In this document: piece by piece, positions 1 through 64,000 of the stretch | Layout of the letters: each line of letters opens with the position of its first letter | How positions within the stretch are numbered: position 1 is the first letter of the stretch | Source: a virus | DNA: 64,000 bases | Virus record (IMG/VR): IMGVR_UViG_3300030103_005357 | Span: 41,624 to 105,623 of that record | Reading direction: 5' to 3' (one strand) | Translations under genes and position numbers: made by a program | Notes under the pieces: model-generated | The model's database searches: none | What the model was told of the DNA's origin: nothing | The model's input: only the letters and a program-made list of their open reading frames with translations

Positions 1-143
1 AATTTGTAATCGCGGTAATGGGCATAGTCGGGACACTTGCGTTTTTCGCGCCAGAAGATAGCAAGTTAAGTAGATTGCTTAACAAAATCACTGGAAGATT
101 GTCAAAATTTAAAGACTACTTACTTAAAAAACTTAAAAAATGA
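1..143 (+). CDS. 3' part of a small membrane protein (possibly holin-like), truncated by window edge
   Basis: Reads ...VIAVMGIVGTLAFFAPEDSKLSRLLNKITGRLSKFKDYLLKKLKK; stop overlaps next ATG (ATGA). Confidence 0.35.
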   Translation, partial: FVIAVMGIVGTLAFFAPEDSKLSRLLNKITGRLSKFKDYLLKKLKK

Positions 144-874
144 AAAAATTAATACCCCTGCTATTACCAATATTTGTTATATCCTGCTTTTGTAAAGCAG
201 CTATTGTCACCTTTACAGGTGGGACAGCAGACTTAGAATCAGGTGGCACTATCATCACAACTACAACTTCTCAAAATTATGGGGTCATTAGCTATCAAGA
301 ACAATCTGTTATCCTTGAATATGTTTCACCCACCGAAGATTGGAGTTTTCAGACTGTAGGTGATTATTATGATGTGGGGAATGATGTCATTCACGGTCAT
401 TGGACCGCAATCTCTGCTATAGAGATATCTCTTCAAAATAACAACCCTTTCGATTTACAGTATTTTCAAATAACTTCGAATACTTCTGTTGGTGGGCAAC
501 CAGCTACAAATGAAGAAAATATAGGTATTCAAGGCTACTTAAATGGTTCTTCTGTTACGGAGATATACGCTTTACCCAGCGTAGATTGGGGTGCAGCAAG
601 CACTAGAGATGTTTTCCTGCCCAGCTCTTTTGATAACGTCGATAAAGTAGTTATCTTTGATAGGGGTGTATCAGGAACTCACACTGGAAATTCAAGCTGT
701 CCTGAGTGCGGTAATTCAGGTTTCTGTTTTGGGATGGATAATTTTGTGTTTGATGAAGCTGTTCCCAATTCTCTTGTTCAAGGTAATGGGACTACATTAC
801 CAGTAGTCCCAGAAGCTAATTCTTTACTTTTTTTAACTTTATCTTTGCTACCTCTACTCAGAAGGAGGCGCTAA
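140..874 (+). CDS. Secreted protein with PEP-CTERM-type sorting signal
   Basis: N-terminal signal peptide; C-terminus VVPEANS-LLFLTLSLLPLL-RRRR (VPE motif, hydrophobic helix, Arg cluster). Confidence 0.8.
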   Translation: MKKLIPLLLPIFVISCFCKAAIVTFTGGTADLESGGTIITTTTSQNYGVISYQEQSVILEYVSPTEDWSFQTVGDYYDVGNDVIHGHWTAISAIEISLQNNNPFDLQYFQITSNTSVGGQPATNEENIGIQGYLNGSSVTEIYALPSVDWGAASTRDVFLPSSFDNVDKVVIFDRGVSGTHTGNSSCPECGNSGFCFGMDNFVFDEAVPNSLVQGNGTTLPVVPEANSLLFLTLSLLPLLRRRR

Positions 875-1168
875 TTATTGATTGTAAAGTTCTCGCTCTA
901 ACTTCCTATAACGAGCGTCTGAATGCCAAACTTCGTTAGTTTGGGGAGTGTAAACCCCTTCCTCAGTCTGAATCGGCTGACCCGCCTTGAGCTTCAAGGA
1001 AGACGGCTGATATATGTTTAAACTGCTTGTTTTCGGTGAGGAGCTGCCCCCGCAAGAAGTCAGCACGATCATTGGACTCATTGTCGCCAATAGCGCGTAG
1101 CCTTTCAATTTCTTCGATAAATTCATTTTTCTGTTTATTATGCTTTTCTGTGATTTCAAAAAACGCAA
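875..1168 (-). CDS. Small lipoprotein, possible outer-membrane spanin (Rz1-like); true start probably internal
   Basis: Lipobox-like VLTSC followed by Gly/Ser linker; overlaps 963..1229 in another frame. Confidence 0.45.
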   Translation of the reverse strand: MRFLKSQKSIINRKMNLSKKLKGYALLATMSPMIVLTSCGGSSSPKTSSLNIYQPSSLKLKAGQPIQTEEGVYTPQTNEVWHSDARYRKLERELYNQ

Positions 1169-1229
1169 GTTTGTTCCTCAAGGCGAGATACAACTCAATG
1201 CTTTTTAAGATAGATTTGACCAGAGACAT
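963..1229 (-). CDS. Coiled-coil protein, possible inner-membrane spanin (Rz-like)
   Basis: Helical protein overlapping the lipoprotein ORF; N-terminal hydrophobic stretch is weak. Confidence 0.35.
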   Translation of the reverse strand: MSLVKSILKSIELYLALRNKLAFFEITEKHNKQKNEFIEEIERLRAIGDNESNDRADFLRGQLLTENKQFKHISAVFLEAQGGSADSD

Positions 1230-1401
1230 TACTTTGTTTGTTTTTTACTGTTAAAAATCTCTTTTTCCCCATCATCTTCTACAACTTTTACTGAGCCAGA
1301 GACATATTTGGCACAATTAATTGCTTCATCCTTTAAAAGGTAAGAGTGATGATATTTTTTTCTTTTATCGTATACACGATATTTTACTAATTCTTGATTC
1401 A

Positions 1402-2097
1402 TTATGGTTTGAATTCTAAAGTTATATTCGCTACAAATGTTTTATCGTCAGAGATCATTCCTTCAATTAGACACTTACCTTCTCGCAAGGAAACGCGCTT
1501 TCCGTCAAAAAGATACTTCTGTTCATCAATACTGATTTGAGTAACACAAACATTTTTACCTGATTCAACGTTGATTATATCATAATCTACAATTTTGTCT
1601 TGCAGATGTTTGCTGAGATCATTTGTGCCTACTACTTTAAGCTGTTTTTTCATCTTTTCTGTATTATACCATAGGACAGTTTGGTCCTTATTATTTAATA
1701 TTATAGCTCTTTTATCGTATCTATCTATCCATTTTTTATAAAAATCTACTTTAAATGTCCTTCTAATCTCTGACTTAAAGTATTTTCCATTTTTTTGTCG
1801 GACATGATCTAATATTCCATGAAAAGCTTTTATTTTGGTTGAATTTGAGCCGCGCCTATTACTAAATAAAAACTGTATATGATTATAATTTTCACGTTCT
1901 TTTAAAAAAACGTAACAAATATCGTCGCAGTAGTAAATCTCACAATCGCTACAGAACTCGTTAAAGTACCTTTTAGCTGCTGCTACCCTCATAGTTCTAG
2001 ATCCAGAACAAAAAAAGTTATAAGGCTTAGATCTCAAACAGAAATCGAGAAAGTCATCCCAAGCCTCTTCTTTGTGGATTAATTGTTTAATTATCAT
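1402..2097 (-). CDS. Hypothetical protein
   Basis: 231-aa ORF, divergent from tail tip operon. Confidence 0.6.
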   Translation of the reverse strand: MIIKQLIHKEEAWDDFLDFCLRSKPYNFFCSGSRTMRVAAAKRYFNEFCSDCEIYYCDDICYVFLKERENYNHIQFLFSNRRGSNSTKIKAFHGILDHVRQKNGKYFKSEIRRTFKVDFYKKWIDRYDKRAIILNNKDQTVLWYNTEKMKKQLKVVGTNDLSKHLQDKIVDYDIINVESGKNVCVTQISIDEQKYLFDGKRVSLREGKCLIEGMISDDKTFVANITLEFKP

Positions 2098-2137
2098 TTC
2101 TACAGGTTATAATAGTAGAAAAGGTGTAATATTAAAC

Positions 2138-4198
2138 ATGGCGGTTGAAGGAAAAAATGAAGTAGCAAGAAGTCTATTGGATTTGCAGCCAACTGCAATT
2201 CTAGAACTGTATAAACTGTTTCCAGATACGGTGGATTCACCCTCTACCTTCTTGAGTTTTCATGGGGGTTCCATTTTCGGTGAAAATGTAATTTGGCAAG
2301 GTGTACAATACATGCCGATCCCTGTAGAAGCTGGGGGTTTCGGGGTGTTTGGAGATGGAACTTTGCCAAGACCTAAAATTAAAGTTGGCAACAATAACAA
2401 GATTGTTAGCTATTTTTTAGCTAAATATAAAGATTTTAAAAACGCCCAATTATTTAGAAAAAAAGTTTTTGTAAAACATTTAGATGATGTGAATTTTGAG
2501 GGGGCTAACCCTTTTGGATTAGCAAACTCTGATTCTGAAATTTCAGAAGAGAAGTATTACATAGGTCAGAAAACACAAGAAAACAAATCTTTTGTTGAGT
2601 TTGAATTAAATTTACCCTTAGATCTAGATAACTTCGATGTTAATCATAGGACTGTAAATGCCAAATATTGTTATTGGCAGTATAGGGGGTTAGGATGTCA
2701 GTATAAAGGTTTACCAGTAGAGAGGGAAGATGGATCGGCTTTCACTGACACCAATAATAACTTTATAACCTTAAATACTAACGAAGAATTTAATTTCGAA
2801 AATCGATTTTATCAACACGATTCTGTTTATTCTGTTGGTGAATCCGTTTTTATTGAAGATAAATCAATTATTTTGAGTACAAATGAACTTGATGAACCTA
2901 TATTCCATAGAACTTGGTATGTATGCTCACAAGATAATTCAGGGCAGCATCCAGAAGGCAACCCCTCATTTTGGCAGAAAGATGGTTGTACCAAAAAGAT
3001 AGAGGCTTGTCAAAAGCGTTTTTCTAGTAAAAGTTTAGTAAAAAAATTCATTGGAGATGAAGAGGCGACATCTGATTATTTAAATTTACACAAAACAGGT
3101 GCAGCTTCATTTGCTACGATTGATGCGAATGCGACAGGAGCTTTTACTGGAGACTTTTGGACTTTATCAATGTGGGTTCGCGGAGAAGAACAACACTTTA
3201 CACAGGGATATATAGACGACAGCCACAATATTCATTTCAATGCTATAACATACACGCTCAAGTGGCGCAACCCCGTTGTTTTTGCGACTCATGAATTACC
3301 GAGAACAGAACAAGTTGGCGATGGTGAGTTTGATGAGGGTAATGAGTTCAAGCCAAATCAAAATGGCACGTTTGGCGATGCTAATAGTTTAGTCAGAGCG
3401 AACTTACACTTTTCAAGCCGCATAGGTGAAGATCAAGGTGTTTACTTAGATTTAGCCACGCCTACAGAAGATGGGACAAAAAACAAATTAACTCAAGTCC
3501 CAAGTAAAATAGCATCTAAAGATAAGTTCCATTGCCTTGTTTTTAGAAAAGAGTTTGATTCGACAAACAATAAATCAACAATAGATATTCTAGTCAATCC
3601 TCAAAAAAACCAATATGGGCATACTGTTTACTCCAACAAATCAAGAATAAATATTGATAACGGTACGGCTGGAGTTGATCTTATTTCGTTATTCTCTGAC
3701 AAAACAGGCGAGTTGGATGACTCGATTTGTTTTGGGGGCGATATAGCCCAAGCTTGCCTTTGGTCAGGCAGACTTAATGACGATGAAGTTTGTCACATAG
3801 GGTCTACAAATTCAGTATCAGATTTAGAAGTGTTTTTAACTGATGATGGTTTACAAAAAGCGACTCGTAATTACTGCGATTATCTCCCTCTAAGATACAA
3901 TGAGGCGACTGGTTACTTATCCCCTCTTACAGGTTCGGATAGGCTTTGTTTTTGGTATGATATGCAGACAGGGTTAAGCTCTAGTAAGCTTATTCTTATA
4001 GACGAGTCTCATAATAATCACGATATGACGGGTTTTGGAACGACAGGAGAATTTGAAAAACGTACGATAGAATATAAAAAAGGTGAATTTATAGAGTTCG
4101 TTCCCAACCAAAACGCTCAATTTAAACTTCCCTTCGGGGGGTTCCCCGGAACAGATGGATTCGATTATAGATCTCAAGGATCTCAAAACAATATATAA
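2138..4198 (+). CDS. Minor tail protein L (lambda gpL-like) with inserted LamG/ConA-like domain
   Basis: GTLPRPKI, CYWQYRGLGC, GCTKKIEACQKRF and terminal LPFGGFPG motifs; start moved to ATG 2138 after GTGTAA motif. Confidence 0.85.
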   Translation: MAVEGKNEVARSLLDLQPTAILELYKLFPDTVDSPSTFLSFHGGSIFGENVIWQGVQYMPIPVEAGGFGVFGDGTLPRPKIKVGNNNKIVSYFLAKYKDFKNAQLFRKKVFVKHLDDVNFEGANPFGLANSDSEISEEKYYIGQKTQENKSFVEFELNLPLDLDNFDVNHRTVNAKYCYWQYRGLGCQYKGLPVEREDGSAFTDTNNNFITLNTNEEFNFENRFYQHDSVYSVGESVFIEDKSIILSTNELDEPIFHRTWYVCSQDNSGQHPEGNPSFWQKDGCTKKIEACQKRFSSKSLVKKFIGDEEATSDYLNLHKTGAASFATIDANATGAFTGDFWTLSMWVRGEEQHFTQGYIDDSHNIHFNAITYTLKWRNPVVFATHELPRTEQVGDGEFDEGNEFKPNQNGTFGDANSLVRANLHFSSRIGEDQGVYLDLATPTEDGTKNKLTQVPSKIASKDKFHCLVFRKEFDSTNNKSTIDILVNPQKNQYGHTVYSNKSRINIDNGTAGVDLISLFSDKTGELDDSICFGGDIAQACLWSGRLNDDEVCHIGSTNSVSDLEVFLTDDGLQKATRNYCDYLPLRYNEATGYLSPLTGSDRLCFWYDMQTGLSSSKLILIDESHNNHDMTGFGTTGEFEKRTIEYKKGEFIEFVPNQNAQFKLPFGGFPGTDGFDYRSQGSQNNI

Positions 4199-4200
4199 AT

Positions 4201-4590
4201 ATGAAAGATGCTTTACAAGTGATAGTTGATGAGTCGGAATCTAACCCTTTTATAGAAATATGTGGTTTTTTAGGGTTCGATAGAAAAAAAGAGACTTATG
4301 TAGTCCAGAATGAAAAAAATATATCCCAAGACCCTTCAGAGTATTTCATGATTGATCCTCTTAATTATTTAATTTTTAAAGAGAAGTATGATTTATTAGC
4401 GGTTTACCATAGCCACATCAATGCAGATGCTGAACCATCAGAGTTTGACGTAAAAATGTCAAATAATTGCTGCATACCATTTTTAATATATAGTATTGAA
4501 ACTAAAAAATTCAATCTTTTTGAGCCGCAAAATCTAGAAACAGATGTAAATATATATAATAGGTTTAAGGAGGATTATGACAATTATTAG
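4201..4590 (+). CDS. Tail assembly protein K-like, JAB/MPN domain only
   Basis: EICG...YHSH...PSEFD JAMM motif; located between L and I. Confidence 0.85.
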   Translation: MKDALQVIVDESESNPFIEICGFLGFDRKKETYVVQNEKNISQDPSEYFMIDPLNYLIFKEKYDLLAVYHSHINADAEPSEFDVKMSNNCCIPFLIYSIETKKFNLFEPQNLETDVNIYNRFKEDYDNY

Positions 4591-5164
4591 ATTACATGGG
4601 ATTTTAGCTCAAAAGTACGGCGAGGCGTTCGAAATGGACATTGGTAAGTCTAGAGATGTTATTAGAGCTATTGACGCTAATAGGGATGGTTTTAGAAAAA
4701 CTATAGTAGATTTACAAAAAGAAGGTTTCTCATACGAAATTTTAGTTAATAAAAAAAGACTTAATAAAAATGAGTTTTTAAATAGTAAAAAACCACAAGA
4801 GATAGATCTTGTGCCGTTTATTGTTGGGTCTGGTATCCACTTATTAGTAGCTGTAACTGTAGCAGTGGTTTCAGCTGCAATCCAGTATGCTTTAATGGAC
4901 CCCGGCACTATTGATGGGGGATCAATGACTGTAGGTAAAGATAGCGGTTCGATGATGTTTGCCACTAGCCAAATTAATCTTACCGCTCAAGGCTCCCCTC
5001 TTCCTATTGGTTACGGTAGGTTAAAAGTTGGGTCAAGCGTGGTTCAAGCTTCAGTTAAGTCGCTTCCACAGACGGCGGATTCTTTTGAGAGTATGACTAA
5101 TAACCCTTTTGAAACCACCTACGATGAAGGCTTTGACATTTTTGACTCAAAACGGAAATCATGA
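4577..5164 (+). CDS. Tail assembly protein I (lambda gpI-like)
   Basis: IRLHGILAQKYG N-terminus; QGSPLPIGYGRLKVGS motif. Confidence 0.85.
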   Translation: MTIIRLHGILAQKYGEAFEMDIGKSRDVIRAIDANRDGFRKTIVDLQKEGFSYEILVNKKRLNKNEFLNSKKPQEIDLVPFIVGSGIHLLVAVTVAVVSAAIQYALMDPGTIDGGSMTVGKDSGSMMFATSQINLTAQGSPLPIGYGRLKVGSSVVQASVKSLPQTADSFESMTNNPFETTYDEGFDIFDSKRKS

Positions 5165-8100
5165 ATCATTTATCTAGAAAGAAAAAACTCTACGGGGCAG
5201 GTTCGAAAAAGCCTAAAGTAAAACCTGCTGTCCTGCTTCCCCCTAAAATAGGAGAGTATCAATTCGAATCTTCTTTCAGTTATGTTGAAACTTTAGATTT
5301 AATATCGGATGGGCCAATTGAGGGTTTAGTAAATAATAAAGGGAGCCTTTTGTTTAAAAACGAGCAGTCTAAAGGTGTTTATCTTAATGAGACTCCAGTT
5401 TCTACATCCGAAGGCACAGAAGAAGAGCCTGAACATGAGCGATCCCTAAAAAATGATACTTCCGTTTCCAAAGATATACAAACTTTTGCGAACTTAATAT
5501 CAGGAAAATCTCTAATTGCTCATGTTACACATGTAGAAACCGATAACGTTGGCCCGTTTGGTGTAGGCGCACACAAGCAGTATTTCTTAACATTAAGAGA
5601 TTTGGTTGTAGGGGAGCGAACGCCGATTCTTTTTGGCTTTGACGCAAATTTTTTTCCTGATGCGGATGGTGATGGAATTCCTGAGTTGTTCACCGAGCTA
5701 ACTAAAAGTTTTAGCTTAACCACCAGATCATATGTGTATATTACGGACATAAATGATAGAAAGGAAAACTACTTTGCGATATTCATGAACAAGAATACAA
5801 TAAATAATTCTGATTTATTTGTATGTTTGTCTAAGTTTGACTATAAAAAGTTTAGGGATCGCAGTAATCCATTTGAGAAGAATGACGGACTCCTTCGTTG
5901 CGCTAATGAGATTATTAAAAAGAAGTTCAATCTCACTGGAGTAGCCCTTAACATGCTTAAGCAGGAGCCTCCAGCAGCGCACATATTAACTCAGATTTTA
6001 GAAGCTTACGATAGTTATGGCCCGACTTCTGACGGGGGTGAACCCTCAAACCCTTTTATGAGAAAGCTTATAATGCATAAACTACAAAAGGTGTTTTCAA
6101 ATCTTTCTGTAGGAAAGGGCGAAGTTTTTAAAATAGATGAGGTAGCAAGCGGTGAGATCTCAGCTAAAGAATTGATTCGTGATCTTTTGGAGGTGATATG
6201 GAGAGTTGGTTACATGATTATGTATATTCCAGATAGGGATATATTACATGGTATAGGAGAGGCTCAATTCACAGACCCAAGGGAGGTTTCTCTTATACCT
6301 ACCGAGGCTGACGGCAAATATTCACCGATGTATGGCCGAAGAGAATACAATGATTTGTTGATTCCGATCTGTGATGCAGATGGAAAACTCGAACAAAACG
6401 CTGATATATTAGGAGCCGCATTTATAATTGTCAGGCTTCCGTGGAGGGGGGCAAGTGTAAACCCATACTCAATTGAACCAGCTACTTTCGATGTTGATGG
6501 GTTATCAACACTAAAAAAGATTACAAAGTTAACGGTGGCTCAAGTACGACAAAACGCTGATATTAGTAATTTTAGATATAATTATAATAATGTTTTAATT
6601 GAATCTAGAAACGGGGAAGAGTATCAAGAACCATTTAGATTTTTTAATAAAATTTATATTGATAAAACTATAAACAAGGCGATTTATGGGCCTTATAGAT
6701 CGTTTGGTCAAGTTCAAAGGGTAGATGGTTCATTTTTCACCAAATCCACTTTAGCGATACGTGGGCCAAGTTCAATAGGTTTTAATGAGGGTGAGATGGG
6801 GCCAGACCCTGATCCGGGAGAAAAACCATTTCGAGGTAATGACGGGCTTCCTATCGGGGAAGGCAGTAATGATAATGCGCGTCTAACTAACGCAGATTAT
6901 AATTCATGGAGCGAGGATGGAAATTCATTCGGTCTAGATGAGGCGGAGTCGCCATCAGTTTATTACGTCAATAACCCAAATGTCTCTGAAGTTTTTGTTA
7001 CATTAAAAGTGGATGCTCTTCGTGATACAGCAGAAGGACTCTTAAGGGGTGGAGATCCTGAAAGCAATGATTCGTTTAAGGCTGGAGACAAATTGCCAGC
7101 TATTTTGAACATTCAGATTGAAGTGGGTAAAGTTACCTCCGAAGGATTACAGAAACCAACATTAACAAAAAATTATAGGATTGCAGCCCTTATAGAAGGA
7201 ACAACCCTTATTGATATAGGTAACCCAGATAACACAAACAGACCCAATGAAACTAAATCCGTTTCTGAACTTAGTGGCGGCGTACCAAAAAGTTCTCCTC
7301 TTGATAACGTTTTCGGGCCGCAGCTTGAATTTAAGGGCGGCGCTGACTTAGCTACGCCATTCCCACTGCCAAGAGTCAATGACTACTCATTAAACAATTC
7401 TTACTCTTCCCCAGAAAAACGGTATGTTAAAGTAAGAAAGTTGTCAACGGAGACGTTTTCAGTCTTAATATCTAAGGATGTAGCGGTTCAAAAAGTAACG
7501 GAGATTATTCCTGTTAATTTAACTTATCCATTTTCCGCTATTATAGGGACAAAGATTGATTCCAAAAGCTTTGGTCGCTTACCATCAAGATCTTTCGATG
7601 CTAGATTAAAATTAATTCAAATTCCATCAAACTATCACCCAACTGAAGAATTCCACAGAAGAAAAGATAAAAGGTATTATGATACTACGTCTGAATTCGA
7701 AAATGCTTCAAAAGAAAAGAAATCCATATATCAAGGAGACTGGAATGGGGCATTTAAAATTGGTTGGACTGACAATCCAGCTTGGATTCTATACGATCTT
7801 CTGACGAATACTCGATACGGTTTAGGCAGATATTTAGAGGAGAATGACATTAATAAATGGGAACTTTACAAGATTGGCAGATTCTGTGATGCTGTAGATT
7901 CAAATGGCGACTTTGAAGGAGTCCCAGATGGCAGGGGAGGTTTAGAGCCTAGATACTCTTGTAATATAATGCTCAACAGTAATGAAAAAGTTTTTGATTC
8001 TATACAGCTCATATCAAAATTATTTAGGGGGCAAACTTTCTTTAGAGCTTCAGAAGTCTCATTCGTTGATGAAAGAATAAAATCTCCCATAGCTACATTT

Positions 8101-9687
8101 AGCAATAATAATGTAAAAGATGGGGCATTTAATTACTCAAACCTAAGAAGGGATCAACAATTCAACACCGCCGAGGTCTCCTATTTAGATAGATTTGAAA
8201 ACTTCACTCCGAAAGTTGAAGTTGTTGAGGATGAGGAGGATATTAGAAGCAGGGGTGTATTTAAAAACAGGATCGATGGTTTGGGTGTGACATCTAGGGC
8301 TATGGCTAGAAGAATTGGCCAACATTTAATTTACAGGACCATTAAAGAAAATCAAAGGGTAGCATTCATTTCTGGTTTAGAAGCTTTACTGTGTCAGCCC
8401 GGGGATCTTATTATTGTTGACGACGACTTAAAAAACGAAAAATCTAACTTCGGTAAGGTTCTTAGTGTTGATGCAGCTAATCAATATATTCAATTAAGTG
8501 GTCCATTTTTTTCTGACTCTATGACTGGGATATTAACCGTATATAACCCCACGGGAGAAAACTCAATCGAACATCTGGGCGATATCGCTCAAACAAAAAG
8601 AGCCAGAACAGATACTTTTACTATTACTAGTTCGCCAGCACCCTCCTTTAATATTTACACTGGATTATATAATTTTTCAGGGTACACAGATGGTTATACA
8701 GATACTAATATTGAATCATTAAGACTGTTTTCTGAGTATGCTTTGTATACAGGTACTGGAGACAACATGTTATACTTTGGCACAGGTTATACAGGTTGGA
8801 CATTTGCAACAGGTCTTGAAGAAGTACATAGGTCTTTTGTAGCTAAATCAACAGGTGTTCAGAATCTGGATCAATTAAATACTGGATTTATTTCGTCTTA
8901 TAATAATGGTGTGCCTGACAAAAGAGGAGGAACAGATATTGATATTTCAGGCTTATTGAGTGGCGATCTTAACGAGTTAAATACTAGGGGTATCCTAGAG
9001 TCAGAAATAGCTCAAAATTCACAACCTCATATTACAACTTTTAATGTTACAACAGCTGGCGTTGGTGATGGATTCGGCTTTGCGAGCGGGGTAGATAATC
9101 CTGAAGTTTTGCCGTTTATCAAGTTGGGTAGCCCATATAGATTTGATTTAAAAGATGGGGATAACACCTTATATAAGATTGACTCGATTAAAGAAAATAA
9201 TCCTAACGAATATTTAGTATCTGCGGCTAAGTTTGATACTGGTAAGTTTTCATTAATTGAAAACAGTATATCTTTGGATAGGAAAGAAAATACATACGAC
9301 TTTAATGTAGCAACTCAGATTGGTGACACAATTTTCAAGAACTTGAGTGCGCCATCAGGTTTATCTCTTATTACTGGTGAAGGCACAGAAACATCCTCTT
9401 TCTTTATAAGTGGCGATTGGTCTGGGTCAGCAGAAGATGAAAGTTATGAAGTGGTTCTAAGTCGCCCTAATGGTGGGAGAGTCTCAGTTAATGTGCCAGA
9501 CAAAAACGTTAAGTTTGATAATTTATTTTCTATAGGAAACTACGCTTTAAGTGTAAAGGCTATTGGGAATTCTGTAGGATCGACAAAAACCTCAGATTCG
9601 GAGTTCTCAACCGAAAGCATATTCGTCCTTCACCAAGAGCTAGAAGAATTCGACAGATCTTTTATAACAAATATAACATTTAAATAA
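5161..9687 (+). CDS. Tail tip / host specificity protein J
   Basis: LDLISDGPIEGLV, WTDNPAWILYDLLTNTRYGLG, YCD-like FCDAV, EPRYSCN; 1508 aa. Confidence 0.9.
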   Translation: MNHLSRKKKLYGAGSKKPKVKPAVLLPPKIGEYQFESSFSYVETLDLISDGPIEGLVNNKGSLLFKNEQSKGVYLNETPVSTSEGTEEEPEHERSLKNDTSVSKDIQTFANLISGKSLIAHVTHVETDNVGPFGVGAHKQYFLTLRDLVVGERTPILFGFDANFFPDADGDGIPELFTELTKSFSLTTRSYVYITDINDRKENYFAIFMNKNTINNSDLFVCLSKFDYKKFRDRSNPFEKNDGLLRCANEIIKKKFNLTGVALNMLKQEPPAAHILTQILEAYDSYGPTSDGGEPSNPFMRKLIMHKLQKVFSNLSVGKGEVFKIDEVASGEISAKELIRDLLEVIWRVGYMIMYIPDRDILHGIGEAQFTDPREVSLIPTEADGKYSPMYGRREYNDLLIPICDADGKLEQNADILGAAFIIVRLPWRGASVNPYSIEPATFDVDGLSTLKKITKLTVAQVRQNADISNFRYNYNNVLIESRNGEEYQEPFRFFNKIYIDKTINKAIYGPYRSFGQVQRVDGSFFTKSTLAIRGPSSIGFNEGEMGPDPDPGEKPFRGNDGLPIGEGSNDNARLTNADYNSWSEDGNSFGLDEAESPSVYYVNNPNVSEVFVTLKVDALRDTAEGLLRGGDPESNDSFKAGDKLPAILNIQIEVGKVTSEGLQKPTLTKNYRIAALIEGTTLIDIGNPDNTNRPNETKSVSELSGGVPKSSPLDNVFGPQLEFKGGADLATPFPLPRVNDYSLNNSYSSPEKRYVKVRKLSTETFSVLISKDVAVQKVTEIIPVNLTYPFSAIIGTKIDSKSFGRLPSRSFDARLKLIQIPSNYHPTEEFHRRKDKRYYDTTSEFENASKEKKSIYQGDWNGAFKIGWTDNPAWILYDLLTNTRYGLGRYLEENDINKWELYKIGRFCDAVDSNGDFEGVPDGRGGLEPRYSCNIMLNSNEKVFDSIQLISKLFRGQTFFRASEVSFVDERIKSPIATFSNNNVKDGAFNYSNLRRDQQFNTAEVSYLDRFENFTPKVEVVEDEEDIRSRGVFKNRIDGLGVTSRAMARRIGQHLIYRTIKENQRVAFISGLEALLCQPGDLIIVDDDLKNEKSNFGKVLSVDAANQYIQLSGPFFSDSMTGILTVYNPTGENSIEHLGDIAQTKRARTDTFTITSSPAPSFNIYTGLYNFSGYTDGYTDTNIESLRLFSEYALYTGTGDNMLYFGTGYTGWTFATGLEEVHRSFVAKSTGVQNLDQLNTGFISSYNNGVPDKRGGTDIDISGLLSGDLNELNTRGILESEIAQNSQPHITTFNVTTAGVGDGFGFASGVDNPEVLPFIKLGSPYRFDLKDGDNTLYKIDSIKENNPNEYLVSAAKFDTGKFSLIENSISLDRKENTYDFNVATQIGDTIFKNLSAPSGLSLITGEGTETSSFFISGDWSGSAEDESYEVVLSRPNGGRVSVNVPDKNVKFDNLFSIGNYALSVKAIGNSVGSTKTSDSEFSTESIFVLHQELEEFDRSFITNITFK

Positions 9688-12243
9688 ATGCCTTTATACG
9701 AATTTCAGCCATCTTTTACTGTCGATCAAACGGATTTGAGTTTAACATCTACAGGTAGCGGAGTACACCTTAACAAAGCTGTTACTGTCAATTTAGGCAT
9801 CTTGGATAGGGTTAGTGGAGTTGTAGAGAGCAATACAGACTTGTTATCAAACTCTTATATTAATAATATTAATGTAGATATTCTTAACATTGATGGGACT
9901 GTCAAGCATCAAAATTTCCTTACTGATTACAAGTCTAATCTATTTACTATAACAGAGTATGATAATATCAATGTCTTTGGCCAATACACCAAGGATTTTG
10001 GCATAAGAGCTACTGTTTTGGAAAGTTCTCAGACTCACACCTCTGAATTTTATCTTTATGGTAATACTCTTGAATTTAGTGGTATAACAATTAGAGATTC
10101 AACAGGTACGACCTCTCATACTGGATCTCAAAGCAGTAAGACGGCTGTAAATGCGACTGGTCAGACTGGGATTTTAACTAGTACTATCACATTCAATAAT
10201 GATAAACTTTACACATCTTTTGACAAAGTAGACATTTACAGTTCTACTGGATCGGATGCGTTCGTTAATCAGAGCGGCCTCACCCCAGTTTTTTCGCGTA
10301 ACTTAAATAACGCGCCTATTCAATCATTTAATATTCCAGAGGGTATATTACCTCCCGATACTGGTATATATCTCCACTTTGTTCCCTATAGTCAGGTTGG
10401 CCAAGGTGAAGCTTGGACCGTTGGTCCATACACTTTTAAAAATAACCCTGTAGCTTCTAACCCTTTTGTCACCGAAGTCACCAGCGGTGACATTACAGGA
10501 GCTTTGGGCTTCACACCCTTAAGTGGTGTTTCGAGTTCCGTTAGAACGGTCACCGCTGGCGGCAATACCCTTGACTCTAGTGAGACGTTAGCGTTTACGG
10601 CGGGTTCGAATATGCAAATTACGGAATCTGCTGGTGCGGTCACCATTGCGGTAGACGGTTCCTCTCAATTACCCACTGCAACGATCCCTAACCTTGCAGC
10701 TTCGAAAATCACCTCTGGAACCCTAGCTGACGCTCGCATCCCAAGCCTCGCGGCTTCGAAGATTACCTCTGGAACCCTAGCTGACGCTAGAATTTCTCAG
10801 GGTAGCGTCACGCAACACCAAGCCGCGCTGTCTATTACTGAATCGCAGATTAGCGATCTTGGGTCATACATTACGTCAGTAAGAACGGTAACCGCTGGCG
10901 GCAATACCCTTGGCGCGGGTGAGACGTTAGCGTTTACAGCGGGTTCGAATGTGCAAATTACAGAGTCTGCTGGTGCGGTTAGCATTGCGTCAGTCTCCAG
11001 TCTAAACGCAGGTCGTTTATTAGTTGGTAACTCCAGTAATGAGGCCGCAGTGGATGATACTGTTTATATTGATACTACTAATGGTAGGGCTGGTATAAAT
11101 ACAAGCAGTCCAGACTATCTTTTAGATATAGGAGGCGATACAGCTAGCGCTAATAACACAATCAGAATGGTTCAAGCTAATAATGGAACCGCTATAAGAA
11201 TAGGCGCTGGAGGAGGTAGTAATGATGTAAACCTTTTGAGGGTTGATGGAGACACTAGCACTAACAAGGGAGAGAGTGACTCTAGTAATTACGGGTTCTC
11301 TCTAAGATACAAAGGTTCAGGCTCAGGAGCTAATAACGCTTTATCATTTTTTGCTGATAATTCAAATGCTGGTTCTCAAATTGAAGCTCTTACTATTTTA
11401 AATGATGGTAAAGTGGGTATAAATACAGCGAGTCCATCTCATCCGCTAGATGTTAATGGTACACTTAGGTCTGTTGGAAACGCGACCTTCGATGCAAATG
11501 TTAATGCGGGTGGAGTCATAACTACTGGCGGAAATACAGAAGCCGAAGTAAAGAGTTGGCTACATGCAGGGAGACAGTGGTCATTCTCAGGTCTACCATT
11601 CTTTAACAAAACTTCAGGATCTACAGCTCAAAGACTAGATGGGGCATTTATGGCAGATCTCAATACAGGATCTGCTGCTAGTAGACGAGCGCAAGCAGTA
11701 TTTGGAGCAGGATTCAACGATATATCTGGTTATAGTGGAGCTGGTACTGATTATAGTAGAGCTATAGGAGCATCTATTAAAGTTGGGTTCTTCATTTCTG
11801 GTCAGAATTCTGCTAGCGTTATATTTGCGGTTGGTTTAGCTTCTACTTCAGGTGTTTTTGCTGATGCTGATCCAATTTCTAATTATGGATTTGGTGTAGA
11901 GTTTAGAAGAGGTTCTGGCAGCACAACTGAATGGAGGGTATTCGCGCACGATGGAACATCATTCTCTGCTTCCACTTTTACTAGTACTGGTATCACACAT
12001 TCCGTTGATCCTCGTACTATTGCTATCTACAGCGATGGAGCTGGCAACATTACAGCTTACACAGCGATGTATGGATCTACAAGTTATACAACAGCAACAA
12101 CAACAGGAGGTCCAACAGCAACTTCTGGCACAAGCACATCAACCAATATGCTTGGTCTTCGATGCAACACTAACGCTAGCAGTTATGTAAGTGGCGCTCA
12201 TGCAAAAGCTAGAGCAATGGCTGTTAACTTATTTGCAGAATAA
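9688..12243 (+). CDS. Tail fibre protein
   Basis: Gly/Ser/Thr-rich, GINTSSP / GINTASPSHPLDV fibre motifs, internal repeats, follows gpJ. Confidence 0.8.
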   Translation: MPLYEFQPSFTVDQTDLSLTSTGSGVHLNKAVTVNLGILDRVSGVVESNTDLLSNSYINNINVDILNIDGTVKHQNFLTDYKSNLFTITEYDNINVFGQYTKDFGIRATVLESSQTHTSEFYLYGNTLEFSGITIRDSTGTTSHTGSQSSKTAVNATGQTGILTSTITFNNDKLYTSFDKVDIYSSTGSDAFVNQSGLTPVFSRNLNNAPIQSFNIPEGILPPDTGIYLHFVPYSQVGQGEAWTVGPYTFKNNPVASNPFVTEVTSGDITGALGFTPLSGVSSSVRTVTAGGNTLDSSETLAFTAGSNMQITESAGAVTIAVDGSSQLPTATIPNLAASKITSGTLADARIPSLAASKITSGTLADARISQGSVTQHQAALSITESQISDLGSYITSVRTVTAGGNTLGAGETLAFTAGSNVQITESAGAVSIASVSSLNAGRLLVGNSSNEAAVDDTVYIDTTNGRAGINTSSPDYLLDIGGDTASANNTIRMVQANNGTAIRIGAGGGSNDVNLLRVDGDTSTNKGESDSSNYGFSLRYKGSGSGANNALSFFADNSNAGSQIEALTILNDGKVGINTASPSHPLDVNGTLRSVGNATFDANVNAGGVITTGGNTEAEVKSWLHAGRQWSFSGLPFFNKTSGSTAQRLDGAFMADLNTGSAASRRAQAVFGAGFNDISGYSGAGTDYSRAIGASIKVGFFISGQNSASVIFAVGLASTSGVFADADPISNYGFGVEFRRGSGSTTEWRVFAHDGTSFSASTFTSTGITHSVDPRTIAIYSDGAGNITAYTAMYGSTSYTTATTTGGPTATSGTSTSTNMLGLRCNTNASSYVSGAHAKARAMAVNLFAE
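10538..10980 (+). repeat. Internal coding repeats of tail fibre
   Basis: SVRTVTAGGNTL..ETLAFTAGSN.QITESAGAV twice (about 10538 and 10876); LAASKITSGTLADARI twice in tandem (about 10693-10794). Confidence 0.9.
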
Positions 12244-12249
12244 TTAAAA

Positions 12250-12627
12250 ATGAATATTAACAATAAAACCCAATTACAATCAGACCTTAACTGTATTCAA
12301 GCAGGTATAGATAAAAGCGAAGAAGCAGTGGGGATAGCTATTGATCGCTTGAATCAAGCTCATAAACAGTTTTGGTCTTTCCCCGATGATCGTCTAGAAG
12401 CGGTATTGCAGCAATTATACGATGACAACTCTCTTAATGATTTATTCGTTAATCATAGTGGCTATGCTGTTGATTTGAATTCTCTAGCTGAGAACCATAC
12501 TGATATAGTTAAAAGAGCAAGGGTAGGCGCAAATAGAGAGTTTACTATTAGTAATGATATTGTTACGCTGACTCCAGAACCTGTTGATCCATTACCTCCT
12601 GAACCCACTGGCTCACCAGATGTTTAA
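12250..12627 (+). CDS. Hypothetical protein, possible tail fibre chaperone
   Basis: Directly downstream of fibre gene. Confidence 0.5.
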   Translation: MNINNKTQLQSDLNCIQAGIDKSEEAVGIAIDRLNQAHKQFWSFPDDRLEAVLQQLYDDNSLNDLFVNHSGYAVDLNSLAENHTDIVKRARVGANREFTISNDIVTLTPEPVDPLPPEPTGSPDV

Positions 12628-12670
12628 AAACCGTTGAAAATTTTGTTGGTATCAATATTATTAAATAACA

Positions 12671-12865
12671 ATGAACGAAATTAAAATCTCTCTACAGGAA
12701 AATGAAGCTAACGTACTTGTGCAACTTATTGATGTAGCAATCAAGGCCCAAGGTCTTCAAGTTGCTGAAGCGGGATCATTTCTCGCTACTAAAATTGAAG
12801 AACAAATGAAAGAGCAAACTGCCCCACAAGAAGAAGTAGTAGGGGCAGAAAAGCAAGCTCAATAA
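12671..12865 (+). CDS. Small hypothetical protein
   Basis: 64-aa ORF typical of those following fibre genes. Confidence 0.55.
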   Translation: MNEIKISLQENEANVLVQLIDVAIKAQGLQVAEAGSFLATKIEEQMKEQTAPQEEVVGAEKQAQ

Positions 12866-12929
12866 ATTCTTTTCAAAAAACATTGACAGCCCCACCATAG
12901 ATCGTTATGGTTGGGCTGTTACGTTAAAT

Positions 12930-13232
12930 ATGAGTCAAGAAATCGTAAATATCTCAGTCAATAAATCCGACATATTCAATTATGTTGTGGGTAAAGCTTC
13001 TTATGATCCAATCGAGAAGTGTATCGATCCAACTCTATACGAAACGTATTCTGATTTTATCTTGCGTCATGATGGAGATCAGCAGGAATACATCTACCAA
13101 GATAGAGATTATGAACTGTTCTACAAGGAGATGAGTAAACTAAAAAAACTATCCAAAGGTATGAGCGGAGGCGAAATCATTCGTATTTGTGAAGAATTAG
13201 AAGAGATGGCCCCTAAAACAATCAGCTTATAA
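12930..13232 (+). CDS. Hypothetical protein
   Basis: 100-aa ORF downstream of TTGACA-17-TATGGT. Confidence 0.6.
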   Translation: MSQEIVNISVNKSDIFNYVVGKASYDPIEKCIDPTLYETYSDFILRHDGDQQEYIYQDRDYELFYKEMSKLKKLSKGMSGGEIIRICEELEEMAPKTISL

Positions 13233-13235
13233 GAC

Positions 13236-13625
13236 ATGCTACAAAGACAAGAATTTATGGAATACGAAGAAATATGTGAATTAGTGATTGAGTGGGGGGA
13301 GAGTAAAGGAATTTTTGATTCATCTACTCCACTTCGCCAACTAGACAAGACGCAAGAAGAGCTTGATGAAACAAGAGCAGCTTTAAAAAAGCTAAATAAT
13401 CTTGATCGTCAGCCTGAACTTATGGAAGTTCTTGGAATGCCTACTTCAAATAAAGAGGATATTCTTGCAGAAGTTAAAGATGGCATTGGTGACATGTTAG
13501 TGACTATTGTTTTACTAGCAGAAATGGTAGGTATGGATAGTACAGATTGTTTGCAAGCGGCTTATGATGTAATTAAAAGCCGCACTGGTAAGATGATAGA
13601 TGGGCAATTTGTTAAAGATAATTAA
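13236..13625 (+). CDS. MazG-like nucleotide pyrophosphohydrolase
   Basis: KTQEELDE...KDGIGDMLVT...CLQAAYDVIKSRTGKMIDGQFVK. Confidence 0.85.
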   Translation: MLQRQEFMEYEEICELVIEWGESKGIFDSSTPLRQLDKTQEELDETRAALKKLNNLDRQPELMEVLGMPTSNKEDILAEVKDGIGDMLVTIVLLAEMVGMDSTDCLQAAYDVIKSRTGKMIDGQFVKDN

Positions 13626-13647
13626 AAAACATTTAAATTAATTTAAA

Positions 13648-13779
13648 ATGAGAAAAGCAGTAGTTTTTGAGAAAAAAAAGAGGATCAAGAGGAAAGGTAT
13701 TCATGCTAAAAGCAAGACATCCACCACTAAAACATCCACAAATTATAAAAAACCTTATAGAGGCCAAGGAAAAATTTGA
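13648..13779 (+). CDS. Small basic protein (43 aa)
   Basis: MRKAVVFEKKKRIKRKGIHAKSK...YKKPYRGQGKI; below ORF-track cutoff. Confidence 0.55.
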   Translation: MRKAVVFEKKKRIKRKGIHAKSKTSTTKTSTNYKKPYRGQGKI

Positions 13780-13809
13780 TTTTTGGCGGTTTTAGGTGTA
13801 ATATAATAT

Positions 13810-14004
13810 ATGGACGCTATTATTTCTCTTGTCGAGGGCGAAGCTTGGTTTAATTGGGTTACCGCTGTTATTGCAGCAGCATCAATTATCGCCGCTGCCA
13901 GCCCAACTCCAAAAAAAGGTTCTTGGTTATCTAAAGTTTATTCCGTTATCGATTTTCTAGCTGTAAATGTCGGAAAAGCTAAGGATAAATCTGAAGATAA
14001 GTAA
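13810..14004 (+). CDS. Small membrane protein, possible holin
   Basis: Hydrophobic WVTAVIAAASIIAAA, TPKK, basic C-terminus; preceded by GTGTAA-N8-ATG. Confidence 0.5.
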   Translation: MDAIISLVEGEAWFNWVTAVIAAASIIAAASPTPKKGSWLSKVYSVIDFLAVNVGKAKDKSEDK

Positions 14005-14032
14005 TACTTTTTAGTATATTAAAACCTTAATC

Positions 14033-14070
14033 TCCCTCACTCTGAATATTCGGGGTGAGGGAATTTTTTT
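14033..14070 (+). terminator. Intrinsic terminator
   Basis: TCCCTCACTCTGAA/TTCGGGGTGAGGGA stem followed by T7. Confidence 0.75.
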
Positions 14071-14139
14071 GCCAAAACCTTTTCACCAAGGGCAAATATT
14101 CTCTTGACAATCTAGAGGTAAATAGTGTAATACATACAC

Positions 14140-14391
14140 ATGAAGATTACAGGTAAGCAGGAAGTCGAAATTGAGATTTCCCAAGGCCAAAGACACTTGA
14201 TTGCTCTTGATTATATTTCAGAGGTATTTGATTGGGACTCAGACTACTTTATTGAGGATGGTTGGGTAATTAAGCGTGATATAGCTCACACCTCACACTC
14301 ATTTGAGATTAAGAATAAAGTGAGGGAAGCGAGCAAGCGCGATCAATGTCTGTATGACATCTTCAAAACTTTGAAAAGACAAGCTTTTTAA
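14140..14391 (+). CDS. Hypothetical protein
   Basis: 83-aa ORF. Confidence 0.6.
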   Translation: MKITGKQEVEIEISQGQRHLIALDYISEVFDWDSDYFIEDGWVIKRDIAHTSHSFEIKNKVREASKRDQCLYDIFKTLKRQAF

Positions 14392-14633
14392 CCGTTAAAT
14401 GAGGAACCGTCCCCAGTGTAACGTAAACCAGCATCAAAGGGGGAAATATAGAGAGACTCGTTTTGATTTAAATCTCTGATCTTCTTATTGAATTCTCTGG
14501 AAATATGATCATCCAATTCCCTATGAGGCATGTTACCGCTGTAAAAGGTAAGGATTTCCGATCTATAATTAGTCCAAGCCTCTGAAGAGCTAGAGAAGTC
14601 TACATGTATTCTTGATTGAGTTAATCGTGGCAT
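14388..14633 (-). CDS. Hypothetical protein
   Basis: 81-aa ORF co-oriented with 14637..15170. Confidence 0.55.
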   Translation of the reverse strand: MPRLTQSRIHVDFSSSSEAWTNYRSEILTFYSGNMPHRELDDHISREFNKKIRDLNQNESLYISPFDAGLRYTGDGSSFNG

Positions 14634-14636
14634 TTC

Positions 14637-15170
14637 TTATTCTCCTTTAGCCCTTTTAATTTGGTCTGCGGTGGGCGCACCTTTGTCGCCTTTCTTTCTC
14701 ATTTTCTCACCAGAACCACTCTTGATCCGCTCTTTCTTTTTTCTGATGTTTTCCCACAAGCTGCTATCAGACTTCTCCTTCTCCTTCTCTTTTTCCTTCT
14801 CCTTTAAGATCTCGTCATGGCGCTTCATGAACGTTTTATGATCTGGTCCAGCCATATATAAAGTCTTACCATCTTTTGTTTTGTGAGGGTGGATACCCTT
14901 AAGACCTAACTTCTTAGCGTCCTTCAGAGCCTCCTCTTTTGTTTCAAAGTAGTGCTGCATTACATTAGGCGCTGCGCTAGAGAAAAACAAAATCTTATCT
15001 TCGTCCCCAAGAACTACGGAAGCTTTACTTTCAGCATCTTGGAATTGAGAAGAGCAAACAGCAATCCTTTGCTTGATATCTTTGAACTCGTCCTTGGCTG
15101 CAATATCAACCATACAGCGGCTCATAAATTTAGATTTTTTTTCTCCGTTTTTAGGTGTTGGTAAAGGCAT
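14637..15170 (-). CDS. Basic hypothetical protein, possibly virion-associated
   Basis: MPLPTPKNGEKKSKFMSRCM start, KE repeat, LWENIRKK...GAPT end; GTGTAA-N8-ATG upstream. Confidence 0.65.
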   Translation of the reverse strand: MPLPTPKNGEKKSKFMSRCMVDIAAKDEFKDIKQRIAVCSSQFQDAESKASVVLGDEDKILFFSSAAPNVMQHYFETKEEALKDAKKLGLKGIHPHKTKDGKTLYMAGPDHKTFMKRHDEILKEKEKEKEKEKSDSSLWENIRKKKERIKSGSGEKMRKKGDKGAPTADQIKRAKGE

Positions 15171-15194
15171 ACTAATTGTTACACCTAAAATGTG

Positions 15195-15494
15195 TTATTT
15201 TTTCACTTTTTTTAAGTGCGTGTTTTCAAGAACCCAAGGAATCACAAGATTCTCAACACACCTCACATAAGCTTCTTCGTCGTTTATTTCCATGAAGGCT
15301 AAACCTGTCATCTCAAAAATCATGTGAGTTGCTTCATGAACCAAGGTCCACCAGTGCTGTTCTGGATCTGTTAGGCATTTTTTATTCAATTTAATTACCT
15401 TATCATCCATCAAACATTCTCCCCAATCTTCCATTTCCTCGTAAATAATTTTAATCTTCTTGCTGAGAATGTTTACGGAAGAAAGCCTCTTCAT
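15195..15494 (-). CDS. Small HEXXH metallopeptidase-like protein
   Basis: TLVHEATH motif with downstream EE. Confidence 0.65.
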   Translation of the reverse strand: MKRLSSVNILSKKIKIIYEEMEDWGECLMDDKVIKLNKKCLTDPEQHWWTLVHEATHMIFEMTGLAFMEINDEEAYVRCVENLVIPWVLENTHLKKVKK

Positions 15495-15549
15495 ACCTAT
15501 GATTACACTTAATTCTTGACATTTTTGAGTATTTAATTAAAATAAAAAT

Positions 15550-15774
15550 ATGAGCCTACAAGAGGAATTGGATTTAATTAAGAAAGCTAAAGTATCCGTA
15601 GCGGAGATAGACCTAAAAAAACGAAAGGTTTTCGATGATTTAATTAAAAAAATTGAACCTTCTGGCAGATTAGAAAGCACAATGTGGGATTATGTGATGG
15701 CTGGAATAAACTGTTACGAATACGATCTAGAAACTCTGCTAAAAAATAGGCGAAAAAATCTTGACCCTGAGTAG
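15550..15774 (+). CDS. Hypothetical protein
   Basis: 74-aa ORF after TTGACA-17-TAAAAT. Confidence 0.55.
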   Translation: MSLQEELDLIKKAKVSVAEIDLKKRKVFDDLIKKIEPSGRLESTMWDYVMAGINCYEYDLETLLKNRRKNLDPE

Positions 15775-15797
15775 CCATCCATTATACTCACGGAGTT

Positions 15798-16295
15798 ATG
15801 AATATATTCTGTTTAGACAAAGATCCAGAAATTGCCGCTCGCCAGCATTGTGACAAACACTGTGTCAAGATGATTCTTGAATGCAATCAACTTCTCTGCA
15901 CGACATTTTGGATGCAGGGTCTTGAAGCTCCATACAAGAAGACTCACTACAATCACCCATCTGCGATTTGGGCTAGAGAGTCTCGCGGAAACTTCGAATG
16001 GCTTGTTCAACACGCCGCCGCCTTACTTAACGAATATACTAAGAGATATGGCAAACGCCATAAAAGCACAGATACTTTTATTTGGATTCTGGAGAACAAG
16101 CACCGCTTACACTTTGATAAGCAAGAGCAAACAGAATTCGCTATAGCTATTTCTCAAGACCAAAGGTGCAGAAAACTTCCAAACTTTGACGAACTCCCTG
16201 TAGTCGAAAAGTATCGCGAGTATTATAATCACGACAAATCTTACATGGCTAAATGGCAATACAGCGAAACACCAAAGTGGTATACCGTAAAATAA
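15798..16295 (+). CDS. Pyrimidine-dimer DNA glycosylase / endonuclease V-like protein
   Basis: MNIFCLD...DKHCVKMILE..QLL, HYNHPSAIWARES, EYTKRYGKRH. Confidence 0.8.
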   Translation: MNIFCLDKDPEIAARQHCDKHCVKMILECNQLLCTTFWMQGLEAPYKKTHYNHPSAIWARESRGNFEWLVQHAAALLNEYTKRYGKRHKSTDTFIWILENKHRLHFDKQEQTEFAIAISQDQRCRKLPNFDELPVVEKYREYYNHDKSYMAKWQYSETPKWYTVK

Positions 16296-16398
16296 AAAAA
16301 ATAATATCTGGAGCCACATTTTTTTCTTTAGTTACTGGATACGCTATTGGAATTTGGGTTTCAATTTTGCTGATTTGTATAAAAGAATACTTTAATTT

Positions 16399-17169
16399 AT
16401 GAGATTATCTGATAATGCTAAAGTAGCTTTTCTAAATCTCAGTTTAGATTCCTTCAATCAGAAGCGGATTTGGAAAAAATTCTTTGATGATGGAGATGAA
16501 GAAACCTTCAACCTTTATATCCACTCTAAAAATAAAAAGTGTTCTGTATTCAAAGACTACTTCATTAAGAATACTGTCCCTACAAAGTGGGGGCAGTTCT
16601 CTCTGGTGGAGGCTACTGTAGAGCTAATGAAATCTGCGTTATCAGACGAACAGAATGAATACTTTACACTGATTAGTGATTCTCACTTACCTTTGTACAG
16701 CCTAAATGAGACTGTAGATTCTATAAAGCAAAGATATGACATCTTAACATTCACAAAACACTTTAGTTTTCATACCAAAGTGAAGAGTCAAAAGATTTTT
16801 AAAGAGGGGATCAAAGGCTACGATTTTGGTGAGTATAATGCTGTTTGCCAGTTTTTTGTCTGTCGAAGAAGAGATGTTGAAATATTTATTGAGACTTTTG
16901 AACATTGGTCTCAGTTCTTTGTGAAAGAAAAAGTTGTATTCGCTGATGAGTTTTATTTTTGGGGAGTAGCGAAGCAGTTGGAGATGGATTTTAAGATGGG
17001 TCAAGCAACAACTTATTCTGATTGGAGCTTTAGGAAATTACCTGATGGTAAATTGGAGCGAAACCCAAAAGCTTTCATTACATTCAATAAGGCTATGCTT
17101 GAAAGCTACAGAAACCAAGGCTTCTTGTATGCTAGGAAAGTAATGCCAAGCACTTTAATAACATTTTGA
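16399..17169 (+). CDS. Core-2/I-branching beta-1,6-GlcNAc transferase family (GT14-like)
   Basis: LYIH, TKWGQFSLVEA, LISDSHLPL, ADEFYF, FLYARK. Confidence 0.8.
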   Translation: MRLSDNAKVAFLNLSLDSFNQKRIWKKFFDDGDEETFNLYIHSKNKKCSVFKDYFIKNTVPTKWGQFSLVEATVELMKSALSDEQNEYFTLISDSHLPLYSLNETVDSIKQRYDILTFTKHFSFHTKVKSQKIFKEGIKGYDFGEYNAVCQFFVCRRRDVEIFIETFEHWSQFFVKEKVVFADEFYFWGVAKQLEMDFKMGQATTYSDWSFRKLPDGKLERNPKAFITFNKAMLESYRNQGFLYARKVMPSTLITF

Positions 17170-17178
17170 TTTAAAAAC

Positions 17179-17796
17179 ATGAAAAATACAGTAGAATTAC
17201 TTGGGTATTATGGATCTGATGAGGTCATCGCTTGTAGCGCATGGACTTCAACAAGTAGAGAGTTAGATGAAAAGAAAAGAGAGAGAATTCCGAAGCTCAT
17301 CGACATGCTTTGGAGTAACGGACATGAGACACCCTTTGAGAAGGGCAGCGTACACTTTCTTGTTGATTGTGATATTGCCAGTCATATACATTTGCTTAAA
17401 CATAGGATTTCTTCGCTCAATGCTGAATCGGCTCGCTACAAAGAGCTTAAAGAAAATAAAATGTTTATTCCTGAAGATTGGCCAGCATTTTGGCAGAGGG
17501 TCTTAGAAGAGTATACCGAAGACGGAAATAGGCTTTACCATAAATGTATTGCTGATCTTGAGCCAGAGTTAGGTCGCAAACGAGCAAAAGAATCCGCACG
17601 GTTCTTTAAGACTTACAATAGTCGCATTCAAGCAGACGTTCAATTCAACATGAGAAGCTTTGCTAACTTCCTAAAACTTAGGAATAGCGAACACGCTCAA
17701 AAAGAAATAAGAGAAATTGCTCAAAAAATGCTTGACTTGGTTGAGAATATCGAAGAAAATCCGTTCAGACATACCTTAAATAGTTGGGGTTATTAA
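17179..17796 (+). CDS. thyX: FAD-dependent thymidylate synthase
   Basis: GHETPFE, KHRISSLNAESARY, NMRSFANFLKLR..HAQKEIR. Confidence 0.92.
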   Translation: MKNTVELLGYYGSDEVIACSAWTSTSRELDEKKRERIPKLIDMLWSNGHETPFEKGSVHFLVDCDIASHIHLLKHRISSLNAESARYKELKENKMFIPEDWPAFWQRVLEEYTEDGNRLYHKCIADLEPELGRKRAKESARFFKTYNSRIQADVQFNMRSFANFLKLRNSEHAQKEIREIAQKMLDLVENIEENPFRHTLNSWGY

Positions 17797-17799
17797 ATT

Positions 17800-18033
17800 A
17801 TGCAAATTAAAAAAATTGAACTTCGCTCTCTTCAGCAAGTTCGCACTTACGAGTTGGAGGACGGAGATATCATTGATAACTTTGGTTCTATAGAAAGATT
17901 CCAGAAGATCCTTGATGATTCCGAACAACCTACAGAGGAGGAAAATGAAATGTTATCTAACATTCTGAGCGATTGTCCAATAGAGGAAGACAATATTATG
18001 GGTGATATTGAAGAGTCGTTTTTTGAATATTAA
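17800..18033 (+). CDS. Acidic hypothetical protein
   Basis: 77-aa ORF in operon. Confidence 0.55.
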   Translation: MQIKKIELRSLQQVRTYELEDGDIIDNFGSIERFQKILDDSEQPTEEENEMLSNILSDCPIEEDNIMGDIEESFFEY

Positions 18034-18109
18034 AGATTAAAAATGGATACTGAAGCGCTCGCTTTATTAATCGCACTTATTGCAATGTTAGTATTGCTCA
18101 TTCAATGTT

Positions 18110-18835
18110 TTGATGGCTAAAAATTCGTATATGAATGATCTTATCAATCTTTTCCGTCAGGAAACTCAGCGGCCCATTCTATTTTATAGAATACCAAAAA
18201 ATGCCAGCACAAGCATTTATAATCATATTGGTCATTTTAATATCGTTAAGCAGTATTACAAAAAGGTATTTGATAACGCTGATCAAGAAGTTTATTACAA
18301 TTGGTTCTGCCCTTCTCACAGTACGCCTGAAGAGTTGTGTGAAACAATTGAGGAGAAAATGGGAAATTGCATAAGATTTTGTGTCATTAGAAACCCTTGG
18401 GATAGAATGGTTTCCTCTTTTAACCAAAATAGAAAGATTCAAAGTTGGAAATTAACTGGTCACAAACCTAATATGAGCTTCAAAGAGTTCTGTTCGTTGA
18501 TCCATGAAAACAAAAATAATAAGAAGTTTCTAGGTTCTAGACCCCAGATCGAATGGGCTTGTGGTAAATACCCTCCTCATGAAATATTAAGGTTTGAAAA
18601 CCTAAAATCTGATTTCGCTGCAATGGTTGAGAAATACAAATTAAAAGGATTCTCTAAAGAGTTGCCTCATCAGAATAAAACCGATCACCCTCATTTTTCT
18701 GAATGTTACGACTCAGAATCAAAAGAAATGATTGAGGATGTATTTTTGCAAGATATTAAAAAGTTTAATTATTCTTTCCCAGAAGATTCTGATTTTTCAA
18801 ATCCCAAGGGATCAGAAGGTTTTTTAAGAATATAA
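18110..18835 (+). CDS. Sulfotransferase family protein
   Basis: 5'-PSB RIPKNASTSI, 3'-PB IRNPWDRMVSSF, ILRFENL, D...FNY. Confidence 0.85.
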   Translation: MMAKNSYMNDLINLFRQETQRPILFYRIPKNASTSIYNHIGHFNIVKQYYKKVFDNADQEVYYNWFCPSHSTPEELCETIEEKMGNCIRFCVIRNPWDRMVSSFNQNRKIQSWKLTGHKPNMSFKEFCSLIHENKNNKKFLGSRPQIEWACGKYPPHEILRFENLKSDFAAMVEKYKLKGFSKELPHQNKTDHPHFSECYDSESKEMIEDVFLQDIKKFNYSFPEDSDFSNPKGSEGFLRI

Positions 18836-18845
18836 CATAAGATTA

Positions 18846-19028
18846 ATGAAGATAAAGAAAAAGAAATTAATTAAATACCTCAAAGAATGGGCCAAGGCCA
18901 GCGCGAGAGACGCTGAAGTTTACAGCGAGGACGGCGATTACGCACGGGCTTACGAGGCCATTATTATTGCGGATTTCATGAAGGACGATCTCATTAAGGG
19001 TATTGATTATGATTTCAATAATGAGTAA
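18846..19028 (+). CDS. Hypothetical protein
   Basis: 60-aa ORF. Confidence 0.5.
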   Translation: MKIKKKKLIKYLKEWAKASARDAEVYSEDGDYARAYEAIIIADFMKDDLIKGIDYDFNNE

Positions 19029-19031
19029 TAC

Positions 19032-19280
19032 ATGATGAATAAAAAATTAATAAAAATGGATGGCTACGATGACTGTATTGTCGGGGTAGTAGAGAGGGCT
19101 GGTCAAGAACCGATTCTCTGTTACGACAAAGAAGAAGTGCTTCACAAGCTAGAATCCCAAGGCATGAATAGAGACGAGGCAGAAGAGTTTTTTTATTTTA
19201 ATCAAATAGGAACGTGGATGGGTGACTCTACACCATGTTTTTTATCAAAAGAGCTTGACAAAGACGAGCTTCTATCTTAG
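19032..19280 (+). CDS. Conserved-looking phage hypothetical protein
   Basis: DGYDDCIVG...YD...EAEEFF.FN..G.WMG..TP pattern. Confidence 0.65.
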   Translation: MMNKKLIKMDGYDDCIVGVVERAGQEPILCYDKEEVLHKLESQGMNRDEAEEFFYFNQIGTWMGDSTPCFLSKELDKDELLS

Positions 19281-19305
19281 AGTACTGAAATCAAAGAAAG
19301 AAAAA

Positions 19306-19725
19306 ATGAAAACACAATTATTCTTAGCTGTATCACTAACGCTTTGTGCGCTTGCCACTTGGACTTCCTTTAAGACTCCTGAAGTTAAAACGGTAATTCA
19401 AGAGGAGATTATTTATCCAGAAAAAGTTGAGGCTTGCGTGTCTCTCACCAAGTTTCAACTGGAGAAAATGCTTAGTCATTTTAATGAAGACGATCACCCT
19501 TCCGAAATGAAGCGTTTTAAAAGTTTGGTTAAGAAAGATGTGAATGGTTGGAGAATCTCTTCAACTCATTTAGCTAAAGGCGCAGATGATTATCCACTTC
19601 CAGACGGTGATTTCCTAGTTGTTGATGCCTCGTTTATTGATTATCATGGGAATTTCAAAGATTGTATCACCTACGCTCACAGCTATCAAGATAATCACGA
19701 ATATATTGTGGTATCAGTCAAGTAA
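19306..19725 (+). CDS. Secreted or membrane-anchored hypothetical protein
   Basis: Signal-like MKTQLFLAVSLTLCALA; start adjusted. Confidence 0.6.
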   Translation: MKTQLFLAVSLTLCALATWTSFKTPEVKTVIQEEIIYPEKVEACVSLTKFQLEKMLSHFNEDDHPSEMKRFKSLVKKDVNGWRISSTHLAKGADDYPLPDGDFLVVDASFIDYHGNFKDCITYAHSYQDNHEYIVVSVK

Positions 19726-19730
19726 ATTTA

Positions 19731-19813
19731 GGCTCTGTGGCGGAATTGGTAGACGCTGCGGATTTAAAATCCGTTGATCCTAGATCGTGAGGGTTCGATC
19801 CCCTCCAGAGCTA
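19731..19813 (+). tRNA. tRNA-Leu(TAA)
   Basis: Cloverleaf with GCGGA-TT TAA AA-TCCGT arm, long variable arm, GGTTCGATCCC; no encoded CCA. Confidence 0.92.
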
Positions 19814-19828
19814 TTATCACTTTATTGT

Positions 19829-20050
19829 ATGGAGAATCTTAAAAGAGAGTCTGGTAAGTGGGTCGTAACCTTTGGCAAATATAAAAATTGTTGTTTAAAA
19901 AAAGTTCCCACCCATTACCTTGAATGGGTTCTTAAAAATTTTAAAGATTTATCTATTAAGGAATTGAATGTTATTAGAGGGACCGTTTCAGGTAGGAAAG
20001 GACAAATTAAAAAGCACAAAAAAAATAAGACCCGTTCGTCTAATGGTTAG
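19829..20050 (+). CDS. Small FGKYK-motif protein (DUF3820-like)
   Basis: TFGKYK...VPTHYLEW; 3' end overlaps tRNA-Glu. Confidence 0.55.
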   Translation: MENLKRESGKWVVTFGKYKNCCLKKVPTHYLEWVLKNFKDLSIKELNVIRGTVSGRKGQIKKHKKNKTRSSNG

Positions 20051-20103
20051 GACTCCAGATTTTCATTCTGGCAATAGGGGTTCGATCCCCCTACGGGTTG
20101 CCA
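20029..20103 (+). tRNA. tRNA-Glu(TTC)
   Basis: GACCCGT/ACGGGTT acceptor, CCAGA-TT TTC AT-TCTGG, T-arm, encoded CCA. Confidence 0.93.
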
Positions 20104-20125
20104 ACTTTAAAAAAACTAATAAAAA

Positions 20126-20488
20126 ATGAGACTAAGTAAAGCATTATTTACACTTGTAGCCTTAGTAATTTTAATAACACCAGCAATAGGGGAGACAAAA
20201 TATACTTCAATAATGACTGGAGTATCAGTTGGCAAAGGTAGAGTTCATATCTGGGAGGTATTGACAAAAACATTTAAGGCATCTCAAATCCGTATCAAAA
20301 AAGGAGAAGAGCGTAAGCCTGTTAGATGGGCTACAATTCCGAGCTATGTGACCGTAACGTTTACATCTAAAGATAAGACGATTACAAGAACGAAAGTAGA
20401 TAAAGCACTCAACATACTGAATTTTTCAGGTACTCCATACCTTGTATGGACGGTAAAGAAAGAAGAGCAAAAAATTAATAAAAAATAA
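20126..20488 (+). CDS. Secreted hypothetical protein
   Basis: Signal peptide MRLSKALFTLVALVILITPAIG. Confidence 0.6.
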   Translation: MRLSKALFTLVALVILITPAIGETKYTSIMTGVSVGKGRVHIWEVLTKTFKASQIRIKKGEERKPVRWATIPSYVTVTFTSKDKTITRTKVDKALNILNFSGTPYLVWTVKKEEQKINKK

Positions 20489-20489
20489 T

Positions 20490-20693
20490 ATGAATGCACA
20501 TTTAAAAGCAATTAAGAAAAAGCACGAAGCTCTTGGAGATATCGCCAGAGCAGATCTAGAAACCTATTTGAATAATCAAGTAGCTATCGGAGAACATCCT
20601 GATCTGGGCGTAGAAATCGAAAAGAAAGTAGAAACTATCGCTCATCATAATGAAGTAGTTGAAACAATTAATGATCTTATTTCAGGTCATTAA
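20490..20693 (+). CDS. Hypothetical protein
   Basis: YLNNQVAIGEHPD pattern, 67 aa. Confidence 0.6.
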   Translation: MNAHLKAIKKKHEALGDIARADLETYLNNQVAIGEHPDLGVEIEKKVETIAHHNEVVETINDLISGH

Positions 20694-20702
20694 TATATTT
20701 AA

Positions 20703-20778
20703 GCGCTTGTAGCTCAGTGGTTAGAGCAGGGGTCTCATAAACCCTTGGCCGTGAGTTCAAATCTCACCGAGCGCACCA
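20703..20778 (+). tRNA. tRNA with CAT anticodon (Ile2-lysidine or elongator Met)
   Basis: GCGCTTG/CGAGCGC acceptor, GGGGT-CT CAT AA-ACCCT, encoded CCA; paired 1-72 argues against initiator. Confidence 0.9.
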
Positions 20779-20819
20779 TTTTTAATTAGATAAATTTATA
20801 TACGAAGGTATAATCAATT

Positions 20820-21929
20820 ATGAAACCTGTTTCTCTTCACTGCTCTAAACAAATTGATGACCTTCTAGATGAATCTATGACTATGGAGGCTAACGGCAAG
20901 GTGTTCGCCTCTCAAGATCATGCAGGCCCCGCTTACGTTAGGAACCCTGACTTATGGTGTAGAGATCTAGATATTACATGTGTGTCTCCTTGGAATAGTA
21001 GTGGTGATCATAAGAAAGCGGGAACACTAGTGACCCCAAGGCATATCATAGGTGCAGCACACTACGAGTATTCTGTGGGGACAGTGGTTAGGTTTGTAGA
21101 GAAAAACGGTTCAGTGCATGAACGAACTGTAACAGGAAAAGCTCGCCATCCCGAATGTAGACGTTACTTTCCAGACTTAACAATATATACTTTAGACAGC
21201 GACCTCCCCTCTACGATAAAACCTTGTTCTGTAATGCCTAGTAATTACAGTGAATATTTAGATAACTTTAGCAGGATACCTAGCCTTGGTCTTGATCAAG
21301 AAGAGAAAGCTCTCATAATAGATTGGCGAGCTGGAGGTAGGATGCAGACACCCGCAGATCCGAAAAGGCTTATTTTTCATGAGAATAAAATCAGTGGTGA
21401 TAGCGGGAATCCTGCATTTTTAATATTCAAAGGTGAGCCTGTTCTTATAACTGTTTGGACATTTGGTGGTGCAGGGGCTGGGACTGCTGTAGCAGATCAT
21501 ATTTCAGATATTAATGGTATGATTGCTACCGCTGACACACGGGCAGGTGTATCGACAAACTATACAGTTACTGAAGCGGATTTTTCAACATACGATAACA
21601 AAGTCTTCGATGCTAAAAAACTTTTTTCTCAATTCGTTGCTGCACTTCGTAAGTTAAGACCTCGGTGGTTTAAGAAAAGTCCCGAAACCAGCGCCGAAAC
21701 CAGTGCCGAAACCAGCGCCGAAACCAGTGCCGAAACGAGTGCTGAATATAGTAGCTCTGAGCCACCTTGGGATACGAGTGCTGAATGCACTTCTAGTGCG
21801 GAATGCACTAGCGCGGAATGCACTCATCCCGAATGCACTAGCGCAGACCAAGCATCTCATTCTTTCCATGTGCAAAACTGGAATGAGACGAGTGCAGAAT
21901 ACACTAGCGCCGAGACCAGTGCCGAATAA
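20820..21929 (+). CDS. Trypsin-like serine protease with C-terminal TSAE repeats
   Basis: GTLVTPRHIIGAAH (His), PDL (Asp), GDSG (Ser). Confidence 0.7.
   Translation: MKPVSLHCSKQIDDLLDESMTMEANGKVFASQDHAGPAYVRNPDLWCRDLDITCVSPWNSSGDHKKAGTLVTPRHIIGAAHYEYSVGTVVRFVEKNGSVHERTVTGKARHPECRRYFPDLTIYTLDSDLPSTIKPCSVMPSNYSEYLDNFSRIPSLGLDQEEKALIIDWRAGGRMQTPADPKRLIFHENKISGDSGNPAFLIFKGEPVLITVWTFGGAGAGTAVADHISDINGMIATADTRAGVSTNYTVTEADFSTYDNKVFDAKKLFSQFVAALRKLRPRWFKKSPETSAETSAETSAETSAETSAEYSSSEPPWDTSAECTSSAECTSAECTHPECTSADQASHSFHVQNWNETSAEYTSAETSAE
21682..21926 (+). repeat. Coding tandem repeats (12-nt GAAACCAGYGCC; 15-nt GAATGCACTAGCGCG-like)
   Basis: Encodes (ETSA)5 and (ECTSA)n. Confidence 0.9.
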
Positions 21930-21986
21930 AGGTAATATAAAATTATTTTAAATAATAAAAATAGTAGTAATTAATCTTTTAACTAC

Positions 21987-22601
21987 ATGGAAAGTAAAAT
22001 CAACACTAATACAATTAATACATTTGCAATAATTCTATCTTGTGAAAAATATAAAGACAAAAAACTCTCCCAAGATACCACTAGGCTTGGGGATCATATG
22101 TACTTCATAGGGAATCCTCAATTATCTTCCCCTATGATTGAAGGTGATGTTGTCTATTTACCTTGCCCAGACAATTATGAGAGCTTACCTATTAAAACTT
22201 TAATGGCTGTTAAGTGGGCTTTTGAAAATAAAGATTTTGACTTATTGATAAAAACAGATGATGATGTTTACTTCTTAGATGGTTTTGATGAAATCGTTAA
22301 TGAGGCATCTGTCCATGATTATTCTGGTTTTCTGAGAAGTGGTGGTTATATGTCTAATTGGCACTTTGGTAAATGCGAGAATCAAGAATTAAATAATTTA
22401 CCTCACGCCGTTCCAGAAGTAGTATATTGTGATGGCCCATTATACTTCTTGTCTAGAAAATCTGCTGCCCATTTAGTAAATCATGGGATTAGAAGAAATT
22501 TATATATGTATGAAGATGCAGAGGTTGGAGAGTTATTAAGAAGGTCTGGAATTATTGCAAGGCAAATCCAAATTAAGTACGGGGTTTATTGGCCGAAATA
22601 A
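21987..22601 (+). CDS. Galactosyltransferase-like (GT31)
   Basis: DNYESLPIKT, KTDDD, YFLSR, YEDAEVG. Confidence 0.8.
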   Translation: MESKINTNTINTFAIILSCEKYKDKKLSQDTTRLGDHMYFIGNPQLSSPMIEGDVVYLPCPDNYESLPIKTLMAVKWAFENKDFDLLIKTDDDVYFLDGFDEIVNEASVHDYSGFLRSGGYMSNWHFGKCENQELNNLPHAVPEVVYCDGPLYFLSRKSAAHLVNHGIRRNLYMYEDAEVGELLRRSGIIARQIQIKYGVYWPK

Positions 22602-23271
22602 TCTTGAATCACATAACGTGATACCTCAAAAATTACATCAAGTTTGGTTAGGTCATAATCACATACCTGAAGAATTTGTAAAGTTTACAAGTAACTGGAG
22701 GAAGCTGCATCCTGACTGGCAATATAAATTATGGACAGAGGAGACCATATCAAACAAACCACAAATTAAAAACTTGGTTGATAAGTGCGAGGCGTTTTCA
22801 TCTAAATCAAATGTAGTTAGATTATATGCGGTTTACTTGGAGGGTGGAGTTTATGCAGACATGGACATTGATTGGTTCCGCAACTTTGATGAACTATTAA
22901 ATGTTAATTCCTTTGCATCGCCCGAAACAAATAAGACTAATAAAGAATTAGGACTTAAAGATTTTCACATAAATTACTCTAAACTATTTTGCAATGCAAT
23001 TTTCGGTGCGGTTACTAAAAGTGAGTGGGTAAATTGGCAAATAAAACAATTATCTGAGATGGTATCTGAGAAGCCGCCTTGGGGTCCAACCTTAATGACC
23101 AATGCTGTTGAGGCATTTAAAAATACGAATGATTTTCAAGAATACCCATCAACGTATTTTTATCCATATTTTTGGAATGAAGAATATACAAAGTCTGAAG
23201 ATTTTAAAAATAAAAATAAAGAGTCATATGTAGTCCATCATTGGGAAAGTTCGTGGGATCAAAAAAAATAA
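22555..23271 (+). CDS. DXD glycosyltransferase (GT32 / OCH1-like)
   Basis: IPQKLHQVW, HPDWQYKLW, EGGVYADMD, GP, HHWESSW. Confidence 0.85.
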   Translation: MQGKSKLSTGFIGRNNLESHNVIPQKLHQVWLGHNHIPEEFVKFTSNWRKLHPDWQYKLWTEETISNKPQIKNLVDKCEAFSSKSNVVRLYAVYLEGGVYADMDIDWFRNFDELLNVNSFASPETNKTNKELGLKDFHINYSKLFCNAIFGAVTKSEWVNWQIKQLSEMVSEKPPWGPTLMTNAVEAFKNTNDFQEYPSTYFYPYFWNEEYTKSEDFKNKNKESYVVHHWESSWDQKK

Positions 23272-23276
23272 CAATC

Positions 23277-23837
23277 ATGATTTTTAAAGCGCGAAATAAA
23301 ATAGTACAATATTGTCCAACCCCAAAATGCGGTTGTACATCAACTAAAGTGATGATCCGCAAAGGGATAGAAGGTATTATTGATTATCAAAATAATATTC
23401 ACGCTAGATTTAGCACAAAGACATTTAAAGCGGTAGATGCGGATATTAAATTTTGTATAGTCAGAGATCCTGTGAGTAGGTTTTTGTCATGCTATACAAA
23501 CAGAATTTGCCGACATCACGATATTGAATTTGTAGAACTCGATGAGTTTATTAACAATTTTCATGATAAATACTATAGATTAGATAAAAATATGCATCAT
23601 CATTTTCGACCACAGGTTGATTTTATAGGCCATTGCCCTAGCTACTATAATAAAGTCTTTTATTTGCATGAAATGTCTTTAGTGTCGCAATTCTTAAGTG
23701 AAATCATGGGGAAGTCAATAAAATTAGAAAAACTAAATCCCGTTCAGGCAGAAAAACCAATCCCAACTGAAAGCCAAATTGATTTCATAAAGTCGTTTTA
23801 CGAAGATGATTATAAATTTTTGGACAAGATAAAGTAA
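23277..23837 (+). CDS. Sulfotransferase family protein
   Basis: PKCGCTS, VRDPVSRFLSCY, HFRPQ, YEDDY; start adjusted. Confidence 0.85.
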   Translation: MIFKARNKIVQYCPTPKCGCTSTKVMIRKGIEGIIDYQNNIHARFSTKTFKAVDADIKFCIVRDPVSRFLSCYTNRICRHHDIEFVELDEFINNFHDKYYRLDKNMHHHFRPQVDFIGHCPSYYNKVFYLHEMSLVSQFLSEIMGKSIKLEKLNPVQAEKPIPTESQIDFIKSFYEDDYKFLDKIK

Positions 23838-23896
23838 AAATAACTAAAAGAGTCTTGGAATAATCTATAAAACGCAGTAATATAAATATAGATACG

Positions 23897-24529
23897 ATGA
23901 AATTTAAAGGAAAAACCGATATCGTTAAAGAAGTCCAAGGTAAACTTGGCCTTAAAGCTGACGGGATTGATGGCCCTGCTACATGGAAGATGATTTGGGA
24001 GAATCTAGTTCATGATGATAAAGGTGAACCAGAAAAGCCAGAGCCTCCAGCTCAAGAACTTAAAGATGATTACCCTGAAGTTTACAAAGCGTCACCAAAC
24101 CAGTCTGGACCCATCAAACCTAAGTATGTGATTCTGCATCATAGCAGTGGAAGTCATGATGGGACTCGTTCATGGATTTTAAATTCTGCGTCTAAGGTTA
24201 GTTATCACTATCTTATTGCGCCTGATGGATCTCGCACACAATTTGTTTATGATAAAAAAAGAGCTTGGCATGCTGGGAGATCTTCTTGGAAAGGTGTAAG
24301 CGGTCTAAATGGTCATAGTATCGGCATTTCTTTCTATGGGGATACCAACAAACGCACACCAAGTGCTGCTGAAATTGATTCCGCTGCCAAGAAATGCAAA
24401 TACCTTATGGATAAATTTGGTTTTGGTATTGACAATATTCTGACGCATGAGATGATTGCCCCCAACAGAAAGAATGATACTTCTGCTGCTACCTACCAAA
24501 TGGTTATTGATCGCATAAAGGATCTTTAA
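23897..24529 (+). CDS. N-acetylmuramoyl-L-alanine amidase (endolysin) with N-terminal PG-binding motif
   Basis: ADGIDGPAT; ILHH, SYHYLI, RAWHAG, SIGI, LTHEMIAPNRKND. Confidence 0.9.
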   Translation: MKFKGKTDIVKEVQGKLGLKADGIDGPATWKMIWENLVHDDKGEPEKPEPPAQELKDDYPEVYKASPNQSGPIKPKYVILHHSSGSHDGTRSWILNSASKVSYHYLIAPDGSRTQFVYDKKRAWHAGRSSWKGVSGLNGHSIGISFYGDTNKRTPSAAEIDSAAKKCKYLMDKFGFGIDNILTHEMIAPNRKNDTSAATYQMVIDRIKDL

Positions 24530-24604
24530 CATGAACATATACTCAATCTTCGAAGCGATAGCGCATATCATTCGTGTAATTACTGAACTCCTTAACTTTT
24601 TCAA

Positions 24605-25096
24605 ATGAGTAATTTTAAAAATTCAGAAAGCTGGAAAAGAGGGCAGAAGGTCGAAGCTTTATTTGGTTCCTGTTTAGAAAAGAGGGGCATCAAGTATCGC
24701 CCTGCGTCCAGAACAGAACAAATCAAACAGCATATTGATTTCCACACTGACGTAGGCACTGTTGATGTGAAAGCGATGAAGAATGTTAATCGCAAGGATT
24801 ATAATCCTCAACAAGATCTTGTTTGGTTAGAGTTTAAGAATGTTGGAGGTAATACAGGATGGCTGTGTTCTAATGTAGATTATATAGCTTTTGAGCGTTT
24901 ACATGATTTTGTGATTGTTAATCGTCAAGCTCTCCTAGAGTTAGCTAAAAATTTATGTGATTTAGTAAATATTACTAGACAGGGCGGTATGAAAGCTTTA
25001 TACAGAGGGTATCAAAGGCAGGGGCGTAAAGACATTATCTCAATGATCAAAATGAGCGACATCTTAACCTTGCCTCATAAGTCGATTCCAAAGTAA
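24605..25096 (+). CDS. PD-(D/E)XK nuclease-like protein
   Basis: G..VE, HIDF, VDVK, WLEFKNV.G..GW. Confidence 0.65.
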   Translation: MSNFKNSESWKRGQKVEALFGSCLEKRGIKYRPASRTEQIKQHIDFHTDVGTVDVKAMKNVNRKDYNPQQDLVWLEFKNVGGNTGWLCSNVDYIAFERLHDFVIVNRQALLELAKNLCDLVNITRQGGMKALYRGYQRQGRKDIISMIKMSDILTLPHKSIPK

Positions 25097-25099
25097 AAC

Positions 25100-25774
25100 A
25101 TGGCCCTCAAGGACGATTACCTCATAAAGAAGATAACATACCAAGATGCGATGGAAATCGTCGTGAATAAGCATTATATGGGTAGAAAAGGCCCATGTAG
25201 TCATGCTTTTGGTTTATTTGAGAGGGGTACATCACATGAGCAACTAGATCTTTTTGATAATAACAAAGATAAGCTTGTAGGAGTCATTACATATGGGGTT
25301 AGTGCTAGCTCTACTCTTTTAAGAGGTGTTTGCGGTGAAGAAGAAGCTAAAAATGTTTATGAACTTACCCGTTTGTGGATTGAAGATAGCACACCAAAGA
25401 ATGCAGAAAGCTTTTTTATTGGTAATACTATCAAGACATTAGACAGAGAGGTCATTGTTTCTTTCTCTGAGATAGCTCAAGGGCATGTTGGAACAGTTTA
25501 TCAGGCATCAAATTTCTTTTATTGTGGTCTTAGTGCTAAGTTTAGAGATCCCAAAGTAAAAGGGCTAGAGAATAAACATCATACAAGCTATGCTCACGGG
25601 ATGAATATGGCTCAAGTCAGAGAAAAATATGGTGCGGAGAACGTCTATTATGTTGACAGACCTCGCAAACATCGTTACGTTTTCTTTAACGCTAAGAAGA
25701 AAAGACGTAAAGAACTACTTGGTAAACTAAATTACAAAATAGAGCCTTACCCAAAAAGCCCAGATCGAGCGTGA
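25100..25774 (+). CDS. Mom-like GNAT DNA-modification acetyltransferase
   Basis: KHY, YELTRLW, PKNAESFFIG, GHVGTVYQASNF..G, KHRY. Confidence 0.75.
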   Translation: MALKDDYLIKKITYQDAMEIVVNKHYMGRKGPCSHAFGLFERGTSHEQLDLFDNNKDKLVGVITYGVSASSTLLRGVCGEEEAKNVYELTRLWIEDSTPKNAESFFIGNTIKTLDREVIVSFSEIAQGHVGTVYQASNFFYCGLSAKFRDPKVKGLENKHHTSYAHGMNMAQVREKYGAENVYYVDRPRKHRYVFFNAKKKRRKELLGKLNYKIEPYPKSPDRA

Positions 25775-25885
25775 TTTTGCCAAATATGCAATGTGATTTT
25801 TAATCGAAACAAAATTTTAAAACTTTTGCTAAAAAAAAATACTAATCCTTCTTATTATTAAAAAATTAAAACATTTTCTTAAATT

Positions 25886-26143
25886 ATGATACACAAAATA
25901 CAAGAACTTATTATTTTTTTAAGTGCCATTGCAATTGGTATTCCACTAGGGTTAATCGTAGGATTAATTTGTTGGTTTAAATTTCCTTTTCAAATCTATT
26001 GGGAGGCTCGATCTAAGTTGGCAGAGAGCAGAATCGAGAAGGCAAAACAGCTTATAGAACAATATGAAAAAGATAATTCCAACGAGGGAATGTGGGAAAG
26101 ACATATAGAAAGAATAAAATCTAAAGAAAATTATGACAACTGA
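25886..26143 (+). CDS. Membrane protein
   Basis: Hydrophobic N-terminal segment. Confidence 0.55.
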   Translation: MIHKIQELIIFLSAIAIGIPLGLIVGLICWFKFPFQIYWEARSKLAESRIEKAKQLIEQYEKDNSNEGMWERHIERIKSKENYDN

Positions 26144-26474
26144 AGAGCTATTAAAACTGCATAAAGATACCTGTGAAACTTGCAGGGATATTATGAGACA
26201 AAAAAATAACGATTATACTGGAGGGAAGACTTCGAAAGATCCTTTCGCTAATTTTAACGCTGCATCCGTCCTTGGGATTGATCCAGTGCAAGGCTTACTG
26301 CTTAGAGTAATCGATAAGATTCAAAGGATTAGGTCTTTTACAAATGACAAGGAGTTGAAGGTATCAAATGAGAGTGTTGAAGATGCTTGTGATGACATTG
26401 TTAATTATGCAATTTTAGCAAAGGCAATGCTCATGGAACAAAGAAGTCGTATAAGCTACCCAGAATTTGAATAA
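26133..26474 (+). CDS. Nucleotide-modification-associated alpha-helical protein (DUF1599-like)
   Basis: KNNDY...DPFANF...R..DK..RI...ESVEDA..D..NYA. Confidence 0.7.
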   Translation: MTTEELLKLHKDTCETCRDIMRQKNNDYTGGKTSKDPFANFNAASVLGIDPVQGLLLRVIDKIQRIRSFTNDKELKVSNESVEDACDDIVNYAILAKAMLMEQRSRISYPEFE

Positions 26475-26608
26475 AAAATATTAAATATTCATTTGTTGGC
26501 ACATAGCCCGTCCCCGTTTTTTTGTTTTGAGGGGGCGGGTTATTTGTTTGTAGATCCTTGCCTAAAACTCTGGCCTGAAAAATAATTCATATTTTAATCA
26601 AAAAAATG

Positions 26609-26637
26609 TTGACCTACCCAAACTCCAAGGTTAATCT
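26609..26637 (+). promoter_or_regulatory. Sigma70-type promoter, near-leaderless
   Basis: TTGACC-17-TAATCT, 9 nt before ATG 26647. Confidence 0.7.
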
Positions 26638-26646
26638 ACCTCCGTT

Positions 26647-26883
26647 ATGAGTAATACACCAAAAAGAGGTCGTGGTCGCCCCAAGGGTTCGACCAGTTTC
26701 GTCAGCATCAAACTCGCTGATCTTATCAACAATCTTGGCCCCAATGCCAATGTATCAGTCAGTAAAAAGTGGCTTGATTCGATTGGTATCGAGATCCAAG
26801 AGTCATCTGCTCCATCTATGGTTGTCTCTTCGATCACTGATGAGCCTGAAGCTGTAGAAAACATTCAATTCCAAATCCACTAA
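26647..26883 (+). CDS. AT-hook DNA-binding protein
   Basis: PKRGRGRPKGS. Confidence 0.7.
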   Translation: MSNTPKRGRGRPKGSTSFVSIKLADLINNLGPNANVSVSKKWLDSIGIEIQESSAPSMVVSSITDEPEAVENIQFQIH

Positions 26884-26886
26884 GTC

Positions 26887-27789
26887 ATGTTTGAAAAACT
26901 TGTAGGCCAGAGTGAAGTCAAGGGTCGCCTTGGCTTCTACGCCAAAGCTCACAAGGCTGGCTCTATCATTCCACCCATCATGCTCAACGGAGCTAAAGGT
27001 TTGGGTAAGACTGAGTTCGCAAAGGAATTTGCTAGCGGAATCGAAAGAAAACTTCTTGAGATTAACTGCGGGACGATCCGCAATGCTCAACAGTTTTTTG
27101 AACAGGTCTTCATGCCAGCTATCGCTGGAGAGGAGATTACTGTTCTTTTCGATGAGTGCCATGCCTTACCTAAAGATTTGGTTGAAGTGTTCTTGACGGT
27201 ATTCAATAGCGAGGGAGCTAAGAGTAAGCAGGTTTCTATTGGAGAAGGCTTCGCTACATTCGACTTCGTAAAGCAGAATTTCTTGTTTGCTACTACTGAA
27301 CTCCACAAGATCTTCGATCCACTTAAGGATCGCATGACTATTGTAGATTTCAAGCCTTATGTCTCCAAGGAGCTTGCTCATATCATTCAGAAGAAGATTG
27401 ATTGGGTTCAGTTCGACGGGGATGTTCTTGAGCAGATCGCTGAAACGGTTCGTGGCAATGCCCGTAGCGCAATCAAAAGAGCTTTGGAAATCAAAGCATT
27501 CTGCGAGATCAATAACAATCCAAAGGTGGACGCTAAAGCTTGGCTCCAAATGAAACAAATCTTGGGTATCAAACCACATGGTCTAACCAACCTTGAAGTC
27601 CAGATCCTTGACGTTCTCAAATCCAACGGCCCTAGCTCTCTCCAGATGCTATCGGCTGTTACTGGGATGTCCCGCTCTGCCATCCAGCTTGATGCAGAAA
27701 ACAACCTCCTTCGTAGCGGGTTCATGGAGATCGATGGTAAACGTAAGATCACAAACAAGGGGACAAAGATGTTGAAGGAGTTAGCATGA
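26887..27789 (+). CDS. ruvB: RuvB-like Holliday junction branch migration AAA+ ATPase
   Basis: Walker A GAKGLGKT, Walker B FDECH, ATT, PLKDR, RGNAR, C-terminal winged helix. Confidence 0.8.
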   Translation: MFEKLVGQSEVKGRLGFYAKAHKAGSIIPPIMLNGAKGLGKTEFAKEFASGIERKLLEINCGTIRNAQQFFEQVFMPAIAGEEITVLFDECHALPKDLVEVFLTVFNSEGAKSKQVSIGEGFATFDFVKQNFLFATTELHKIFDPLKDRMTIVDFKPYVSKELAHIIQKKIDWVQFDGDVLEQIAETVRGNARSAIKRALEIKAFCEINNNPKVDAKAWLQMKQILGIKPHGLTNLEVQILDVLKSNGPSSLQMLSAVTGMSRSAIQLDAENNLLRSGFMEIDGKRKITNKGTKMLKELA

Positions 27790-28157
27790 AGTATGTAGTA
27801 TCACAATGGGGAACTGGTCTATCAGTCGGAATGATTGGTAGGCCAGAGGAGGTGGAGCAAGATAAGAACTTGGCTCATAATATATTTGGGGCTAGATCAT
27901 ATGATGATGTGTTTAATGGGCGCATCAATTTCAGTAGTATTTTTTATTTTTATAAATTCTTGCTCTATAAATATGCCCTCCCATACATGTTCGAACATGG
28001 CTGCTCCCTTCGATCATCGATCAAAGCTACCAAAGCGTTCGCTAAGAACCACACCATCATCAAAGAGAACTTCATGTTTCAGATAAGCAGGTTACCAGTA
28101 GTCTACAATATAGGATTATATAATGATGGGGACTTTGGGTATGAGTATGAAGATTGA
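27786..28157 (+). CDS. Hypothetical protein
   Basis: 123-aa ORF overlapping ruvB stop (ATGA). Confidence 0.55.
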   Translation: MKYVVSQWGTGLSVGMIGRPEEVEQDKNLAHNIFGARSYDDVFNGRINFSSIFYFYKFLLYKYALPYMFEHGCSLRSSIKATKAFAKNHTIIKENFMFQISRLPVVYNIGLYNDGDFGYEYED

Positions 28158-28682
28158 TAGTCGGGGCTGTGATATATAATATTGTTCATTTGTAATTACA
28201 AAATTCTTTTGTTTGTTACATATTGTAGTGTCGGACACTAAAACCACAACATATAGTATAGTTTTAGGTCCATATACCTACTGCACCAATCCCCTCCCAT
28301 CGTCGCCTATCCCCCATACCTACAACATAAACTACACAACATACTAAGTAAAGATATAAGGGAGAATAATAGAGGAAAGACTGGAGGAATGGGTGTTCAA
28401 ATACTGGATGTGGATTACCCTTTTTAATTAAATAAAAATAATATAAATTCCACACACAATAGTTTTCCTTGATTCTAAAGGATTTGCGGCCCTTTTGTTT
28501 GACGTAGCTGCCGCAGTGAGGTTGGTCTTTTTACTTCGCTTCAGTAAACCCAAACAAAAAAAATTATAAAAAAAGTCAATTTCTGCACGGGGGTAAATAC
28601 AAAAAGTTTTTAAAAGTTTTACCTCACTGCACCAGCCACGTTAAAAAACAATAAAAAAAGTGCAGGTCGGGTGACATTTCGC

Positions 28683-28845
28683 AAATAATAGGTAGGCCCA
28701 GATCGAAAGAGAGCGCCCAAATAATGCAGCGCCCCGAATAAACAAAATCAAAATCAAATAATGCCCAGATCTAATCAAACGGCGTAAATAATGTGATTGC
28801 CCAGATCGAACAAAACAAACTAAATAAACCCAGATCAAATAAAAC
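28683..28845. repeat. Iteron-like short direct repeats in non-coding DNA
   Basis: (G)CCCAGATC at 28696, 28763, 28799, 28829, interleaved with AAATAA. Confidence 0.75.
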
Positions 28846-28915
28846 ACCCCAAATAAGTGTGTGGTTAGCGGGGGCGACCACGTTCGACGATATCCGATTG
28901 TATCCGATTATCTCT

Positions 28916-28992
28916 GTAAGTCATTGAGTAGTAGGGAGTTACGGCGATCCGCGCCAGCGTCCTCCGTAACTCGCTGACAACCAACGAGTTAC
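28916..28992. repeat. Paired-palindrome element R1 (27+23+27 bp)
   Basis: GTAAGTCATTGA-GTA-GTAGGGAGTTAC / GC spacer / GTAACTCGCTGA-CAA-CCAACGAGTTAC. Confidence 0.9.
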
Positions 28993-29006
28993 GAGGATTT
29001 TATTTT

Positions 29007-29192
29007 TTAATTAAAAGATTCTAGAGCTTCTATAGCATCTTGGAATGTGATGTAAGTATTGTTTTCTATATTGTGTTGATTCACCCCTTCAGACCATTCG
29101 GCATATTCTGGCGTTACTTCCGTATAGGGTAGCCCTTCGAAAAAATCGTCGAATTTTTTCCACCCCATCATTCTGTGTTCTTTACCACTCAA
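29007..29192 (-). CDS. Hypothetical protein
   Basis: Last ORF of cassette before R1. Confidence 0.45.
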   Translation of the reverse strand: MSGKEHRMMGWKKFDDFFEGLPYTEVTPEYAEWSEGVNQHNIENNTYITFQDAIEALESFN

Positions 29193-29317
29193 CTGAGTAG
29201 CTGCCTTTGCTGCTAGTCAATTGATGCCACAATCAAGGTCTAGTTTTGCGTCTGGGTTTTGAGTTTTTGCGAACTCCAACAGTTGTTTGTTTGTTATTGT
29301 CATTTGCTTGTATTTTT

Positions 29318-29587
29318 TTAATCGATTAAGAATGTACCACCTCCAAACATCCCCTCTTGAGATTTAGCCTCTGCCTTCAAGATCATTACAGCCCTCAAGT
29401 CGCGACCATCTTTTGTTGCAGGGCGAAAATCCAAAATCTTTTCTATTTGTTCCAGCTTCTGCCTGTCTCCAGTGATCGACAATCCATCAATCGTCTTGAA
29501 GATTCCCGCAGCTTTTAGAAACAGTGGGATTTCGTCTGGAGCTTCTTTTTTTAGTTTTTTAATTCGTTCGTGCATCATGGTATCCAT
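29318..29587 (-). CDS. Hypothetical protein
   Basis: 89-aa ORF. Confidence 0.55.
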   Translation of the reverse strand: MDTMMHERIKKLKKEAPDEIPLFLKAAGIFKTIDGLSITGDRQKLEQIEKILDFRPATKDGRDLRAVMILKAEAKSQEGMFGGGTFLID

Positions 29588-29813
29588 TTAGTGAGTTTTG
29601 TATGTAGTCTCTAATCTCGATGAACCACTCATCAGATAAATCCATTTGATCACAAAGGTCTTCTGGTATTGAGGCGCAAGCTATTTTAGCCATCTCTAAG
29701 ATGGTGACATCATATAACCAGCTTCGTCTGATTTTGGAAAGCTCGGGACCAGAGGGTCTGATCGGAAACGCCTCTGAGACGGTTTGGTACTGCTTTGGTT
29801 CTTCTTTTTTCAT
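29559..29813 (-). CDS. Hypothetical protein
   Basis: 84-aa ORF. Confidence 0.55.
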   Translation of the reverse strand: MKKEEPKQYQTVSEAFPIRPSGPELSKIRRSWLYDVTILEMAKIACASIPEDLCDQMDLSDEWFIEIRDYIQNSLNGYHDARTN

Positions 29814-29817
29814 AGTA

Positions 29818-30165
29818 TTATAGATTGCTGTATTTTTCCATCAACTCAACTTGAACGTGCTTGTTCCAGATGCTGTGCATAAGGTCGAACCAACCACCTC
29901 CACGTTCAGCTTCACCTACGGAAGAAGGGAAGACCGTTCTAAACTCCTCCATCATGGTATCTAGTTGAGATTCAAATTGAACCTGCTCAGGGCTAGCCTC
30001 CTCTTTCAACCCATCAACTAACTTTACAGCTTCATCAACCGTTATTAGCTCGCTCCCGTCGCCATTGTAAATGTTCTTCAGATCATTGGTCTCCATGTAG
30101 GATCGGAGTAGAGCATCTAGGAGTCTCTTTGTGCTTACTTGTTTTTTACTTACGTGTTTTTTCAT
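29818..30165 (-). CDS. Hypothetical protein
   Basis: Start moved to ATG 30165 downstream of TTGACG-17-TATGTT. Confidence 0.6.
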   Translation of the reverse strand: MKKHVSKKQVSTKRLLDALLRSYMETNDLKNIYNGDGSELITVDEAVKLVDGLKEEASPEQVQFESQLDTMMEEFRTVFPSSVGEAERGGGWFDLMHSIWNKHVQVELMEKYSNL

Positions 30166-30229
30166 GTCTGAGGGAAACATACCATGAAGCGGAAGGGCCG
30201 TCAAATTTAAATTAATTAAAAATTCAGAC

Positions 30230-30306
30230 GTAAGCCACTGATTAGCAAGGAGTTACGGCGAACGCCCCCGCCGCCGCCCGTAACCCGTTGATAGTCAACG
30301 AGTTAC
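30230..30306. repeat. Paired-palindrome element R2
   Basis: 27-bp palindromes at 30230 and 30280, spacer GGCGAACGCCCCCGCCGCCGCCC. Confidence 0.95.
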
Positions 30307-30315
30307 GAGGGTTTT

Positions 30316-30498
30316 TTATTTGGCAGATTTCATTTCTTCTTTTCGCTTTTTCCTATCGCCAAACCAACCAACATCTGGCGCTTGCATATTTCTGCGTCGC
30401 CAAAAATCGTGATAGGCTTTATTGAATTCTTCTCTAAAACCCCTTTTTAAAGTGGCGTATCTGTTTGCTTCTGAGAAGTCTGGTTTTATTGGTTCCAT
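30316..30498 (-). CDS. Hypothetical protein
   Basis: 60-aa ORF ending just before R2. Confidence 0.5.
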   Translation of the reverse strand: MEPIKPDFSEANRYATLKRGFREEFNKAYHDFWRRRNMQAPDVGWFGDRKKRKEEMKSAK

Positions 30499-30502
30499 GT
30501 TT

Positions 30503-30613
30503 TTATCTTTCTGTTCTGTCTATTCTTTCTCTTCTTACTAAAAGTATCAATCCGATAATGATCGTTGCCCAAAACCAAAATCCCAACCTTGCTAGTAATT
30601 TTATCAAATTCAT
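30503..30613 (-). CDS. Small single-TM peptide (36 aa)
   Basis: MNLIKLLARLGFWFWATIIIGLILLVRRERIDRTER; ATGA overlap with upstream gene. Confidence 0.5.
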   Translation of the reverse strand: MNLIKLLARLGFWFWATIIIGLILLVRRERIDRTER

Positions 30614-31314
30614 GCTGGCTCCACTACAAAACCCGTTTCATCTTTTTTTGCAAGACCTTTCTCAACTAATCCAACGATCACGCCCTTTTTATCTTTAAAG
30701 CGGAGGTCATTCTCATCACCATCGACGACGGGAAAACCAAGATAAGTTTTAGGAAGTGAACCACGGAAAACAACCGCGACATTCCCGCCTAGCGAAAGAA
30801 TCTTTTTTATTCTGTCATCGCTAGTCTCTTCACTGCGGGAAAAGGTCAGGTGGTAGTTTTTAGGCATCTTGCCATCAAGCCATTTTCTCATTCTATAAAA
30901 TCCCTTGGTGTAATCATAAAAATTTACCTCTGGAAACTCTTCGATCACACTTGTCTTGCTCCCCTTCTTCATATTCTCCCAAGGAATATCACTTGTCAGA
31001 TTGAGACGGAAACAAGGAGTGAGATTTTTTCTCGCGGCACTTTTGATAGCCTTTCCTATTTCAATTCTAAGATCCGACATGAAACCGAAGTTATCTTTAA
31101 AGAACCTCCGCGTTTTAGCGATTCTAGAATTTTGCACGTTGGACATACAACCGCGCCCCGCTGTATCTAAACAAGCTGCACGACATCCTGCGCTTGCCCA
31201 TTGGCAAACGTTAAATCCTGATTTAGTAGCAGGGGAAAGATGGAGACCGAACGTGCGGAATCCAACCTTTTCACCCTTAAGGGTTTTGGCGTTGCCTGAG
31301 TTAAGTAGTTTCAT
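30610..31314 (-). CDS. GP88-like phage protein (Cys-rich, radical-SAM-like)
   Basis: NVCQWASAGCRAACL..AGRG, FRLNLTSDI.WE, FYDYTK, YHLTFS, VDGDENDLRF. Confidence 0.75.
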   Translation of the reverse strand: MKLLNSGNAKTLKGEKVGFRTFGLHLSPATKSGFNVCQWASAGCRAACLDTAGRGCMSNVQNSRIAKTRRFFKDNFGFMSDLRIEIGKAIKSAARKNLTPCFRLNLTSDIPWENMKKGSKTSVIEEFPEVNFYDYTKGFYRMRKWLDGKMPKNYHLTFSRSEETSDDRIKKILSLGGNVAVVFRGSLPKTYLGFPVVDGDENDLRFKDKKGVIVGLVEKGLAKKDETGFVVEPA

Positions 31315-31316
31315 AA

Positions 31317-31667
31317 TTACCACCAGCAAGAATAAAAAACTTTGTCCCCCTCATCGATAGCCTTTAGACCGTCCTTGATAAAGTCGAGATCCTTCTCTTT
31401 TCTCCACTCGTCTTGACTGCTGTCAGCACCATAAAAGAAACCCATAGTTACTGGTAGTTTTCCAGCCTCAACCACTGCCCACAGACTTTCTAAATCCTCG
31501 GCAGTCAATTGCATGACTTCACAATTCAAATCGTTGGCTGGCTTTCCCGTTTTGAGAGTCCAGAGTTTTTCCATCCAGCCTTGCAAGGCGTTGTGCTTTC
31601 TCCAAGAGGCGAGTTCTACATCCTCTCCGTTGGAGTCCTGTCTATGTGCATATTGGTCTAATCCCAT
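31317..31667 (-). CDS. Conserved-looking phage hypothetical protein
   Basis: MGLDQY, WRKHNALQGWM, GFFYG, FYSCWW; promoter TTGTCT-17-CAAAAT-9-ATG. Confidence 0.7.
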   Translation of the reverse strand: MGLDQYAHRQDSNGEDVELASWRKHNALQGWMEKLWTLKTGKPANDLNCEVMQLTAEDLESLWAVVEAGKLPVTMGFFYGADSSQDEWRKEKDLDFIKDGLKAIDEGDKVFYSCWW

Positions 31668-31778
31668 AACGAAAGTATTTTGACAGGATGTTTCCTGAGA
31701 GACAAGAGTTTTTTTGATTTTTTATTATTTTAATTTGCGCTTGCACTCTTAGTTTTTTGTGATATGGAAACAATCCTT

Positions 31779-31855
31779 GTAACTCACTGATTGATAAGGA
31801 GTTACGGGGCGCGGCGGGGCGGTTCGCCGTAACTCGCTGGTAGTCAACGAGTTAC
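31779..31855. repeat. Paired-palindrome element R3 (spacer inverted)
   Basis: Palindromes at 31779 and 31829, spacer GGGGCGCGGCGGGGCGGTTCGCC. Confidence 0.95.
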
Positions 31856-31862
31856 GGAGTTT

Positions 31863-32072
31863 TTACTTAATGATTTTTTTACGATAGTTCTCTTCTATGC
31901 ATTCCGATGTGAAAGAATCGAGCCATCCGTTTGCCGTGTCTATGTCGCGATTAAGAGCGTAAACAGGAGTCCCATCCTCATGGCTGATGTGAATTTCCAA
32001 ATGCCCATCGCAATCACCTGCGACGGTGTGGCGTTGACCATTTAAGTGTACGGTCCATTTTTTAATCTTCAT
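31863..32072 (-). CDS. Hypothetical protein
   Basis: Start adjusted to MKIKKW. Confidence 0.5.
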   Translation of the reverse strand: MKIKKWTVHLNGQRHTVAGDCDGHLEIHISHEDGTPVYALNRDIDTANGWLDSFTSECIEENYRKKIIK

Positions 32073-32370
32073 CTGGCAATGGCTCAAAGGGAGCAAATGG
32101 TTCTTTCCCATATTCAAGGAAGTGCATATGCTGCTTTGCATATTGATAGACCTTGTTCATGGCTTCCTTCACTTCTTCTCTTTCTTGATAAGCTTTATCC
32201 CAAGCCTCATCGCCTAGAGGGTAGTAATCTCTCTGATGGAAGGTTGTATCAAAAAGCAATTTAATTTGCGCCTCGCTTACTGCTTCAAACAATTCATTGT
32301 ATTGTTTGCGTAGGCTGTCTTCTCCCGATCCATTCATATGGATGCAGGGCATTGTGTGTTCTTTAATCAT
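32062..32370 (-). CDS. Hypothetical protein
   Basis: P.IHMNGS...FHQRDYYP. Confidence 0.6.
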   Translation of the reverse strand: MIKEHTMPCIHMNGSGEDSLRKQYNELFEAVSEAQIKLLFDTTFHQRDYYPLGDEAWDKAYQEREEVKEAMNKVYQYAKQHMHFLEYGKEPFAPFEPLPDED

Positions 32371-32567
32371 GATTTTAATTCTTTTTTTCTTTCGTATTCA
32401 ACCATCTCCTCATCGATTCTAAAAGAGTCACCGATATAACTGCTTTCATCTGGCAATGGCAAGCTGCCATTTTCTGCGATGTTAACTGCTTCATCCCAAG
32501 ATTCTGCTTCTACCATCATTGTTCCGTAAACCTCCCATGAGCATGGGACTCCATATGTTTTTTTCAT
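32367..32567 (-). CDS. Hypothetical protein
   Basis: VEAESWDEA motif; ORF in tightly packed operon. Confidence 0.6.
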   Translation of the reverse strand: MKKTYGVPCSWEVYGTMMVEAESWDEAVNIAENGSLPLPDESSYIGDSFRIDEEMVEYERKKELKS

Positions 32568-32746
32568 AATCTTTCTGAATCATACCGTCGGATCAAAACA
32601 AAACCCAACTCTTTAAGTGCTTCTATGTCGCTAATTGTTAAAGTTTTTCTTCCTGTTAGTTTCCTTATAGAGTTCCTAACAGATTCTTCTTTTACATAAG
32701 TAAGTTCATTACCCCAAACTTCTTTTCTTATTACTTCTATTGTCAT
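32564..32746 (-). CDS. Hypothetical protein
   Basis: VWGNELTY..LTGRKTLT..DIEALKELG. Confidence 0.6.
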   Translation of the reverse strand: MTIEVIRKEVWGNELTYVKEESVRNSIRKLTGRKTLTISDIEALKELGFVLIRRYDSERL

Positions 32747-32750
32747 GGTT

Positions 32751-32966
32751 TTAGCTTTCGCGGTGAATTTGTGTAAAGCCTAGCTTATCAAACACTTCTG
32801 ATAGTTCAATCGCACCGTGTGTAGAGATAGGGATGCGAGTTTTCTTCTTATCAAAATCCCATTCAATGGAATATTCTAAGCCTTTATAGCCATCCTCTTC
32901 CCTTCGGACGCTAAAGGTCTTGTTGAAGTGTCCTGTCAATTTAATGGTTGGTGTTTCGTTGTTCAT
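32751..32966 (-). CDS. Hypothetical protein
   Basis: 71-aa ORF in operon. Confidence 0.55.
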   Translation of the reverse strand: MNNETPTIKLTGHFNKTFSVRREEDGYKGLEYSIEWDFDKKKTRIPISTHGAIELSEVFDKLGFTQIHRES

Positions 32967-32970
32967 AGTT

Positions 32971-33327
32971 TTATTCTGCGAAAATTACATAACCGTGCTT
33001 GTTGCCGCGAATCACAACAATTTCAGCTTCATGGATAGGATTGTTGCGCTCATCAATAAAGGTCTTAGCCTTATAAGGGTTGTAGGTTACAGAAGCATTA
33101 GGAACTTTCGAGTAAGTGATTTGATTAAGCTCCTCGCCTACAATTACAGCATGGACATTTTTTCTTTGTTCTTTTAAAACCCGCTGACGACCAGCTTCGG
33201 AGACTTTGAACTTGGCATTTTTAACAATGCACTGCTCTGCATGGCGAACTACTCTCCACGCACCATCAACTTTTTCTTGAATGCTTAGGCATCGCTTGTG
33301 GCGGTTGTAGTAAACTTTGATTTCCAT
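32971..33327 (-). CDS. Conserved-looking phage hypothetical protein
   Basis: VYYNRHK, FKVSEAGRQRVL..RKNVHA, TYNPYK; promoter TTGTCT-16-CAAAAT-9-ATG. Confidence 0.7.
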   Translation of the reverse strand: MEIKVYYNRHKRCLSIQEKVDGAWRVVRHAEQCIVKNAKFKVSEAGRQRVLKEQRKNVHAVIVGEELNQITYSKVPNASVTYNPYKAKTFIDERNNPIHEAEIVVIRGNKHGYVIFAE

Positions 33328-33400
33328 AACGAGGGTATTTTGACAGAATTTGATTTTAAGACAAGCCTTTTTTAATGTTTTTAATTAAAAAAAAATCTTC

Positions 33401-33477
33401 ATAAGTCACTGAACGATAGTGAGTTACGGCGAACGGACCCGCCGCCGCCCGTAACTCCTTGATACTCAATGACTTAC
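33401..33477. repeat. Paired-palindrome element R4
   Basis: Palindromes at 33401 and 33451, spacer GGCGAACGGACCCGCCGCCGCCC. Confidence 0.95.
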
Positions 33478-33555
33478 AGCGTTTTTTATTTCTGCAAGAG
33501 AAAACCCCGCCCCCCATGCAGAGGGGACGGGGTTAGCTATCGACCACGATGAAAA

Positions 33556-33669
33556 TTAAAAGGCCATCTTAAGAAGATGCACAACGCCGATAAAGGAGAT
33601 TAGCCCTGACAAAAGCAGAATGCAAGTAAAAACTACATTCTCGAAAAAAGTTCTATCCTGTTCTTTCAT
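33556..33669 (-). CDS. Small single-TM peptide (37 aa)
   Basis: MKEQDRTFFENVVFTCILLLSGLISFIGVVHLLKMAF. Confidence 0.4.
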   Translation of the reverse strand: MKEQDRTFFENVVFTCILLLSGLISFIGVVHLLKMAF

Positions 33670-33703
33670 GATAAGAAGCCCCCCTCGCGGGGGGCGTTAT
33701 AGG

Positions 33704-34459
33704 TTAGGCAGACAAAACAACTGCGGAAGCGCGATCCTCTTCAGTGATAACTGGGTTTGCCACCCTATCAAAGATTGATTGCATACGCATGGTGCGGTCA
33801 GACAACTTGGAAAGGTCGCTACCCTTGAGATTCTCGGTGACAGAATTGTAGAGAGTCCAGAGAGAGCCGCCCTTGAATTCTTCATGGCGAGGGTTGCGGA
33901 ACTCCTCAACTGCTTTGTAGATATCACGGGCGGGAAACGCTTTGGAATCGACAAGCTCGACAATCAAGTCAGAGGCAGACTCGACTTCAGTTTGCTGGTA
34001 AGACTCAATGCGCTTCGCCATGTCAGACCAATGATCTTTGACCTTGGCAACGGCAGAAGAAAGCACACGGGGAAGATCTGACAGAATGTTAGTGGTATGA
34101 CGGCGAGCCAGCTTCACATCAGAAGAGAAGCAAAGATTTTCACAAACCATCATTTGATTGCCAGCAGCAATAGAAGCAGCAAAAGATTTGTCGTGAGCAT
34201 TGCGAAGGCCCAAGACGATCTTGCGATCCTCTCCAGAAATGTCCTTACCCTTGAGGGCAAAGCCTCCGAAGTAACGAAGGCCACCACGGGCAAGAGCATG
34301 CTCTTCCTCGGAGACTTCAAACCCAGCGCGACCAATGGCATCGCGGGTCATATCCACCAACTTGCGGTGAGGGATTGGGGTATGGGTTGCGGTTGCTTCT
34401 GGGGTTTGGACTCCAGAAAGGGCTTCGGCATCAATTTTGTTTTTAGCGTAGATAAGCAT
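33704..34459 (-). CDS. DUF932 family protein
   Basis: THTPIPH, LGLRNAHDKS, VCENLCF, RRHT, SLWTLYNSVTE; start moved to ATG after TTGTGC-17-CATACT. Confidence 0.8.
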   Translation of the reverse strand: MLIYAKNKIDAEALSGVQTPEATATHTPIPHRKLVDMTRDAIGRAGFEVSEEEHALARGGLRYFGGFALKGKDISGEDRKIVLGLRNAHDKSFAASIAAGNQMMVCENLCFSSDVKLARRHTTNILSDLPRVLSSAVAKVKDHWSDMAKRIESYQQTEVESASDLIVELVDSKAFPARDIYKAVEEFRNPRHEEFKGGSLWTLYNSVTENLKGSDLSKLSDRTMRMQSIFDRVANPVITEEDRASAVVLSA

Positions 34460-34597
34460 AACGGCAGGAGTATGACCTAAAAAAACACTTTGCACAACAA
34501 CTAATTGAACAAAAATGAAAATAATTTGTAGGTCAGAATATTTTGCGGAAATAAATATTGACATACCCCCCAGCCTTATGATAGAGAGAAAACCTCC

Positions 34598-34674
34598 GTA
34601 ACTCACTACTACTCAACGAGTTACGGGCCACCGAGGGGCGCTTCGCCGTAACTTACTGATTGTCAATGAGTTAC
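34598..34674. repeat. Paired-palindrome element R5 (spacer inverted)
   Basis: Palindromes at 34598 and 34648, spacer GGGCCACCGAGGGGCGCTTCGCC. Confidence 0.95.
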
Positions 34675-34763
34675 GATGGTTTTACAGTAACTCCTAAAAA
34701 AACAAAAAAAACCCCTCCCACTGTCTAGAAAAGCGGGAGAGGTTTGGATAGTCAACCTTTCGA

Positions 34764-34970
34764 TTAACTAAGAGCAAACTTTTCGTTTAATGCGGAAACG
34801 TGCTTGCGTGTCCACTTCACATTATCCACGAAGTTTTCAAACTTATCATCTTGGACATCACCCATTCTTTCGGCTAGGTGTTGATGAACGAGACGCAAAG
34901 CATATTCAAGCATGATAGCCTGATCTTGGTTTCTCACTTCGATACGGACGGATTCAGTTGATTTAGGCAT
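34764..34970 (-). CDS. Hypothetical protein
   Basis: 68-aa ORF. Confidence 0.55.
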   Translation of the reverse strand: MPKSTESVRIEVRNQDQAIMLEYALRLVHQHLAERMGDVQDDKFENFVDNVKWTRKHVSALNEKFALS

Positions 34971-35014
34971 AATTTGACTTTAGTTTATAGTTTCTTATCT
35001 GTCAAGTAAAAAGA

Positions 35015-36028
35015 TTACTTGTTGTGCAGCTTGTTGTGCAGCTTGTGCATATCGAAGAAGAGTCTCTGCCAGCAGTTAGCTTTCCTGCCCGATACCGCTT
35101 TGATACCTTTTGACTCATATTTCAAAACCGCAAAGTGAAACTGAGTAAAAGTTTTTAGTTTGTCTTTTCTCGGATGATTGCCCCCAATGCTCCAAACACC
35201 ATTCTTGATGATTTTTTTGATGAGATCGATATCATACAGCCCTCCCAATCCTCTATCCTTGATAGAGTCTAGTAGAAACTGTGGCAATCCAGACCACATT
35301 TGCATTCCAAATTTCTTTTGGTCTGCTATCTCCTTACTGAATACGTGATCAATGATGACAACTGTGTCATTCATTACTTTCTTGATGATAGCAGCCCTTT
35401 CTTTTGGGACTAGCAATCTATTTTTTAACACTCCATTGATGGCAGCTAGGATCTGCCCATGAAAAGACGCAACATTAGCACCAAGATCAAGAGCTTTCTC
35501 TTTGGTCGGATTCAACGGATTGTAACCAAGTTTTTTGAAAAGTTTGATTATACCATGAATGTTATCAGGATCACTTTCTTTGAGTCTAGTGATTGCCTTA
35601 GCCTTAGCCCAAAAGCGAGCATTCACTTCCCATTGGCTTTTTGTTCTTGGGTCGTTAGCTCGCAAGCATCTTGTGATTGATGCTAGCGTATTGACGACCC
35701 TGCAATCAATAACATCATAAGGGGAAGCGCAAATTCTATGCTGACCATCAGTAATCTGAGGATAGTATTTGCCTTTATGTTTGTGCAGATAGATGTTGGG
35801 CAAATCGCAATCGTCATCATCCCAATTGTTTTTGATGTTCTCAATCTGACTCTTGTTCAATGCTCTTTGGAAGCTCTCATCGATTCCAATATTTTCTTTT
35901 TTGATTTGCGCTATCTTATAGATCCCCACCTTTTTAATCTGTGGAGCCTTAGATAGAGGCTTTGCGTTTAGACCGTAGTCTGTTACTGCTTTATGCGTGT
36001 TCTGATAGAACTTAGTTTTATTACTCAT
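35015..36028 (-). CDS. ParB/Srx-fold DGQHR-motif protein
   Basis: IDESFQR, ITDGQHR, N in RAND; basic C-terminal region. Confidence 0.7.
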   Translation of the reverse strand: MSNKTKFYQNTHKAVTDYGLNAKPLSKAPQIKKVGIYKIAQIKKENIGIDESFQRALNKSQIENIKNNWDDDDCDLPNIYLHKHKGKYYPQITDGQHRICASPYDVIDCRVVNTLASITRCLRANDPRTKSQWEVNARFWAKAKAITRLKESDPDNIHGIIKLFKKLGYNPLNPTKEKALDLGANVASFHGQILAAINGVLKNRLLVPKERAAIIKKVMNDTVVIIDHVFSKEIADQKKFGMQMWSGLPQFLLDSIKDRGLGGLYDIDLIKKIIKNGVWSIGGNHPRKDKLKTFTQFHFAVLKYESKGIKAVSGRKANCWQRLFFDMHKLHNKLHNK

Positions 36029-36218
36029 AACGTTTTTAGTTTCTTGTTCTTTGGTTGATGCCCCCGAATCAGTAGTTCATCAGCGACAGAGAGAGTCTAA
36101 CTGGATTTAGTTTATATGCAAGATTTTTTATTAATTTAAAATGCAGCTCAGAGTATTTCGCGCCAAATATCTCTTGAGACAATCCACCACCCCAAAAACA
36201 TAGTTACAAAAAAACCCC

Positions 36219-36295
36219 GTAAGTCACTGATAATCAACGACTTACGGGCGGCGGCGGGGCGCTTCCCCGTAACTCGCTGATTACCAACAAGTTAC
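36219..36295. repeat. Paired-palindrome element R6 (spacer inverted)
   Basis: Palindromes at 36219 and 36269, spacer GGGCGGCGGCGGGGCGCTTCCCC. Confidence 0.95.
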
Positions 36296-36305
36296 GAGGC
36301 TTTTC

Positions 36306-36560
36306 CTACTTAGTAGGATCGTCGCAAGCAGGGCCGACATCCCCATCGCGCCCCTCAGAGTGAAAAAAGTCTCCGTCACACTCGCACAACCACCAGCGCG
36401 AGCGCCTGACCTTCCCCCGCTTACCAGCCCAGTCGGGGCCACAAGCATCCTCCCAAGCTTCCTCGGGGGAGGTTCCGAAACCTTGATTCAACAGCTGAAG
36501 CCCAAAAGGGCAGGACTGCTTTTTAGAACGGACAACATAGTGTTTAGTAGTGCTGGACAT
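36306..36560 (-). CDS. Hypothetical protein
   Basis: Own promoter TTGCTA-17-TATTCT-6-ATG. Confidence 0.6.
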   Translation of the reverse strand: MSSTTKHYVVRSKKQSCPFGLQLLNQGFGTSPEEAWEDACGPDWAGKRGKVRRSRWWLCECDGDFFHSEGRDGDVGPACDDPTK

Positions 36561-36614
36561 GGGAGTAGAATAAACAGAAAATGCGATACTAGCAAGACAT
36601 TTTAAAATCTTTTT

Positions 36615-36854
36615 TTATTCTGCGTCGAGGTGATTTTGAAGAGCTTGCGCGTCTGCGGGTGACAGGCCATCCTCATCAGAAGACCATTCGGGATTGCGGT
36701 CGCCCATGTCGTTGTGGATCTGCGCGAGCAAATCTTGCATTACTTCGTCCGTGGGGTTGAAGTTGCCAGCGCGAGGTCCATCGTCAAGCATATCGCGCAA
36801 GTCAGTTTCATTCATAGGAGGGAGGGTATCAACAATAGGATTTTGAACTGTCAT
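36615..36854 (-). CDS. Very acidic small protein (possible DNA mimic)
   Basis: Asp-rich 79 aa; own promoter TTGACC-17-CATACT-6-ATG. Confidence 0.6.
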   Translation of the reverse strand: MTVQNPIVDTLPPMNETDLRDMLDDGPRAGNFNPTDEVMQDLLAQIHNDMGDRNPEWSSDEDGLSPADAQALQNHLDAE

Positions 36855-36991
36855 GGCGGGAGTATGGTTCAGAATTTATGATGGGTCAACCTATAAAAAC
36901 ATTTTTTTTGATTTTAATGTAGCTCAGGATATTTTTCGCCAAATATCTTATGGGGCAATCCACCCCAGAAACGCAGTCAGAAGAGAGCTTC

Positions 36992-37068
36992 GTAACTCAC
37001 TGATACTCAACGAGTTACGGCGAACCGCCCCGCCCCCGCCCGTAACTCCTTGACGCTCAACGAGTTAC
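36992..37068. repeat. Paired-palindrome element R7
   Basis: Palindromes at 36992 and 37042, spacer GGCGAACCGCCCCGCCCCCGCCC; supplies lysozyme stop codon. Confidence 0.95.
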
Positions 37069-37655
37069 AGCGTTTTATCTAACCACAAAGAAACTTCCCA
37101 TTTTCTCCGACGCTCCAAACCTTTTCGGATTTTTCCCGCTGCCATTCTATATTGAGGCATAACCACCTCAACGCTTTTATAGTTTCCATTATTGAGTCTA
37201 TTCTTTTTTTCGCAGACGAGTTTGCGAAGTGAACCTTGACCACAGTTGAAAGTAAAACTTGTGAGTGATGCCAATTGGTTTTCAGTCAATGGAACTTTTA
37301 CAATTCTCAACACATGATTTTTTGCGACAAGTAATTCTTCTTCTAACAGTTTTAATGCTTCGGCTTCTGTGATGGTGTCTCCCCACTTAACATTTTTGGT
37401 ATGCCCATAGCCGATAGTCATGACTCCACCACTGCAACGATATGCCTCAGACTTAAAACTCTCATATTGTTTTACCCTATCAAACATTTTATCCCAAGGG
37501 GAAACCTCTTTTTTATAAACTCGATTCGGCTTAACAAGCAAAGGGACATTCTCTTGCTTTTCGGCGATCATCGGGAGGATCTCTATTGGCTCCTCAGTAT
37601 TTAAGAGGAGATAAACTGATGTGGCTAGTAGTGTGATCATAAAAAGTTTTTTCAT
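37065..37655 (-). CDS. GH24 phage lysozyme with N-terminal signal/anchor
   Basis: YES...AYRCSGGVMTIGYGHT, LTENQ.ASL.SFTFNCG, GLERRRKWE. Confidence 0.88.
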   Translation of the reverse strand: MKKLFMITLLATSVYLLLNTEEPIEILPMIAEKQENVPLLVKPNRVYKKEVSPWDKMFDRVKQYESFKSEAYRCSGGVMTIGYGHTKNVKWGDTITEAEALKLLEEELLVAKNHVLRIVKVPLTENQLASLTSFTFNCGQGSLRKLVCEKKNRLNNGNYKSVEVVMPQYRMAAGKIRKGLERRRKWEVSLWLDKTL

Positions 37656-37656
37656 T

Positions 37657-37821
37657 TTATTTATTATCAAAGTGATTTCTCAACCATCCTTCGACGGCTT
37701 CCTTACCAAACCGATTATGTAAACGGCGCAGAGTAAAGTGGCTTCTACTTATTACACCATCAACCTCAAGCTCCGCGATGTATTCTTGCATGGCTTTTTC
37801 GAATTTTTCTTTTTCTGTCAT
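37657..37821 (-). CDS. Small hypothetical protein (54 aa)
   Basis: MTEKEKFEKAMQEYIAELEVDG...; fills gap in operon. Confidence 0.5.
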   Translation of the reverse strand: MTEKEKFEKAMQEYIAELEVDGVISRSHFTLRRLHNRFGKEAVEGWLRNHFDNK

Positions 37822-37823
37822 GA

Positions 37824-37967
37824 TTATTTTAATTCCTCCAATTCAACTTTTAACTCTTGGCACTCTTTCTGGAATTGACCTGAGACTTCGACGACCCTAT
37901 CGACCATCTTGTCCCAATTTTCTTCTGCTTTTGCCATCGCTGCCAATGCTTCTTCTGTCGCTGTCAT
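37824..37967 (-). CDS. Small helical protein, paralogue A (47 aa)
   Basis: MTATEEALAAMAKAEENWDKMVDRVVEV...; promoter TTGACC-16-TATACT-6-ATG; paralogue at 40485..40652. Confidence 0.75.
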   Translation of the reverse strand: MTATEEALAAMAKAEENWDKMVDRVVEVSGQFQKECQELKVELEELK

Positions 37968-38039
37968 GTGGGAAGTATATCAGAAAATGTGATGAGGTCA
38001 ACCCCTAAACGCACTTTTTTAATTTATTTTTAGGGAAAT

Positions 38040-38178
38040 TGGTCGCTCTAAAAGGACTTGCACCTTTATCTTTCTCGCCCGAACCATTGGGGTTGCGGTG
38101 ACTTTCTCGCCGAGATTATCATCGAGCGTGTTATTGAAGAGGTCGTGGAGATTGTCTTGCTTGTTAGACTATAGAGCT
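38040..38178 (-). ncRNA. tRNA-shaped RNA with 71-nt insert replacing the anticodon loop
   Basis: Acceptor (A)GCTCTA/TAGAGC(G)-A-CCA, D-stem GTCT/AGAC, T-arm AAAGG-TGCAAGT-CCTTT; own promoter TTGTCC-17-TATAAT. Confidence 0.7.
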
Positions 38179-38234
38179 TTCTTACGGGGGAGATTATAAG
38201 TGATTTGGGGGATGGGGACAAGCCCTTTTTTAAT

Positions 38235-38447
38235 TTATTTTTCTATGCGTGAGAAGTAGAGAGTTCTGAAAACTTCCTTGTTACCGCTCTCGCTGTCGTG
38301 GCTTTTGTCAACTACCTTGCAAACTGCGAACTCCTTAGTTGAACGCTCAACCCCGCGAAGTTGATACATGCGGAGATTTCCATTGTTGGAGGTGGTATAA
38401 ACAAACTGCTTATTGATCAGGCGGGTGATGTTGTCTTGGTTGGTCAT
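38235..38447 (-). CDS. Hypothetical protein
   Basis: TAAAAT-6-ATG; C-terminal FRTLY resembles FRTLH in 39079..39432. Confidence 0.6.
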   Translation of the reverse strand: MTNQDNITRLINKQFVYTTSNNGNLRMYQLRGVERSTKEFAVCKVVDKSHDSESGNKEVFRTLYFSRIEK

Positions 38448-38564
38448 GTGGATATTTTACTCTAAAAACGCAGAGATTAAAAGCTTTTTCTGCATCTTTT
38501 TTTATTTATTTTTTTAAGTAAAAGGCTTGACACTATTCTTCTTTACTATAAAGAAACATCCTTC

Positions 38565-38641
38565 GTAAGTCCTTGATACTCAACGAGTTACGGGCCAGCG
38601 ACCCGCCGCGCCCCGTAACTCCTTGATACTCAGTGAGTTAC
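38565..38641. repeat. Paired-palindrome element R8
   Basis: Palindromes at 38565 and 38615, spacer GGGCCAGCGACCCGCCGCGCCCC. Confidence 0.95.
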
Positions 38642-38738
38642 GACGGTTTTCTTATTAGCTGTTTTCTCGCGGCTGTCAACACAAAAGATTAATTTAATTC
38701 AAAAAAAAGCTCCCTTTCGGGAGCCTTGCACGGGGTGG

Positions 38739-38972
38739 TTAGTCTTGCCAGTCTCGCGCTCGATCCTCCGCGCCTTGCGCCATGTATGTCCGAGCGTCCT
38801 CCAATCCGTCCTTGTAGGCGAACGCCCATATCTCATATGATTCCTCTCCATTCGGAAACTCATCGGGTATGATATAGCCAAGGTAGGAGGTGGGGCAGAT
38901 GTTACTCTCCTGATTGTTGAGTGCTGCCTTGTATGCGAATTCTGCGAGCTGGTCTTGTGTTACTGTTGCCAT
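38739..38972 (-). CDS. Hypothetical protein
   Basis: Start moved to ATG after TTGTGT-17-TATAAT-6; hairpin and A-run terminator at about 38701-38724. Confidence 0.6.
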   Translation of the reverse strand: MATVTQDQLAEFAYKAALNNQESNICPTSYLGYIIPDEFPNGEESYEIWAFAYKDGLEDARTYMAQGAEDRARDWQD

Positions 38973-39078
38973 GCCGAGATTATACTCTCGAAAAGAATTA
39001 AACACAAGATCTTTTTGCATAAAAACACAAAAAAACCCGCCAGCCTCCGAAGAGACTGACGGGCGACACACAACACCA

Positions 39079-39432
39079 TTAGAAAACTGATTTGGCTAGC
39101 TGGTAAGCGGTCGCCACGCGACCCTTCACCTTGGTAATTCCCGAAACATGCAGAGTGCGGAACTTAGTCTTGCCTCCATCGTCGAGGTCTTGCACCTCTC
39201 CTTGGATGTAACGGCGACCCGAACCTTTGGCGTGATCGGTGTGATCAACTGACTTGATAACGAAACTACGAACGCCGTCATTTTTGACAGAGGATTCGTC
39301 GTGGTTGTAGTAAGTCACCACGCGATTGGTGAGCTTTTTCTTAAGGTCTTCGTCGCTGAGTCCATACAGGGCGTGGTCGAACTTGTAGTTGATGCCGACA
39401 TTGGTGGTGGTAGTGGTAGTGGTGTTTTTCAT
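39079..39432 (-). CDS. Hypothetical protein
   Basis: Start moved to ATG after TTGCGC-17-TATAAT-9; terminator at about 39030-39063. Confidence 0.65.
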   Translation of the reverse strand: MKNTTTTTTTNVGINYKFDHALYGLSDEDLKKKLTNRVVTYYNHDESSVKNDGVRSFVIKSVDHTDHAKGSGRRYIQGEVQDLDDGGKTKFRTLHVSGITKVKGRVATAYQLAKSVF

Positions 39433-39499
39433 AACGAGGTAATTATACTCTAGATTTTGGTTGGGCGCAAGAACTATTTTGCTATTAAAGTGATTTTTT

Positions 39500-39745
39500 T
39501 TAGAGGTAGGAGGCGACAGAAACAAGGGCTTCGACCTCTGCTCTTTTGGCTGCGCGTTTAGCTGCGCGGATATCGAGGAGAGCTTTCGCTGCTTGCTCGC
39601 GGGTGATAGCTTGGAACTTGTAGCGACTCCAGTTCTGATTTTTAACGGAGACATGCAAGTAGGTCATGCCAGTACGGTAGACTGAGAGAATGAGATGCTT
39701 GGTCTTATAGGTGCGGAACTTTGGTGATGTAGTGGTGTCGGACAT
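39500..39745 (-). CDS. Hypothetical protein
   Basis: Start moved to ATG after TATAAT-6. Confidence 0.6.
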   Translation of the reverse strand: MSDTTTSPKFRTYKTKHLILSVYRTGMTYLHVSVKNQNWSRYKFQAITREQAAKALLDIRAAKRAAKRAEVEALVSVASYL

Positions 39746-39862
39746 GGGGATATTATAAACGGAAATCTCACAAAAGAAAAGCTTTTTCTGCATAAAAAAG
39801 AAACTTTTTTTTCGATTAAAAGTGTTGACACGATGGCTTGTTTTGGTATGGGAAAAACCTTC

Positions 39863-39939
39863 GTAAGTCGTTGATACTCAGTGAGTTACGGGCGGCGGCG
39901 GGGCGCTTCGCCGTAACTCGTTGATACTCAGTGAGTTAC
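39863..39939. repeat. Paired-palindrome element R9 (spacer inverted)
   Basis: GTAAGTCGTTGA-TAC-TCAGTGAGTTAC / GGGCGGCGGCGGGGCGCTTCGCC / GTAACTCGTTGA-TAC-TCAGTGAGTTAC. Confidence 0.95.
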
Positions 39940-39987
39940 AGCGATTCTTTTCATAACATAAAAACTCAACGTGTCAAGTATTTTTTT

Positions 39988-40053
39988 TGGTGGATGGCGG
40001 GGGGATCGAACCCCCATCCGAGACTCGCATCCCGTCGAAACCATTGGCCACCC
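39988..40053 (-). ncRNA. Mini-tmRNA: tRNA-like domain only, no mRNA-like domain
   Basis: GGGTGGC-CAATGGTTTCGAC-GGGAT-GCGA-GTCTC-GGAT-GGGGG-TTCGATC-CCCCC-GCCATCC-A-CCA; G3:U70, A73. Confidence 0.8.
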
Positions 40054-40060
40054 AAACTTT

Positions 40061-40285
40061 TTACTTGCCGTAAATCGAGCGGAGTTCCCAACTCGCTTCG
40101 TTCACTATTTCCGCAGTCACGCTTTGCGGATTCTTGCACGCTTCGGGAAGACCTTTGCGAATGATTCGCTTCAACTTACGCGCACGCATCCACTCCCCAA
40201 TGTGATGAGGGAAGAGAATGGGGTAGGTAAGAATCAAGATAGCTTTCCCCATTGGGGATTGATATTTAAAATTGTGGAGGTTCAT
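40061..40285 (-). CDS. Hypothetical protein
   Basis: Start adjusted to MNLHNFKY; immediately upstream of mini-tmRNA. Confidence 0.5.
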   Translation of the reverse strand: MNLHNFKYQSPMGKAILILTYPILFPHHIGEWMRARKLKRIIRKGLPEACKNPQSVTAEIVNEASWELRSIYGK

Positions 40286-40292
40286 AATGTTT

Positions 40293-40475
40293 TTATTGAA
40301 TGAGATCGAGAGACTCAAGAGAAACTTCTTTCGCGTGTCCGTCATTGAATGAGATCCAAGCGCTGTTGTCTTGTTGGAATGTCTCATGAACCAAGACGGT
40401 TTGGCCTTGGTAATTAGCGAAGAACTCTTCGCAAGAAACCTCGGCTAATTGACTGATTGTGTTTTGGTCTGTCAT
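40293..40475 (-). CDS. Hypothetical protein
   Basis: Promoter TTGACC-17-TAGAAT-6-ATG. Confidence 0.6.
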   Translation of the reverse strand: MTDQNTISQLAEVSCEEFFANYQGQTVLVHETFQQDNSAWISFNDGHAKEVSLESLDLIQ

Positions 40476-40484
40476 GTGTGTATT

Positions 40485-40652
40485 CTACTTGTTTTCTTTT
40501 TTAAGGTCAAGGAACCATTCCTCTTGTTCTTTCTGGAACTCTTGGCATTCCCTGATGAACTGCTCTCCGACTTCGACGGTTCTGTCCACCATCTTGTTCC
40601 AATTTTCTTCGGCTTTGGCCATTGCTGCTAGTGCTTCTTCGGTTGCTGTCAT
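40485..40652 (-). CDS. Small helical protein, paralogue B (55 aa)
   Basis: MTATEEALAAMAKAEENWNKMVDRTVEV...; promoter TTGTAT-17-TAGAAT-6-ATG. Confidence 0.75.
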   Translation of the reverse strand: MTATEEALAAMAKAEENWNKMVDRTVEVGEQFIRECQEFQKEQEEWFLDLKKENK

Positions 40653-40716
40653 GTGTGAATTCTACTTTATTTTTCTAAGTGATACAAGCTCTTTTCGTAT
40701 AAAAAGAAAACTTTTT

Positions 40717-41007
40717 TTAACGCTCCGTTAAAGGTCTCCAATCGAAACGACCGCAAGCGATCTCAAGACCGCGCCCCCATTTAGAGGCGTAAGCCTCCGC
40801 ACGGTTAGCAAACTTCTCGACACGCTTGGGCTTTCCCTCGGGGAAGGCGAAACGGTTGTTGAGAATGCGCTCAGTCTTTTTGAGGTTGCTACTTCCACCC
40901 CAAGCAAACTCTTCACCGTTCCACTCACGGATTGCCGTGGAAGATTTGGAGATGATGACATAGAACGGGATTTCGCTTTCTTTTTTGATGGTGTTGTTTG
41001 TTTCCAT
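40717..41007 (-). CDS. Hypothetical protein, first gene of the early region
   Basis: TGCTAAAAT-6-ATG. Confidence 0.6.
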   Translation of the reverse strand: METNNTIKKESEIPFYVIISKSSTAIREWNGEEFAWGGSSNLKKTERILNNRFAFPEGKPKRVEKFANRAEAYASKWGRGLEIACGRFDWRPLTER

Positions 41008-41306
41008 GCGTGTATTTTAGCACAGATCCGCATGAATTAAAAGCTTTTTTTACCTCAATAGTGCTTTTTTTTTGACCTGTAATACAACCCCCCGATTAAT
41101 ATAAAAAACACTTGACACGATACCGCGCAAAGTCGCGGGGGGAGTCTTTTCTCAAAAACTAAACAATTAAATTATCATAGTTAGGCGTTGGATGGAAAAA
41201 AATAGCGGGGTTATTTTGGGGGAAAGTGCATGCCCAAGAAAGACCAGAATAAAAAAATAAATTAATATGCCGCGAATATAATATACAAAAACGTGTAGTA
41301 TAAGGT

Positions 41307-42143
41307 ATGACATATCGGAATATGCCAGTGGCAGTGGATACAGGTAATCCTATTTTGGCGACGACGGTTGGAGTGGATTTCTCCACTAAAAATCAGATAA
41401 AAAGACAATTGGGCGCGAATATCGACGCTGGTGATCAGTTGAGGTTTAATGGTGATGTGGATTGTAAGATAAATGCGGATTTCTTAGTGAAGAGTAGTGC
41501 GGGTGATTATTCGGGTATAGATTTTTTATTTGATAGTTATCATGAAACTGGGCAGAATTCTATGACGTTGGATATTGGGGGTAATAAATACAACTCTTGT
41601 TTTATTGATAGTTTCAGTTTGACGGTTAGACCATTTGAGCCAGTGATGGGGCGGGTTACGTTTACTAGTTATCAGCCTAGCGATTCAGGTTTGGCTGGTA
41701 ACACAGGTAATGCATCAGATAGCCACCTAGAAACACAAGAAGTAATCTACGGACACAATTGTTTATTGAGTGGTGCGGGTGCTGTGGTAGCTTCTGATAT
41801 CATAAATGATCTTAGTTATAATAAAACATATTCAAGAACTCCAATTTATACTTTAGGTTCGCAACAGGCGACAAGTCAAATTGTTGACGGTGTAGAGGTC
41901 GATATGAATGTCCAGTCTACAGGATTGAACCAGTTGATTGATTTCAGCGGTAATAAATTATCTAGTGATTTTGGCATTGGGCTAAAAGATGTTCTCGGCT
42001 CTGGAATAATCCAATATCCTTATAATGAATCTAATTTTGATTTAATTGTAAATTCTGGAGCGCATGTAGTTGCGGAAGGCTACTCCGTTGATGGAGGCGG
42101 CACTTTAGTTACAAAAGCTACCATTAAGGAAGTCATTCTATAG
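41307..42143 (+). CDS. Probable virion structural protein (tail-tube-like fold possible)
   Basis: Beta-rich composition, SRTPIYTLG; GTGTAG-N8-ATG. Confidence 0.5.
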   Translation: MTYRNMPVAVDTGNPILATTVGVDFSTKNQIKRQLGANIDAGDQLRFNGDVDCKINADFLVKSSAGDYSGIDFLFDSYHETGQNSMTLDIGGNKYNSCFIDSFSLTVRPFEPVMGRVTFTSYQPSDSGLAGNTGNASDSHLETQEVIYGHNCLLSGAGAVVASDIINDLSYNKTYSRTPIYTLGSQQATSQIVDGVEVDMNVQSTGLNQLIDFSGNKLSSDFGIGLKDVLGSGIIQYPYNESNFDLIVNSGAHVVAEGYSVDGGGTLVTKATIKEVIL

Positions 42144-42164
42144 AAATAAGTGTAATATATACAT

Positions 42165-42890
42165 ATGCCCCGAAAAAAGGTTGCTAAGGAAAAAGAGGTT
42201 CCGTTTGAGTTGCTAGCGGATTTTGAGAGATCAATAAAGTTTAATAAAAGAAATTTTAGATTTAGCCCCAAGCAAAAGAAGTTTTTAGACCTTATACTAA
42301 ACGAAGAGTCTAAGATTATTTTTGTTTCTGGCCCTGCGGGAAGCTCAAAGACCTACATGTCCCTGTATGGGATGTTAAAATTATTGGAGGAGGATTTCTC
42401 TAAAGATATTTTATATGTTCGAAGTATTGCTGAAAGCGCTGATACGGGGTTGGGTAGCTTACCCGGGGACATTGCAGACAAGTTTGATCCTTTTTTGTGT
42501 CCACTTTATGACAAAATGCAAGAAATCGTTGCTTCTGGGGACGCGATCTACTTAAAACAACGAGAAAAAGTTTCAGCGGTCCCAATAAACTTCCTTCGTG
42601 GAGCGAGTTGGCAGAATAAATTGGTTTTTGCAGATGAAGCGCAGAATTTTACGCTAAAAGAATTAACTACTTTGATCACTCGCATAGGTGAAGACAGTAA
42701 AATCATTATTGGAGGTGATTTTTTTCAGAGCGATATCAATGGAAAAAGTGGATTTAAACCGATGTTCGAAAAATTCAATGATGATGAATCTAAAGATATG
42801 GGCATTCATACATTTAGCTTTAATGAAAGCGATATTGTGCGTAGTAAAATATTAAAATTCATTATTAAAAAGTTGGAAGGTGAAAAATAG
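42165..42890 (+). CDS. phoH: PhoH family ATPase
   Basis: GPAGSSKT, LGSLPGD, FLRG, DEAQN, TRIGE, GDFFQSD, DIVRS. Confidence 0.92.
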   Translation: MPRKKVAKEKEVPFELLADFERSIKFNKRNFRFSPKQKKFLDLILNEESKIIFVSGPAGSSKTYMSLYGMLKLLEEDFSKDILYVRSIAESADTGLGSLPGDIADKFDPFLCPLYDKMQEIVASGDAIYLKQREKVSAVPINFLRGASWQNKLVFADEAQNFTLKELTTLITRIGEDSKIIIGGDFFQSDINGKSGFKPMFEKFNDDESKDMGIHTFSFNESDIVRSKILKFIIKKLEGEK

Positions 42891-42924
42891 TGTAATTACT
42901 TACTAATTTTGATATAATTGTAAG

Positions 42925-43248
42925 ATGAGTCACATATTTTGTTATAGTTGTGGGGTTAAGATTGAATATAATTTTGCTAAACCTAATTTTTGTTCTAAAT
43001 GTGGGGCAAGTTTTGGAGGGACGCAGCAATCTCAAGCTGCGGTGGAACAGGTTTCCAATCAAACCAAATCCTCTGTAGTTTCAGATGACGAAACCGACGC
43101 AGAGTTCGTCCCACAACTGCGGGGATTGCAGGTAGAAATTGAAAAGCCTAAAACTGTCACCATTGGTTCTTTAGCGGGTCAAAACACACCACCTGACTAT
43201 AAAGGAAAGGGATCGTATGACCTGAATGATTTCACTTCTAAACCTTAA
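42925..43248 (+). CDS. Zinc-ribbon protein
   Basis: FCYSCG...FCSKCG. Confidence 0.75.
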   Translation: MSHIFCYSCGVKIEYNFAKPNFCSKCGASFGGTQQSQAAVEQVSNQTKSSVVSDDETDAEFVPQLRGLQVEIEKPKTVTIGSLAGQNTPPDYKGKGSYDLNDFTSKP

Positions 43249-43925
43249 TGCCCGAAGAGAAGAAGTATGAAGACTACCAAGACATCATAGATCGAGCAGT
43301 TAAGAAGCAGAGGTCAAGGTGGCGTTTAGATGCTATCAAGTGGTTTGACTTCGAAGATGTTGAGCAGGTGGTAAAATCACACATCGCCCAAAAGTGGCAC
43401 ATGTGGGATCAGTCGCGTCCATTGGAGCCGTGGCTTAGTCGTGTAATCACCAATAGGATGTGGAATCTTATAAGAAACCATTATGGATCTTATATCAAAC
43501 CTTGTTCAACATGCATACATGCACGGGATGAATTGTGCGCTAAGACCGTAAGTGGTAACCAAGATATTTCGTGCAAAGATTATGCTAAATGGTCAAAGAA
43601 GAAAAAATTTGGACTAGAATTGAAAACTGCATCTAGTCTAGATGATACTGAGCATGTTATAAACGTTAAGTGTAATTCGTATTTTGATTATGATGCTGAT
43701 ACGCAGAAGCTTAACGAGAAAATGCTAAAAAAACTTGGAGAGAAACAATACGGGGCATATCATATGTTATATTTCGAGGATTGTACAGAAGAAGATGTAG
43801 CAAAGTATATGGGGTATAAACTGTCTGATACTAATCGTAAGATTGGCTACAGACAAGTAAAGAATCTCAAATGTAAATTTCATAAGATTGCAGTAAAAAT
43901 TTTAAAAGATGGAGGAGATTTGTAA
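43248..43925 (+). CDS. Phage sigma-factor-like protein
   Basis: Region 2-like FEDVEQ...WDQSRPLEPWLSRVITNRMWNLIR; region 4-like HTH TEEDVAKYMG; four-Cys insert. Confidence 0.7.
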   Translation: MPEEKKYEDYQDIIDRAVKKQRSRWRLDAIKWFDFEDVEQVVKSHIAQKWHMWDQSRPLEPWLSRVITNRMWNLIRNHYGSYIKPCSTCIHARDELCAKTVSGNQDISCKDYAKWSKKKKFGLELKTASSLDDTEHVINVKCNSYFDYDADTQKLNEKMLKKLGEKQYGAYHMLYFEDCTEEDVAKYMGYKLSDTNRKIGYRQVKNLKCKFHKIAVKILKDGGDL

Positions 43926-44974
43926 TGGATTTAACAGATGATCAAAAAGAATATATAAAAAACAATGTGAATAAAGTCACAAATTTAAATGAACTCACCC
44001 AAAAATGTTTTAGGGATGATGATTTAGATGGTCGCACGAAAGAGGGTCGGGCTGTTCGAAAATACTTAATAGAGAATAATATTGATTATAAAACAACCCG
44101 CCGCAAACCACAGGACAAAATAGAACTAAACGATTCTCAAAAAGAGTTCATTATCCAGCAAGCTCAGGAGGGAATGTCGTCTTTGGAGATTGCCAAGCTT
44201 ATATTTCCAGAAAAGAGAGTAAAGCCACTAAGCAATGAGCAGAGAACGGTTCTGGCGCACATCAACGAGGTCAATCCCGATTTCGTCCCATCGCAAGACT
44301 CCGCTGCCGTAAATGATTACGTCCCGCCCAAAAGCCCAAGTCGTGTGTTAAAGAAAATCAATGATGCTACAGGATTAGCGTTGGATGATGGAAAACTAAA
44401 TAGACAAAAGCAAGTCTGTATAGAAAAGCTTCAAATCAATCTATCCAATAGTAGATTTTTAAAAATCATCAATAATTATCTTAATAAACAGGACAGAGAG
44501 TTATTCGAGCAAGAATTTATTCGTTTGAGTTGGGACAAGCCCGATTTAACCGCAGACGAAATCAATCTATACCTGAACGTATGCAAAGAGGTCATTAACT
44601 TGGAAGTCGTCTCTGCACACTTGAACAAGCTTAATGAGATGTTTGACGTTGCTGATGACCAAACCGAAATGACCGTGCGTCTCGCGGAGATTATCAAAGC
44701 TAAATCACAAGAATATCATCAATGTGAGACCCGCATTGAGAACTTGACGAAGAAGTTACAAGGTGACCGTGCTGAGCGCATGAAGAAGAGCCAAAAACAA
44801 AATGCGTCATTTTTGGCCATCGTCCAGATGTTTCAAGAAGAGGAAGAGCGGAAGAATATGGTTCGCATGGCAGAAATGCAAAAAAAGTTAATTAAAGAAG
44901 AAGCTGAGCGGATGGAAGGGATGGCAGAGTGGAAAGCGCGAATCTTAGGTATTAGTCAGGACGATGCAATTTGA
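43925..44974 (+). CDS. Hypothetical helical protein, possible terminase small subunit
   Basis: HTH-like GMSSLEIAKLIF, coiled-coil C-terminus, upstream of TerL. Confidence 0.45.
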   Translation: MDLTDDQKEYIKNNVNKVTNLNELTQKCFRDDDLDGRTKEGRAVRKYLIENNIDYKTTRRKPQDKIELNDSQKEFIIQQAQEGMSSLEIAKLIFPEKRVKPLSNEQRTVLAHINEVNPDFVPSQDSAAVNDYVPPKSPSRVLKKINDATGLALDDGKLNRQKQVCIEKLQINLSNSRFLKIINNYLNKQDRELFEQEFIRLSWDKPDLTADEINLYLNVCKEVINLEVVSAHLNKLNEMFDVADDQTEMTVRLAEIIKAKSQEYHQCETRIENLTKKLQGDRAERMKKSQKQNASFLAIVQMFQEEEERKNMVRMAEMQKKLIKEEAERMEGMAEWKARILGISQDDAI

Positions 44975-45980
44975 ATGTAAAGAGTGTGGCCAGACGTTCG
45001 ATACGCAACGTGGTCTACATATGCACATCAAGAAGCACGATATGCTTCTTGGTGATTACTATGTCAAACACTATCCACGTTTCGACAGGCTGACCGAAAA
45101 ACCTATCGAATTCAAAAACGCCAAGCAGTACTTCTCTACAGATTTCAACACAACCAAGAACATGAACCTCTGGTTTGAGAAAGCGCCCAAAGATGAGGTA
45201 AAAAAATATATTTTGGAGAAGTTCAAAAAAAGAATAGAAAACAAGAACCTCAAACAAGCTCCATCGAGCCTATATCTGAAGACGGGCGACTGGCCTACGT
45301 TGGACATCATAAAAAAGCTGTTCGGCGGTTACAACGCATTCTGTGAGCAAATAGGGGTGAGTCCTGCGTACGGAAAGAATGTATGTAAAGAGTTTTTTGA
45401 AGATTATAGCAATGAAGAGGTCTGGATCGATACAAGAGAGAATAAACCTCTAAACTTTAAAAATTCTTATGTTTTTAAACTAGACTTCGGTGATTACACT
45501 CTGCCCCCGAAAAACTATACCCATACTCATGCAGAAAGAAAGTCGTTCCAAGATTTTGCTGCCACTGTAACAAATGGTTATGCTAGGTTTGTTAGAGAGA
45601 TAGAAAGATGCCAAAGTTTGGGGTGTTTCTTATTTATCGTTGTTGAGGCAGATTATAATCAAATTTATAAAACAAATAGTGCTGCTTACAAAAAATTCAA
45701 TATGGGATTTGTGTTTAGCAGAATGAGGTCTATCGAAGCGCAATTTAGTGACTGTTGTCAATTTGTGTTTAGTGGATCTAGAGAAGGCAGTGAGGAGTTA
45801 ATACCCAAGATCCTCTGCTGTGGTAAGAAGCTGTGGAATGTTGACTTACAATATTTTTGGGAAAAAGAATTAGAAAAAAATGGCTTGGATAGAAGGCAAT
45901 CAAGACCTATACAAGAAGTTCAAAGAAGTAAACCAAGAGATACTTTCCAAAGAAGGATACATCGAAGAAGGAGAGGCTAA
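44964..45980 (+). CDS. C2H2 zinc finger plus ERCC4/XPF-type nuclease
   Basis: CKEC...LHMHIKKH; IDTRE, LDFGDY, ERKSFQDF. Confidence 0.8.
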   Translation: MQFECKECGQTFDTQRGLHMHIKKHDMLLGDYYVKHYPRFDRLTEKPIEFKNAKQYFSTDFNTTKNMNLWFEKAPKDEVKKYILEKFKKRIENKNLKQAPSSLYLKTGDWPTLDIIKKLFGGYNAFCEQIGVSPAYGKNVCKEFFEDYSNEEVWIDTRENKPLNFKNSYVFKLDFGDYTLPPKNYTHTHAERKSFQDFAATVTNGYARFVREIERCQSLGCFLFIVVEADYNQIYKTNSAAYKKFNMGFVFSRMRSIEAQFSDCCQFVFSGSREGSEELIPKILCCGKKLWNVDLQYFWEKELEKNGLDRRQSRPIQEVQRSKPRDTFQRRIHRRRRG

Positions 45981-47745
45981 GCTTCTACTTTATAAGTTTT
46001 TAAGAGATAATCCATCTTTTGCTTGTGAGTTATTCACAGGTGTAAAGCTATTTCCGTTTCAGCATATGGCTATTAAGTCTATGATGGAGACGGATTACTT
46101 TTTGGGAATATGGAGTCGTGGTATGAGTAAATCATTCTCCACTGCTGTGTTTGCAATTCTAGACGCTATCATGAATCAAGGCGTGCAGATAGGAATCATA
46201 TCTAAATCATTCCGTCAGTCCAAGATGATCTTTAAGAAGATTGAGGATATCGCTAGAAGCCCGAAAGCTGAGTTTTTATCTCAATGCATAACTAGGACAT
46301 CAAAAATGAATGATGAATGGGTTATGGAGATAGGTTCTAGTAGTATCAGAGCCTTGCCTCTAGGCGATGGCGAAAAGCTTCGTGGTTTCCGCTTCCAACG
46401 TATGATTATCGACGAGCTTCTTCTTATGCCTGAGAAGATCTTCAATGAGGTCATTATGCCATTCCTTTCTGTTGTTGAGAACCCTACCGAACGTCAAGAG
46501 ATCTATGATCTAGAAACTCAAATGATTGCGGAGGGTGAAATGACCGAAGAGCAAAGAAAACGATGGCCAAATAACAAAATCATTGGTTTATCCTCTGCAT
46601 CGTATAAATTTGAATATTTATTTAAGCTTTATCAACAATATGAATCTCTAATCATCAATGAGAATAAACAAGATGGCGCTCATAGGGTAATCATGCATTT
46701 TAGTTATGATTGTGCGCCTCCACAGCTGTATGATCAAAATTTGATTAACCAATCTAAATCGACAATGAGTCAGTCTCAGTTTGACCGAGAATTTGGAGCT
46801 GTATTCACAGATGATAGTTCTGGATATTTCAAAGTAAGTAAAATGGCTTCATGTACTCTACCTGATGGTGAAGGGCAATGTGTAGAGGTAATTGGTGATC
46901 CCGCCTCTAAATATATCCTCGCATTTGACCCTTCTTGGTCCGAGAGTGAAAGCTCAGACGATTTCGCTATACTTTTGATAAAGATCCACCCAGAGACAAG
47001 AAAAGGCGTTGTAGTGCATAGCTACGCTGTTTCTGGCTCAAACCTACAAACACACATTAGATACATGGCTTATGTGTTGACCCACTTCAATATTGAAATG
47101 GTGGTTGGCGATTACAATGGTGGTGTTCAATTTTTAAGCGCGTGTAAGGAAAGTGGTATATTTAAAAAATTAAATTTAAAAATAGATACTGTAGAAGCTG
47201 ATTTAGATAACCCTAAAGATTATGCCAAAGGTATTAGGAAGCTTAAGACCCAAATAGACAAATCATCAAGAAAATTTGTGTTTTTAAGAAAGCCTAGCTC
47301 TACATGGATTCGTTTCGCTAACGAAAGTTTACAATCAGCATTCGACCATAAAAGATTATACTTTGCTGGGTCTGCTATGGATGACAACTACAATATGCAG
47401 CGCAAAGCTAATATCCCTATTGAAAATTTGAAGTTCTTGAGGAATCAAGATTCGGAAGAGAAAAACAAAGGAGCTAAGATGATTGACTTTGTTGAGCATC
47501 AAAGAGATATGATGGATCTTATAAAAGTGCAGTGCGCTTTAGTACAAGTTACCACTTCGCCACAAGGAACACAAAGTTTTGATCTACCCCCTAACCTTCG
47601 TAAGCAGAGAGGCGCTGACAAAGCTCGAAAAGACTCCTACTCAGCTTTAGTTCTAGGTAACTGGGGTATGAATGTATATTTTGACATGTTGGATAATCAA
47701 GACTCCGATATTACAGAAACATTTACCCCAATGTTTATTTCTTAA
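45880..47745 (+). CDS. terL: Terminase large subunit
   Basis: LFPFQ, SRGMSKS, LRGFR..IIDE, FDREF, LAFDPS, KDSYSA. Confidence 0.88.
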   Translation: MAWIEGNQDLYKKFKEVNQEILSKEGYIEEGEAKLLLYKFLRDNPSFACELFTGVKLFPFQHMAIKSMMETDYFLGIWSRGMSKSFSTAVFAILDAIMNQGVQIGIISKSFRQSKMIFKKIEDIARSPKAEFLSQCITRTSKMNDEWVMEIGSSSIRALPLGDGEKLRGFRFQRMIIDELLLMPEKIFNEVIMPFLSVVENPTERQEIYDLETQMIAEGEMTEEQRKRWPNNKIIGLSSASYKFEYLFKLYQQYESLIINENKQDGAHRVIMHFSYDCAPPQLYDQNLINQSKSTMSQSQFDREFGAVFTDDSSGYFKVSKMASCTLPDGEGQCVEVIGDPASKYILAFDPSWSESESSDDFAILLIKIHPETRKGVVVHSYAVSGSNLQTHIRYMAYVLTHFNIEMVVGDYNGGVQFLSACKESGIFKKLNLKIDTVEADLDNPKDYAKGIRKLKTQIDKSSRKFVFLRKPSSTWIRFANESLQSAFDHKRLYFAGSAMDDNYNMQRKANIPIENLKFLRNQDSEEKNKGAKMIDFVEHQRDMMDLIKVQCALVQVTTSPQGTQSFDLPPNLRKQRGADKARKDSYSALVLGNWGMNVYFDMLDNQDSDITETFTPMFIS

Positions 47746-47790
47746 CTTTTAAAAGTTAGAAAGTTACTTTTTGTGTAATATAATATTGTA

Positions 47791-49767
47791 ATGGCTAGGA
47801 AGTATACAAAAAAATCAGACTATTGGAAAAAGTTCAATAAAAACAACAACTTGGAAGATTTAGCTATGAGCCAAGCTTCTGAAGAAGCATATACCCCAGA
47901 ATTACTGGGCGAATCATTTTATACATCAGATGCTTCGTATAAGAGTGTGTCTACAGCTAGAACTAACAGGGCTAGCTCTTCAAGCGCTACAAGGGTCAAT
48001 CGCTCAGCAGTAAGTAACACTATCGATAGATTCTCTAGCATACGAAAGGGTATGTTGCCCTACCAGTATGCTGGTGATGGCGTAAACGTTCGTGAAGGAA
48101 TCGAGCTATGCCAAAAAGCTTACGCCAACGTTGCTGTATTCAGAAACGCTGTGGACGTTATGTCTGAGTTCGCGAATACTGAAATCTACTTAGAGGGAGG
48201 CACAAAGAAGAGTCGTGAGTTTTTTCATCATTTCTTCAGGCGCATCAACCTTCAAAACTTAAAAGATCAATACTTCCGTGAGTATTATCGTAGTGGTAAT
48301 ATTTTTGTCTATAGATTTGATGGTGAATTTAACGTGGAGGATTATGCTAGACTTATGAATCAAGTTGGAGCTATCAACCCTTCAGCTAATAAGATTCCAG
48401 TCAAATATGTGCTACTAAACCCTTTCGATATTGTATCTAAGAGGGCTACCACATTTAATGTTGGGGCGTATGAAAAAGTCTTATCTGAATATGAGCTTTC
48501 CCGCTTACAGAACCCATCTACAGAAGAAGATCAGTTAATTTATGATTCTTTAGACCCTGAGATGAAGAAGCTTATCAAGGATGGTTCATACTACACAGAT
48601 GGAATCAAAATTGAATTAGATCCCAAACGACTTAGCTTTTCTTTCTATAAGAAACAAGATTATGAGCCATTTGCAATACCATTTGGATATCCAGTATTAG
48701 AAGATATCAATGCTAAGCTTGAGCTTAAAAAAATGGATCAAGCAATTACCCGAACTGTCGAGAATGTTATTCTTCTTATCACTATGGGCGCTGAGCCTGA
48801 GAAAGGTGGAGTGAACGCCAATAACATTAACGCAATGCAACACCTCTTTAAGAATGAGAGTGTCGGTCGGGTTCTGATATCAGATTATACTACTAAAGCT
48901 GATTTTGTTATTCCAGATCTGAATAAAGTTCTTGGACCTGCAAAGTATCAGATTCTGAATGATGATATCAAGCAAGGTCTGCAAAACATTGTCGTTGGAG
49001 ATGAGAAATATAATTCAACACAAGTTAAAGCCCAAATCTTTATTGACCGCCTAAAAGAAGCTAGAAGTTGTTTCTTGAATGATTTTTTACAGAGAGAGAT
49101 TAAGCGGATCGCTAATAGCCTTGGATTCAAGTCATATCCGACTGCTACAATGAAGGATATCGACATGCGTGATGAGACTCAGCTTATGCGTGTTTCTACC
49201 CGCCTTATGGAGCTTGGTATTCTTACCCCTCAACAAGGAATGGAGATGTTCCATAATGGCAAGTTCCCAAATGCGGAAGATATCGCACCAGCACAAACAA
49301 CCTTTATCGAACAAAGAAAAGAAGGTTTTTACAATCCTATTGTTGGCGGTGTGCCAATGATTGAGGATGAAGAGCCTGATAAAGCTAAAACCCCTGAAGC
49401 TGCTGGTAGGCCACATGGCACTACCACAGTAGATGAGCAAAAACTGTCTAACGCAGAATATTCTAGAACAAACATTCAATCTACTATTTATGCCGTAGAA
49501 GCCTTTAATTCTATAGCTAGGGAGAGGGCAGAGGAGAAGTTTGGTGGAGAGTTAAATGAACAACAAGAAGAGATGGTCACCAAGCTTTGTGAGTCGATTA
49601 TTTGCGCTTCTGAGCGTGAACAGTGGAATCAGACCCTTGAAGCTTGTATTGATAATTTCGAACTTATCGAAGAATTAAATGTAATGAACGACGTTTTGAG
49701 TGTAGCTAATAAGCATAACTTAGAAATTTACCCATCAGCAATTTTATATCACAGTCATGAAAATTAA
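47791..49767 (+). CDS. Portal protein
   Basis: 658 aa directly after TerL; FREYYRSGN, YKKQDYEPFAIP. Confidence 0.75.
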   Translation: MARKYTKKSDYWKKFNKNNNLEDLAMSQASEEAYTPELLGESFYTSDASYKSVSTARTNRASSSSATRVNRSAVSNTIDRFSSIRKGMLPYQYAGDGVNVREGIELCQKAYANVAVFRNAVDVMSEFANTEIYLEGGTKKSREFFHHFFRRINLQNLKDQYFREYYRSGNIFVYRFDGEFNVEDYARLMNQVGAINPSANKIPVKYVLLNPFDIVSKRATTFNVGAYEKVLSEYELSRLQNPSTEEDQLIYDSLDPEMKKLIKDGSYYTDGIKIELDPKRLSFSFYKKQDYEPFAIPFGYPVLEDINAKLELKKMDQAITRTVENVILLITMGAEPEKGGVNANNINAMQHLFKNESVGRVLISDYTTKADFVIPDLNKVLGPAKYQILNDDIKQGLQNIVVGDEKYNSTQVKAQIFIDRLKEARSCFLNDFLQREIKRIANSLGFKSYPTATMKDIDMRDETQLMRVSTRLMELGILTPQQGMEMFHNGKFPNAEDIAPAQTTFIEQRKEGFYNPIVGGVPMIEDEEPDKAKTPEAAGRPHGTTTVDEQKLSNAEYSRTNIQSTIYAVEAFNSIARERAEEKFGGELNEQQEEMVTKLCESIICASEREQWNQTLEACIDNFELIEELNVMNDVLSVANKHNLEIYPSAILYHSHEN

Positions 49768-50197
49768 TCCAGAAGACATTGAAGTACCCCTTGAGAAAAC
49801 TGTTAGTTTCAATAATGGGGAAGCAGAAGTATCCATTGCTAGAAAGTATAACGGATCAGAAGCAGCTTTATACAAATCATACATGCACGTTTGTGCTATG
49901 GATGATAAAATGCTCACAGATACCACTGAAATGGGAGAGAAAGAGACTCACAGCGCTTGTGCCGTTATGTATAGTAAAATGCGAGCTATGATGATAGATG
50001 ATAGCAAAGGAGAACTTACTGACAAGCAAAAGAAGCTTCCACCCGCGCTACAAAAAGCCATCCTCGATAAGATGAAGAAGGATGGAAAGATTAGCAAAGA
50101 AGACTCTGAAGCTGCTGAAAAGAAACTTTTATCAAAAGATGATGAAAAGGAGCCTGATCCAAAAGGTGAAAAACTGGAGGTTAAGGAGAAAAAGTAA
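49757..50197 (+). CDS. Hypothetical protein
   Basis: LTDKQKKLPPALQKAI motif. Confidence 0.6.
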   Translation: MKINPEDIEVPLEKTVSFNNGEAEVSIARKYNGSEAALYKSYMHVCAMDDKMLTDTTEMGEKETHSACAVMYSKMRAMMIDDSKGELTDKQKKLPPALQKAILDKMKKDGKISKEDSEAAEKKLLSKDDEKEPDPKGEKLEVKEKK

Positions 50198-50198
50198 A

Positions 50199-51659
50199 AT
50201 GCCTTATAAGTATACAACTACTTTTGAATCTGAAATTTTCGCTCATCAAATAGATGATGAGTTTGTATCTAAGGCTTCGCTAAATGAATTAGCTTCTCTA
50301 GTCCCTAAAAACATTGACTTTGAGAAGAATGTAGACCTACTAGGTGTATCATTTAACGCTGCTGTTGTTAATGTGTTTAATAGGAACGGTGACGGTATTG
50401 ATACTGCCACCGCTTTAAAGTATAACGATCAATTTATACATAAGCCCACTAATATAGAGCATAATAAAGATAAGATTGTAGGGCATATTGTTACTGCTGG
50501 TTTCAGTGACTACGGCTCTAATAAAATTTTATCTAATGAAGAATTAGAAAACAAAAAAGATCCGTTTAATATAGCATTGGGTGCTGTTGTCTATAGATCC
50601 GCAAACAAGCAGTTTGCTCGACTTCTAGAAAAATCAACTGACCCCGAAGACGAATCTTATTATAAAAAAATATCTGCAAGTTGGGAAGTTGGTTTCTCTA
50701 ATTATGTTTTGGCTGTAGGAAGCGATAAGCTTAACGAAGCTGAAATAGTATCAGACCCTAACAAGATTAAAGAAATGAACGGTTTCTTAAAAGCTTATGG
50801 CGGTTCTGGTAAAACTGATAAGGGTGAACCAATCTATAGATTGATTACTGGAAAGATATATCCATTGGGTATTGGTTTCACTTCTAATCCAGCCGCAGAT
50901 GTAAAAGGTATCTATAAAAACCAAGAAGATAGTGATCAAGATAAATTTTCACAAAAAGATAAAAAAACTGTAACAAAAGAAAATAACATAGCTATGGAAA
51001 ACATTGTTAACGAACTAAAGGATCTTCTTATCGAGAAAAAAATCGGTGAGGAGACTGTAGCTTCCATGACTCAGACTTTTTCAGAGGCGATTCGCGAAAA
51101 GAACGAAGAGTTTTTGAAGGAAAAAGAGGCTCTTACGAGCGAAAAGGAAGCCGTCAAAAAGGAATACGAAGATCTTAAAGCTTCTGTTTCTGAGCTTGAA
51201 ACCAAGCTCTCTGAAGCAAATGATCGGATTAACGTTTTTGAAAATGAGAAAAAGGCTGAAGAAGCTGTCGCTCGTTTCAATGTGCGTATGGACGAACTTG
51301 ATTCCAAGTTTGAACTCTCCGATGAAGATCGTCAGTTCCTTGCTGAAGAAGTGAAGTCTCTTGACGAGGCTGAAGAAGCGTTTGCTTCTTACTCTGATAA
51401 GCTTGAAGTGCTTTGGAAGCATAAGAGCAAAGCTAATAAAGAAGCTTTCGAGGCTGAAATTCAGGCTCGCATTGATGAGGAAGTTGCTAAGCGTGTTGCT
51501 AATGCTTCGGAAGAAGTTGATGTTGAGCAAGCTCTCGACAACGCGCAACAAGTTGACGCTGACATTTCAAACAATAACGAGGCTGTCGCTTCTCAAGAAG
51601 AGAACCTCGTTGACAAATTTAAAAAAGCGTTCTCTCGCGAGAACATCGAAATTTCTTAA
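50199..51659 (+). CDS. Prohead protease-scaffold fusion
   Basis: NRNGD, NIEH, SASWEV, NPAADV followed by long acidic coiled coil; start adjusted. Confidence 0.75.
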   Translation: MPYKYTTTFESEIFAHQIDDEFVSKASLNELASLVPKNIDFEKNVDLLGVSFNAAVVNVFNRNGDGIDTATALKYNDQFIHKPTNIEHNKDKIVGHIVTAGFSDYGSNKILSNEELENKKDPFNIALGAVVYRSANKQFARLLEKSTDPEDESYYKKISASWEVGFSNYVLAVGSDKLNEAEIVSDPNKIKEMNGFLKAYGGSGKTDKGEPIYRLITGKIYPLGIGFTSNPAADVKGIYKNQEDSDQDKFSQKDKKTVTKENNIAMENIVNELKDLLIEKKIGEETVASMTQTFSEAIREKNEEFLKEKEALTSEKEAVKKEYEDLKASVSELETKLSEANDRINVFENEKKAEEAVARFNVRMDELDSKFELSDEDRQFLAEEVKSLDEAEEAFASYSDKLEVLWKHKSKANKEAFEAEIQARIDEEVAKRVANASEEVDVEQALDNAQQVDADISNNNEAVASQEENLVDKFKKAFSRENIEIS

Positions 51660-51679
51660 CTTAAACTAAAAATAATATT

Positions 51680-52303
51680 ATGGGACTAAAAATTCTTCCT
51701 TTTAGACAATATGACGACCACGATGTCGTTAATCTCTATCGAGTTGCTGATGGCATGGTACTCGATAGCACAACTGGAGCTGGTTCTGGCGATGCTGGAA
51801 CTTTCGTGAAGGTTTCTGCTGGTGACTTCTCTGCTGATCCTGTCGCTTATAGCGCAGACAGCTATCTTGGTAAAACTGATTATCCTTTTGTTGGACGTAA
51901 TCAGTATCCAAAAGTAAGTCTTGAAGTTGAGCCAGTTGGAACTGGTGACTCATCCCTCTTGGGTATCACTCTTCTCCAGACTGCCAAGAACGACGAGAAC
52001 GGAGAGAAACTTCTCTACAATCCTCAAAAAGCTGCTGAACTTCAGGCTGCTCTACCCGGACAGGCTGTTCCTATTGCCACTAAAGGCATCTTCACTATTT
52101 CTGCTTCCGCTTTCCAAGGCGCTCTTGGTGGCAATACTACTATCGGAAATGGAATTAAACCTGCTGCTGGTGGAACCGTAACTGGTTGTGCTACTACTGA
52201 TAGCGCATGTTTTGGAACCATTATTGGAACTGGTAGCCGCACCTCTCAAAACGGCGTTACCGATCAGTTTGCTGGTGAGTATCTTGTCTTTAAATTCAAC
52301 TAA
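51680..52303 (+). CDS. Head decoration/cement protein
   Basis: Gly/Ala-rich, between scaffold and capsid genes. Confidence 0.6.
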   Translation: MGLKILPFRQYDDHDVVNLYRVADGMVLDSTTGAGSGDAGTFVKVSAGDFSADPVAYSADSYLGKTDYPFVGRNQYPKVSLEVEPVGTGDSSLLGITLLQTAKNDENGEKLLYNPQKAAELQAALPGQAVPIATKGIFTISASAFQGALGGNTTIGNGIKPAAGGTVTGCATTDSACFGTIIGTGSRTSQNGVTDQFAGEYLVFKFN

Positions 52304-52322
52304 TATAGAAAGAATCTAAAAA

Positions 52323-53444
52323 ATGAAAATCACTTTAAAAAGAACTCCAGAACAAATTGAGTTGGTTAAAGCTATGGCTTCTCGTAACCGCACTGTCGCT
52401 TACGAAGCTCAAGTAGCTCTTGCTGAGTTTATTGGACCTGTGCTTGCAGAGGTTATCAATCAAGCTCCTACGCTTTCCAGCCTTTTCACTACTCTTCAGT
52501 TTAACGCTGATGACAATCCTTCGATCCCTCTTGATCTCTATCATGATGTCAACGACGAGGATTACATCAAGGTTTACAGCCAGTCTCATGCTGGTGGTCT
52601 TCCTACCAATCAGGTGCTTCCTACTGCATCTGAGATGAAAATCGCTACCTACAGTCTTGATACTGCTGTTAGCTTTGATCGTCGTTATGCTGCTAAGTCT
52701 CGTATGGATGTTGTGTCTAAGACCTTCACCCGTGCCGCTCAGGAAATCCTTGCTAAGCAGGAGACTACCTCCGCTAGCTTGGTTATGGGAGCGCTTTCTG
52801 AGGCTTCAACCAACAGCGTTGATCACGTTTTTGAAAACGGTCACGGCGGCTTGAACTTCGTCCTTGACGATATCAACAAGCTTATGACTCGCGCTAAGCG
52901 TATTCAGGCTTCTTTCCTTGGTGGATCACCTGCTGGTGGAACCGCTAAAGGAATTACTGACCTTATCGTTTCTCCAGAAGTTGTTGAAAAGCTTCGTGCT
53001 ATGGCTTACAATCCAATCAATACTGCTGCTGCTCCTCTTGGGTCAGCTGTTAAGACCAGTATTGCTGCTCCTGATGAGCTTCGCATGAGCGTTTACAACA
53101 ACGCTGGCCTTCCTGAGTTCTACGGCATTTCCATCATGGAGATCCTTGAGCTTGGAGCAGGTAAGAGGTTCACTAACGTGTTTGATGCTGCTCAGGCATC
53201 TGGCGCTTCTACTGGAGCTGCGTTGTTCACTACTAACGACGATCTCGTTGTTGGTATCGACCGCTCCCGTGAGTCCCTTATCCGCGCTGTTGCTGTTGAT
53301 GAAGATTCTGGTGGTGAGTTTAACCTCATCGCTGATGATCAGTACAGCATTCGCCAACAGAAGATTGGATACTTCGGATCGCTTGAAGAGGGCCGTATGG
53401 TTCTTGACAATCGCGCTCTTGTCGGATGTATCGTTTCTGCTTAA
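52323..53444 (+). CDS. Major capsid protein
   Basis: 373 aa, strongly biased codon usage, position, followed by strong terminator. Confidence 0.8.
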   Translation: MKITLKRTPEQIELVKAMASRNRTVAYEAQVALAEFIGPVLAEVINQAPTLSSLFTTLQFNADDNPSIPLDLYHDVNDEDYIKVYSQSHAGGLPTNQVLPTASEMKIATYSLDTAVSFDRRYAAKSRMDVVSKTFTRAAQEILAKQETTSASLVMGALSEASTNSVDHVFENGHGGLNFVLDDINKLMTRAKRIQASFLGGSPAGGTAKGITDLIVSPEVVEKLRAMAYNPINTAAAPLGSAVKTSIAAPDELRMSVYNNAGLPEFYGISIMEILELGAGKRFTNVFDAAQASGASTGAALFTTNDDLVVGIDRSRESLIRAVAVDEDSGGEFNLIADDQYSIRQQKIGYFGSLEEGRMVLDNRALVGCIVSA

Positions 53445-53461
53445 TAGCAAATTCTAGATTA

Positions 53462-53494
53462 AGAGTCGCTCCTTCGGGGGCGGCTCTTTTTTTT
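53462..53494 (+). terminator. Intrinsic terminator after capsid gene
   Basis: AGAGTCGCTCC-TTCG-GGGGCGGCTCT followed by T-run. Confidence 0.85.
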
Positions 53495-53527
53495 GTTTAT
53501 TTTTCTATATATTGTGTATAATAATGT

Positions 53528-53884
53528 ATGGACAATTTTGAGAACGTATCATTCGGTAATGGCCAGAACAATTATTTTGGCGCAGAAACCACAGCTGAGC
53601 TTACTGAGAAGCTTGGTTCTTACGGGAAATCAGAACTTAGAGGTTTAGCTTCTAAGGTCGGACTGAATCCAAATCACGCAACTAGAACTTTAAAGGATAT
53701 GATCATTAAAGAGTTTAGATCTTACAAAGCTAAAAACTCACCTATCCCCGCTCCAAAGCCGATGTTTTCTGAAGCTTCTGAAGAGATTCAAGATATGATT
53801 AAGTCCGTTGGCAAAGTTAATGCTGACGAAAAAGTCAAAAAGAAATGGTCTAAAAATAAGAACTCCAAGAAAAAAGATAATTAA
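53528..53884 (+). CDS. Hypothetical protein
   Basis: 118 aa; GTGTAT-N8-ATG. Confidence 0.6.
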   Translation: MDNFENVSFGNGQNNYFGAETTAELTEKLGSYGKSELRGLASKVGLNPNHATRTLKDMIIKEFRSYKAKNSPIPAPKPMFSEASEEIQDMIKSVGKVNADEKVKKKWSKNKNSKKKDN

Positions 53885-53900
53885 TAGTGTAATATAAGGC

Positions 53901-54368
53901 ATGAGTGTAATTAGCGATTTAGCCTCTGGCATCTTTACAGACGAATTTGATAGCGATACAGGTATTGCTACATCAAGTTCTATTCAAGCTTGGTTAGAAA
54001 ATAACTTGGGTGAACTAAATAATTTGATCTATAAAGATTTTAGTGGTGCGAGCGCTGATCTAGACACTGAGGCTCAGTCTATCCATAAGGAGCTTTATTT
54101 ACATAGTTATTATAGAAAGCAGTCTAGGAATGCGTTAAGGGGAATATCTTCTTCAACAAGCGATAACAAGATACTATCTTTAAAGGACGGAGAATCGTCT
54201 GTGACGTTCGTTAACCGTAATGAGGTGTCTAAGGTCTACAGAGGGCTTGCAAACGATTCTAAGGGTAAACTAGACGATTTGGTGGCGCGTTACAACATTT
54301 ATGAGGCCAAGCCTCAACAGGTGGGTGGTATTGAGGGGGAGATTTTTACTGGAAGTGTCGATACTTAA
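53901..54368 (+). CDS. Probable head-tail adaptor
   Basis: Position and size; GTGTAA-N8-ATG. Confidence 0.5.
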   Translation: MSVISDLASGIFTDEFDSDTGIATSSSIQAWLENNLGELNNLIYKDFSGASADLDTEAQSIHKELYLHSYYRKQSRNALRGISSSTSDNKILSLKDGESSVTFVNRNEVSKVYRGLANDSKGKLDDLVARYNIYEAKPQQVGGIEGEIFTGSVDT

Positions 54369-54389
54369 TATAAAATAAACATTATAAAT

Positions 54390-54422
54390 AAAAAAAAGGG
54401 CGGTATTTCTACCGCCCTTTTT
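54390..54422. terminator. Bidirectional terminator
   Basis: A8-GGGCGGTA-TTTC-TACCGCCC-T5 between convergent genes. Confidence 0.85.
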
Positions 54423-54441
54423 ATTTGAGGTTTTAGGGTTT

Positions 54442-55578
54442 TTAAGAGCCAGTGAATGGAATTGCTCCAATCTTACTAGCCGTAAGGAATACTCCATTAG
54501 TTGTATCGTTGTTTCCTCCAATTTGAGTGGAGAAGGTCAAATCGACACTCTTGTTAGATCCAATGCTGGAAGAGAAGCTTTCGCTGTCTATTTTGCACCC
54601 TTTGAGTTCATACTTCAATGCATCTTCACTCGCGGTATTTTTCAAAAGGAGAGATACATCAAACTCTTCAGTATTATCCATGAGTTCCGAAAGGTTACGA
54701 GCGTTGACTTCATTCAGAATAGCGTTTACGCTTAATGTTGCGTTAACTGGGAAATCAACAGTTCTAGCATAAGCGAAACGAGTTCCAAGTCTTTGAATTG
54801 GCGAGCGGCCAAGTGGGAGACTCAAAGAAGCGCTTTGAATGTGGATGGACTCATCTACATCAGCCCCGCTAATATTCGAAATCGCTAAGCCGTTTATAGC
54901 GGAAATGTCAACTGCAATGTCCCCGGGTCGAAGAGCTGAAATAAGATCAGATTCTCCAGAGGGGTTAGCTATTGGTAATTGAGCAGTACCAGCGATCGTA
55001 GAGCCGTCAGTGATGTCTACAGAGGGTAAGGCAATACCACTAATTGGAGAGCCAACTCCGCTAACAGTCGCGGAACCTCCTTCGCCGACACTTGAATTAA
55101 TATTAGAGCATTCCATAGAGACAGAAACAGTAGGTAAGCTACCAACTGAAAGATCTAAGGTGTAATCAGTAAGGAATGCATTACCCAAACCAATAACAGA
55201 ATTTATATCATCTCCCTTTGTATTAACTGCATCTGAGCCGTCAGCAACAGTGGTAATGTAGAAGTTCTTACCAGAGGTAGAAACTAAGTGTCCTGAAGCA
55301 AATTGAACTGCTGCTCCAGTGCCGAAACCTAAAGCTGCTTCATTGAAGCCGTCTGTTGGATAATAAGTGAAATCCAAACCAACAGTAGGAGCATCCATGA
55401 CAATGGAGTCGATGCGAGCGAGTTGCCCGAATTCGTTGACATCCTGCCTGTTGATTGTGAAGTTGTAGTTCGCGCTTTGAACTCGCGTAAGTTGTTCATG
55501 CCCATTTTGGCCAGTAGAACCTGCGTTCTCACTGACGTAAAGGGCTTCCGATTGATAAATTACTCTATTTCTGGCCAT
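54442..55578 (-). CDS. Major tail tube protein
   Basis: MARNRVIYQSEALY, RVQSANY, RQDVNEFG; Ser/Gly/Thr-rich; no sheath gene seen. Confidence 0.7.
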   Translation of the reverse strand: MARNRVIYQSEALYVSENAGSTGQNGHEQLTRVQSANYNFTINRQDVNEFGQLARIDSIVMDAPTVGLDFTYYPTDGFNEAALGFGTGAAVQFASGHLVSTSGKNFYITTVADGSDAVNTKGDDINSVIGLGNAFLTDYTLDLSVGSLPTVSVSMECSNINSSVGEGGSATVSGVGSPISGIALPSVDITDGSTIAGTAQLPIANPSGESDLISALRPGDIAVDISAINGLAISNISGADVDESIHIQSASLSLPLGRSPIQRLGTRFAYARTVDFPVNATLSVNAILNEVNARNLSELMDNTEEFDVSLLLKNTASEDALKYELKGCKIDSESFSSSIGSNKSVDLTFSTQIGGNNDTTNGVFLTASKIGAIPFTGS

Positions 55579-55625
55579 AATAAGTTATTTTTTAATGTTT
55601 ACAATATTTTTGATGTTTTATGAAA

Positions 55626-56456
55626 TTAAGAAAATCTAAATCTATATGCTTCTATGTCAAAATCAATAAATCCGACATAAAGATCATTAGCTAAAGACTT
55701 CCTCGCTTTGTCTGTTAATTTTGAAGTAGTTACAGTATCTACTAAAAAAGGTTTGTTGTTACTATACTCGCTAGATAGCGTATCGTATGAATATGTACCG
55801 TCTTTTAGGTCTCCATATTCGTTGTTGGGATGTCCACTCATAGGTATTGGAAAGAATACCTCGTTGTGAGAATCTCCGAAAATTGATAATACTCCATCTA
55901 ATTTGTACGGGTCGTCTGAAAGAGTTACAGCATTTACACGAACTTTGGTACATTCTTCTCCCCCAAATGCAAAAGGCTCATTCTCCATTGTGGCTGTAGA
56001 AAGAAAAATCGCTGGTACAACTTGATCATACGGAGCTATTCCAGATTCATTGTATGTTGGGATTCTGGAATTAAGTTCATATTTGTTTTCTACAACTAGA
56101 TCTTCTTCTGTTTCGTTTGTGAAGTAGATGTTAAAGTCTTTAACTGCAAAAGTTCCTGTGATTGTAGAGCTTGATGTATAGTTAGATCCTGTTTCCACAA
56201 TACGTCCATTATCGTAGTCAATATAGTGAGAATTTCCTGCAATGCCTGTTGGTAGAGTTGCTCCTACAATTGATGAATCATTCACGAATTGTTTGTAGGG
56301 GCTAGAAAATGGAACGTAAGAATCGTCTAAAAAATTATCTGGGGTGTGATAGAAAGCGCCTGTTTGATTTGAAAATGCCTCACCCTTTTTCAACAAAAAA
56401 TTATCAAACCAAAGCATAAACGAATTGGTAAGCGTATGTATAAATTGCTCTTTCAT
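55626..56456 (-). CDS. Probable tail completion/terminator protein
   Basis: Upstream of tail tube gene. Confidence 0.45.
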   Translation of the reverse strand: MKEQFIHTLTNSFMLWFDNFLLKKGEAFSNQTGAFYHTPDNFLDDSYVPFSSPYKQFVNDSSIVGATLPTGIAGNSHYIDYDNGRIVETGSNYTSSSTITGTFAVKDFNIYFTNETEEDLVVENKYELNSRIPTYNESGIAPYDQVVPAIFLSTATMENEPFAFGGEECTKVRVNAVTLSDDPYKLDGVLSIFGDSHNEVFFPIPMSGHPNNEYGDLKDGTYSYDTLSSEYSNNKPFLVDTVTTSKLTDKARKSLANDLYVGFIDFDIEAYRFRFS

Positions 56457-57025
56457 TTGATGTTATTAAGTTGTTTTTTATATTTATTAATCAAAGCAGA
56501 TATGTATTGGGTATTTTGAAACCTCCCAGATCTCACTAAAGTTTTTGATTGCACAGCTTTGCCTGAGCGACCTTTATCTTTTCGAAGTAAGTAGCCGAGT
56601 CCCGATATGCCCGTCTCTATTCCTTGCGCCCAACTTCTTCCTGAAGCCCACGGCAATGGGGTCGCTTTGAAAATGTCTGAGGCTTCAGGGATAGTAACAT
56701 TATATGTTACACCAATTTTAGCTTCTCCTGCATAATTATAATTCATGTTTTCTAGCATTTGGAGTATAGGCTCTATGGGTTTATCCGAAGCGTCAAAGCC
56801 TATAAAAGCAAAAAGATTAGAGACACCACCTAAAGTCCCACTAATATTAGTGCTACTTGGCCCAGCTATTAATTCAATAGTTACTGGATGACTAAGGAAT
56901 TCTTTGATCATCTCAGATTTAACTTCAAGAAACTTTTTCTTAAACTCTTTTTCAAATGGTCTTTTTAAAGCTTTTGGAGCTTGTTTTTGTATAGCCATTT
57001 GGACATCTTTCGGTAGGGTAGCCAT
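56453..57025 (-). CDS. Probable neck protein
   Basis: Position; PWASGRSWAQGIETGISG. Confidence 0.45.
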   Translation of the reverse strand: MATLPKDVQMAIQKQAPKALKRPFEKEFKKKFLEVKSEMIKEFLSHPVTIELIAGPSSTNISGTLGGVSNLFAFIGFDASDKPIEPILQMLENMNYNYAGEAKIGVTYNVTIPEASDIFKATPLPWASGRSWAQGIETGISGLGYLLRKDKGRSGKAVQSKTLVRSGRFQNTQYISALINKYKKQLNNIK

Positions 57026-57489
57026 TATTCGTCAGTTGGAGTAAGTAAAAAAGTATAAAATTTATTTGTAGTTAATCCACGGGGGGAGCCATCACTCTTG
57101 ATTGCAAATCTAATTCCGTCTAACTCAACCCTTCTGGCTTCCTGTAAAAACTCATAAGCGTCATTTTTTACCACAATTTTTACAGAACCATCTGGTAGGA
57201 TAATTTTGTTTTGAGTGCCTCGTTGGTTTTCATTATTCGATAAATACTCTTCATCCATATTAACATAATAAACTCTAGCATCAAAAGTTTGTGATTCTGT
57301 AGTATATTGCACATTTGATCTAGAGCCTGTGTTAGTCCTACCATAAATGCTGTTATATTTAGCATTTGTAGAGATCACAGTTCTTTTCGAATTCTTAAAG
57401 ACGGTGATAGTCCGTGCGAAAGTTTCATGCAATGTATCATACGTTGCATTAATCGCAGACTCCATATTAGAAGATAAAAAACCAGCCAT
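57025..57489 (-). CDS. Probable head closure protein
   Basis: Start moved to ATG 57489 (GTGTAA-N8-ATG). Confidence 0.45.
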   Translation of the reverse strand: MAGFLSSNMESAINATYDTLHETFARTITVFKNSKRTVISTNAKYNSIYGRTNTGSRSNVQYTTESQTFDARVYYVNMDEEYLSNNENQRGTQNKIILPDGSVKIVVKNDAYEFLQEARRVELDGIRFAIKSDGSPRGLTTNKFYTFLLTPTDE

Positions 57490-57532
57490 GTAGATAATTA
57501 CACATTTTTTGTTATAATAACTAGGATAAAGG

Positions 57533-57820
57533 ATGAATGCCAAAAAAAATTTAAATAAAAAGTCTGGAGATGAAGTATCTTCATTGTTCAAGATGATGTT
57601 AATTATGGTGGAAGACATGAAGAAAGATCATGATTTTCACTATCAGAAGCTGTATGAAGCTATTCCAGAAAATTATCACCCAGTAATTAAAGCGGCTGAT
57701 CATTTTACCCCAGATAAAGTTTCGTGGATTAGGAAGAGGATTTTGGACTTTGGCAACGAAAGTTTGCGTAATGTGCAAAATGAAATAGAAAATTACAAAG
57801 TTGAATTTATATTTAAGTAG
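57533..57820 (+). CDS. Hypothetical protein
   Basis: 95-aa ORF. Confidence 0.6.
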   Translation: MNAKKNLNKKSGDEVSSLFKMMLIMVEDMKKDHDFHYQKLYEAIPENYHPVIKAADHFTPDKVSWIRKRILDFGNESLRNVQNEIENYKVEFIFK

Positions 57821-57824
57821 GAAT

Positions 57825-58580
57825 ATGGAATTAAAATTACTATATCAGTTCACCGTCGATGAAGTTAAAGAGGTAGAAAAAGAATCCTCAAGGAAAAACC
57901 GAAAGACTGGTGAAGTTACGATTACTAAGAAAAAGGTAAAGGAAAAAGTACCTCTTGAGGTAAAAATCAAGAAACCTTCTCGTCGCCAGTTGGAAGATGC
58001 TGAGCTTCAATACACTATCGAAATGAGTAAGTGTATTAAGCAGGGTATCCTCACGAAAGCAATGCTTGCAAAAAAATATAGCGATACTGGAGGAGCTTTT
58101 ACTGAAGAGGGAGAAAAAGAGTATGGCAAGCTATACAAGCAGATTTTAGAGTTTCAGAATGAATATATCAAACTTGACTCAGCCTCCAAACTTGACGCAA
58201 AGCAGAAAAAAAGGCTTGAATTCCTTAAGGAAGAGATCGCCAGAGTCAAAAGAGAGTTGGTTGAAGTAGAGACAAATCTACAAGGTTTATTTGAACATAC
58301 TGCTGATGTCAAAGCTCAAAACAAGCTCTTACTGTGGTACGCTCTTCATTTAACTTATATCCAAAAGGAAGAAGATGAAGAGCCTATCCAGTATTTCAAA
58401 GGTTCTGATTATGACGAAAAGCTTGAGGATTATTATGATAAGGAGGAAGAAAACTCCGATGTTTATCAGCAGGTTATCAAACAAGTTTCTACCACATTAG
58501 CTTTTTGGTTTTACAACCAAGCTTCTTCACAAAAGGAGTTTGAGGAAATCATGGACAAAGTAGATAAGGGTGAGTTATAG
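57825..58580 (+). CDS. Probable tail assembly chaperone
   Basis: Charged helical protein upstream of tape measure; start adjusted. Confidence 0.5.
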   Translation: MELKLLYQFTVDEVKEVEKESSRKNRKTGEVTITKKKVKEKVPLEVKIKKPSRRQLEDAELQYTIEMSKCIKQGILTKAMLAKKYSDTGGAFTEEGEKEYGKLYKQILEFQNEYIKLDSASKLDAKQKKRLEFLKEEIARVKRELVEVETNLQGLFEHTADVKAQNKLLLWYALHLTYIQKEEDEEPIQYFKGSDYDEKLEDYYDKEEENSDVYQQVIKQVSTTLAFWFYNQASSQKEFEEIMDKVDKGEL

Positions 58581-59559
58581 TGACGAATTTTATACCTCCC
58601 TTATGGGGGAGATATTTGACGGATATAGCGTCTCGACCTTTGAAGGTCGGGACGTATTCGTTAAACACATAAACATAAGAGACCAGAAGTATATACATTC
58701 TTATTACGAAAAGTATAAGAATATTGCTTTATCTAAAGGTATTGAGTCTCAAGAAGACAGGGAGGCTTACATCAAGCAAGAGGATTTGTGGGAGGAGTCT
58801 GACAATATGAAGATACTGTCTCTCACAGAAGAAATTAAAAATCTTAAAAAGACAAAAGAATCTGTATTCTTGCCCTCGCAAAAAAGCTCTTTCCAAAAGA
58901 CTATCGAAAAGAAGTCCGTTGAATTATACGATTTAAGGAAAAGCAAAGCTGAGATAGTTGGTTTGACCGCAGACAGTTACGCCTCCAAAAGATCTAATGA
59001 TGAGATGCTTAGATTTTGCGTTTTTAAAGACCCCGACTTTACTGAAAATTTACATACCGAAGATGAATTTTCAGAACTTGAAGTTCGCCAAGTAATGTTA
59101 TTAAGTGCTATCGTGACAGAATCCTCTGATAAAATGTGTGAGGATAATATTAAGCATGCTGTTTTGAGGCCATTTTTCGGTATGTATATTTCCAACTGCG
59201 AGAATCCTAGCGATTTTTATGGAAAACCTATAGTCGATCTCTCCGCTTATCAAATGAAAGTTGCTATGTATGGTAAGGTGTTTAATAGTATTTTTCAATA
59301 CACCCAAGATATTCCAGATAACATCAGGGAAGATCCAGATAAATTGCTAGCTTACTCAGAAAGTCAGAGAAATAAAGATTCTAATAAAGGAGGAATAAAA
59401 GACGATTCGGATGCTTCAGCCGTATTTGGGGCAACTAATGAAGACATGAAGGATCTAACTAAAGATGCCAAGACTGTTTCTTTATCAGAAGCCGCTAAAA
59501 AAGCTGGCGGTAAGTTAGACATGAAACAAATGATGAGATTAGCAGGTCATGATGTGTAA
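58570..59559 (+). CDS. Probable tail assembly chaperone 2
   Basis: Directly upstream of tape measure. Confidence 0.45.
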   Translation: MSYSDEFYTSLMGEIFDGYSVSTFEGRDVFVKHINIRDQKYIHSYYEKYKNIALSKGIESQEDREAYIKQEDLWEESDNMKILSLTEEIKNLKKTKESVFLPSQKSSFQKTIEKKSVELYDLRKSKAEIVGLTADSYASKRSNDEMLRFCVFKDPDFTENLHTEDEFSELEVRQVMLLSAIVTESSDKMCEDNIKHAVLRPFFGMYISNCENPSDFYGKPIVDLSAYQMKVAMYGKVFNSIFQYTQDIPDNIREDPDKLLAYSESQRNKDSNKGGIKDDSDASAVFGATNEDMKDLTKDAKTVSLSEAAKKAGGKLDMKQMMRLAGHDV

Positions 59560-59593
59560 TATTAGTGTATATAAACACTAAAGGAACAAGATT

Positions 59594-62500
59594 ATGCCCA
59601 TCAAATTACCAACCGTCCAAACGGGTTTCGAACAAAGTATTGATAAAGCAGCTAAGAGAGCTGGTAAGAATCTTAAAATCAATATGGGGCCGGGGGCCAA
59701 AAGTATCGAGGGTTTAACTAGACCTTTGGGTAGATTAACTGGTAAAGCGGATGAGTTTACTAAATCTATGGAAGCGGCCAACGCCCGTGTTTTGGCGTTC
59801 GGTGCATCTGTTGGTGTTATTGCTGCTGTTTCAACAGCCTTAAAGCAGTTAGTCACAACGAGTATTGAAGTTGAGAAAAGCTTAGCCAACATCAACTCTA
59901 TTCTAAATCAATCAGCATCGCAACTTGATGGTTTTAAAAACCAAATTTTTGATATTGCTAGAAATACAGGTCAAACTTTTGATACCGTAGCCGAGGCTGC
60001 TTTAGAGCTTTCTCGTCAAGGTCTTAAAGCTGAAGAAGTTACCAAAAGGCTTAATGATGCTCTTGTCCTTTCTCGTCTTTCTGGTTTAAGTGCTGCGGAG
60101 TCTGTAGCGGGTTTGACAGCGGCAGTTAACTCATTTTCTTCTGCTGGTCTGACAACCTCTGATGTGCTTAATAAAATCTCTGCTGCTGCTGCAAGCGCGG
60201 CTGTTTCTGATAGGGATTTGATTGAAGGTCTTAAGAGATCGGGGGCAGTTGCTGTTGCGTCTGGCGTAAAGTTTGATGAATTGATTGGTATTATTTCTGC
60301 GCTTCAAGAAAGAACTGCGCGTGGTGGATCTGTCATTGGTAACTCCCTTAAAACAATTTTCACTAGAATTCAAGATATAGAAAAATTAAATACACTCCAA
60401 GATCTGGGTGTACAGGTTACAGATTTAGGAGGGCAGGTTTTATCCTCAAGTCAAATTATTGAAAATCTAGCCCCAGTATTTGCTAAGTTAGATCAAGCGT
60501 CAAAAGTTAACTTGGCTGATAATCTTGTTGGTAAATTTCAAATTGCCCCTTTCCTCGCTTTACTGGAAGATTTTAATCAAAAAATCTCTAGGAGTGGAGA
60601 AGTTGCCACAACCTCTTTTAACGCTACTAACGAAGCTTACAAACGTAATGAGGTTCTAAGTCAAACTTTGGCTACCGCTATAAATACAACTACTGTAAGC
60701 CTTAAGGAGTTAGCTAACGCTTTAGGTGAAATAGGTGTAACTGACAACCTATCTAAGATAATTGGAGTCTTTAATAGTGTGGTATCTAGTATTACAGGTA
60801 TTTTAGATGGTGAAGGAATTGGGTCTAAGTTCGCTAAAGGGTTAATTAAAGGGATTGGAGCTATAATTGCTGGACCCGGGTTAGCTTTAGCTTTGCTAGC
60901 TATTGGTAAACTTCTTTTAGATTTTGCTAAGTTTGGTACTGGAGCTTTAAAAACTTTCTTTGGTTTGAATAAAGCTGCTGAAGCTCAGAAAATTTTACAA
61001 GGCCAGATAGCAGCATCACTCCTAAACGATAAAGGTATCAGATCCGCTATCTTGTCAATTGAACAGCAGAATATATCTGCGGCTGAAAAGAAAGTATTAC
61101 AGACCAAGTTCTTTACAAAAGCTTTAAATGAGCAGTTGATGGTCATGCAAAAAATGCAAGGCATCGCCATGAATATTGCCCCGGGGGTTATGAGGGGAAC
61201 AGCCTCAAGGCGTGGTGGAAGAGCTGCTGGAGGATTCTTACCTATTGGCGCGGAAAAATCTGACATTTCTAGAGGTGTAGGTGGCGCACCTGCTTCTGCA
61301 AAACCTGTTGTTATTCCTAACTTCGCATTTGGTGGTGGTAAGCGGGGGACAATGGTTGCTAATAGTAGTGAATATATTGTTCCTAATTATGCTAATGGTG
61401 GAGACGCTATCTTTAATCAGAACATGGCTTCTTCAATGGGTCTTCCTGCTAACGCTAGGAAGGTGAGAGCCGCTAGTGGATATATTCCAAACTTTGCTCG
61501 AACGCTTTTACAGGGTTTTCGTGCTGGATTCGGTGATAAATTAAACAGGAAACATACTAGGGCTGATTTCTTTAAAGGGGATAAACCTAGAACAGACGAG
61601 ATTAGAAATGTTATGGAAAAACATCCTAATAGCCCTGAAGGTAAAAAGTTACTGGCATTAAAAAACCGAGACAAAGATAAAGGCAAAAGATCCTTCATGG
61701 CTAACCAAGAGCCTAACAAGTCGATCATGCTTGTTCCTAGGAGAGAAAGATTTTTACTGAATGGGTCTGATCATAAATTTCTAAGCCCATTCGAGTCTGT
61801 TAAGAATGGAAAAATTGATTTCTTTGAAGGCCCATCATCTGGAATTTCAAAAAGATTGAAAAAAGACACTGTACTGGGTGGCAGATTTAAGACATTACTA
61901 ACTTTGGATGGAGATATAGAAAAAGCTCTAGCCAGAGGAGTTAATGGTATATTTACTAAATTTAGAAAAAAGGCTGGGCCAAAAGCTTTTAAAGTTGAGC
62001 CTAACAAGATTACATCCGATAATATTAAAACAATAATGGAGAAGGGTGGCCCGGGAGCGCTTGGAGCTATTAAGGGCGCGACTTTTGAAGCTTTAATGAG
62101 GGCTATTGTTGGAGGAGTAAGTCAAGATGCCAAAGAAGGAGAACTTGATATAGATTTCTCAAAAGATGAAGGCAATATTCTTGATGTAATCTTTGGTATC
62201 CAAGGCAAAAACTTTAAATTTGGAGATTTTAAATCTTCACGCAGCGGGGGAAATAAGACTAAATTTGCTAAACAAATTCTTAATAACGTTGCAGGTAAGG
62301 TTGCAATAAGTAGAAAGGCTAAAACGACTAATAGCAAAAGTGCTGCCTCTGGTTACATACCTAACTTCGCTGAAGGAGCTTTAGAAAACGCTATTGGTAG
62401 GGAAAAAGCTGCTGGTTTACCAGTGAGCCAAATTAGAATTAATCAAAGCGGCAAACTCCGCAATTCCCAAAACCCAATGGGTCTCGCGGTGACTAACACC

Positions 62501-64000
62501 CGCGATGAGCCTACTGGGGCGATTCCTAATTTTGTTGGTGGTGTCCCTAGCATGGGGGGACTAATGGATAAAAAATTTGAAAAAGCCGCAGATTCAGCTG
62601 AAAAATCAGCGAAAGCTTTAGACAAGAATACTAACAATTTAAATAAAAACGCTAAAAGTTCAGAAGGTCTTACTGGTAAATTAATAGCTGTACAGATGGG
62701 TATGAGCTTATTTAATTCTGGATTAGGAGAGGCTACTAAAGAAACAGAGGGCTTTAAAGGTAATATAGCTGCTCTTGGTCAAGGGGTTATAGCAGCGACT
62801 CAGACATTTTTTATGATGCAAGCTATGGGGATGTCACCCGGGTTTAGACTGGCGGGGAGCAGGAGGTCTATGGCTACAACCGCTCTTGCTGTTCGAAGTA
62901 AGGTGACTATGGGAGCCAAAGGGGGGATGCTCAACAAGGCTACAAAGGGACTTGGCGGTTTCATTGGAAAGTTAGCTGGAGGTTTTGGACGACTCGTTCC
63001 AATTATAGGTACTGCTATTACGGCATTTATGTTACTTAATCCTATAATTAAAAAATTAACTGGAGATAGTATACTTGGTCATATTGGAAAAGCTTTAGGG
63101 CTTATTGATACTCCAGCGGAAAAAGCTTCGAAAGCTTTGGGGAAGTTAGCTGATGAGGCGACAAGAAATTTAAAGTCGGGGGCTGACCCTTTTAAAGATG
63201 CAGCAGCTGAGATACGAAAGGAAATAGCTAAACAACAGGGTATTGGAGTCACAGATGAAGATACTGCGGGATCGGTATTAGTAAAGCGAGCTGTCGCTAT
63301 GCCATCAGAAAATTTTGCAAATCTAAGAACTACTCAAACAGTAAATGAAAATGACGCTGGACCGATGACGGGTAGGCAGTTCAGAAGGGATCGCTTGGTC
63401 AACATACGGTTTTCGAAAAAAACAAGGAAAGTTGGTGAAGACGTTTTCCTGAGAGGGTCGGATACTAATTTCAAGGTATCAGGTATACCCGATTCAAAGA
63501 TAATTGAAGAATCTGATAAAGTTCGTACGCAATTTATGGTTTCAATGATTGGTACTTTTACCGACGAAGAAATTGCCAAATTAGTTAAAACTGGAGACCC
63601 TAAAGCGTTTGCAAAGAAAGCCCAAAAAGTATTTAAATCTTTTGATATAAGCCTTCAAAATAAAATATTAGACAACCTCACAGATCTTGTCGGGCTTGAT
63701 CTGACTGCGACTGAGAGAAATAAAGGTGAAACTGAAAAATTAAAAGTAGACAAAAATACGCAAATTTCTCAACTTATCGCAGCTGGTGTTAAGCCAAAAA
63801 AAGATAGAGAGGCTGACTTAGAAAAACAAAAGCAAGATGATCTAATCAATGTAGCTAATGCTAAAGCTCGATTAAAGGCGACAATTGAACTAAGGAAGTT
63901 TCAATTATTAAATATTACAGACAAAAAAAATGAGCTAGAGGTTGCTCAGACATTAGGCACTCTTACACAAAAAGAACTGAGAGATGAACAGCTTAAGGTA
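59594..64000 (+). CDS. Tail tape measure protein (runs off window; absent from ORF track)
   Basis: Frame from MPIKLPTVQTG, no stop seen in segments translated; TP901-type core (ELSRQGL, ERTARGGSVIGNSLKTIFTR). Confidence 0.88.
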   Translation, partial: MPIKLPTVQTGFEQSIDKAAKRAGKNLKINMGPGAKSIEGLTRPLGRLTGKADEFTKSMEAANARVLAFGASVGVIAAVSTALKQLVTTSIEVEKSLANINSILNQSASQLDGFKNQIFDIARNTGQTFDTVAEAALELSRQGLKAEEVTKRLNDALVLSRLSGLSAAESVAGLTAAVNSFSSAGLTTSDVLNKISAAAASAAVSDRDLIEGLKRSGAVAVASGVKFDELIGIISALQERTARGGSVIGNSLKTIFTRIQDIEKLNTLQDLGVQVTDLGGQVLSSSQIIENLAPVFAKLDQASKVNLADNLVGKFQIAPFLALLEDFNQKISRSGEVATTSFNATNEAYKRNEVLSQTLATAINTTTVSLKELANALGEIGVTDNLSKIIGVFNSVVSSITGILDGEGIGSKFAKGLIKGIGAIIAGPGLALALLAIGKLLLDFAKFGTGALKTFFGLNKAAEAQKILQGQIAASLLNDKGIRSAILSIEQQNISAAEKKVLQTKFFTKALNEQLMVMQKMQGIAMNIAPGVMRGTASRRGGRAAGGFLPIGAEKSDISRGVGGAPASAKPVVIPNFAFGGGKRGTMVANSSEYIVPNYANGGDAIFNQNMASSMGLPANARKVRAASGYIPNFARTLLQGFRAGFGDKLNRKHTRADFFKGDKPRTDEIRNVMEKHPNSPEGKKLLALKNRDKDKGKRSFMANQEPNKSIMLVPRRERFLLNGSDHKFLSPFESVKNGKIDFFEGPSSGISKRLKKDTVLGGRFKTLLTLDGDIEKALARGVNGIFTKFRKKAGPKAFKVEPNKITSDNIKTIMEKGGPGALGAIKGATFEALMRAIVGGVSQDAKEGELDIDFSKDEGNILDVIFGIQGKNFKFGDFKSSRSGGNKTKFAKQILNNVAGKVAISRKAKTTNSKSAASGYIPNFAEGALENAIGREKAAGLPVSQIRINQSGKLRNSQNPMGLAVTNTRDEPTGAIPNFVGGVPSMGGLMDKKFEKAADSAEKSAKALDKNTNNLNKNAKSSEGLTGKLIAVQMGMSLFNSGLGEATKETEGFKGNIAALGQGVIAATQTFFMMQAMGMSPGFRLAGSRRSMATTALAVRSKVTMGAKGGMLNKATKGLGGFIGKLAGGFGRLVPIIGTAITAFMLLNPIIKKLTGDSILGHIGKALGLIDTPAEKASKALGKLADEATRNLKSGADPFKDAAAEIRKEIAKQQGIGVTDEDTAGSVLVKRAVAMPSENFANLRTTQTVNENDAGPMTGRQFRRDRLVNIRFSKKTRKVGEDVFLRGSDTNFKVSGIPDSKIIEESDKVRTQFMVSMIGTFTDEEIAKLVKTGDPKAFAKKAQKVFKSFDISLQNKILDNLTDLVGLDLTATERNKGETEKLKVDKNTQISQLIAAGVKPKKDREADLEKQKQDDLINVANAKARLKATIELRKFQLLNITDKKNELEVAQTLGTLTQKELRDEQLKV

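Follow-up and report, generated by a model that had tools for sequence, protein, structure and literature searches.

What are the nine repeats that punctuate the accessory genes of this marine phage, and what might they do for the genes they separate? In the window, by which we mean the whole 64,000-nucleotide (64 kb) stretch analysed here, nine 77-bp double palindromes mark the borders of small gene cassettes. The first-pass annotation had tentatively read them as protein-binding or recombination sites that may bound a shuffleable cassette array; the present analysis confirms the elements as described and in part supports this interpretation.

Anatomy and distribution of the elements

Each element consists of a 27-bp palindrome, a 23-bp spacer and a second 27-bp palindrome (27-23-27 bp), and pattern matching places them, without strand assignment, at 28916..28992 (element 1), 30230..30306 (element 2), 31779..31855 (element 3), 33401..33477 (element 4), 34598..34674 (element 5), 36219..36295 (element 6), 36992..37068 (element 7), 38565..38641 (element 8) and 39863..39939 (element 9). 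All nine starts are exactly those first annotated. The palindrome pattern, allowing up to three mismatches, returned 18 matches that form the nine pairs (0.02 expected from shuffles) and no match outside the nine elements in the 64 kb window, as had been claimed. The geometry was likewise as described, with a 23-bp spacer in 9/9 window elements and adjacent palindromes exactly 50 bp apart, centre to centre, in 162 of about 170 pairs across the family. An element reads, in order, as an A-run, a short closing-stem arm, the first palindrome, the spacer, the second palindrome, a closing-stem arm and a T-run. Both palindromes have the same polarity, and base conservation is mirror-symmetric around the element centre. 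The spacer is pure G/C, is made up of a G- or C-rich 12-mer and a small hairpin, and is found in both orientations among elements. The flanks (A-run/C..C and G..G/T-run), earlier said to extend the symmetry of most elements, accompany some 65-70% of family copies, and the A/T flanks are missing from elements of GC-richer relatives. Predicted free energies of the nine elements range from -32 to -54 kcal/mol, with one long hairpin in 7/9, the most stable being that of element 6 (-53.7 kcal/mol).

The elements split a minus-strand array of accessory genes (28264..41007) that includes GP88, DUF932, L5 gp82-like and lysozyme genes and many ORFans; the earlier label "early region" is not established for this block. 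Nor does the order first described, in which an element follows the 3' end of one gene group and precedes the promoter of the next, apply at every site, because elements 8 and 9 also have a promoter upstream in the gene direction. Canonical terminators that are separate from the elements adjoin elements 4, 5 and 8, so that the element is not needed as sole terminator; two of these (33695-33678 and 33534-33503, minus strand) lie directly upstream of element 4 in the gene direction.

The family comprises 155 distinct 77-mers in about 80 related uncultured marine siphovirus contigs, and a core pattern search returned 67 viral loci. In three near-complete relatives of 91-104 kb, the elements occur only within one accessory-gene array of 5-8 kb, and a control pattern gave no match in these three genomes. 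Relative to a conserved 349-aa gene, the elements are always upstream, at 3.8-9 kb, and never downstream; they are conserved between phages with protein identities of only 40-60%. In 185,579 bacterial and archaeal genomes there were only two matches, both on phage-like contigs, and the element was not found in bacterial chromosomes.

Sequence conservation and fused promoters

Judged by their pattern of substitution, the palindromes are conserved as sequence, not structure. TAA/TTA, T10 and A18 are invariant, whereas neither candidate fold shows covariation (paired positions 81.7% vs 82.2% in shuffles, and 75.9% vs 75.8%), and no compensatory change occurs in the 24 or 35 stem pairs over 139 copies. 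Outer position 5 is C or G only, never A/T, and its change is uncompensated; such a C/G swap is present in about 40% of outer arms, where it breaks the pair in either fold but keeps G:C in duplex DNA. Pairing at positions 8/20 and 9/19 does not exceed chance. Of 139 copies, 42 have the same central triplet in both palindromes, read in direct orientation, where 12.4 would be expected, and only 3 have mirror-image triplets, against an expectation of 12.2. The earlier suggestion that the element is more than a plain terminator is borne out by these invariant bases without compensatory change and by the separate canonical terminators beside several elements. In contrast to the palindromes, the flanking closing stem and the small polar spacer hairpin look structural. 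Closing-stem pairing reaches 58.4% against 52.5 ± 1.1 in shuffles (0/500 as high), and the small hairpin sits anchored to one spacer end in 59 of 125 cases (22.6 ± 4.2 in shuffles). L183-type variants retain an inner stem by compensatory changes and have a hairpin with a UUCG loop as its cap. A run of at least four T is missing from about half of the arms.

Missed by the first-pass annotation, and new here, are predicted promoters that fire into the elements. A sigma70-like promoter stands at a fixed distance (-35 at -38) beside 43% of elements and 57% have no adjacent inward promoter, while in 13% two such promoters face each other across the element. In the fused layout an A/T-rich stretch precedes TTGACA at -38, which a 16-bp spacer separates from a -10 box of the form TAnnnn, lacking the usual T at its sixth position; the hexamers are conserved and the intervening 16 bp variable. 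Of 294 unique arms, 70 have a TTGAC that begins between -40 and -36, and in 49 of these it begins exactly at -38. Transcription is predicted to start 3-7 nt ahead of the hairpin, and the fixed distance means that P1, the first palindrome, spans roughly +5 to +31. The promoter side predicts spacer polarity 38:8, the predicted RNA from the fused promoter carrying the G-rich spacer in the 38. In the window, a plus-strand promoter at 34558..34587 (TTGACA, 18 bp, TAGAGA) points into element 5, antisense to the minus-strand genes. Element 8 is faced by promoters at 38527..38554 (plus; TTGACA, 16 bp, TAAAGA), firing rightwards and antisense, and 38652..38679 (minus; TTGACA, 16 bp, TAATAA), firing leftwards and sense; the latter is preceded by a canonical terminator (38727-38706). 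The pair at element 9 lies at 39825..39852 (plus; TTGACA, 16 bp, TATGGG), rightwards, and 39950..39977 (minus; TTGACA, 16 bp, TATGAA), leftwards into the element and on to the minus-strand gene 39500-39793. An orthologue of element 9 with promoters on both arms also exists in a divergent relative, L110.

Cassette exchange among relatives

The idea of shuffleable cassettes gains support from relatives, in which elements bound the cassettes that are gained, lost or replaced. The element is kept one-to-one in 444 orthologous pairs, and in 16 pairs (at least four events) one phage has a single element where the other has element-cassette-element. Two of the single elements are chimeras whose crossovers lie within the element at different internal positions, in or beside the spacer (n=2 only), and population contigs show cassette-sized skips. 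Element 7 and its orthologue in L006 carry the spacer in opposite orientations. Some breakpoints fall at or inside elements, as the first-pass annotation had suggested checking; since elements border directly on gene ends, chance alone would place part of the breakpoints at their edges. No empty site was seen in about 480 orthologous comparisons, which rules out a MITE. No integrase, resolvase, tyrosine/serine recombinase or Y1 transposase was found in the three relatives (82-94% complete), no RecT in near-complete relatives, and the scanned ORFs of the window also lacked an integrase, a resolvase and a Y1 transposase, the missing integrase having been recorded at first pass; no phage recombinase gene was found. 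With no recombinase in three relatives, different crossover positions and cassettes that bring their own promoters, the earlier comparison to integron attC or pdif site-specific recombination is not supported. Homologous recombination between repeated elements, as shown for the T4-type PeSLs also named at first pass (PMC2839356), fits better than site-specific recombination.

A proposed composite boundary element and its alternatives

We propose, with a confidence that is about even, that each 77-bp unit represents one copy of a composite boundary element particular to a lineage of ~90-110 kb marine siphovirus-like phages, a PeSL-like promoter/bidirectional-terminator unit that is probably protein-bound and offers portable homology for cassette shuffling. 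The elements are most likely two-way transcription stops, often promoter-fused, and crossover points for cassette swapping. Their mode of action, which we infer from sequence, involves predicted termination, promoter activity and short RNAs. Transcription from either side would produce a long hairpin closed by the flanks and then a U-run, so that the element would serve as a two-way terminator or insulator between cassettes, capping RNA ends; the A-rich segment just downstream of the promoter's -10 box may double as the U-run for opposing transcripts. The fused promoters would yield mainly short hairpin RNAs of ~95 nt, which in two-thirds of cases would be antisense to the gene next to them. 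Since the half-sites are held by sequence and not by pairing, a symmetric sequence-specific protein, most likely phage-encoded, probably binds the four half-sites GTAA[C/G]TC..TGA, and could act as operator or roadblock gating the promoters and terminators. The two-dimer protein-binding site envisaged at first pass stays plausible, although no DNA-binding protein emerged: the small ORFs neighbouring the elements have no family matches. The 77-100 bp of shared sequence would provide the portable homology by which general (homologous) recombination, crossing over in elements, could add, delete or replace cassettes with the logic of T4-type PeSLs and no need for a site-specific recombinase.

It is possible, if rather unlikely, that the element acts purely at the RNA level, as a bidirectional terminator and/or T7 RNase III-type processing site or end-protecting hairpin with no DNA-binding protein, its sequence conserved for recognition of the hairpin by an RNA-binding protein or nuclease of host or phage. 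As a palindrome gives the same hairpin from either strand, an RNA factor would recognise transcripts of both directions. The stable folds, closing-stem covariation, anchored spacer hairpin, UUCG-capped L183-type variant with its compensated inner stem, U-run flanks and predicted transcription start just before the hairpin are consistent with such a role, as is the gene-sense strand, in which G-U pairs exceed A-C mismatches (56:24) and the spacer tends to be C-rich (31:14). Bidirectional intrinsic terminators and T7 early RNase III sites are also intergenic hairpins, with A-run and U-run, that divide a multigene region, and the T7 R sites share a long irregular hairpin with an internal loop. 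However, ordinary terminator stems drift via compensatory changes, and the elements combine an absence of such drift, uncompensated outer swaps and chance-level pairing at 8/20 and 9/19 with a palindrome present twice in the same polarity, a G/C spacer of constant 23-bp length and fused promoters; moreover, the short hairpins, at 12 bp, fall below the length that RNase III requires, and a 3x3 internal loop is present in every long form. The converse proposal, a pure operator array in which a phage repressor dimer-of-dimers occupies the palindrome pairs to silence or roadblock each cassette, hairpin potential being a by-product of dyad symmetry, is improbable. The phi29 p4 sites, the mycobacteriophage stoperators and the conserved inverted repeats of phiC31, an operator array with many intergenic copies of one short site, would be its models. 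Invariant half-sites without covariation, 50-bp spacing (about five helical turns), the fixed promoter-palindrome distance, mirror-symmetric conservation and phage-lineage specificity argue for it. Stoperators are similarly many copies of one short conserved intergenic site in a single genome, with a transcription-blocking placement possible, but they are asymmetric, orientation-dependent 13-bp sites of temperate phages whose repressor is known (PMC9283540, PMC6550527), whereas the sites here are paired 27-bp palindromes inside a hairpin with U-runs. An operator array also leaves unexplained the covarying closing stem, the A/T-run flanks, the polar spacer hairpin and the link between spacer polarity and promoter side; in addition, the majority of elements have no adjacent inward promoter, no repressor-like or helix-turn-helix protein and no integrase was found, and thus there is no sign of a temperate lifestyle.

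Three further readings have far less in their favour. That each palindrome is a two-way promoter, recognised by an ECF-like sigma factor that the phage itself encodes, we consider very doubtful. ECF promoters have AAC at -35 and GTT at -10, a layout that GTAAC-N17-GTTAC shares, and 22/22 GTAAC-N17-GTT matches of the window fall in elements. The protein at 43248-43925, whose gene is conserved across the family, has a weak Sigma70_r2 match, and its model has Foldseek matches almost only to sigma factors (sigH, SigW, sigE, sigma-28), with probabilities of 0.9-0.99 and E-values of only 0.014-0.2. However, a sigma factor is unlikely to use a -10 motif that exactly reverse-complements its -35 motif, the invariant T10 and A18 would sit in the promoter spacer, the variable outer position would break the putative gene-direction -10 box in 6/9 window copies, and the structural operons lack the motif. 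Highly improbable, too, is an R-loop or recombination hot spot, where G-rich RNA made by a fused promoter on a C-rich template, with hairpin-forming arms alongside, would form a stable R-loop, and this would prime DNA synthesis or promote exchange where cassettes meet. The 38:8 polarity, the crossovers in or next to the spacer and the nearby genes for a RuvB-like ATPase (26887-27789) and an ERCC4 nuclease (44964-45980) would accord with this, but most elements have no promoter, the G-tract is only ~12 nt, and termination requirements could explain spacer polarity equally well. A site-specific or transpositional mobile element, with attC-like or pdif-like sites or MITE or REPIN-type repeats and a dedicated recombinase, is already largely refuted and retains hardly any probability. 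Imperfect palindromic sites also bound gene cassettes in integron attC and pdif systems, inserted cassettes here have elements at both ends, and spacers are inverted between orthologues. The two-palindrome layout recalls REP/BIME (REPIN) and Correia/nemis MITEs, which are ~80-150 bp, place two inverted palindromic repeats around a central motif, lie outside genes and have reported roles as terminators, promoters and RNase III substrates. Those repeats, however, are dispersed in host chromosomes, depend on RAYT or other transposases and show presence/absence polymorphism, whereas the present elements occupy one phage region, are absent from host chromosomes and have neither empty sites nor a Y1 transposase. 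Neither IntI- nor Xer-type site architecture is evident, the 3-bp odd centre fits neither Xer nor serine-recombinase sites, and the missing recombinases and variable crossovers weigh against this reading as well.

The proposed composite boundary element thus finds its nearest likeness in the PeSLs of T4-type myoviruses, composites of a sigma70 promoter and stem-loop motifs in hyperplastic regions, with homologous recombination and chimeric elements (PMC2839356, PMC4122927). Shared with these are the repetition of a sigma70-like promoter with an A/T-rich upstream region and a terminator-like stem-loop, the concentration in a hyperplastic region of small ORFans, and homologous recombination between copies that yields indels and chimeric elements with no dedicated recombinase. 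By contrast, the stem-loop here is a rigid 27-23-27 double palindrome with invariant bases, the promoter keeps a constant distance from the stem-loop and is directed towards it, in most cases against the direction of the genes and in some with a second promoter opposite, and the phage is siphovirus-like, not T4-like.

Element family and genomic setting

In the best-supported reading of the data, the 77-bp double palindrome (27 bp, a 23-bp spacer and 27 bp) appears to be a lineage-specific composite boundary element that works like the promoter-early stem-loops (PeSLs) of T4-type myoviruses. Such an element would combine a two-way terminator or insulator hairpin, one or more integrated inward promoters, four sequence-specific half-sites that imply a putative symmetric binding factor, and portable homology for the exchange of the cassettes into which the elements divide an array of minus-strand accessory genes. 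Anatomy, distribution, pattern of conservation, promoter motif with its geometry and recombinant junctions are directly observed; termination, activity of the promoters, the short RNAs and binding by a protein are inferred. The nine elements start exactly where the first-pass annotation had placed them (28916, 30230, 31779, 33401, 34598, 36219, 36992, 38565 and 39863), and its statement that the window holds no further copies proved correct, as a scan for the 27-bp palindrome allowing up to three mismatches returned 18 sites in the 64 kb, all belonging to the nine pairs, against 0.02 expected from shuffles. The 23-bp spacer consists almost only of G and C in each pair, within a region of ~40-45% G+C, the left flanks being rich in A and the right flanks in T. 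All nine elements are harboured by a block of minus-strand genes (~28.3-41.0 kb) containing GP88, DUF932, L5 gp82-like and lysozyme genes and many ORFans, and the majority of the array ORFs have no family match. The window also carries a siphovirus-like gene set (tail proteins L and J, the large terminase subunit TerL, PhoH and ThyX), three tRNAs, a Mom-family protein and numerous glycosyl- and sulfotransferases. DNA of this phage is contained in marine metagenomes from at least 12 studies; it has no close cultured relative, its TerL being at most ~30% identical to that of any cultured phage, and a megablast search with the array found nothing similar among cultured phages. A scan of the elements against Rfam returned no family at gathering or E-value thresholds (a match to MIR405, E 0.15, was taken as chance), and a literature search for similar phage repeats yielded CRISPR noise and otherwise nothing relevant.

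Within IMG/VR, a core pattern spanning the spacer matched 67 loci and our own scan found 162 complete elements, giving 155 distinct 77-mers once relatives were added. Eighty relatives were collected via a conserved 349-aa protein that marks the family; elements start 3.8-4.5 kb upstream of its gene in every contig with at least 4 kb of upstream DNA, and never occur downstream of it. Three near-complete genomes (91-104 kb, 82-94% complete) hold every palindrome within one 5-8 kb stretch, while a reversed control pattern has no match in the same three; one of them (G002) packs about nine elements into 4.7 kb, with one small ORF enclosed by each pair. Among prokaryotes, represented by one genome for each of 185,579 species, two true copies were found, both on contigs with genes of this phage family, binned into a Flavobacteriaceae MAG and a Verrucomicrobiales MAG. 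Given this array-only placement in relatives and the restriction to two phage-like contigs among 185,579 genomes, the element is phage-specific and region-specific. Two contigs whose marker gene is 63-71% identical (L193 and L198) have no elements within 5.4 kb upstream, and no substitute repeat is obvious there. Distant relatives (L188, L190 and L191, ~2.5-3.5 kb upstream of the 349-aa gene; L190, L193 and L202) contain single palindromes beside ATGTTCCAC direct repeats, and also CTGTTAG repeat clusters; both repeats are other repeat systems within the same control region.

Palindromes, predicted folds and inward promoter motifs

The geometry of the element is rigid, the distance between palindromes being 50 bp in 162 of ~170 adjacent pairs, with rare variants that have a 49-bp distance, an additional third palindrome or a 31-nt spacer. 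No copy departs from TAA/TTA, T10 or A18 in its palindromes, and variation is free at positions 8, 9, 13-15, 19 and 20. When an alignment of 139 distinct elements was compared with shuffles, no covariation was detected for either a two-hairpin fold (81.7% of cells paired, 82.2% in shuffles) or a single long hairpin (75.9% and 75.8%). Position 5 of the outer half-sites is C or G, never A or T, and the swap is uncompensated, which breaks the RNA pair in either fold and retains a G:C pair in duplex DNA. Moreover, the conservation pattern has its mirror axis at the midpoint of the full element and not at that of each palindrome. Of 139 elements, 42 have the same central triplet, read in direct orientation, in both palindromes (12.4 expected), and only 3 have mirror-image triplets (12.2 expected); the palindromes are therefore units of the same polarity, in which full complementarity of first and second is avoided. 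Together, the invariant bases, the lack of covariation, the uncompensated position 5, the whole-element symmetry and the direct triplets argue that a symmetric factor reads the palindromes as sequence. The earlier suggestion that the element is more than a plain terminator is thus upheld, both by palindromes that do not covary and by the canonical G/C hairpin terminators that already directly adjoin elements 4 (33401-33477), 5 (34598-34674) and 8 (38565-38641).

Other parts of the element look structural. A 9-bp flank helix that would close it pairs in 58.4% of cases against 52.5 +/- 1.1 in shuffles, also above slid controls, and has a covariation score of 0.275 against 0.217, with none of 500 shuffles as high. 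The spacer is polar: of 125 distinct spacers, 59 anchor a 4-6 bp G/C hairpin at one end (22.6 +/- 4.2 in shuffles) and only 5 do so at the opposite end; in variants of the L183 type, the inner arms are altered on both sides with pairing kept, and the spacer forms a 6-bp hairpin with a UUCG cap. Predicted RNA folds of the window elements range from -32 to -54 kcal/mol, seven of the nine forming one long hairpin closed by A/U flanks. The consensus flanks, an A-run and a T-run, would place a U-run after the hairpin on both strands in many copies, not all, and a T-run of at least four within 14 nt is present in 51-70% of arms. Several elements are followed, 25-100 nt further on, by outward promoters of ordinary appearance that would serve the next genes. 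Wobble pairs were not significantly biased with respect to gene strand under crude gene calls (45 vs 33), and a stricter set gave a modest bias that may also be mutational. Contigs from RNA libraries cross elements or end in them; these were not counted as evidence of transcription, because ends in repeats are assembly artefacts, DNA carry-over is possible and many apparent joints between different elements reflect repeat cross-mapping. Upstream of element 4, between two terminators, the minus strand at ~33540-33640 has TTGCAT, 17 bp and TAATCT, followed ~75 nt later by a strong terminator (33534-33503), and may be a small RNA gene.

The first-pass annotation had not seen that predicted promoters are directed into the boundary elements. 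Among 294 distinct arms, 70 have a TTGAC that reads towards the element and starts 40-36 nt before its edge, in 49 cases exactly at -38. The profile comprises an A/T-rich upstream region, gC-TTGACA, a variable 16-bp spacer and a purine-rich -10 box opening with TA (95%), then an A-run and a conserved C at -4 before the element begins. An inward sigma70-like promoter (TTGACA, 16 bp, TAnnnn) at this fixed distance accompanies 90 of 208 elements, and 27 of the 208 have promoters face to face on both sides; in the window, the motif occurs on the left side of element 5 and on both sides of elements 8 and 9 (39863-39939). In 45 cases the fused promoter runs antisense to the first sizeable ORF past the element and in 21 it runs sense, and therefore most fused promoters cannot be those that drive the genes. 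They are predicted to yield a hairpin RNA of ~95 nt whose end lies in the U-run on the far side, and this U-run is present in 70% of the cases; for transcripts in the opposite direction, the promoter's A-run would, on the other strand, supply the U-run after the hairpin. Spacer polarity tracks the promoter side, RNA from the fused promoter being G-rich in 38 cases against 8; read along the gene-sense strand, spacers are C-rich 31 times against 14. Flipping of the spacer is thus real, even between orthologues, but it is not neutral.

Truncated elements in L020, L024, L032, L057 and their relatives consist of the first palindrome, the spacer and GTAAC, followed directly by TGTCAAG and an A-run; on the other strand, a TTGACA box abuts the half-site, so that a promoter-like motif stands in place of the second palindrome. 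Next to element 9, a 66-nt minus-strand segment (39988-40053) matches both ends of the tmRNA model (Rfam RF00023) at 47.6 bits, the gathering score being 47, without an ARAGORN call; it is read as a predicted tRNA-like domain without a tag reading frame, and ~10 nt beyond its 3' end comes the -35 box belonging to the leftward promoter into element 9.

Cassette exchange and comparison with known systems

Gene maps of the relatives are colinear and differ by whole cassettes between elements: in L006, a single unrelated 318-aa gene takes the place of two cassettes of the window, and L054 is without the 35015/34764 cassette. Long nucleotide matches stop at element edges, for example at 34675, one base past element 5, and at 36295, the last base of element 6 (36219-36295). 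When both 200-bp flanks of every element were compared with all other loci, the element was kept one-to-one in 444 high-identity flank pairs, and none of the orthologous pairs presented an empty site. One element replaced an element-cassette-element unit in 16 pairs, representing at least four events, and 32 pairs had a gene-sized indel beside a single element. Two elements are chimeric: that at L014:3703 equals the left element of L150 up to mid-spacer and the right element from there, and in that at L063:6034 the switch comes where the second palindrome begins. Some breakpoints in relatives accordingly fall at or within the elements, as seen in the match ends, the replacement events and the chimeras. 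Site-specific recombination, suggested earlier by analogy with integron attC and pdif, is not supported: no match to Phage_integrase, Resolvase or Y1_Tnp was found in the three relatives 82-94% complete, and no integrase among the window ORFs scanned. The absence of these families from near-complete relatives and the differing crossover points favour homologous exchange over the 77-100 bp that the copies have in common. Near-complete relatives also gave no match to a RecT-type recombinase.

Segments of ~77 bp directly downstream, in gene direction, of elements 6 and 7 (36992-37068), at 36142-36218 and 36915-36991, are similar to each other and to L006, and are read as a duplicated leader or promoter segment that would travel with the element.

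Several known classes of repeat share parts of this anatomy. An integron attC site would be recombined by an IntI-type enzyme, for which the three near-complete relatives and the window ORFs scanned hold no Phage_integrase match, at one fixed core point, whereas of the two crossovers mapped here one falls within the spacer and the other where the second palindrome begins; the attC core, GTTRRRY, also differs from the arm ends, GTTAC-GG. A MITE or Correia-like mobile repeat was rejected, as no orthologous flank pair has an empty site and 444 keep the element one-to-one, and so was a REP, BIME or REPIN repeat, since only two true copies occur among 185,579 genomes, each on a phage-like contig, and Y1_Tnp (RAYT) gave no match. 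The element resembles an operator array of the stoperator or CIR type in its many intergenic copies of sequence-conserved sites without structural covariation, and a bidirectional intrinsic terminator in its hairpin and U-run on both strands in many copies; however, the palindromes show no compensatory change and only the 9-bp closing stem covaries, unlike in such a terminator.

The closest likeness is to the PeSLs, as a functional class and not a homology family. T4-type PeSLs are composite motifs of a sigma70 promoter and a stem-loop in hyperplastic regions, and homologous exchange between their copies has been shown experimentally (PMC2839356, PMC4122927). Likewise, the present motif is repeated with a sigma70-like promoter and A/T-rich upstream region (90 of 208), is confined to one 5-8 kb array per ~100-kb genome beside small ORFans, and recombines between copies to give cassette indels (at least four events) and the two chimeric elements. 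Stable predicted folds, U-runs and a covarying closing stem may form a stem-loop that terminates transcripts. Unlike in typical PeSLs, the promoter points into the stem-loop, and the core is a rigid double palindrome in another phage lineage; this design, far more rigid and sequence-specific than that of PeSLs, implies the putative binding factor. A further-reaching scheme, which we offer tentatively and consider rather unlikely, would make the element an undescribed regulatory cis-site of a lytic phage lineage, whose four half-sites are read by a symmetric protein, as DNA or as the identical hairpins of either strand, gating opposed promoters and bidirectional terminators wherever two cassettes meet, yielding mostly antisense hairpin RNAs of ~95 nt, and doubling as a recombination module that keeps the accessory array fluid. 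If the PeSL-like reading holds, the PeSL principle, by which regulatory boundary motifs serve as portable homology for shuffling orphan genes, would extend beyond T4-like myoviruses to an abundant uncultured marine siphovirus lineage. Joined in a fixed arrangement, promoter, double palindrome and terminator make up a compact part that is open to testing, could be synthesised for reporter assays and could act as bait for a binder, and the element may serve as a marker of accessory-gene arrays in viral metagenomes.

Candidate readers of the half-sites

No DNA- or RNA-binding family was found with Pfam and PHROGs in ~60 ORFs, in a homologue search of 39079-39654 or in two atlas look-ups; the scanned ORFs likewise gave no match to a helix-turn-helix or repressor family, and the small ORFs around the array matched no family. 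The product of 41307-42143 was rejected as a binder since it looks like a tail-tube protein, and an IHF site (TCAA-N4-TTR) was rejected because only ~30% of half-sites fit and these phages encode no HU or IHF protein. The plus-strand gene 43248-43925 encodes a conserved 225-aa protein with a weak Sigma70_r2 match and a Cys-rich insert, and the structures matched by its AlphaFold model (pLDDT 72) are nearly all sigma factors (sigH, SigW, sigE, sigma-28), though at weak E-values; the protein is probably a phage-encoded sigma factor. With low confidence, GTAAC-N17-GTTAC of the palindromes could be an ECF-type promoter read by this sigma-like protein, as it is laid out like an ECF promoter and all 22 such matches in the window fall in elements. 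However, a -10 box exactly complementary to the -35 box is improbable, the invariant palindrome centre is left unexplained, and in most copies of the window the variable outer base would inactivate the promoter that reads in gene direction.

The encoded Mom-family protein (25100-25774, plus strand), DUF1599 'nucleotide modification associated' domain (26133-26474, plus) and ThyX (17179-17796, plus) suggest that the phage DNA is modified. The half-site GA[G/C]TTAC would fit the Mu Mom target S-A-S-N-Y, a motif so degenerate that the fit is a lead only.

Beyond the array, 44964-45980 (plus) encodes a fusion of a C2H2 zinc finger with an ERCC4 nuclease domain and overlaps the start of the large terminase gene, and at the array's other end 26887-27789 encodes a RuvB-like AAA+ protein with a winged helix. 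The 191-aa ORF at 39079-39654 (minus) has homologues of only ~110-117 aa that cover 53-61% of it and is split in two in L006; it may represent two genes or contain an internal start.

Follow-up and report, generated by a model that had tools for sequence, protein, structure and literature searches.

Trans-translation is the main ribosome-rescue pathway of bacteria and an antibiotic target. The locus presented here raises the question whether a phage can carry a tmRNA gene that is reduced to its tRNA-like domain (TLD) and, if so, what such an RNA would do in the infected cell. The gene lies in a stretch of 64,000 nt of the IMG/VR virus record IMGVR_UViG_3300030103_005357 (positions 41,624-105,623), which is called the window throughout. 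A preliminary description had read in the letters an acceptor stem with G3:U70, a discriminator A and CCA, a stemless D-loop, a helix closed by a GCGA loop and a T-arm. Every one of these features is indeed present in the letters, and their arrangement is given below, with RNA positions counted from the 5′ end.

39988-40053, minus strand: the mini-tmRNA gene, 66 nt, TLD only (match to Rfam RF00023; own covariance model, R1)
40047-40053, minus strand: 5′ strand of the acceptor stem, GGGUGGC, positions 1-7, with G3 at 40051; pairs with 39992-39998
40035-40046, minus strand: stemless D region CAAUGGUUUCGA, 12 nt, positions 8-19; aligned to the Rfam tmRNA consensus GGaUUCGAC
40019-40034, minus strand: helix-2 stub of 6 bp, C20-U25 with G30-G35 (sequence reading and minimum-energy fold)
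40025-40028, minus strand: GNRA tetraloop GCGA capping the helix-2 stub (sequence reading)
40016-40018, minus strand: linker GAU, positions 36-38 (Rfam alignment)
39999-40015, minus strand: T arm GGGGG-UUCGAUC-CCCCC, positions 39-55 (reading, Rfam alignment and fold)
39988-39998, minus strand: 3′ strand of the acceptor stem, GCCAUCC, with U70 at 39994, followed by discriminator A and CCA (sequence reading)
39991, minus strand: discriminator A, A73 (sequence reading)
39988-39990, minus strand: encoded CCA (sequence reading)

Three traits of a tmRNA TLD are found together in these 66 nt. The 7-bp acceptor GGGUGGC/GCCAUCC has G3:U70, A73 and CCA, the T arm carries a loop of the GGUUCGA type, and the stemless D region contains GGnUUCGAC, with GAC and GGA placed around helix 2 in the consensus alignment. 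In detail, the D region has the tmRNA-type motif GGUUUCGAC at its end and closes with GGUUUCGA, C20 being the next nucleotide. The acceptor, the helix-2 stub and the T stem are exactly the three helices of the minimum-energy fold. In folding energy itself, the element has no advantage over shuffled sequence (z -0.6); the support for it thus comes from homology and covariation and not from stability.

In the cmscan search against Rfam, the tmRNA family RF00023 matched the element end to end (model positions 1-374, at 39988-40053) with 47.6 bits and an E-value of 1e-15, which is above the gathering score of 47 by a margin of only 0.6 bits. A search with tmRNA covariance models had been proposed in the preliminary description, and its outcome is thus positive. 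The alignment shows 312 internal positions of RF00023, comprising the pseudoknots and the tag message, reduced to the 4 nt of the GCGA loop, and the earlier claim of a tmRNA architecture in which a tetraloop takes the place of the pseudoknots and the mRNA domain stands. No resume codon, tag reading frame or stop codon is found within the 66-nt element in the RF00023 alignment. The pseudoknots and the long helix 2 are absent, helix 2 being present as the 6-bp stub only. The element is therefore a TLD only, and not a complete tmRNA able to perform trans-translation. Our own covariance model R1, which was built from seven short-form sequences of the window's subfamily, scores the element with 92.9 bits, and this is the sole R1 match within the window.

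ARAGORN, which had also been proposed as a check, behaved differently: it made no tmRNA or tRNA call at 39988-40053. In the whole window the program reported only three ordinary tRNAs (Leu, Glu and Met), located at 19.7-20.8 kb on the opposite strand. The RNA shares G3:U70, A73, the T arm and CCA with tRNA-Ala but, unlike the latter, has neither a D stem nor an anticodon arm. Its identity as a tRNA (RF00005) was rejected because there is no anticodon arm and no ARAGORN call, and because Rfam ranks tmRNA above tRNA within the clan.

The collapse of a full-length ssrA during assembly, which according to the preliminary description would undo the reading, is excluded by two findings. A DNA contig of 946 nt from a different study spans 39410-40355 with zero differences, and the 66-nt form is present in 10 of 10 IMG/VR contigs from other metagenomes, which are related to the window at about 70-90% nucleotide identity. 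Since it occurs in all of these relatives, the 66-nt form is a stable state of the lineage rather than a fresh deletion. Among the 11 aligned sequences the mean pairwise identity is 95% in the RNA, 67% in the upstream ORF and 45% in the downstream spacer.

The few changes in the hairpin of the relatives mostly respect the fold. For instance, G21:C34 is replaced by A21:U34, which is a compensatory change, whereas G22:U33 becomes A22:U33 and U25:G30 becomes C25:G30 with the pairing kept; the tetraloop GCGA is found as GCAA and so retains the GNRA type. The only exception is U33 changed to G in three contigs, which results in a G-G mismatch. In one relative (L032) the upstream gene has been replaced by an unrelated one and the RNA has been retained. 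In addition, a DNA contig of run X8, in which 39447 is fused to 39981, represents a strain variant without the 533 nt of 39448-39980, just downstream of the A run of the RNA. Judging by this deletion variant and by the gene swap in L032, the RNA gene seems to be bordered by mosaic junctions on either side.

The distribution of the element beyond these relatives was examined with two patterns in IMG/VR. The first pattern consisted of TTCGAC, a gap of 8-38 nt, the T-loop core and CCACCA only, and it matched at least 119 loci. Among the matches listed, 71 sequences (70 IMG/VR loci and the window), of which at least 56 are distinct, share the architecture; they were selected for an acceptor starting with GGG and at least six of the seven positions paired, and all but one have seven of seven. 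R1 gave about 70 matches of 40-95 bits among the loci listed, and tRNAs scored 33 bits at most. In the R1 alignment of 52 distinct sequences, which is fitted to the structure, 97.9% of the cells are paired versus 68% in shuffles, and changes on both sides occur in 13 of the 18 pairs. Covariation among homologues, another check named at the outset, is pronounced: the score is 0.699 versus 0.134 in shuffled alignments (none of the 500 shuffles reached it), with slid controls not exceeding 0.113. A model-free count based on register agrees, with 93-100% canonical pairs in the T stem and the helix.

In the family, helix 2 is 98.3% paired with changes on both sides in five of six pairs, and the T stem is 100% paired with such changes in four of five. 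In the acceptor, pairs 4-7 covary freely and G1:C72, G2:C71 and G3:U70 are invariant. G3:U70 is the determinant of alanyl-tRNA synthetase (AlaRS). The second pattern, in which neither acceptor strand nor the 3′ tail was constrained, yielded at least 85 distinct sequences, a perfect 7-bp acceptor being present in 81 of 85 among the matches listed. All 81 of these perfect-acceptor sequences among the matches listed have G1:C72, G2:C71, G3:U70 and A73, and only 22 of the 81 encode CCA. TTCGAC, the T loop and the CCACCA of the first set were imposed by the search patterns and do not count as conserved. To judge from these counts, alanine identity is under selection in the family.

Chance is excluded by the roughly 70 strong model matches, by the covariation, and by the conservation of the RNA (95%) against that of its flanks (67% and 45%). 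The Rfam cut-off is also exceeded in all four other carrier phages tested and in one relative of the window phage. The 66-nt gene is real, selected and correctly read as a TLD-only tmRNA, and the mini-tmRNA type is common in phage metagenomes, where it is unannotated and invisible to ARAGORN.

Two size classes compose the family, the short forms of 62-69 nt, to which the window RNA belongs, and the long forms of about 76-84 nt. The long forms (L007, L012, L065, L086, L104, L109 and others) frequently have an inner hairpin motif (U/G)AAAACC...GG(U), as in the RNA of Mycobacterium phage DS6A, and this motif may be a conserved second recognition element. A complete phage of 123.6 kb (G002, the contig behind locus L018) contains both a full-length tmRNA at 77588-77979 (94 bits) and an 82-nt mini-tmRNA at 46486-46567 (65 bits), which suggests that the two forms are not redundant there and have different roles. 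Many weaker tRNA-like matches are also found in G002, in an array at 63-80 kb.

The conservation described above bears on the view that the element is a relic, either an attP-type fragment of ssrA or a decaying pseudogene of tRNA-Ala or tmRNA. Fragments of ssrA are indeed known from phages which use this gene as their integration site (PMC9004378). However, both ends of the gene are present here and fold together, the 5′ half being paired, and the compensatory changes together with the 95% conservation indicate selection. A recent deletion is at odds with the 66-nt form in 10 of 10 related contigs. No tyrosine integrase (PF00589) was found in five carrier phages or among the window ORFs of at least 150 aa. 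An attP fragment of an ssrA-integrating phage, for which the 3′ part only and an integrase would be expected, was accordingly rejected as a candidate. Relic and pseudogene readings are left with almost no probability, contradicted as they are by the pairing of the 5′ half, by the covariation and by the lack of integrases in the phages scanned.

The RNA has a precedent among cultured phages. The entry "Mycobacterium phage DS6A (TLD only)" appears in the list of Hudson, Lau and Williams (2014; PMC4131195), and in the tmRNA database paper of 2025 DS6A is again the sole phage named, along with a pair of plastid genes, each about 65 bp long (PMC11915505). We located the DS6A gene at 28478-28560 of JN698994, with 43.2 bits in Rfam, and R1 detects it with 41.2 bits and an E-value of 9e-7, so the window RNA is a new short-form relative of the DS6A-type gene. 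Both are phage-borne and consist of the TLD only: the 7-bp acceptor has G3:U70 and A73, the D region is stemless and terminates in CGAC, a single hairpin stands where a complete tmRNA has its message and pseudoknots, and a linker and a T arm complete the RNA. On the other hand, DS6A has the long form of 83 nt with a hairpin of about 30 nt, whose inner AAAACC...GGU is shared with many IMG/VR members, it has no encoded CCA, and its host is an actinobacterium. The window RNA, on the contrary, is a short form of 66 nt with a 6-bp stub and a GNRA loop, it encodes CCA, and it comes from an uncultured marine phage. The TLD-only phage tmRNA as such is already published from the single example of DS6A, and the window locus is a new short-form case. 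Our literature search retrieved no description of a broad phage family of TLD-only tmRNAs.

The boundaries of the RNA are those of a known experimental molecule. The TLD co-crystallised with SmpB (2CZJ, Thermus thermophilus) consists of the 5′ 25 nt, UUCG and the 3′ 34 nt (PMC3985003), and the phage RNA of 25 nt, GCGA, 34 nt and CCA. Binding to SmpB and entry into the A site of the ribosome are documented for engineered TLD fragments (PMC8363625), and a truncated tmRNA has been crystallised on the ribosome with SmpB and EF-Tu, according to a citation in PMC8363625. SmpB binds the elbow of the TLD, with Trp122 in a pocket of A15, U17 and A334, and the change G19C abolishes binding (PMC8363625). 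In the Rfam alignment, U16, G18 and A37 of the phage RNA are the equivalents of the SmpB-contact nucleotides U17, G19 and A334 of Escherichia coli (contacts from PMC8363625). Engineered TLDs are laboratory cuts from full-length tmRNA, whereas the window RNA is a natural gene under selection in a phage lineage.

Message-less tmRNAs are also found in the mitochondria of jakobids and oomycetes and, as the two plastid genes of about 65 bp, in Mallomonadaceae (PMC11915505). Similarly to the window RNA, they have no tag reading frame, are of similar size and retain the TLD. They were, however, reduced in place and are accompanied by a dedicated nucleus-encoded SmpB, whereas the window RNA is that of a virus, and the search for an accompanying SmpB gene was negative: neither the five carrier phages, of which three are 92% complete or more, nor the window ORFs of at least 150 aa include one. 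Full-length tmRNAs of phages are found in Bxz1-type mycobacteriophages, in Bacillus phage G and in the two-piece forms of the Melnitz type (PMC4131195, PMC9004378). These are phage-encoded homologues of ssrA with the same TLD, but they retain the tag message and are capable of complete trans-translation, whereas the window RNA is without it.

The blastn search with the 66 nt alone matched 11 cultured phages, in the 3′ half only. Four of them were checked and none has a mini-tmRNA: SM1 has a permuted two-piece tmRNA, Tunturi_5 a tRNA, and the other two have no RNA-family match. The tmRNA of Pseudomonas phage SM1 (KU245542.1, 53801-54433) is unannotated and matches RF04321 with 118.6 bits and beta_tmRNA with 111 bits. 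The same short blastn match as in SM1 is found in PaMx31, FBPa45 and UF_RH6.

The window is phage DNA, as its ORFs encode a large terminase, tail proteins, a lysozyme, an amidase, PhoH, ThyX, and Mom-like and sigma-like proteins. The blastn searches of the element region and the terminase region against 50,697 cultured-phage records gave no match. With tblastn against cultured phages, the terminase has relatives at 30% identity at most and the 373-aa ORF has none. At least part of the stretch is contained in 20 runs of 12 studies, and almost all of these are metagenomes of marine or aquatic origin. The three tRNA genes lie within a cluster (16399-23837) of genes for glycan modification, which includes a Core-2/I-branching enzyme, two sulfotransferases, a galactosyltransferase and a DXD glycosyltransferase.

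The RNA sits within a block of small ORFs on the minus strand, at about 28-41 kb. The features of its surroundings and of the wider window are the following.

40061-40387, minus strand: upstream small ORF of at most 108 aa, without family match; 67% conserved in the relatives
39841-39950, minus strand: copy of a ninefold 110-nt intergenic repeat, 38 nt downstream of the RNA
28894-29003, 30208-30317, 31757-31866, 33379-33488, 34576-34685, 36197-36306, 36970-37079, 38543-38652 and 39841-39950: the nine copies of the repeat of about 110 nt, spaced 0.8-1.6 kb
38439-38495, 38964-39020, 39737-39793 and 40999-41055, minus strand: four copies of a 57-nt promoter-like unit
43248-43925: sigma-70 region-2-like protein
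25100-25774: Mom-family protein
17179-17796: ThyX

Co-transcription with the upstream ORF is likely, because 7 nt separate the stop codon of this ORF from the 5′ end of the RNA. In each 110-nt repeat, two GUAACUC-loop-GAGUUAC hairpins enclose a palindrome rich in GC, and a U run comes next. The repeat is kept in the related phages too and has no Rfam match at the gathering score; it may serve as a compound terminator or as an RNA motif with a regulatory function, and the copy downstream of the RNA is a possible terminator or unit boundary. In the one copy of the 57-nt unit that was read out (39737-39793), TATAAT lies about 6 nt before an ATG, a distance that suggests transcripts with little or no leader and, perhaps, a promoter specific to the phage. 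From the ORF stop 7 nt before it, the 110-nt repeat 38 nt after it and the promoter-like repeat that follows, the RNA is probably the last gene of a transcription unit. Consensus scans returned no promoter or terminator adjoining the RNA, and TTGACA-16-TATGAA at 39977-39950 was rejected as a promoter in the same scan. A direct repeat of 148 nt with 76% identity (37832-37979 and 40517-40664) is also found in the small-ORF block, where it probably represents duplicated small genes.

Among the contigs listed, those from two RNA libraries, belonging to relatives at 90-95%, cover 39440-39889 and 40066-40361 and thus flank the RNA; these are contigs only, in which DNA carry-over is possible. A third RNA library has contigs over distant parts of the window only.

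This position could be taken to mean that the RNA acts in cis, as a tRNA-like RNase P site which separates or stabilises mRNAs at the end of the unit, the excised RNA having no role of its own. The placing 7 nt past an ORF stop and 38 nt before a repeated intergenic element fits such a processing signal. However, the RNA stands beside only one of the nine intergenic repeat units, and the family is found in quite different contexts in other phages. RNase P, moreover, needs neither G3:U70 nor a D loop of the tmRNA type. We give this explanation very little credence.

What, then, would the RNA do? We consider, with slightly better than even confidence and on the basis of its sequence, that it would be an alanine-charged, TLD-only tmRNA, an SmpB-dependent competitor of the host tmRNA which adds no degradation tag. 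The RNA would be transcribed at the end of the leftward small-ORF unit, cut by RNase P at G1 and trimmed at its 3′ end back to the encoded CCA. The host alanyl-tRNA synthetase would charge it through G3:U70 and A73. Host SmpB would then bind the D-loop and the elbow, and EF-Tu the charged acceptor and the T arm. The complex would compete with the host tmRNA both for SmpB and for stalled ribosomes with an empty A site, and nascent chains would receive one alanine at most and no degradation tag, for want of a resume codon and a tag message; SsrA tagging is therefore proposed to be suppressed in infection. The phage would supply the RNA alone and the host the SmpB. No AlaRS was found among the scanned window ORFs of at least 150 aa. 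A search of 185,579 species-representative bacterial genomes for a host whose tmRNA 3′ end has this acceptor gave no match with CCA. Five acceptor matches without CCA in these genomes were discarded as chance matches, because ARAGORN finds no tRNA or tmRNA there.

Several observations would be in accordance with such a charged competitor. The equivalents of the SmpB-contact nucleotides are kept in the sequence. The boundaries are the same as in the TLD crystallised with SmpB, and a truncated tmRNA can enter the ribosome. Furthermore, a molecule similar to the TLD-only RNA of DS6A is a strong inhibitor of tmRNA in E. coli and may act through titration of SmpB, according to PMC4131195 (citing Mao 2009) and PMC11915505; by analogy, the window RNA may act likewise.

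The same inhibition is, however, independent of chargeability according to PMC4131195, which favours titration of SmpB over entry into the ribosome and counts against a charged competitor. It would suit a pure SmpB sponge, by which host SmpB is sequestered and the host tmRNA destabilised with need of neither charging nor the ribosome, and the kept contact nucleotides would suit it as well. SmpB does not read G3:U70, A73 or CCA, and a sponge could therefore do without them. On the contrary, G3:U70 and A73 are present in 81 of 81 unconstrained sequences among the matches listed while the neighbouring pairs covary, and the lineage of the window retains an encoded CCA. It is argued from the invariant alanine identity beside freely covarying pairs that charging matters; as charging apparently matters, an action at the ribosome is favoured over the plain sponge, which we regard as unlikely.

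The conserved charging elements are equally expected of a productive rescue without a tag. Alanyl-TLD with SmpB would take over the nascent chain, and the ribosome would be freed by drop-off and peptidyl-tRNA hydrolase or by factors of the ArfB type; the gain for the phage would be an extra rescue capacity, with truncated or read-through phage proteins spared from degradation. Message-less tmRNAs do persist with SmpB in some mitochondria and plastids (PMC11915505), and for the mini form a positive role of its own is suggested by its presence beside a full-length tmRNA in G002. A termination route without a resume or stop codon is, however, not known, the release mechanism is hypothetical, and the present evidence fits competitive inhibition equally. 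Tag-less rescue is thus held to be improbable as the actual function.

The preliminary description had offered precisely a decoy against trans-translation or a tag-less rescue factor, and both roles had already been suggested in print for the TLD-only RNA of DS6A (PMC4131195, PMC11915505). The invariant alanine identity elements, as far as sequence conservation can tell, would be compatible with either of them.

A decoy or trigger outside trans-translation may also be envisaged by analogy, its partners being defence proteins with SmpB-like (SPB) domains (CoCoNuT), RNase R, or nucleases attacking tRNA and tmRNA. CoCoNuT types II and III-A have SmpB-like OB folds predicted to bind tmRNA (PMC11090510), and tRNA and tmRNA fragments join an anti-CRISPR complex and bind RNase R (PMC11662646). 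This is an argument from analogy alone: no such system is linked to the window phage or its host, and the conserved alanine identity would be left unexplained. Its probability is accordingly judged to be very low.

Returning to the charged competitor, two further considerations weigh against it. The benefit of a tagging block to a lytic phage is not obvious, since some phages need trans-translation, and the presence of both forms in G002 is hard to square with a pure inhibitor.

For the window locus itself, the outcome is mainly a correct annotation. In the literature that was searched, one phage TLD-only tmRNA is published, that of DS6A, mentioned in passing. The window adds a minimal natural version of 66 nt, with the boundaries of the construct crystallised with SmpB. 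In uncultured phages such genes are numerous, structurally conserved, selected for alanine identity and absent from annotations. Their strict alanine identity, and the fact that at least one phage has a full-length tmRNA as well, would point to RNAs that are charged and used. It is conceivable, though doubtful, that mini-tmRNAs are a widespread and hitherto overlooked class of phage counter-measure at the ribosome, serving as tag-less acceptors that protect nascent phage chains against SsrA-directed proteolysis or as decoys for defence proteins of the host which have SmpB-like domains (CoCoNuT). If the role proposed here is true, many phages would tune or block the protein tagging of their hosts with one tiny RNA, and this RNA would be a ready-made natural scaffold for inhibitors.
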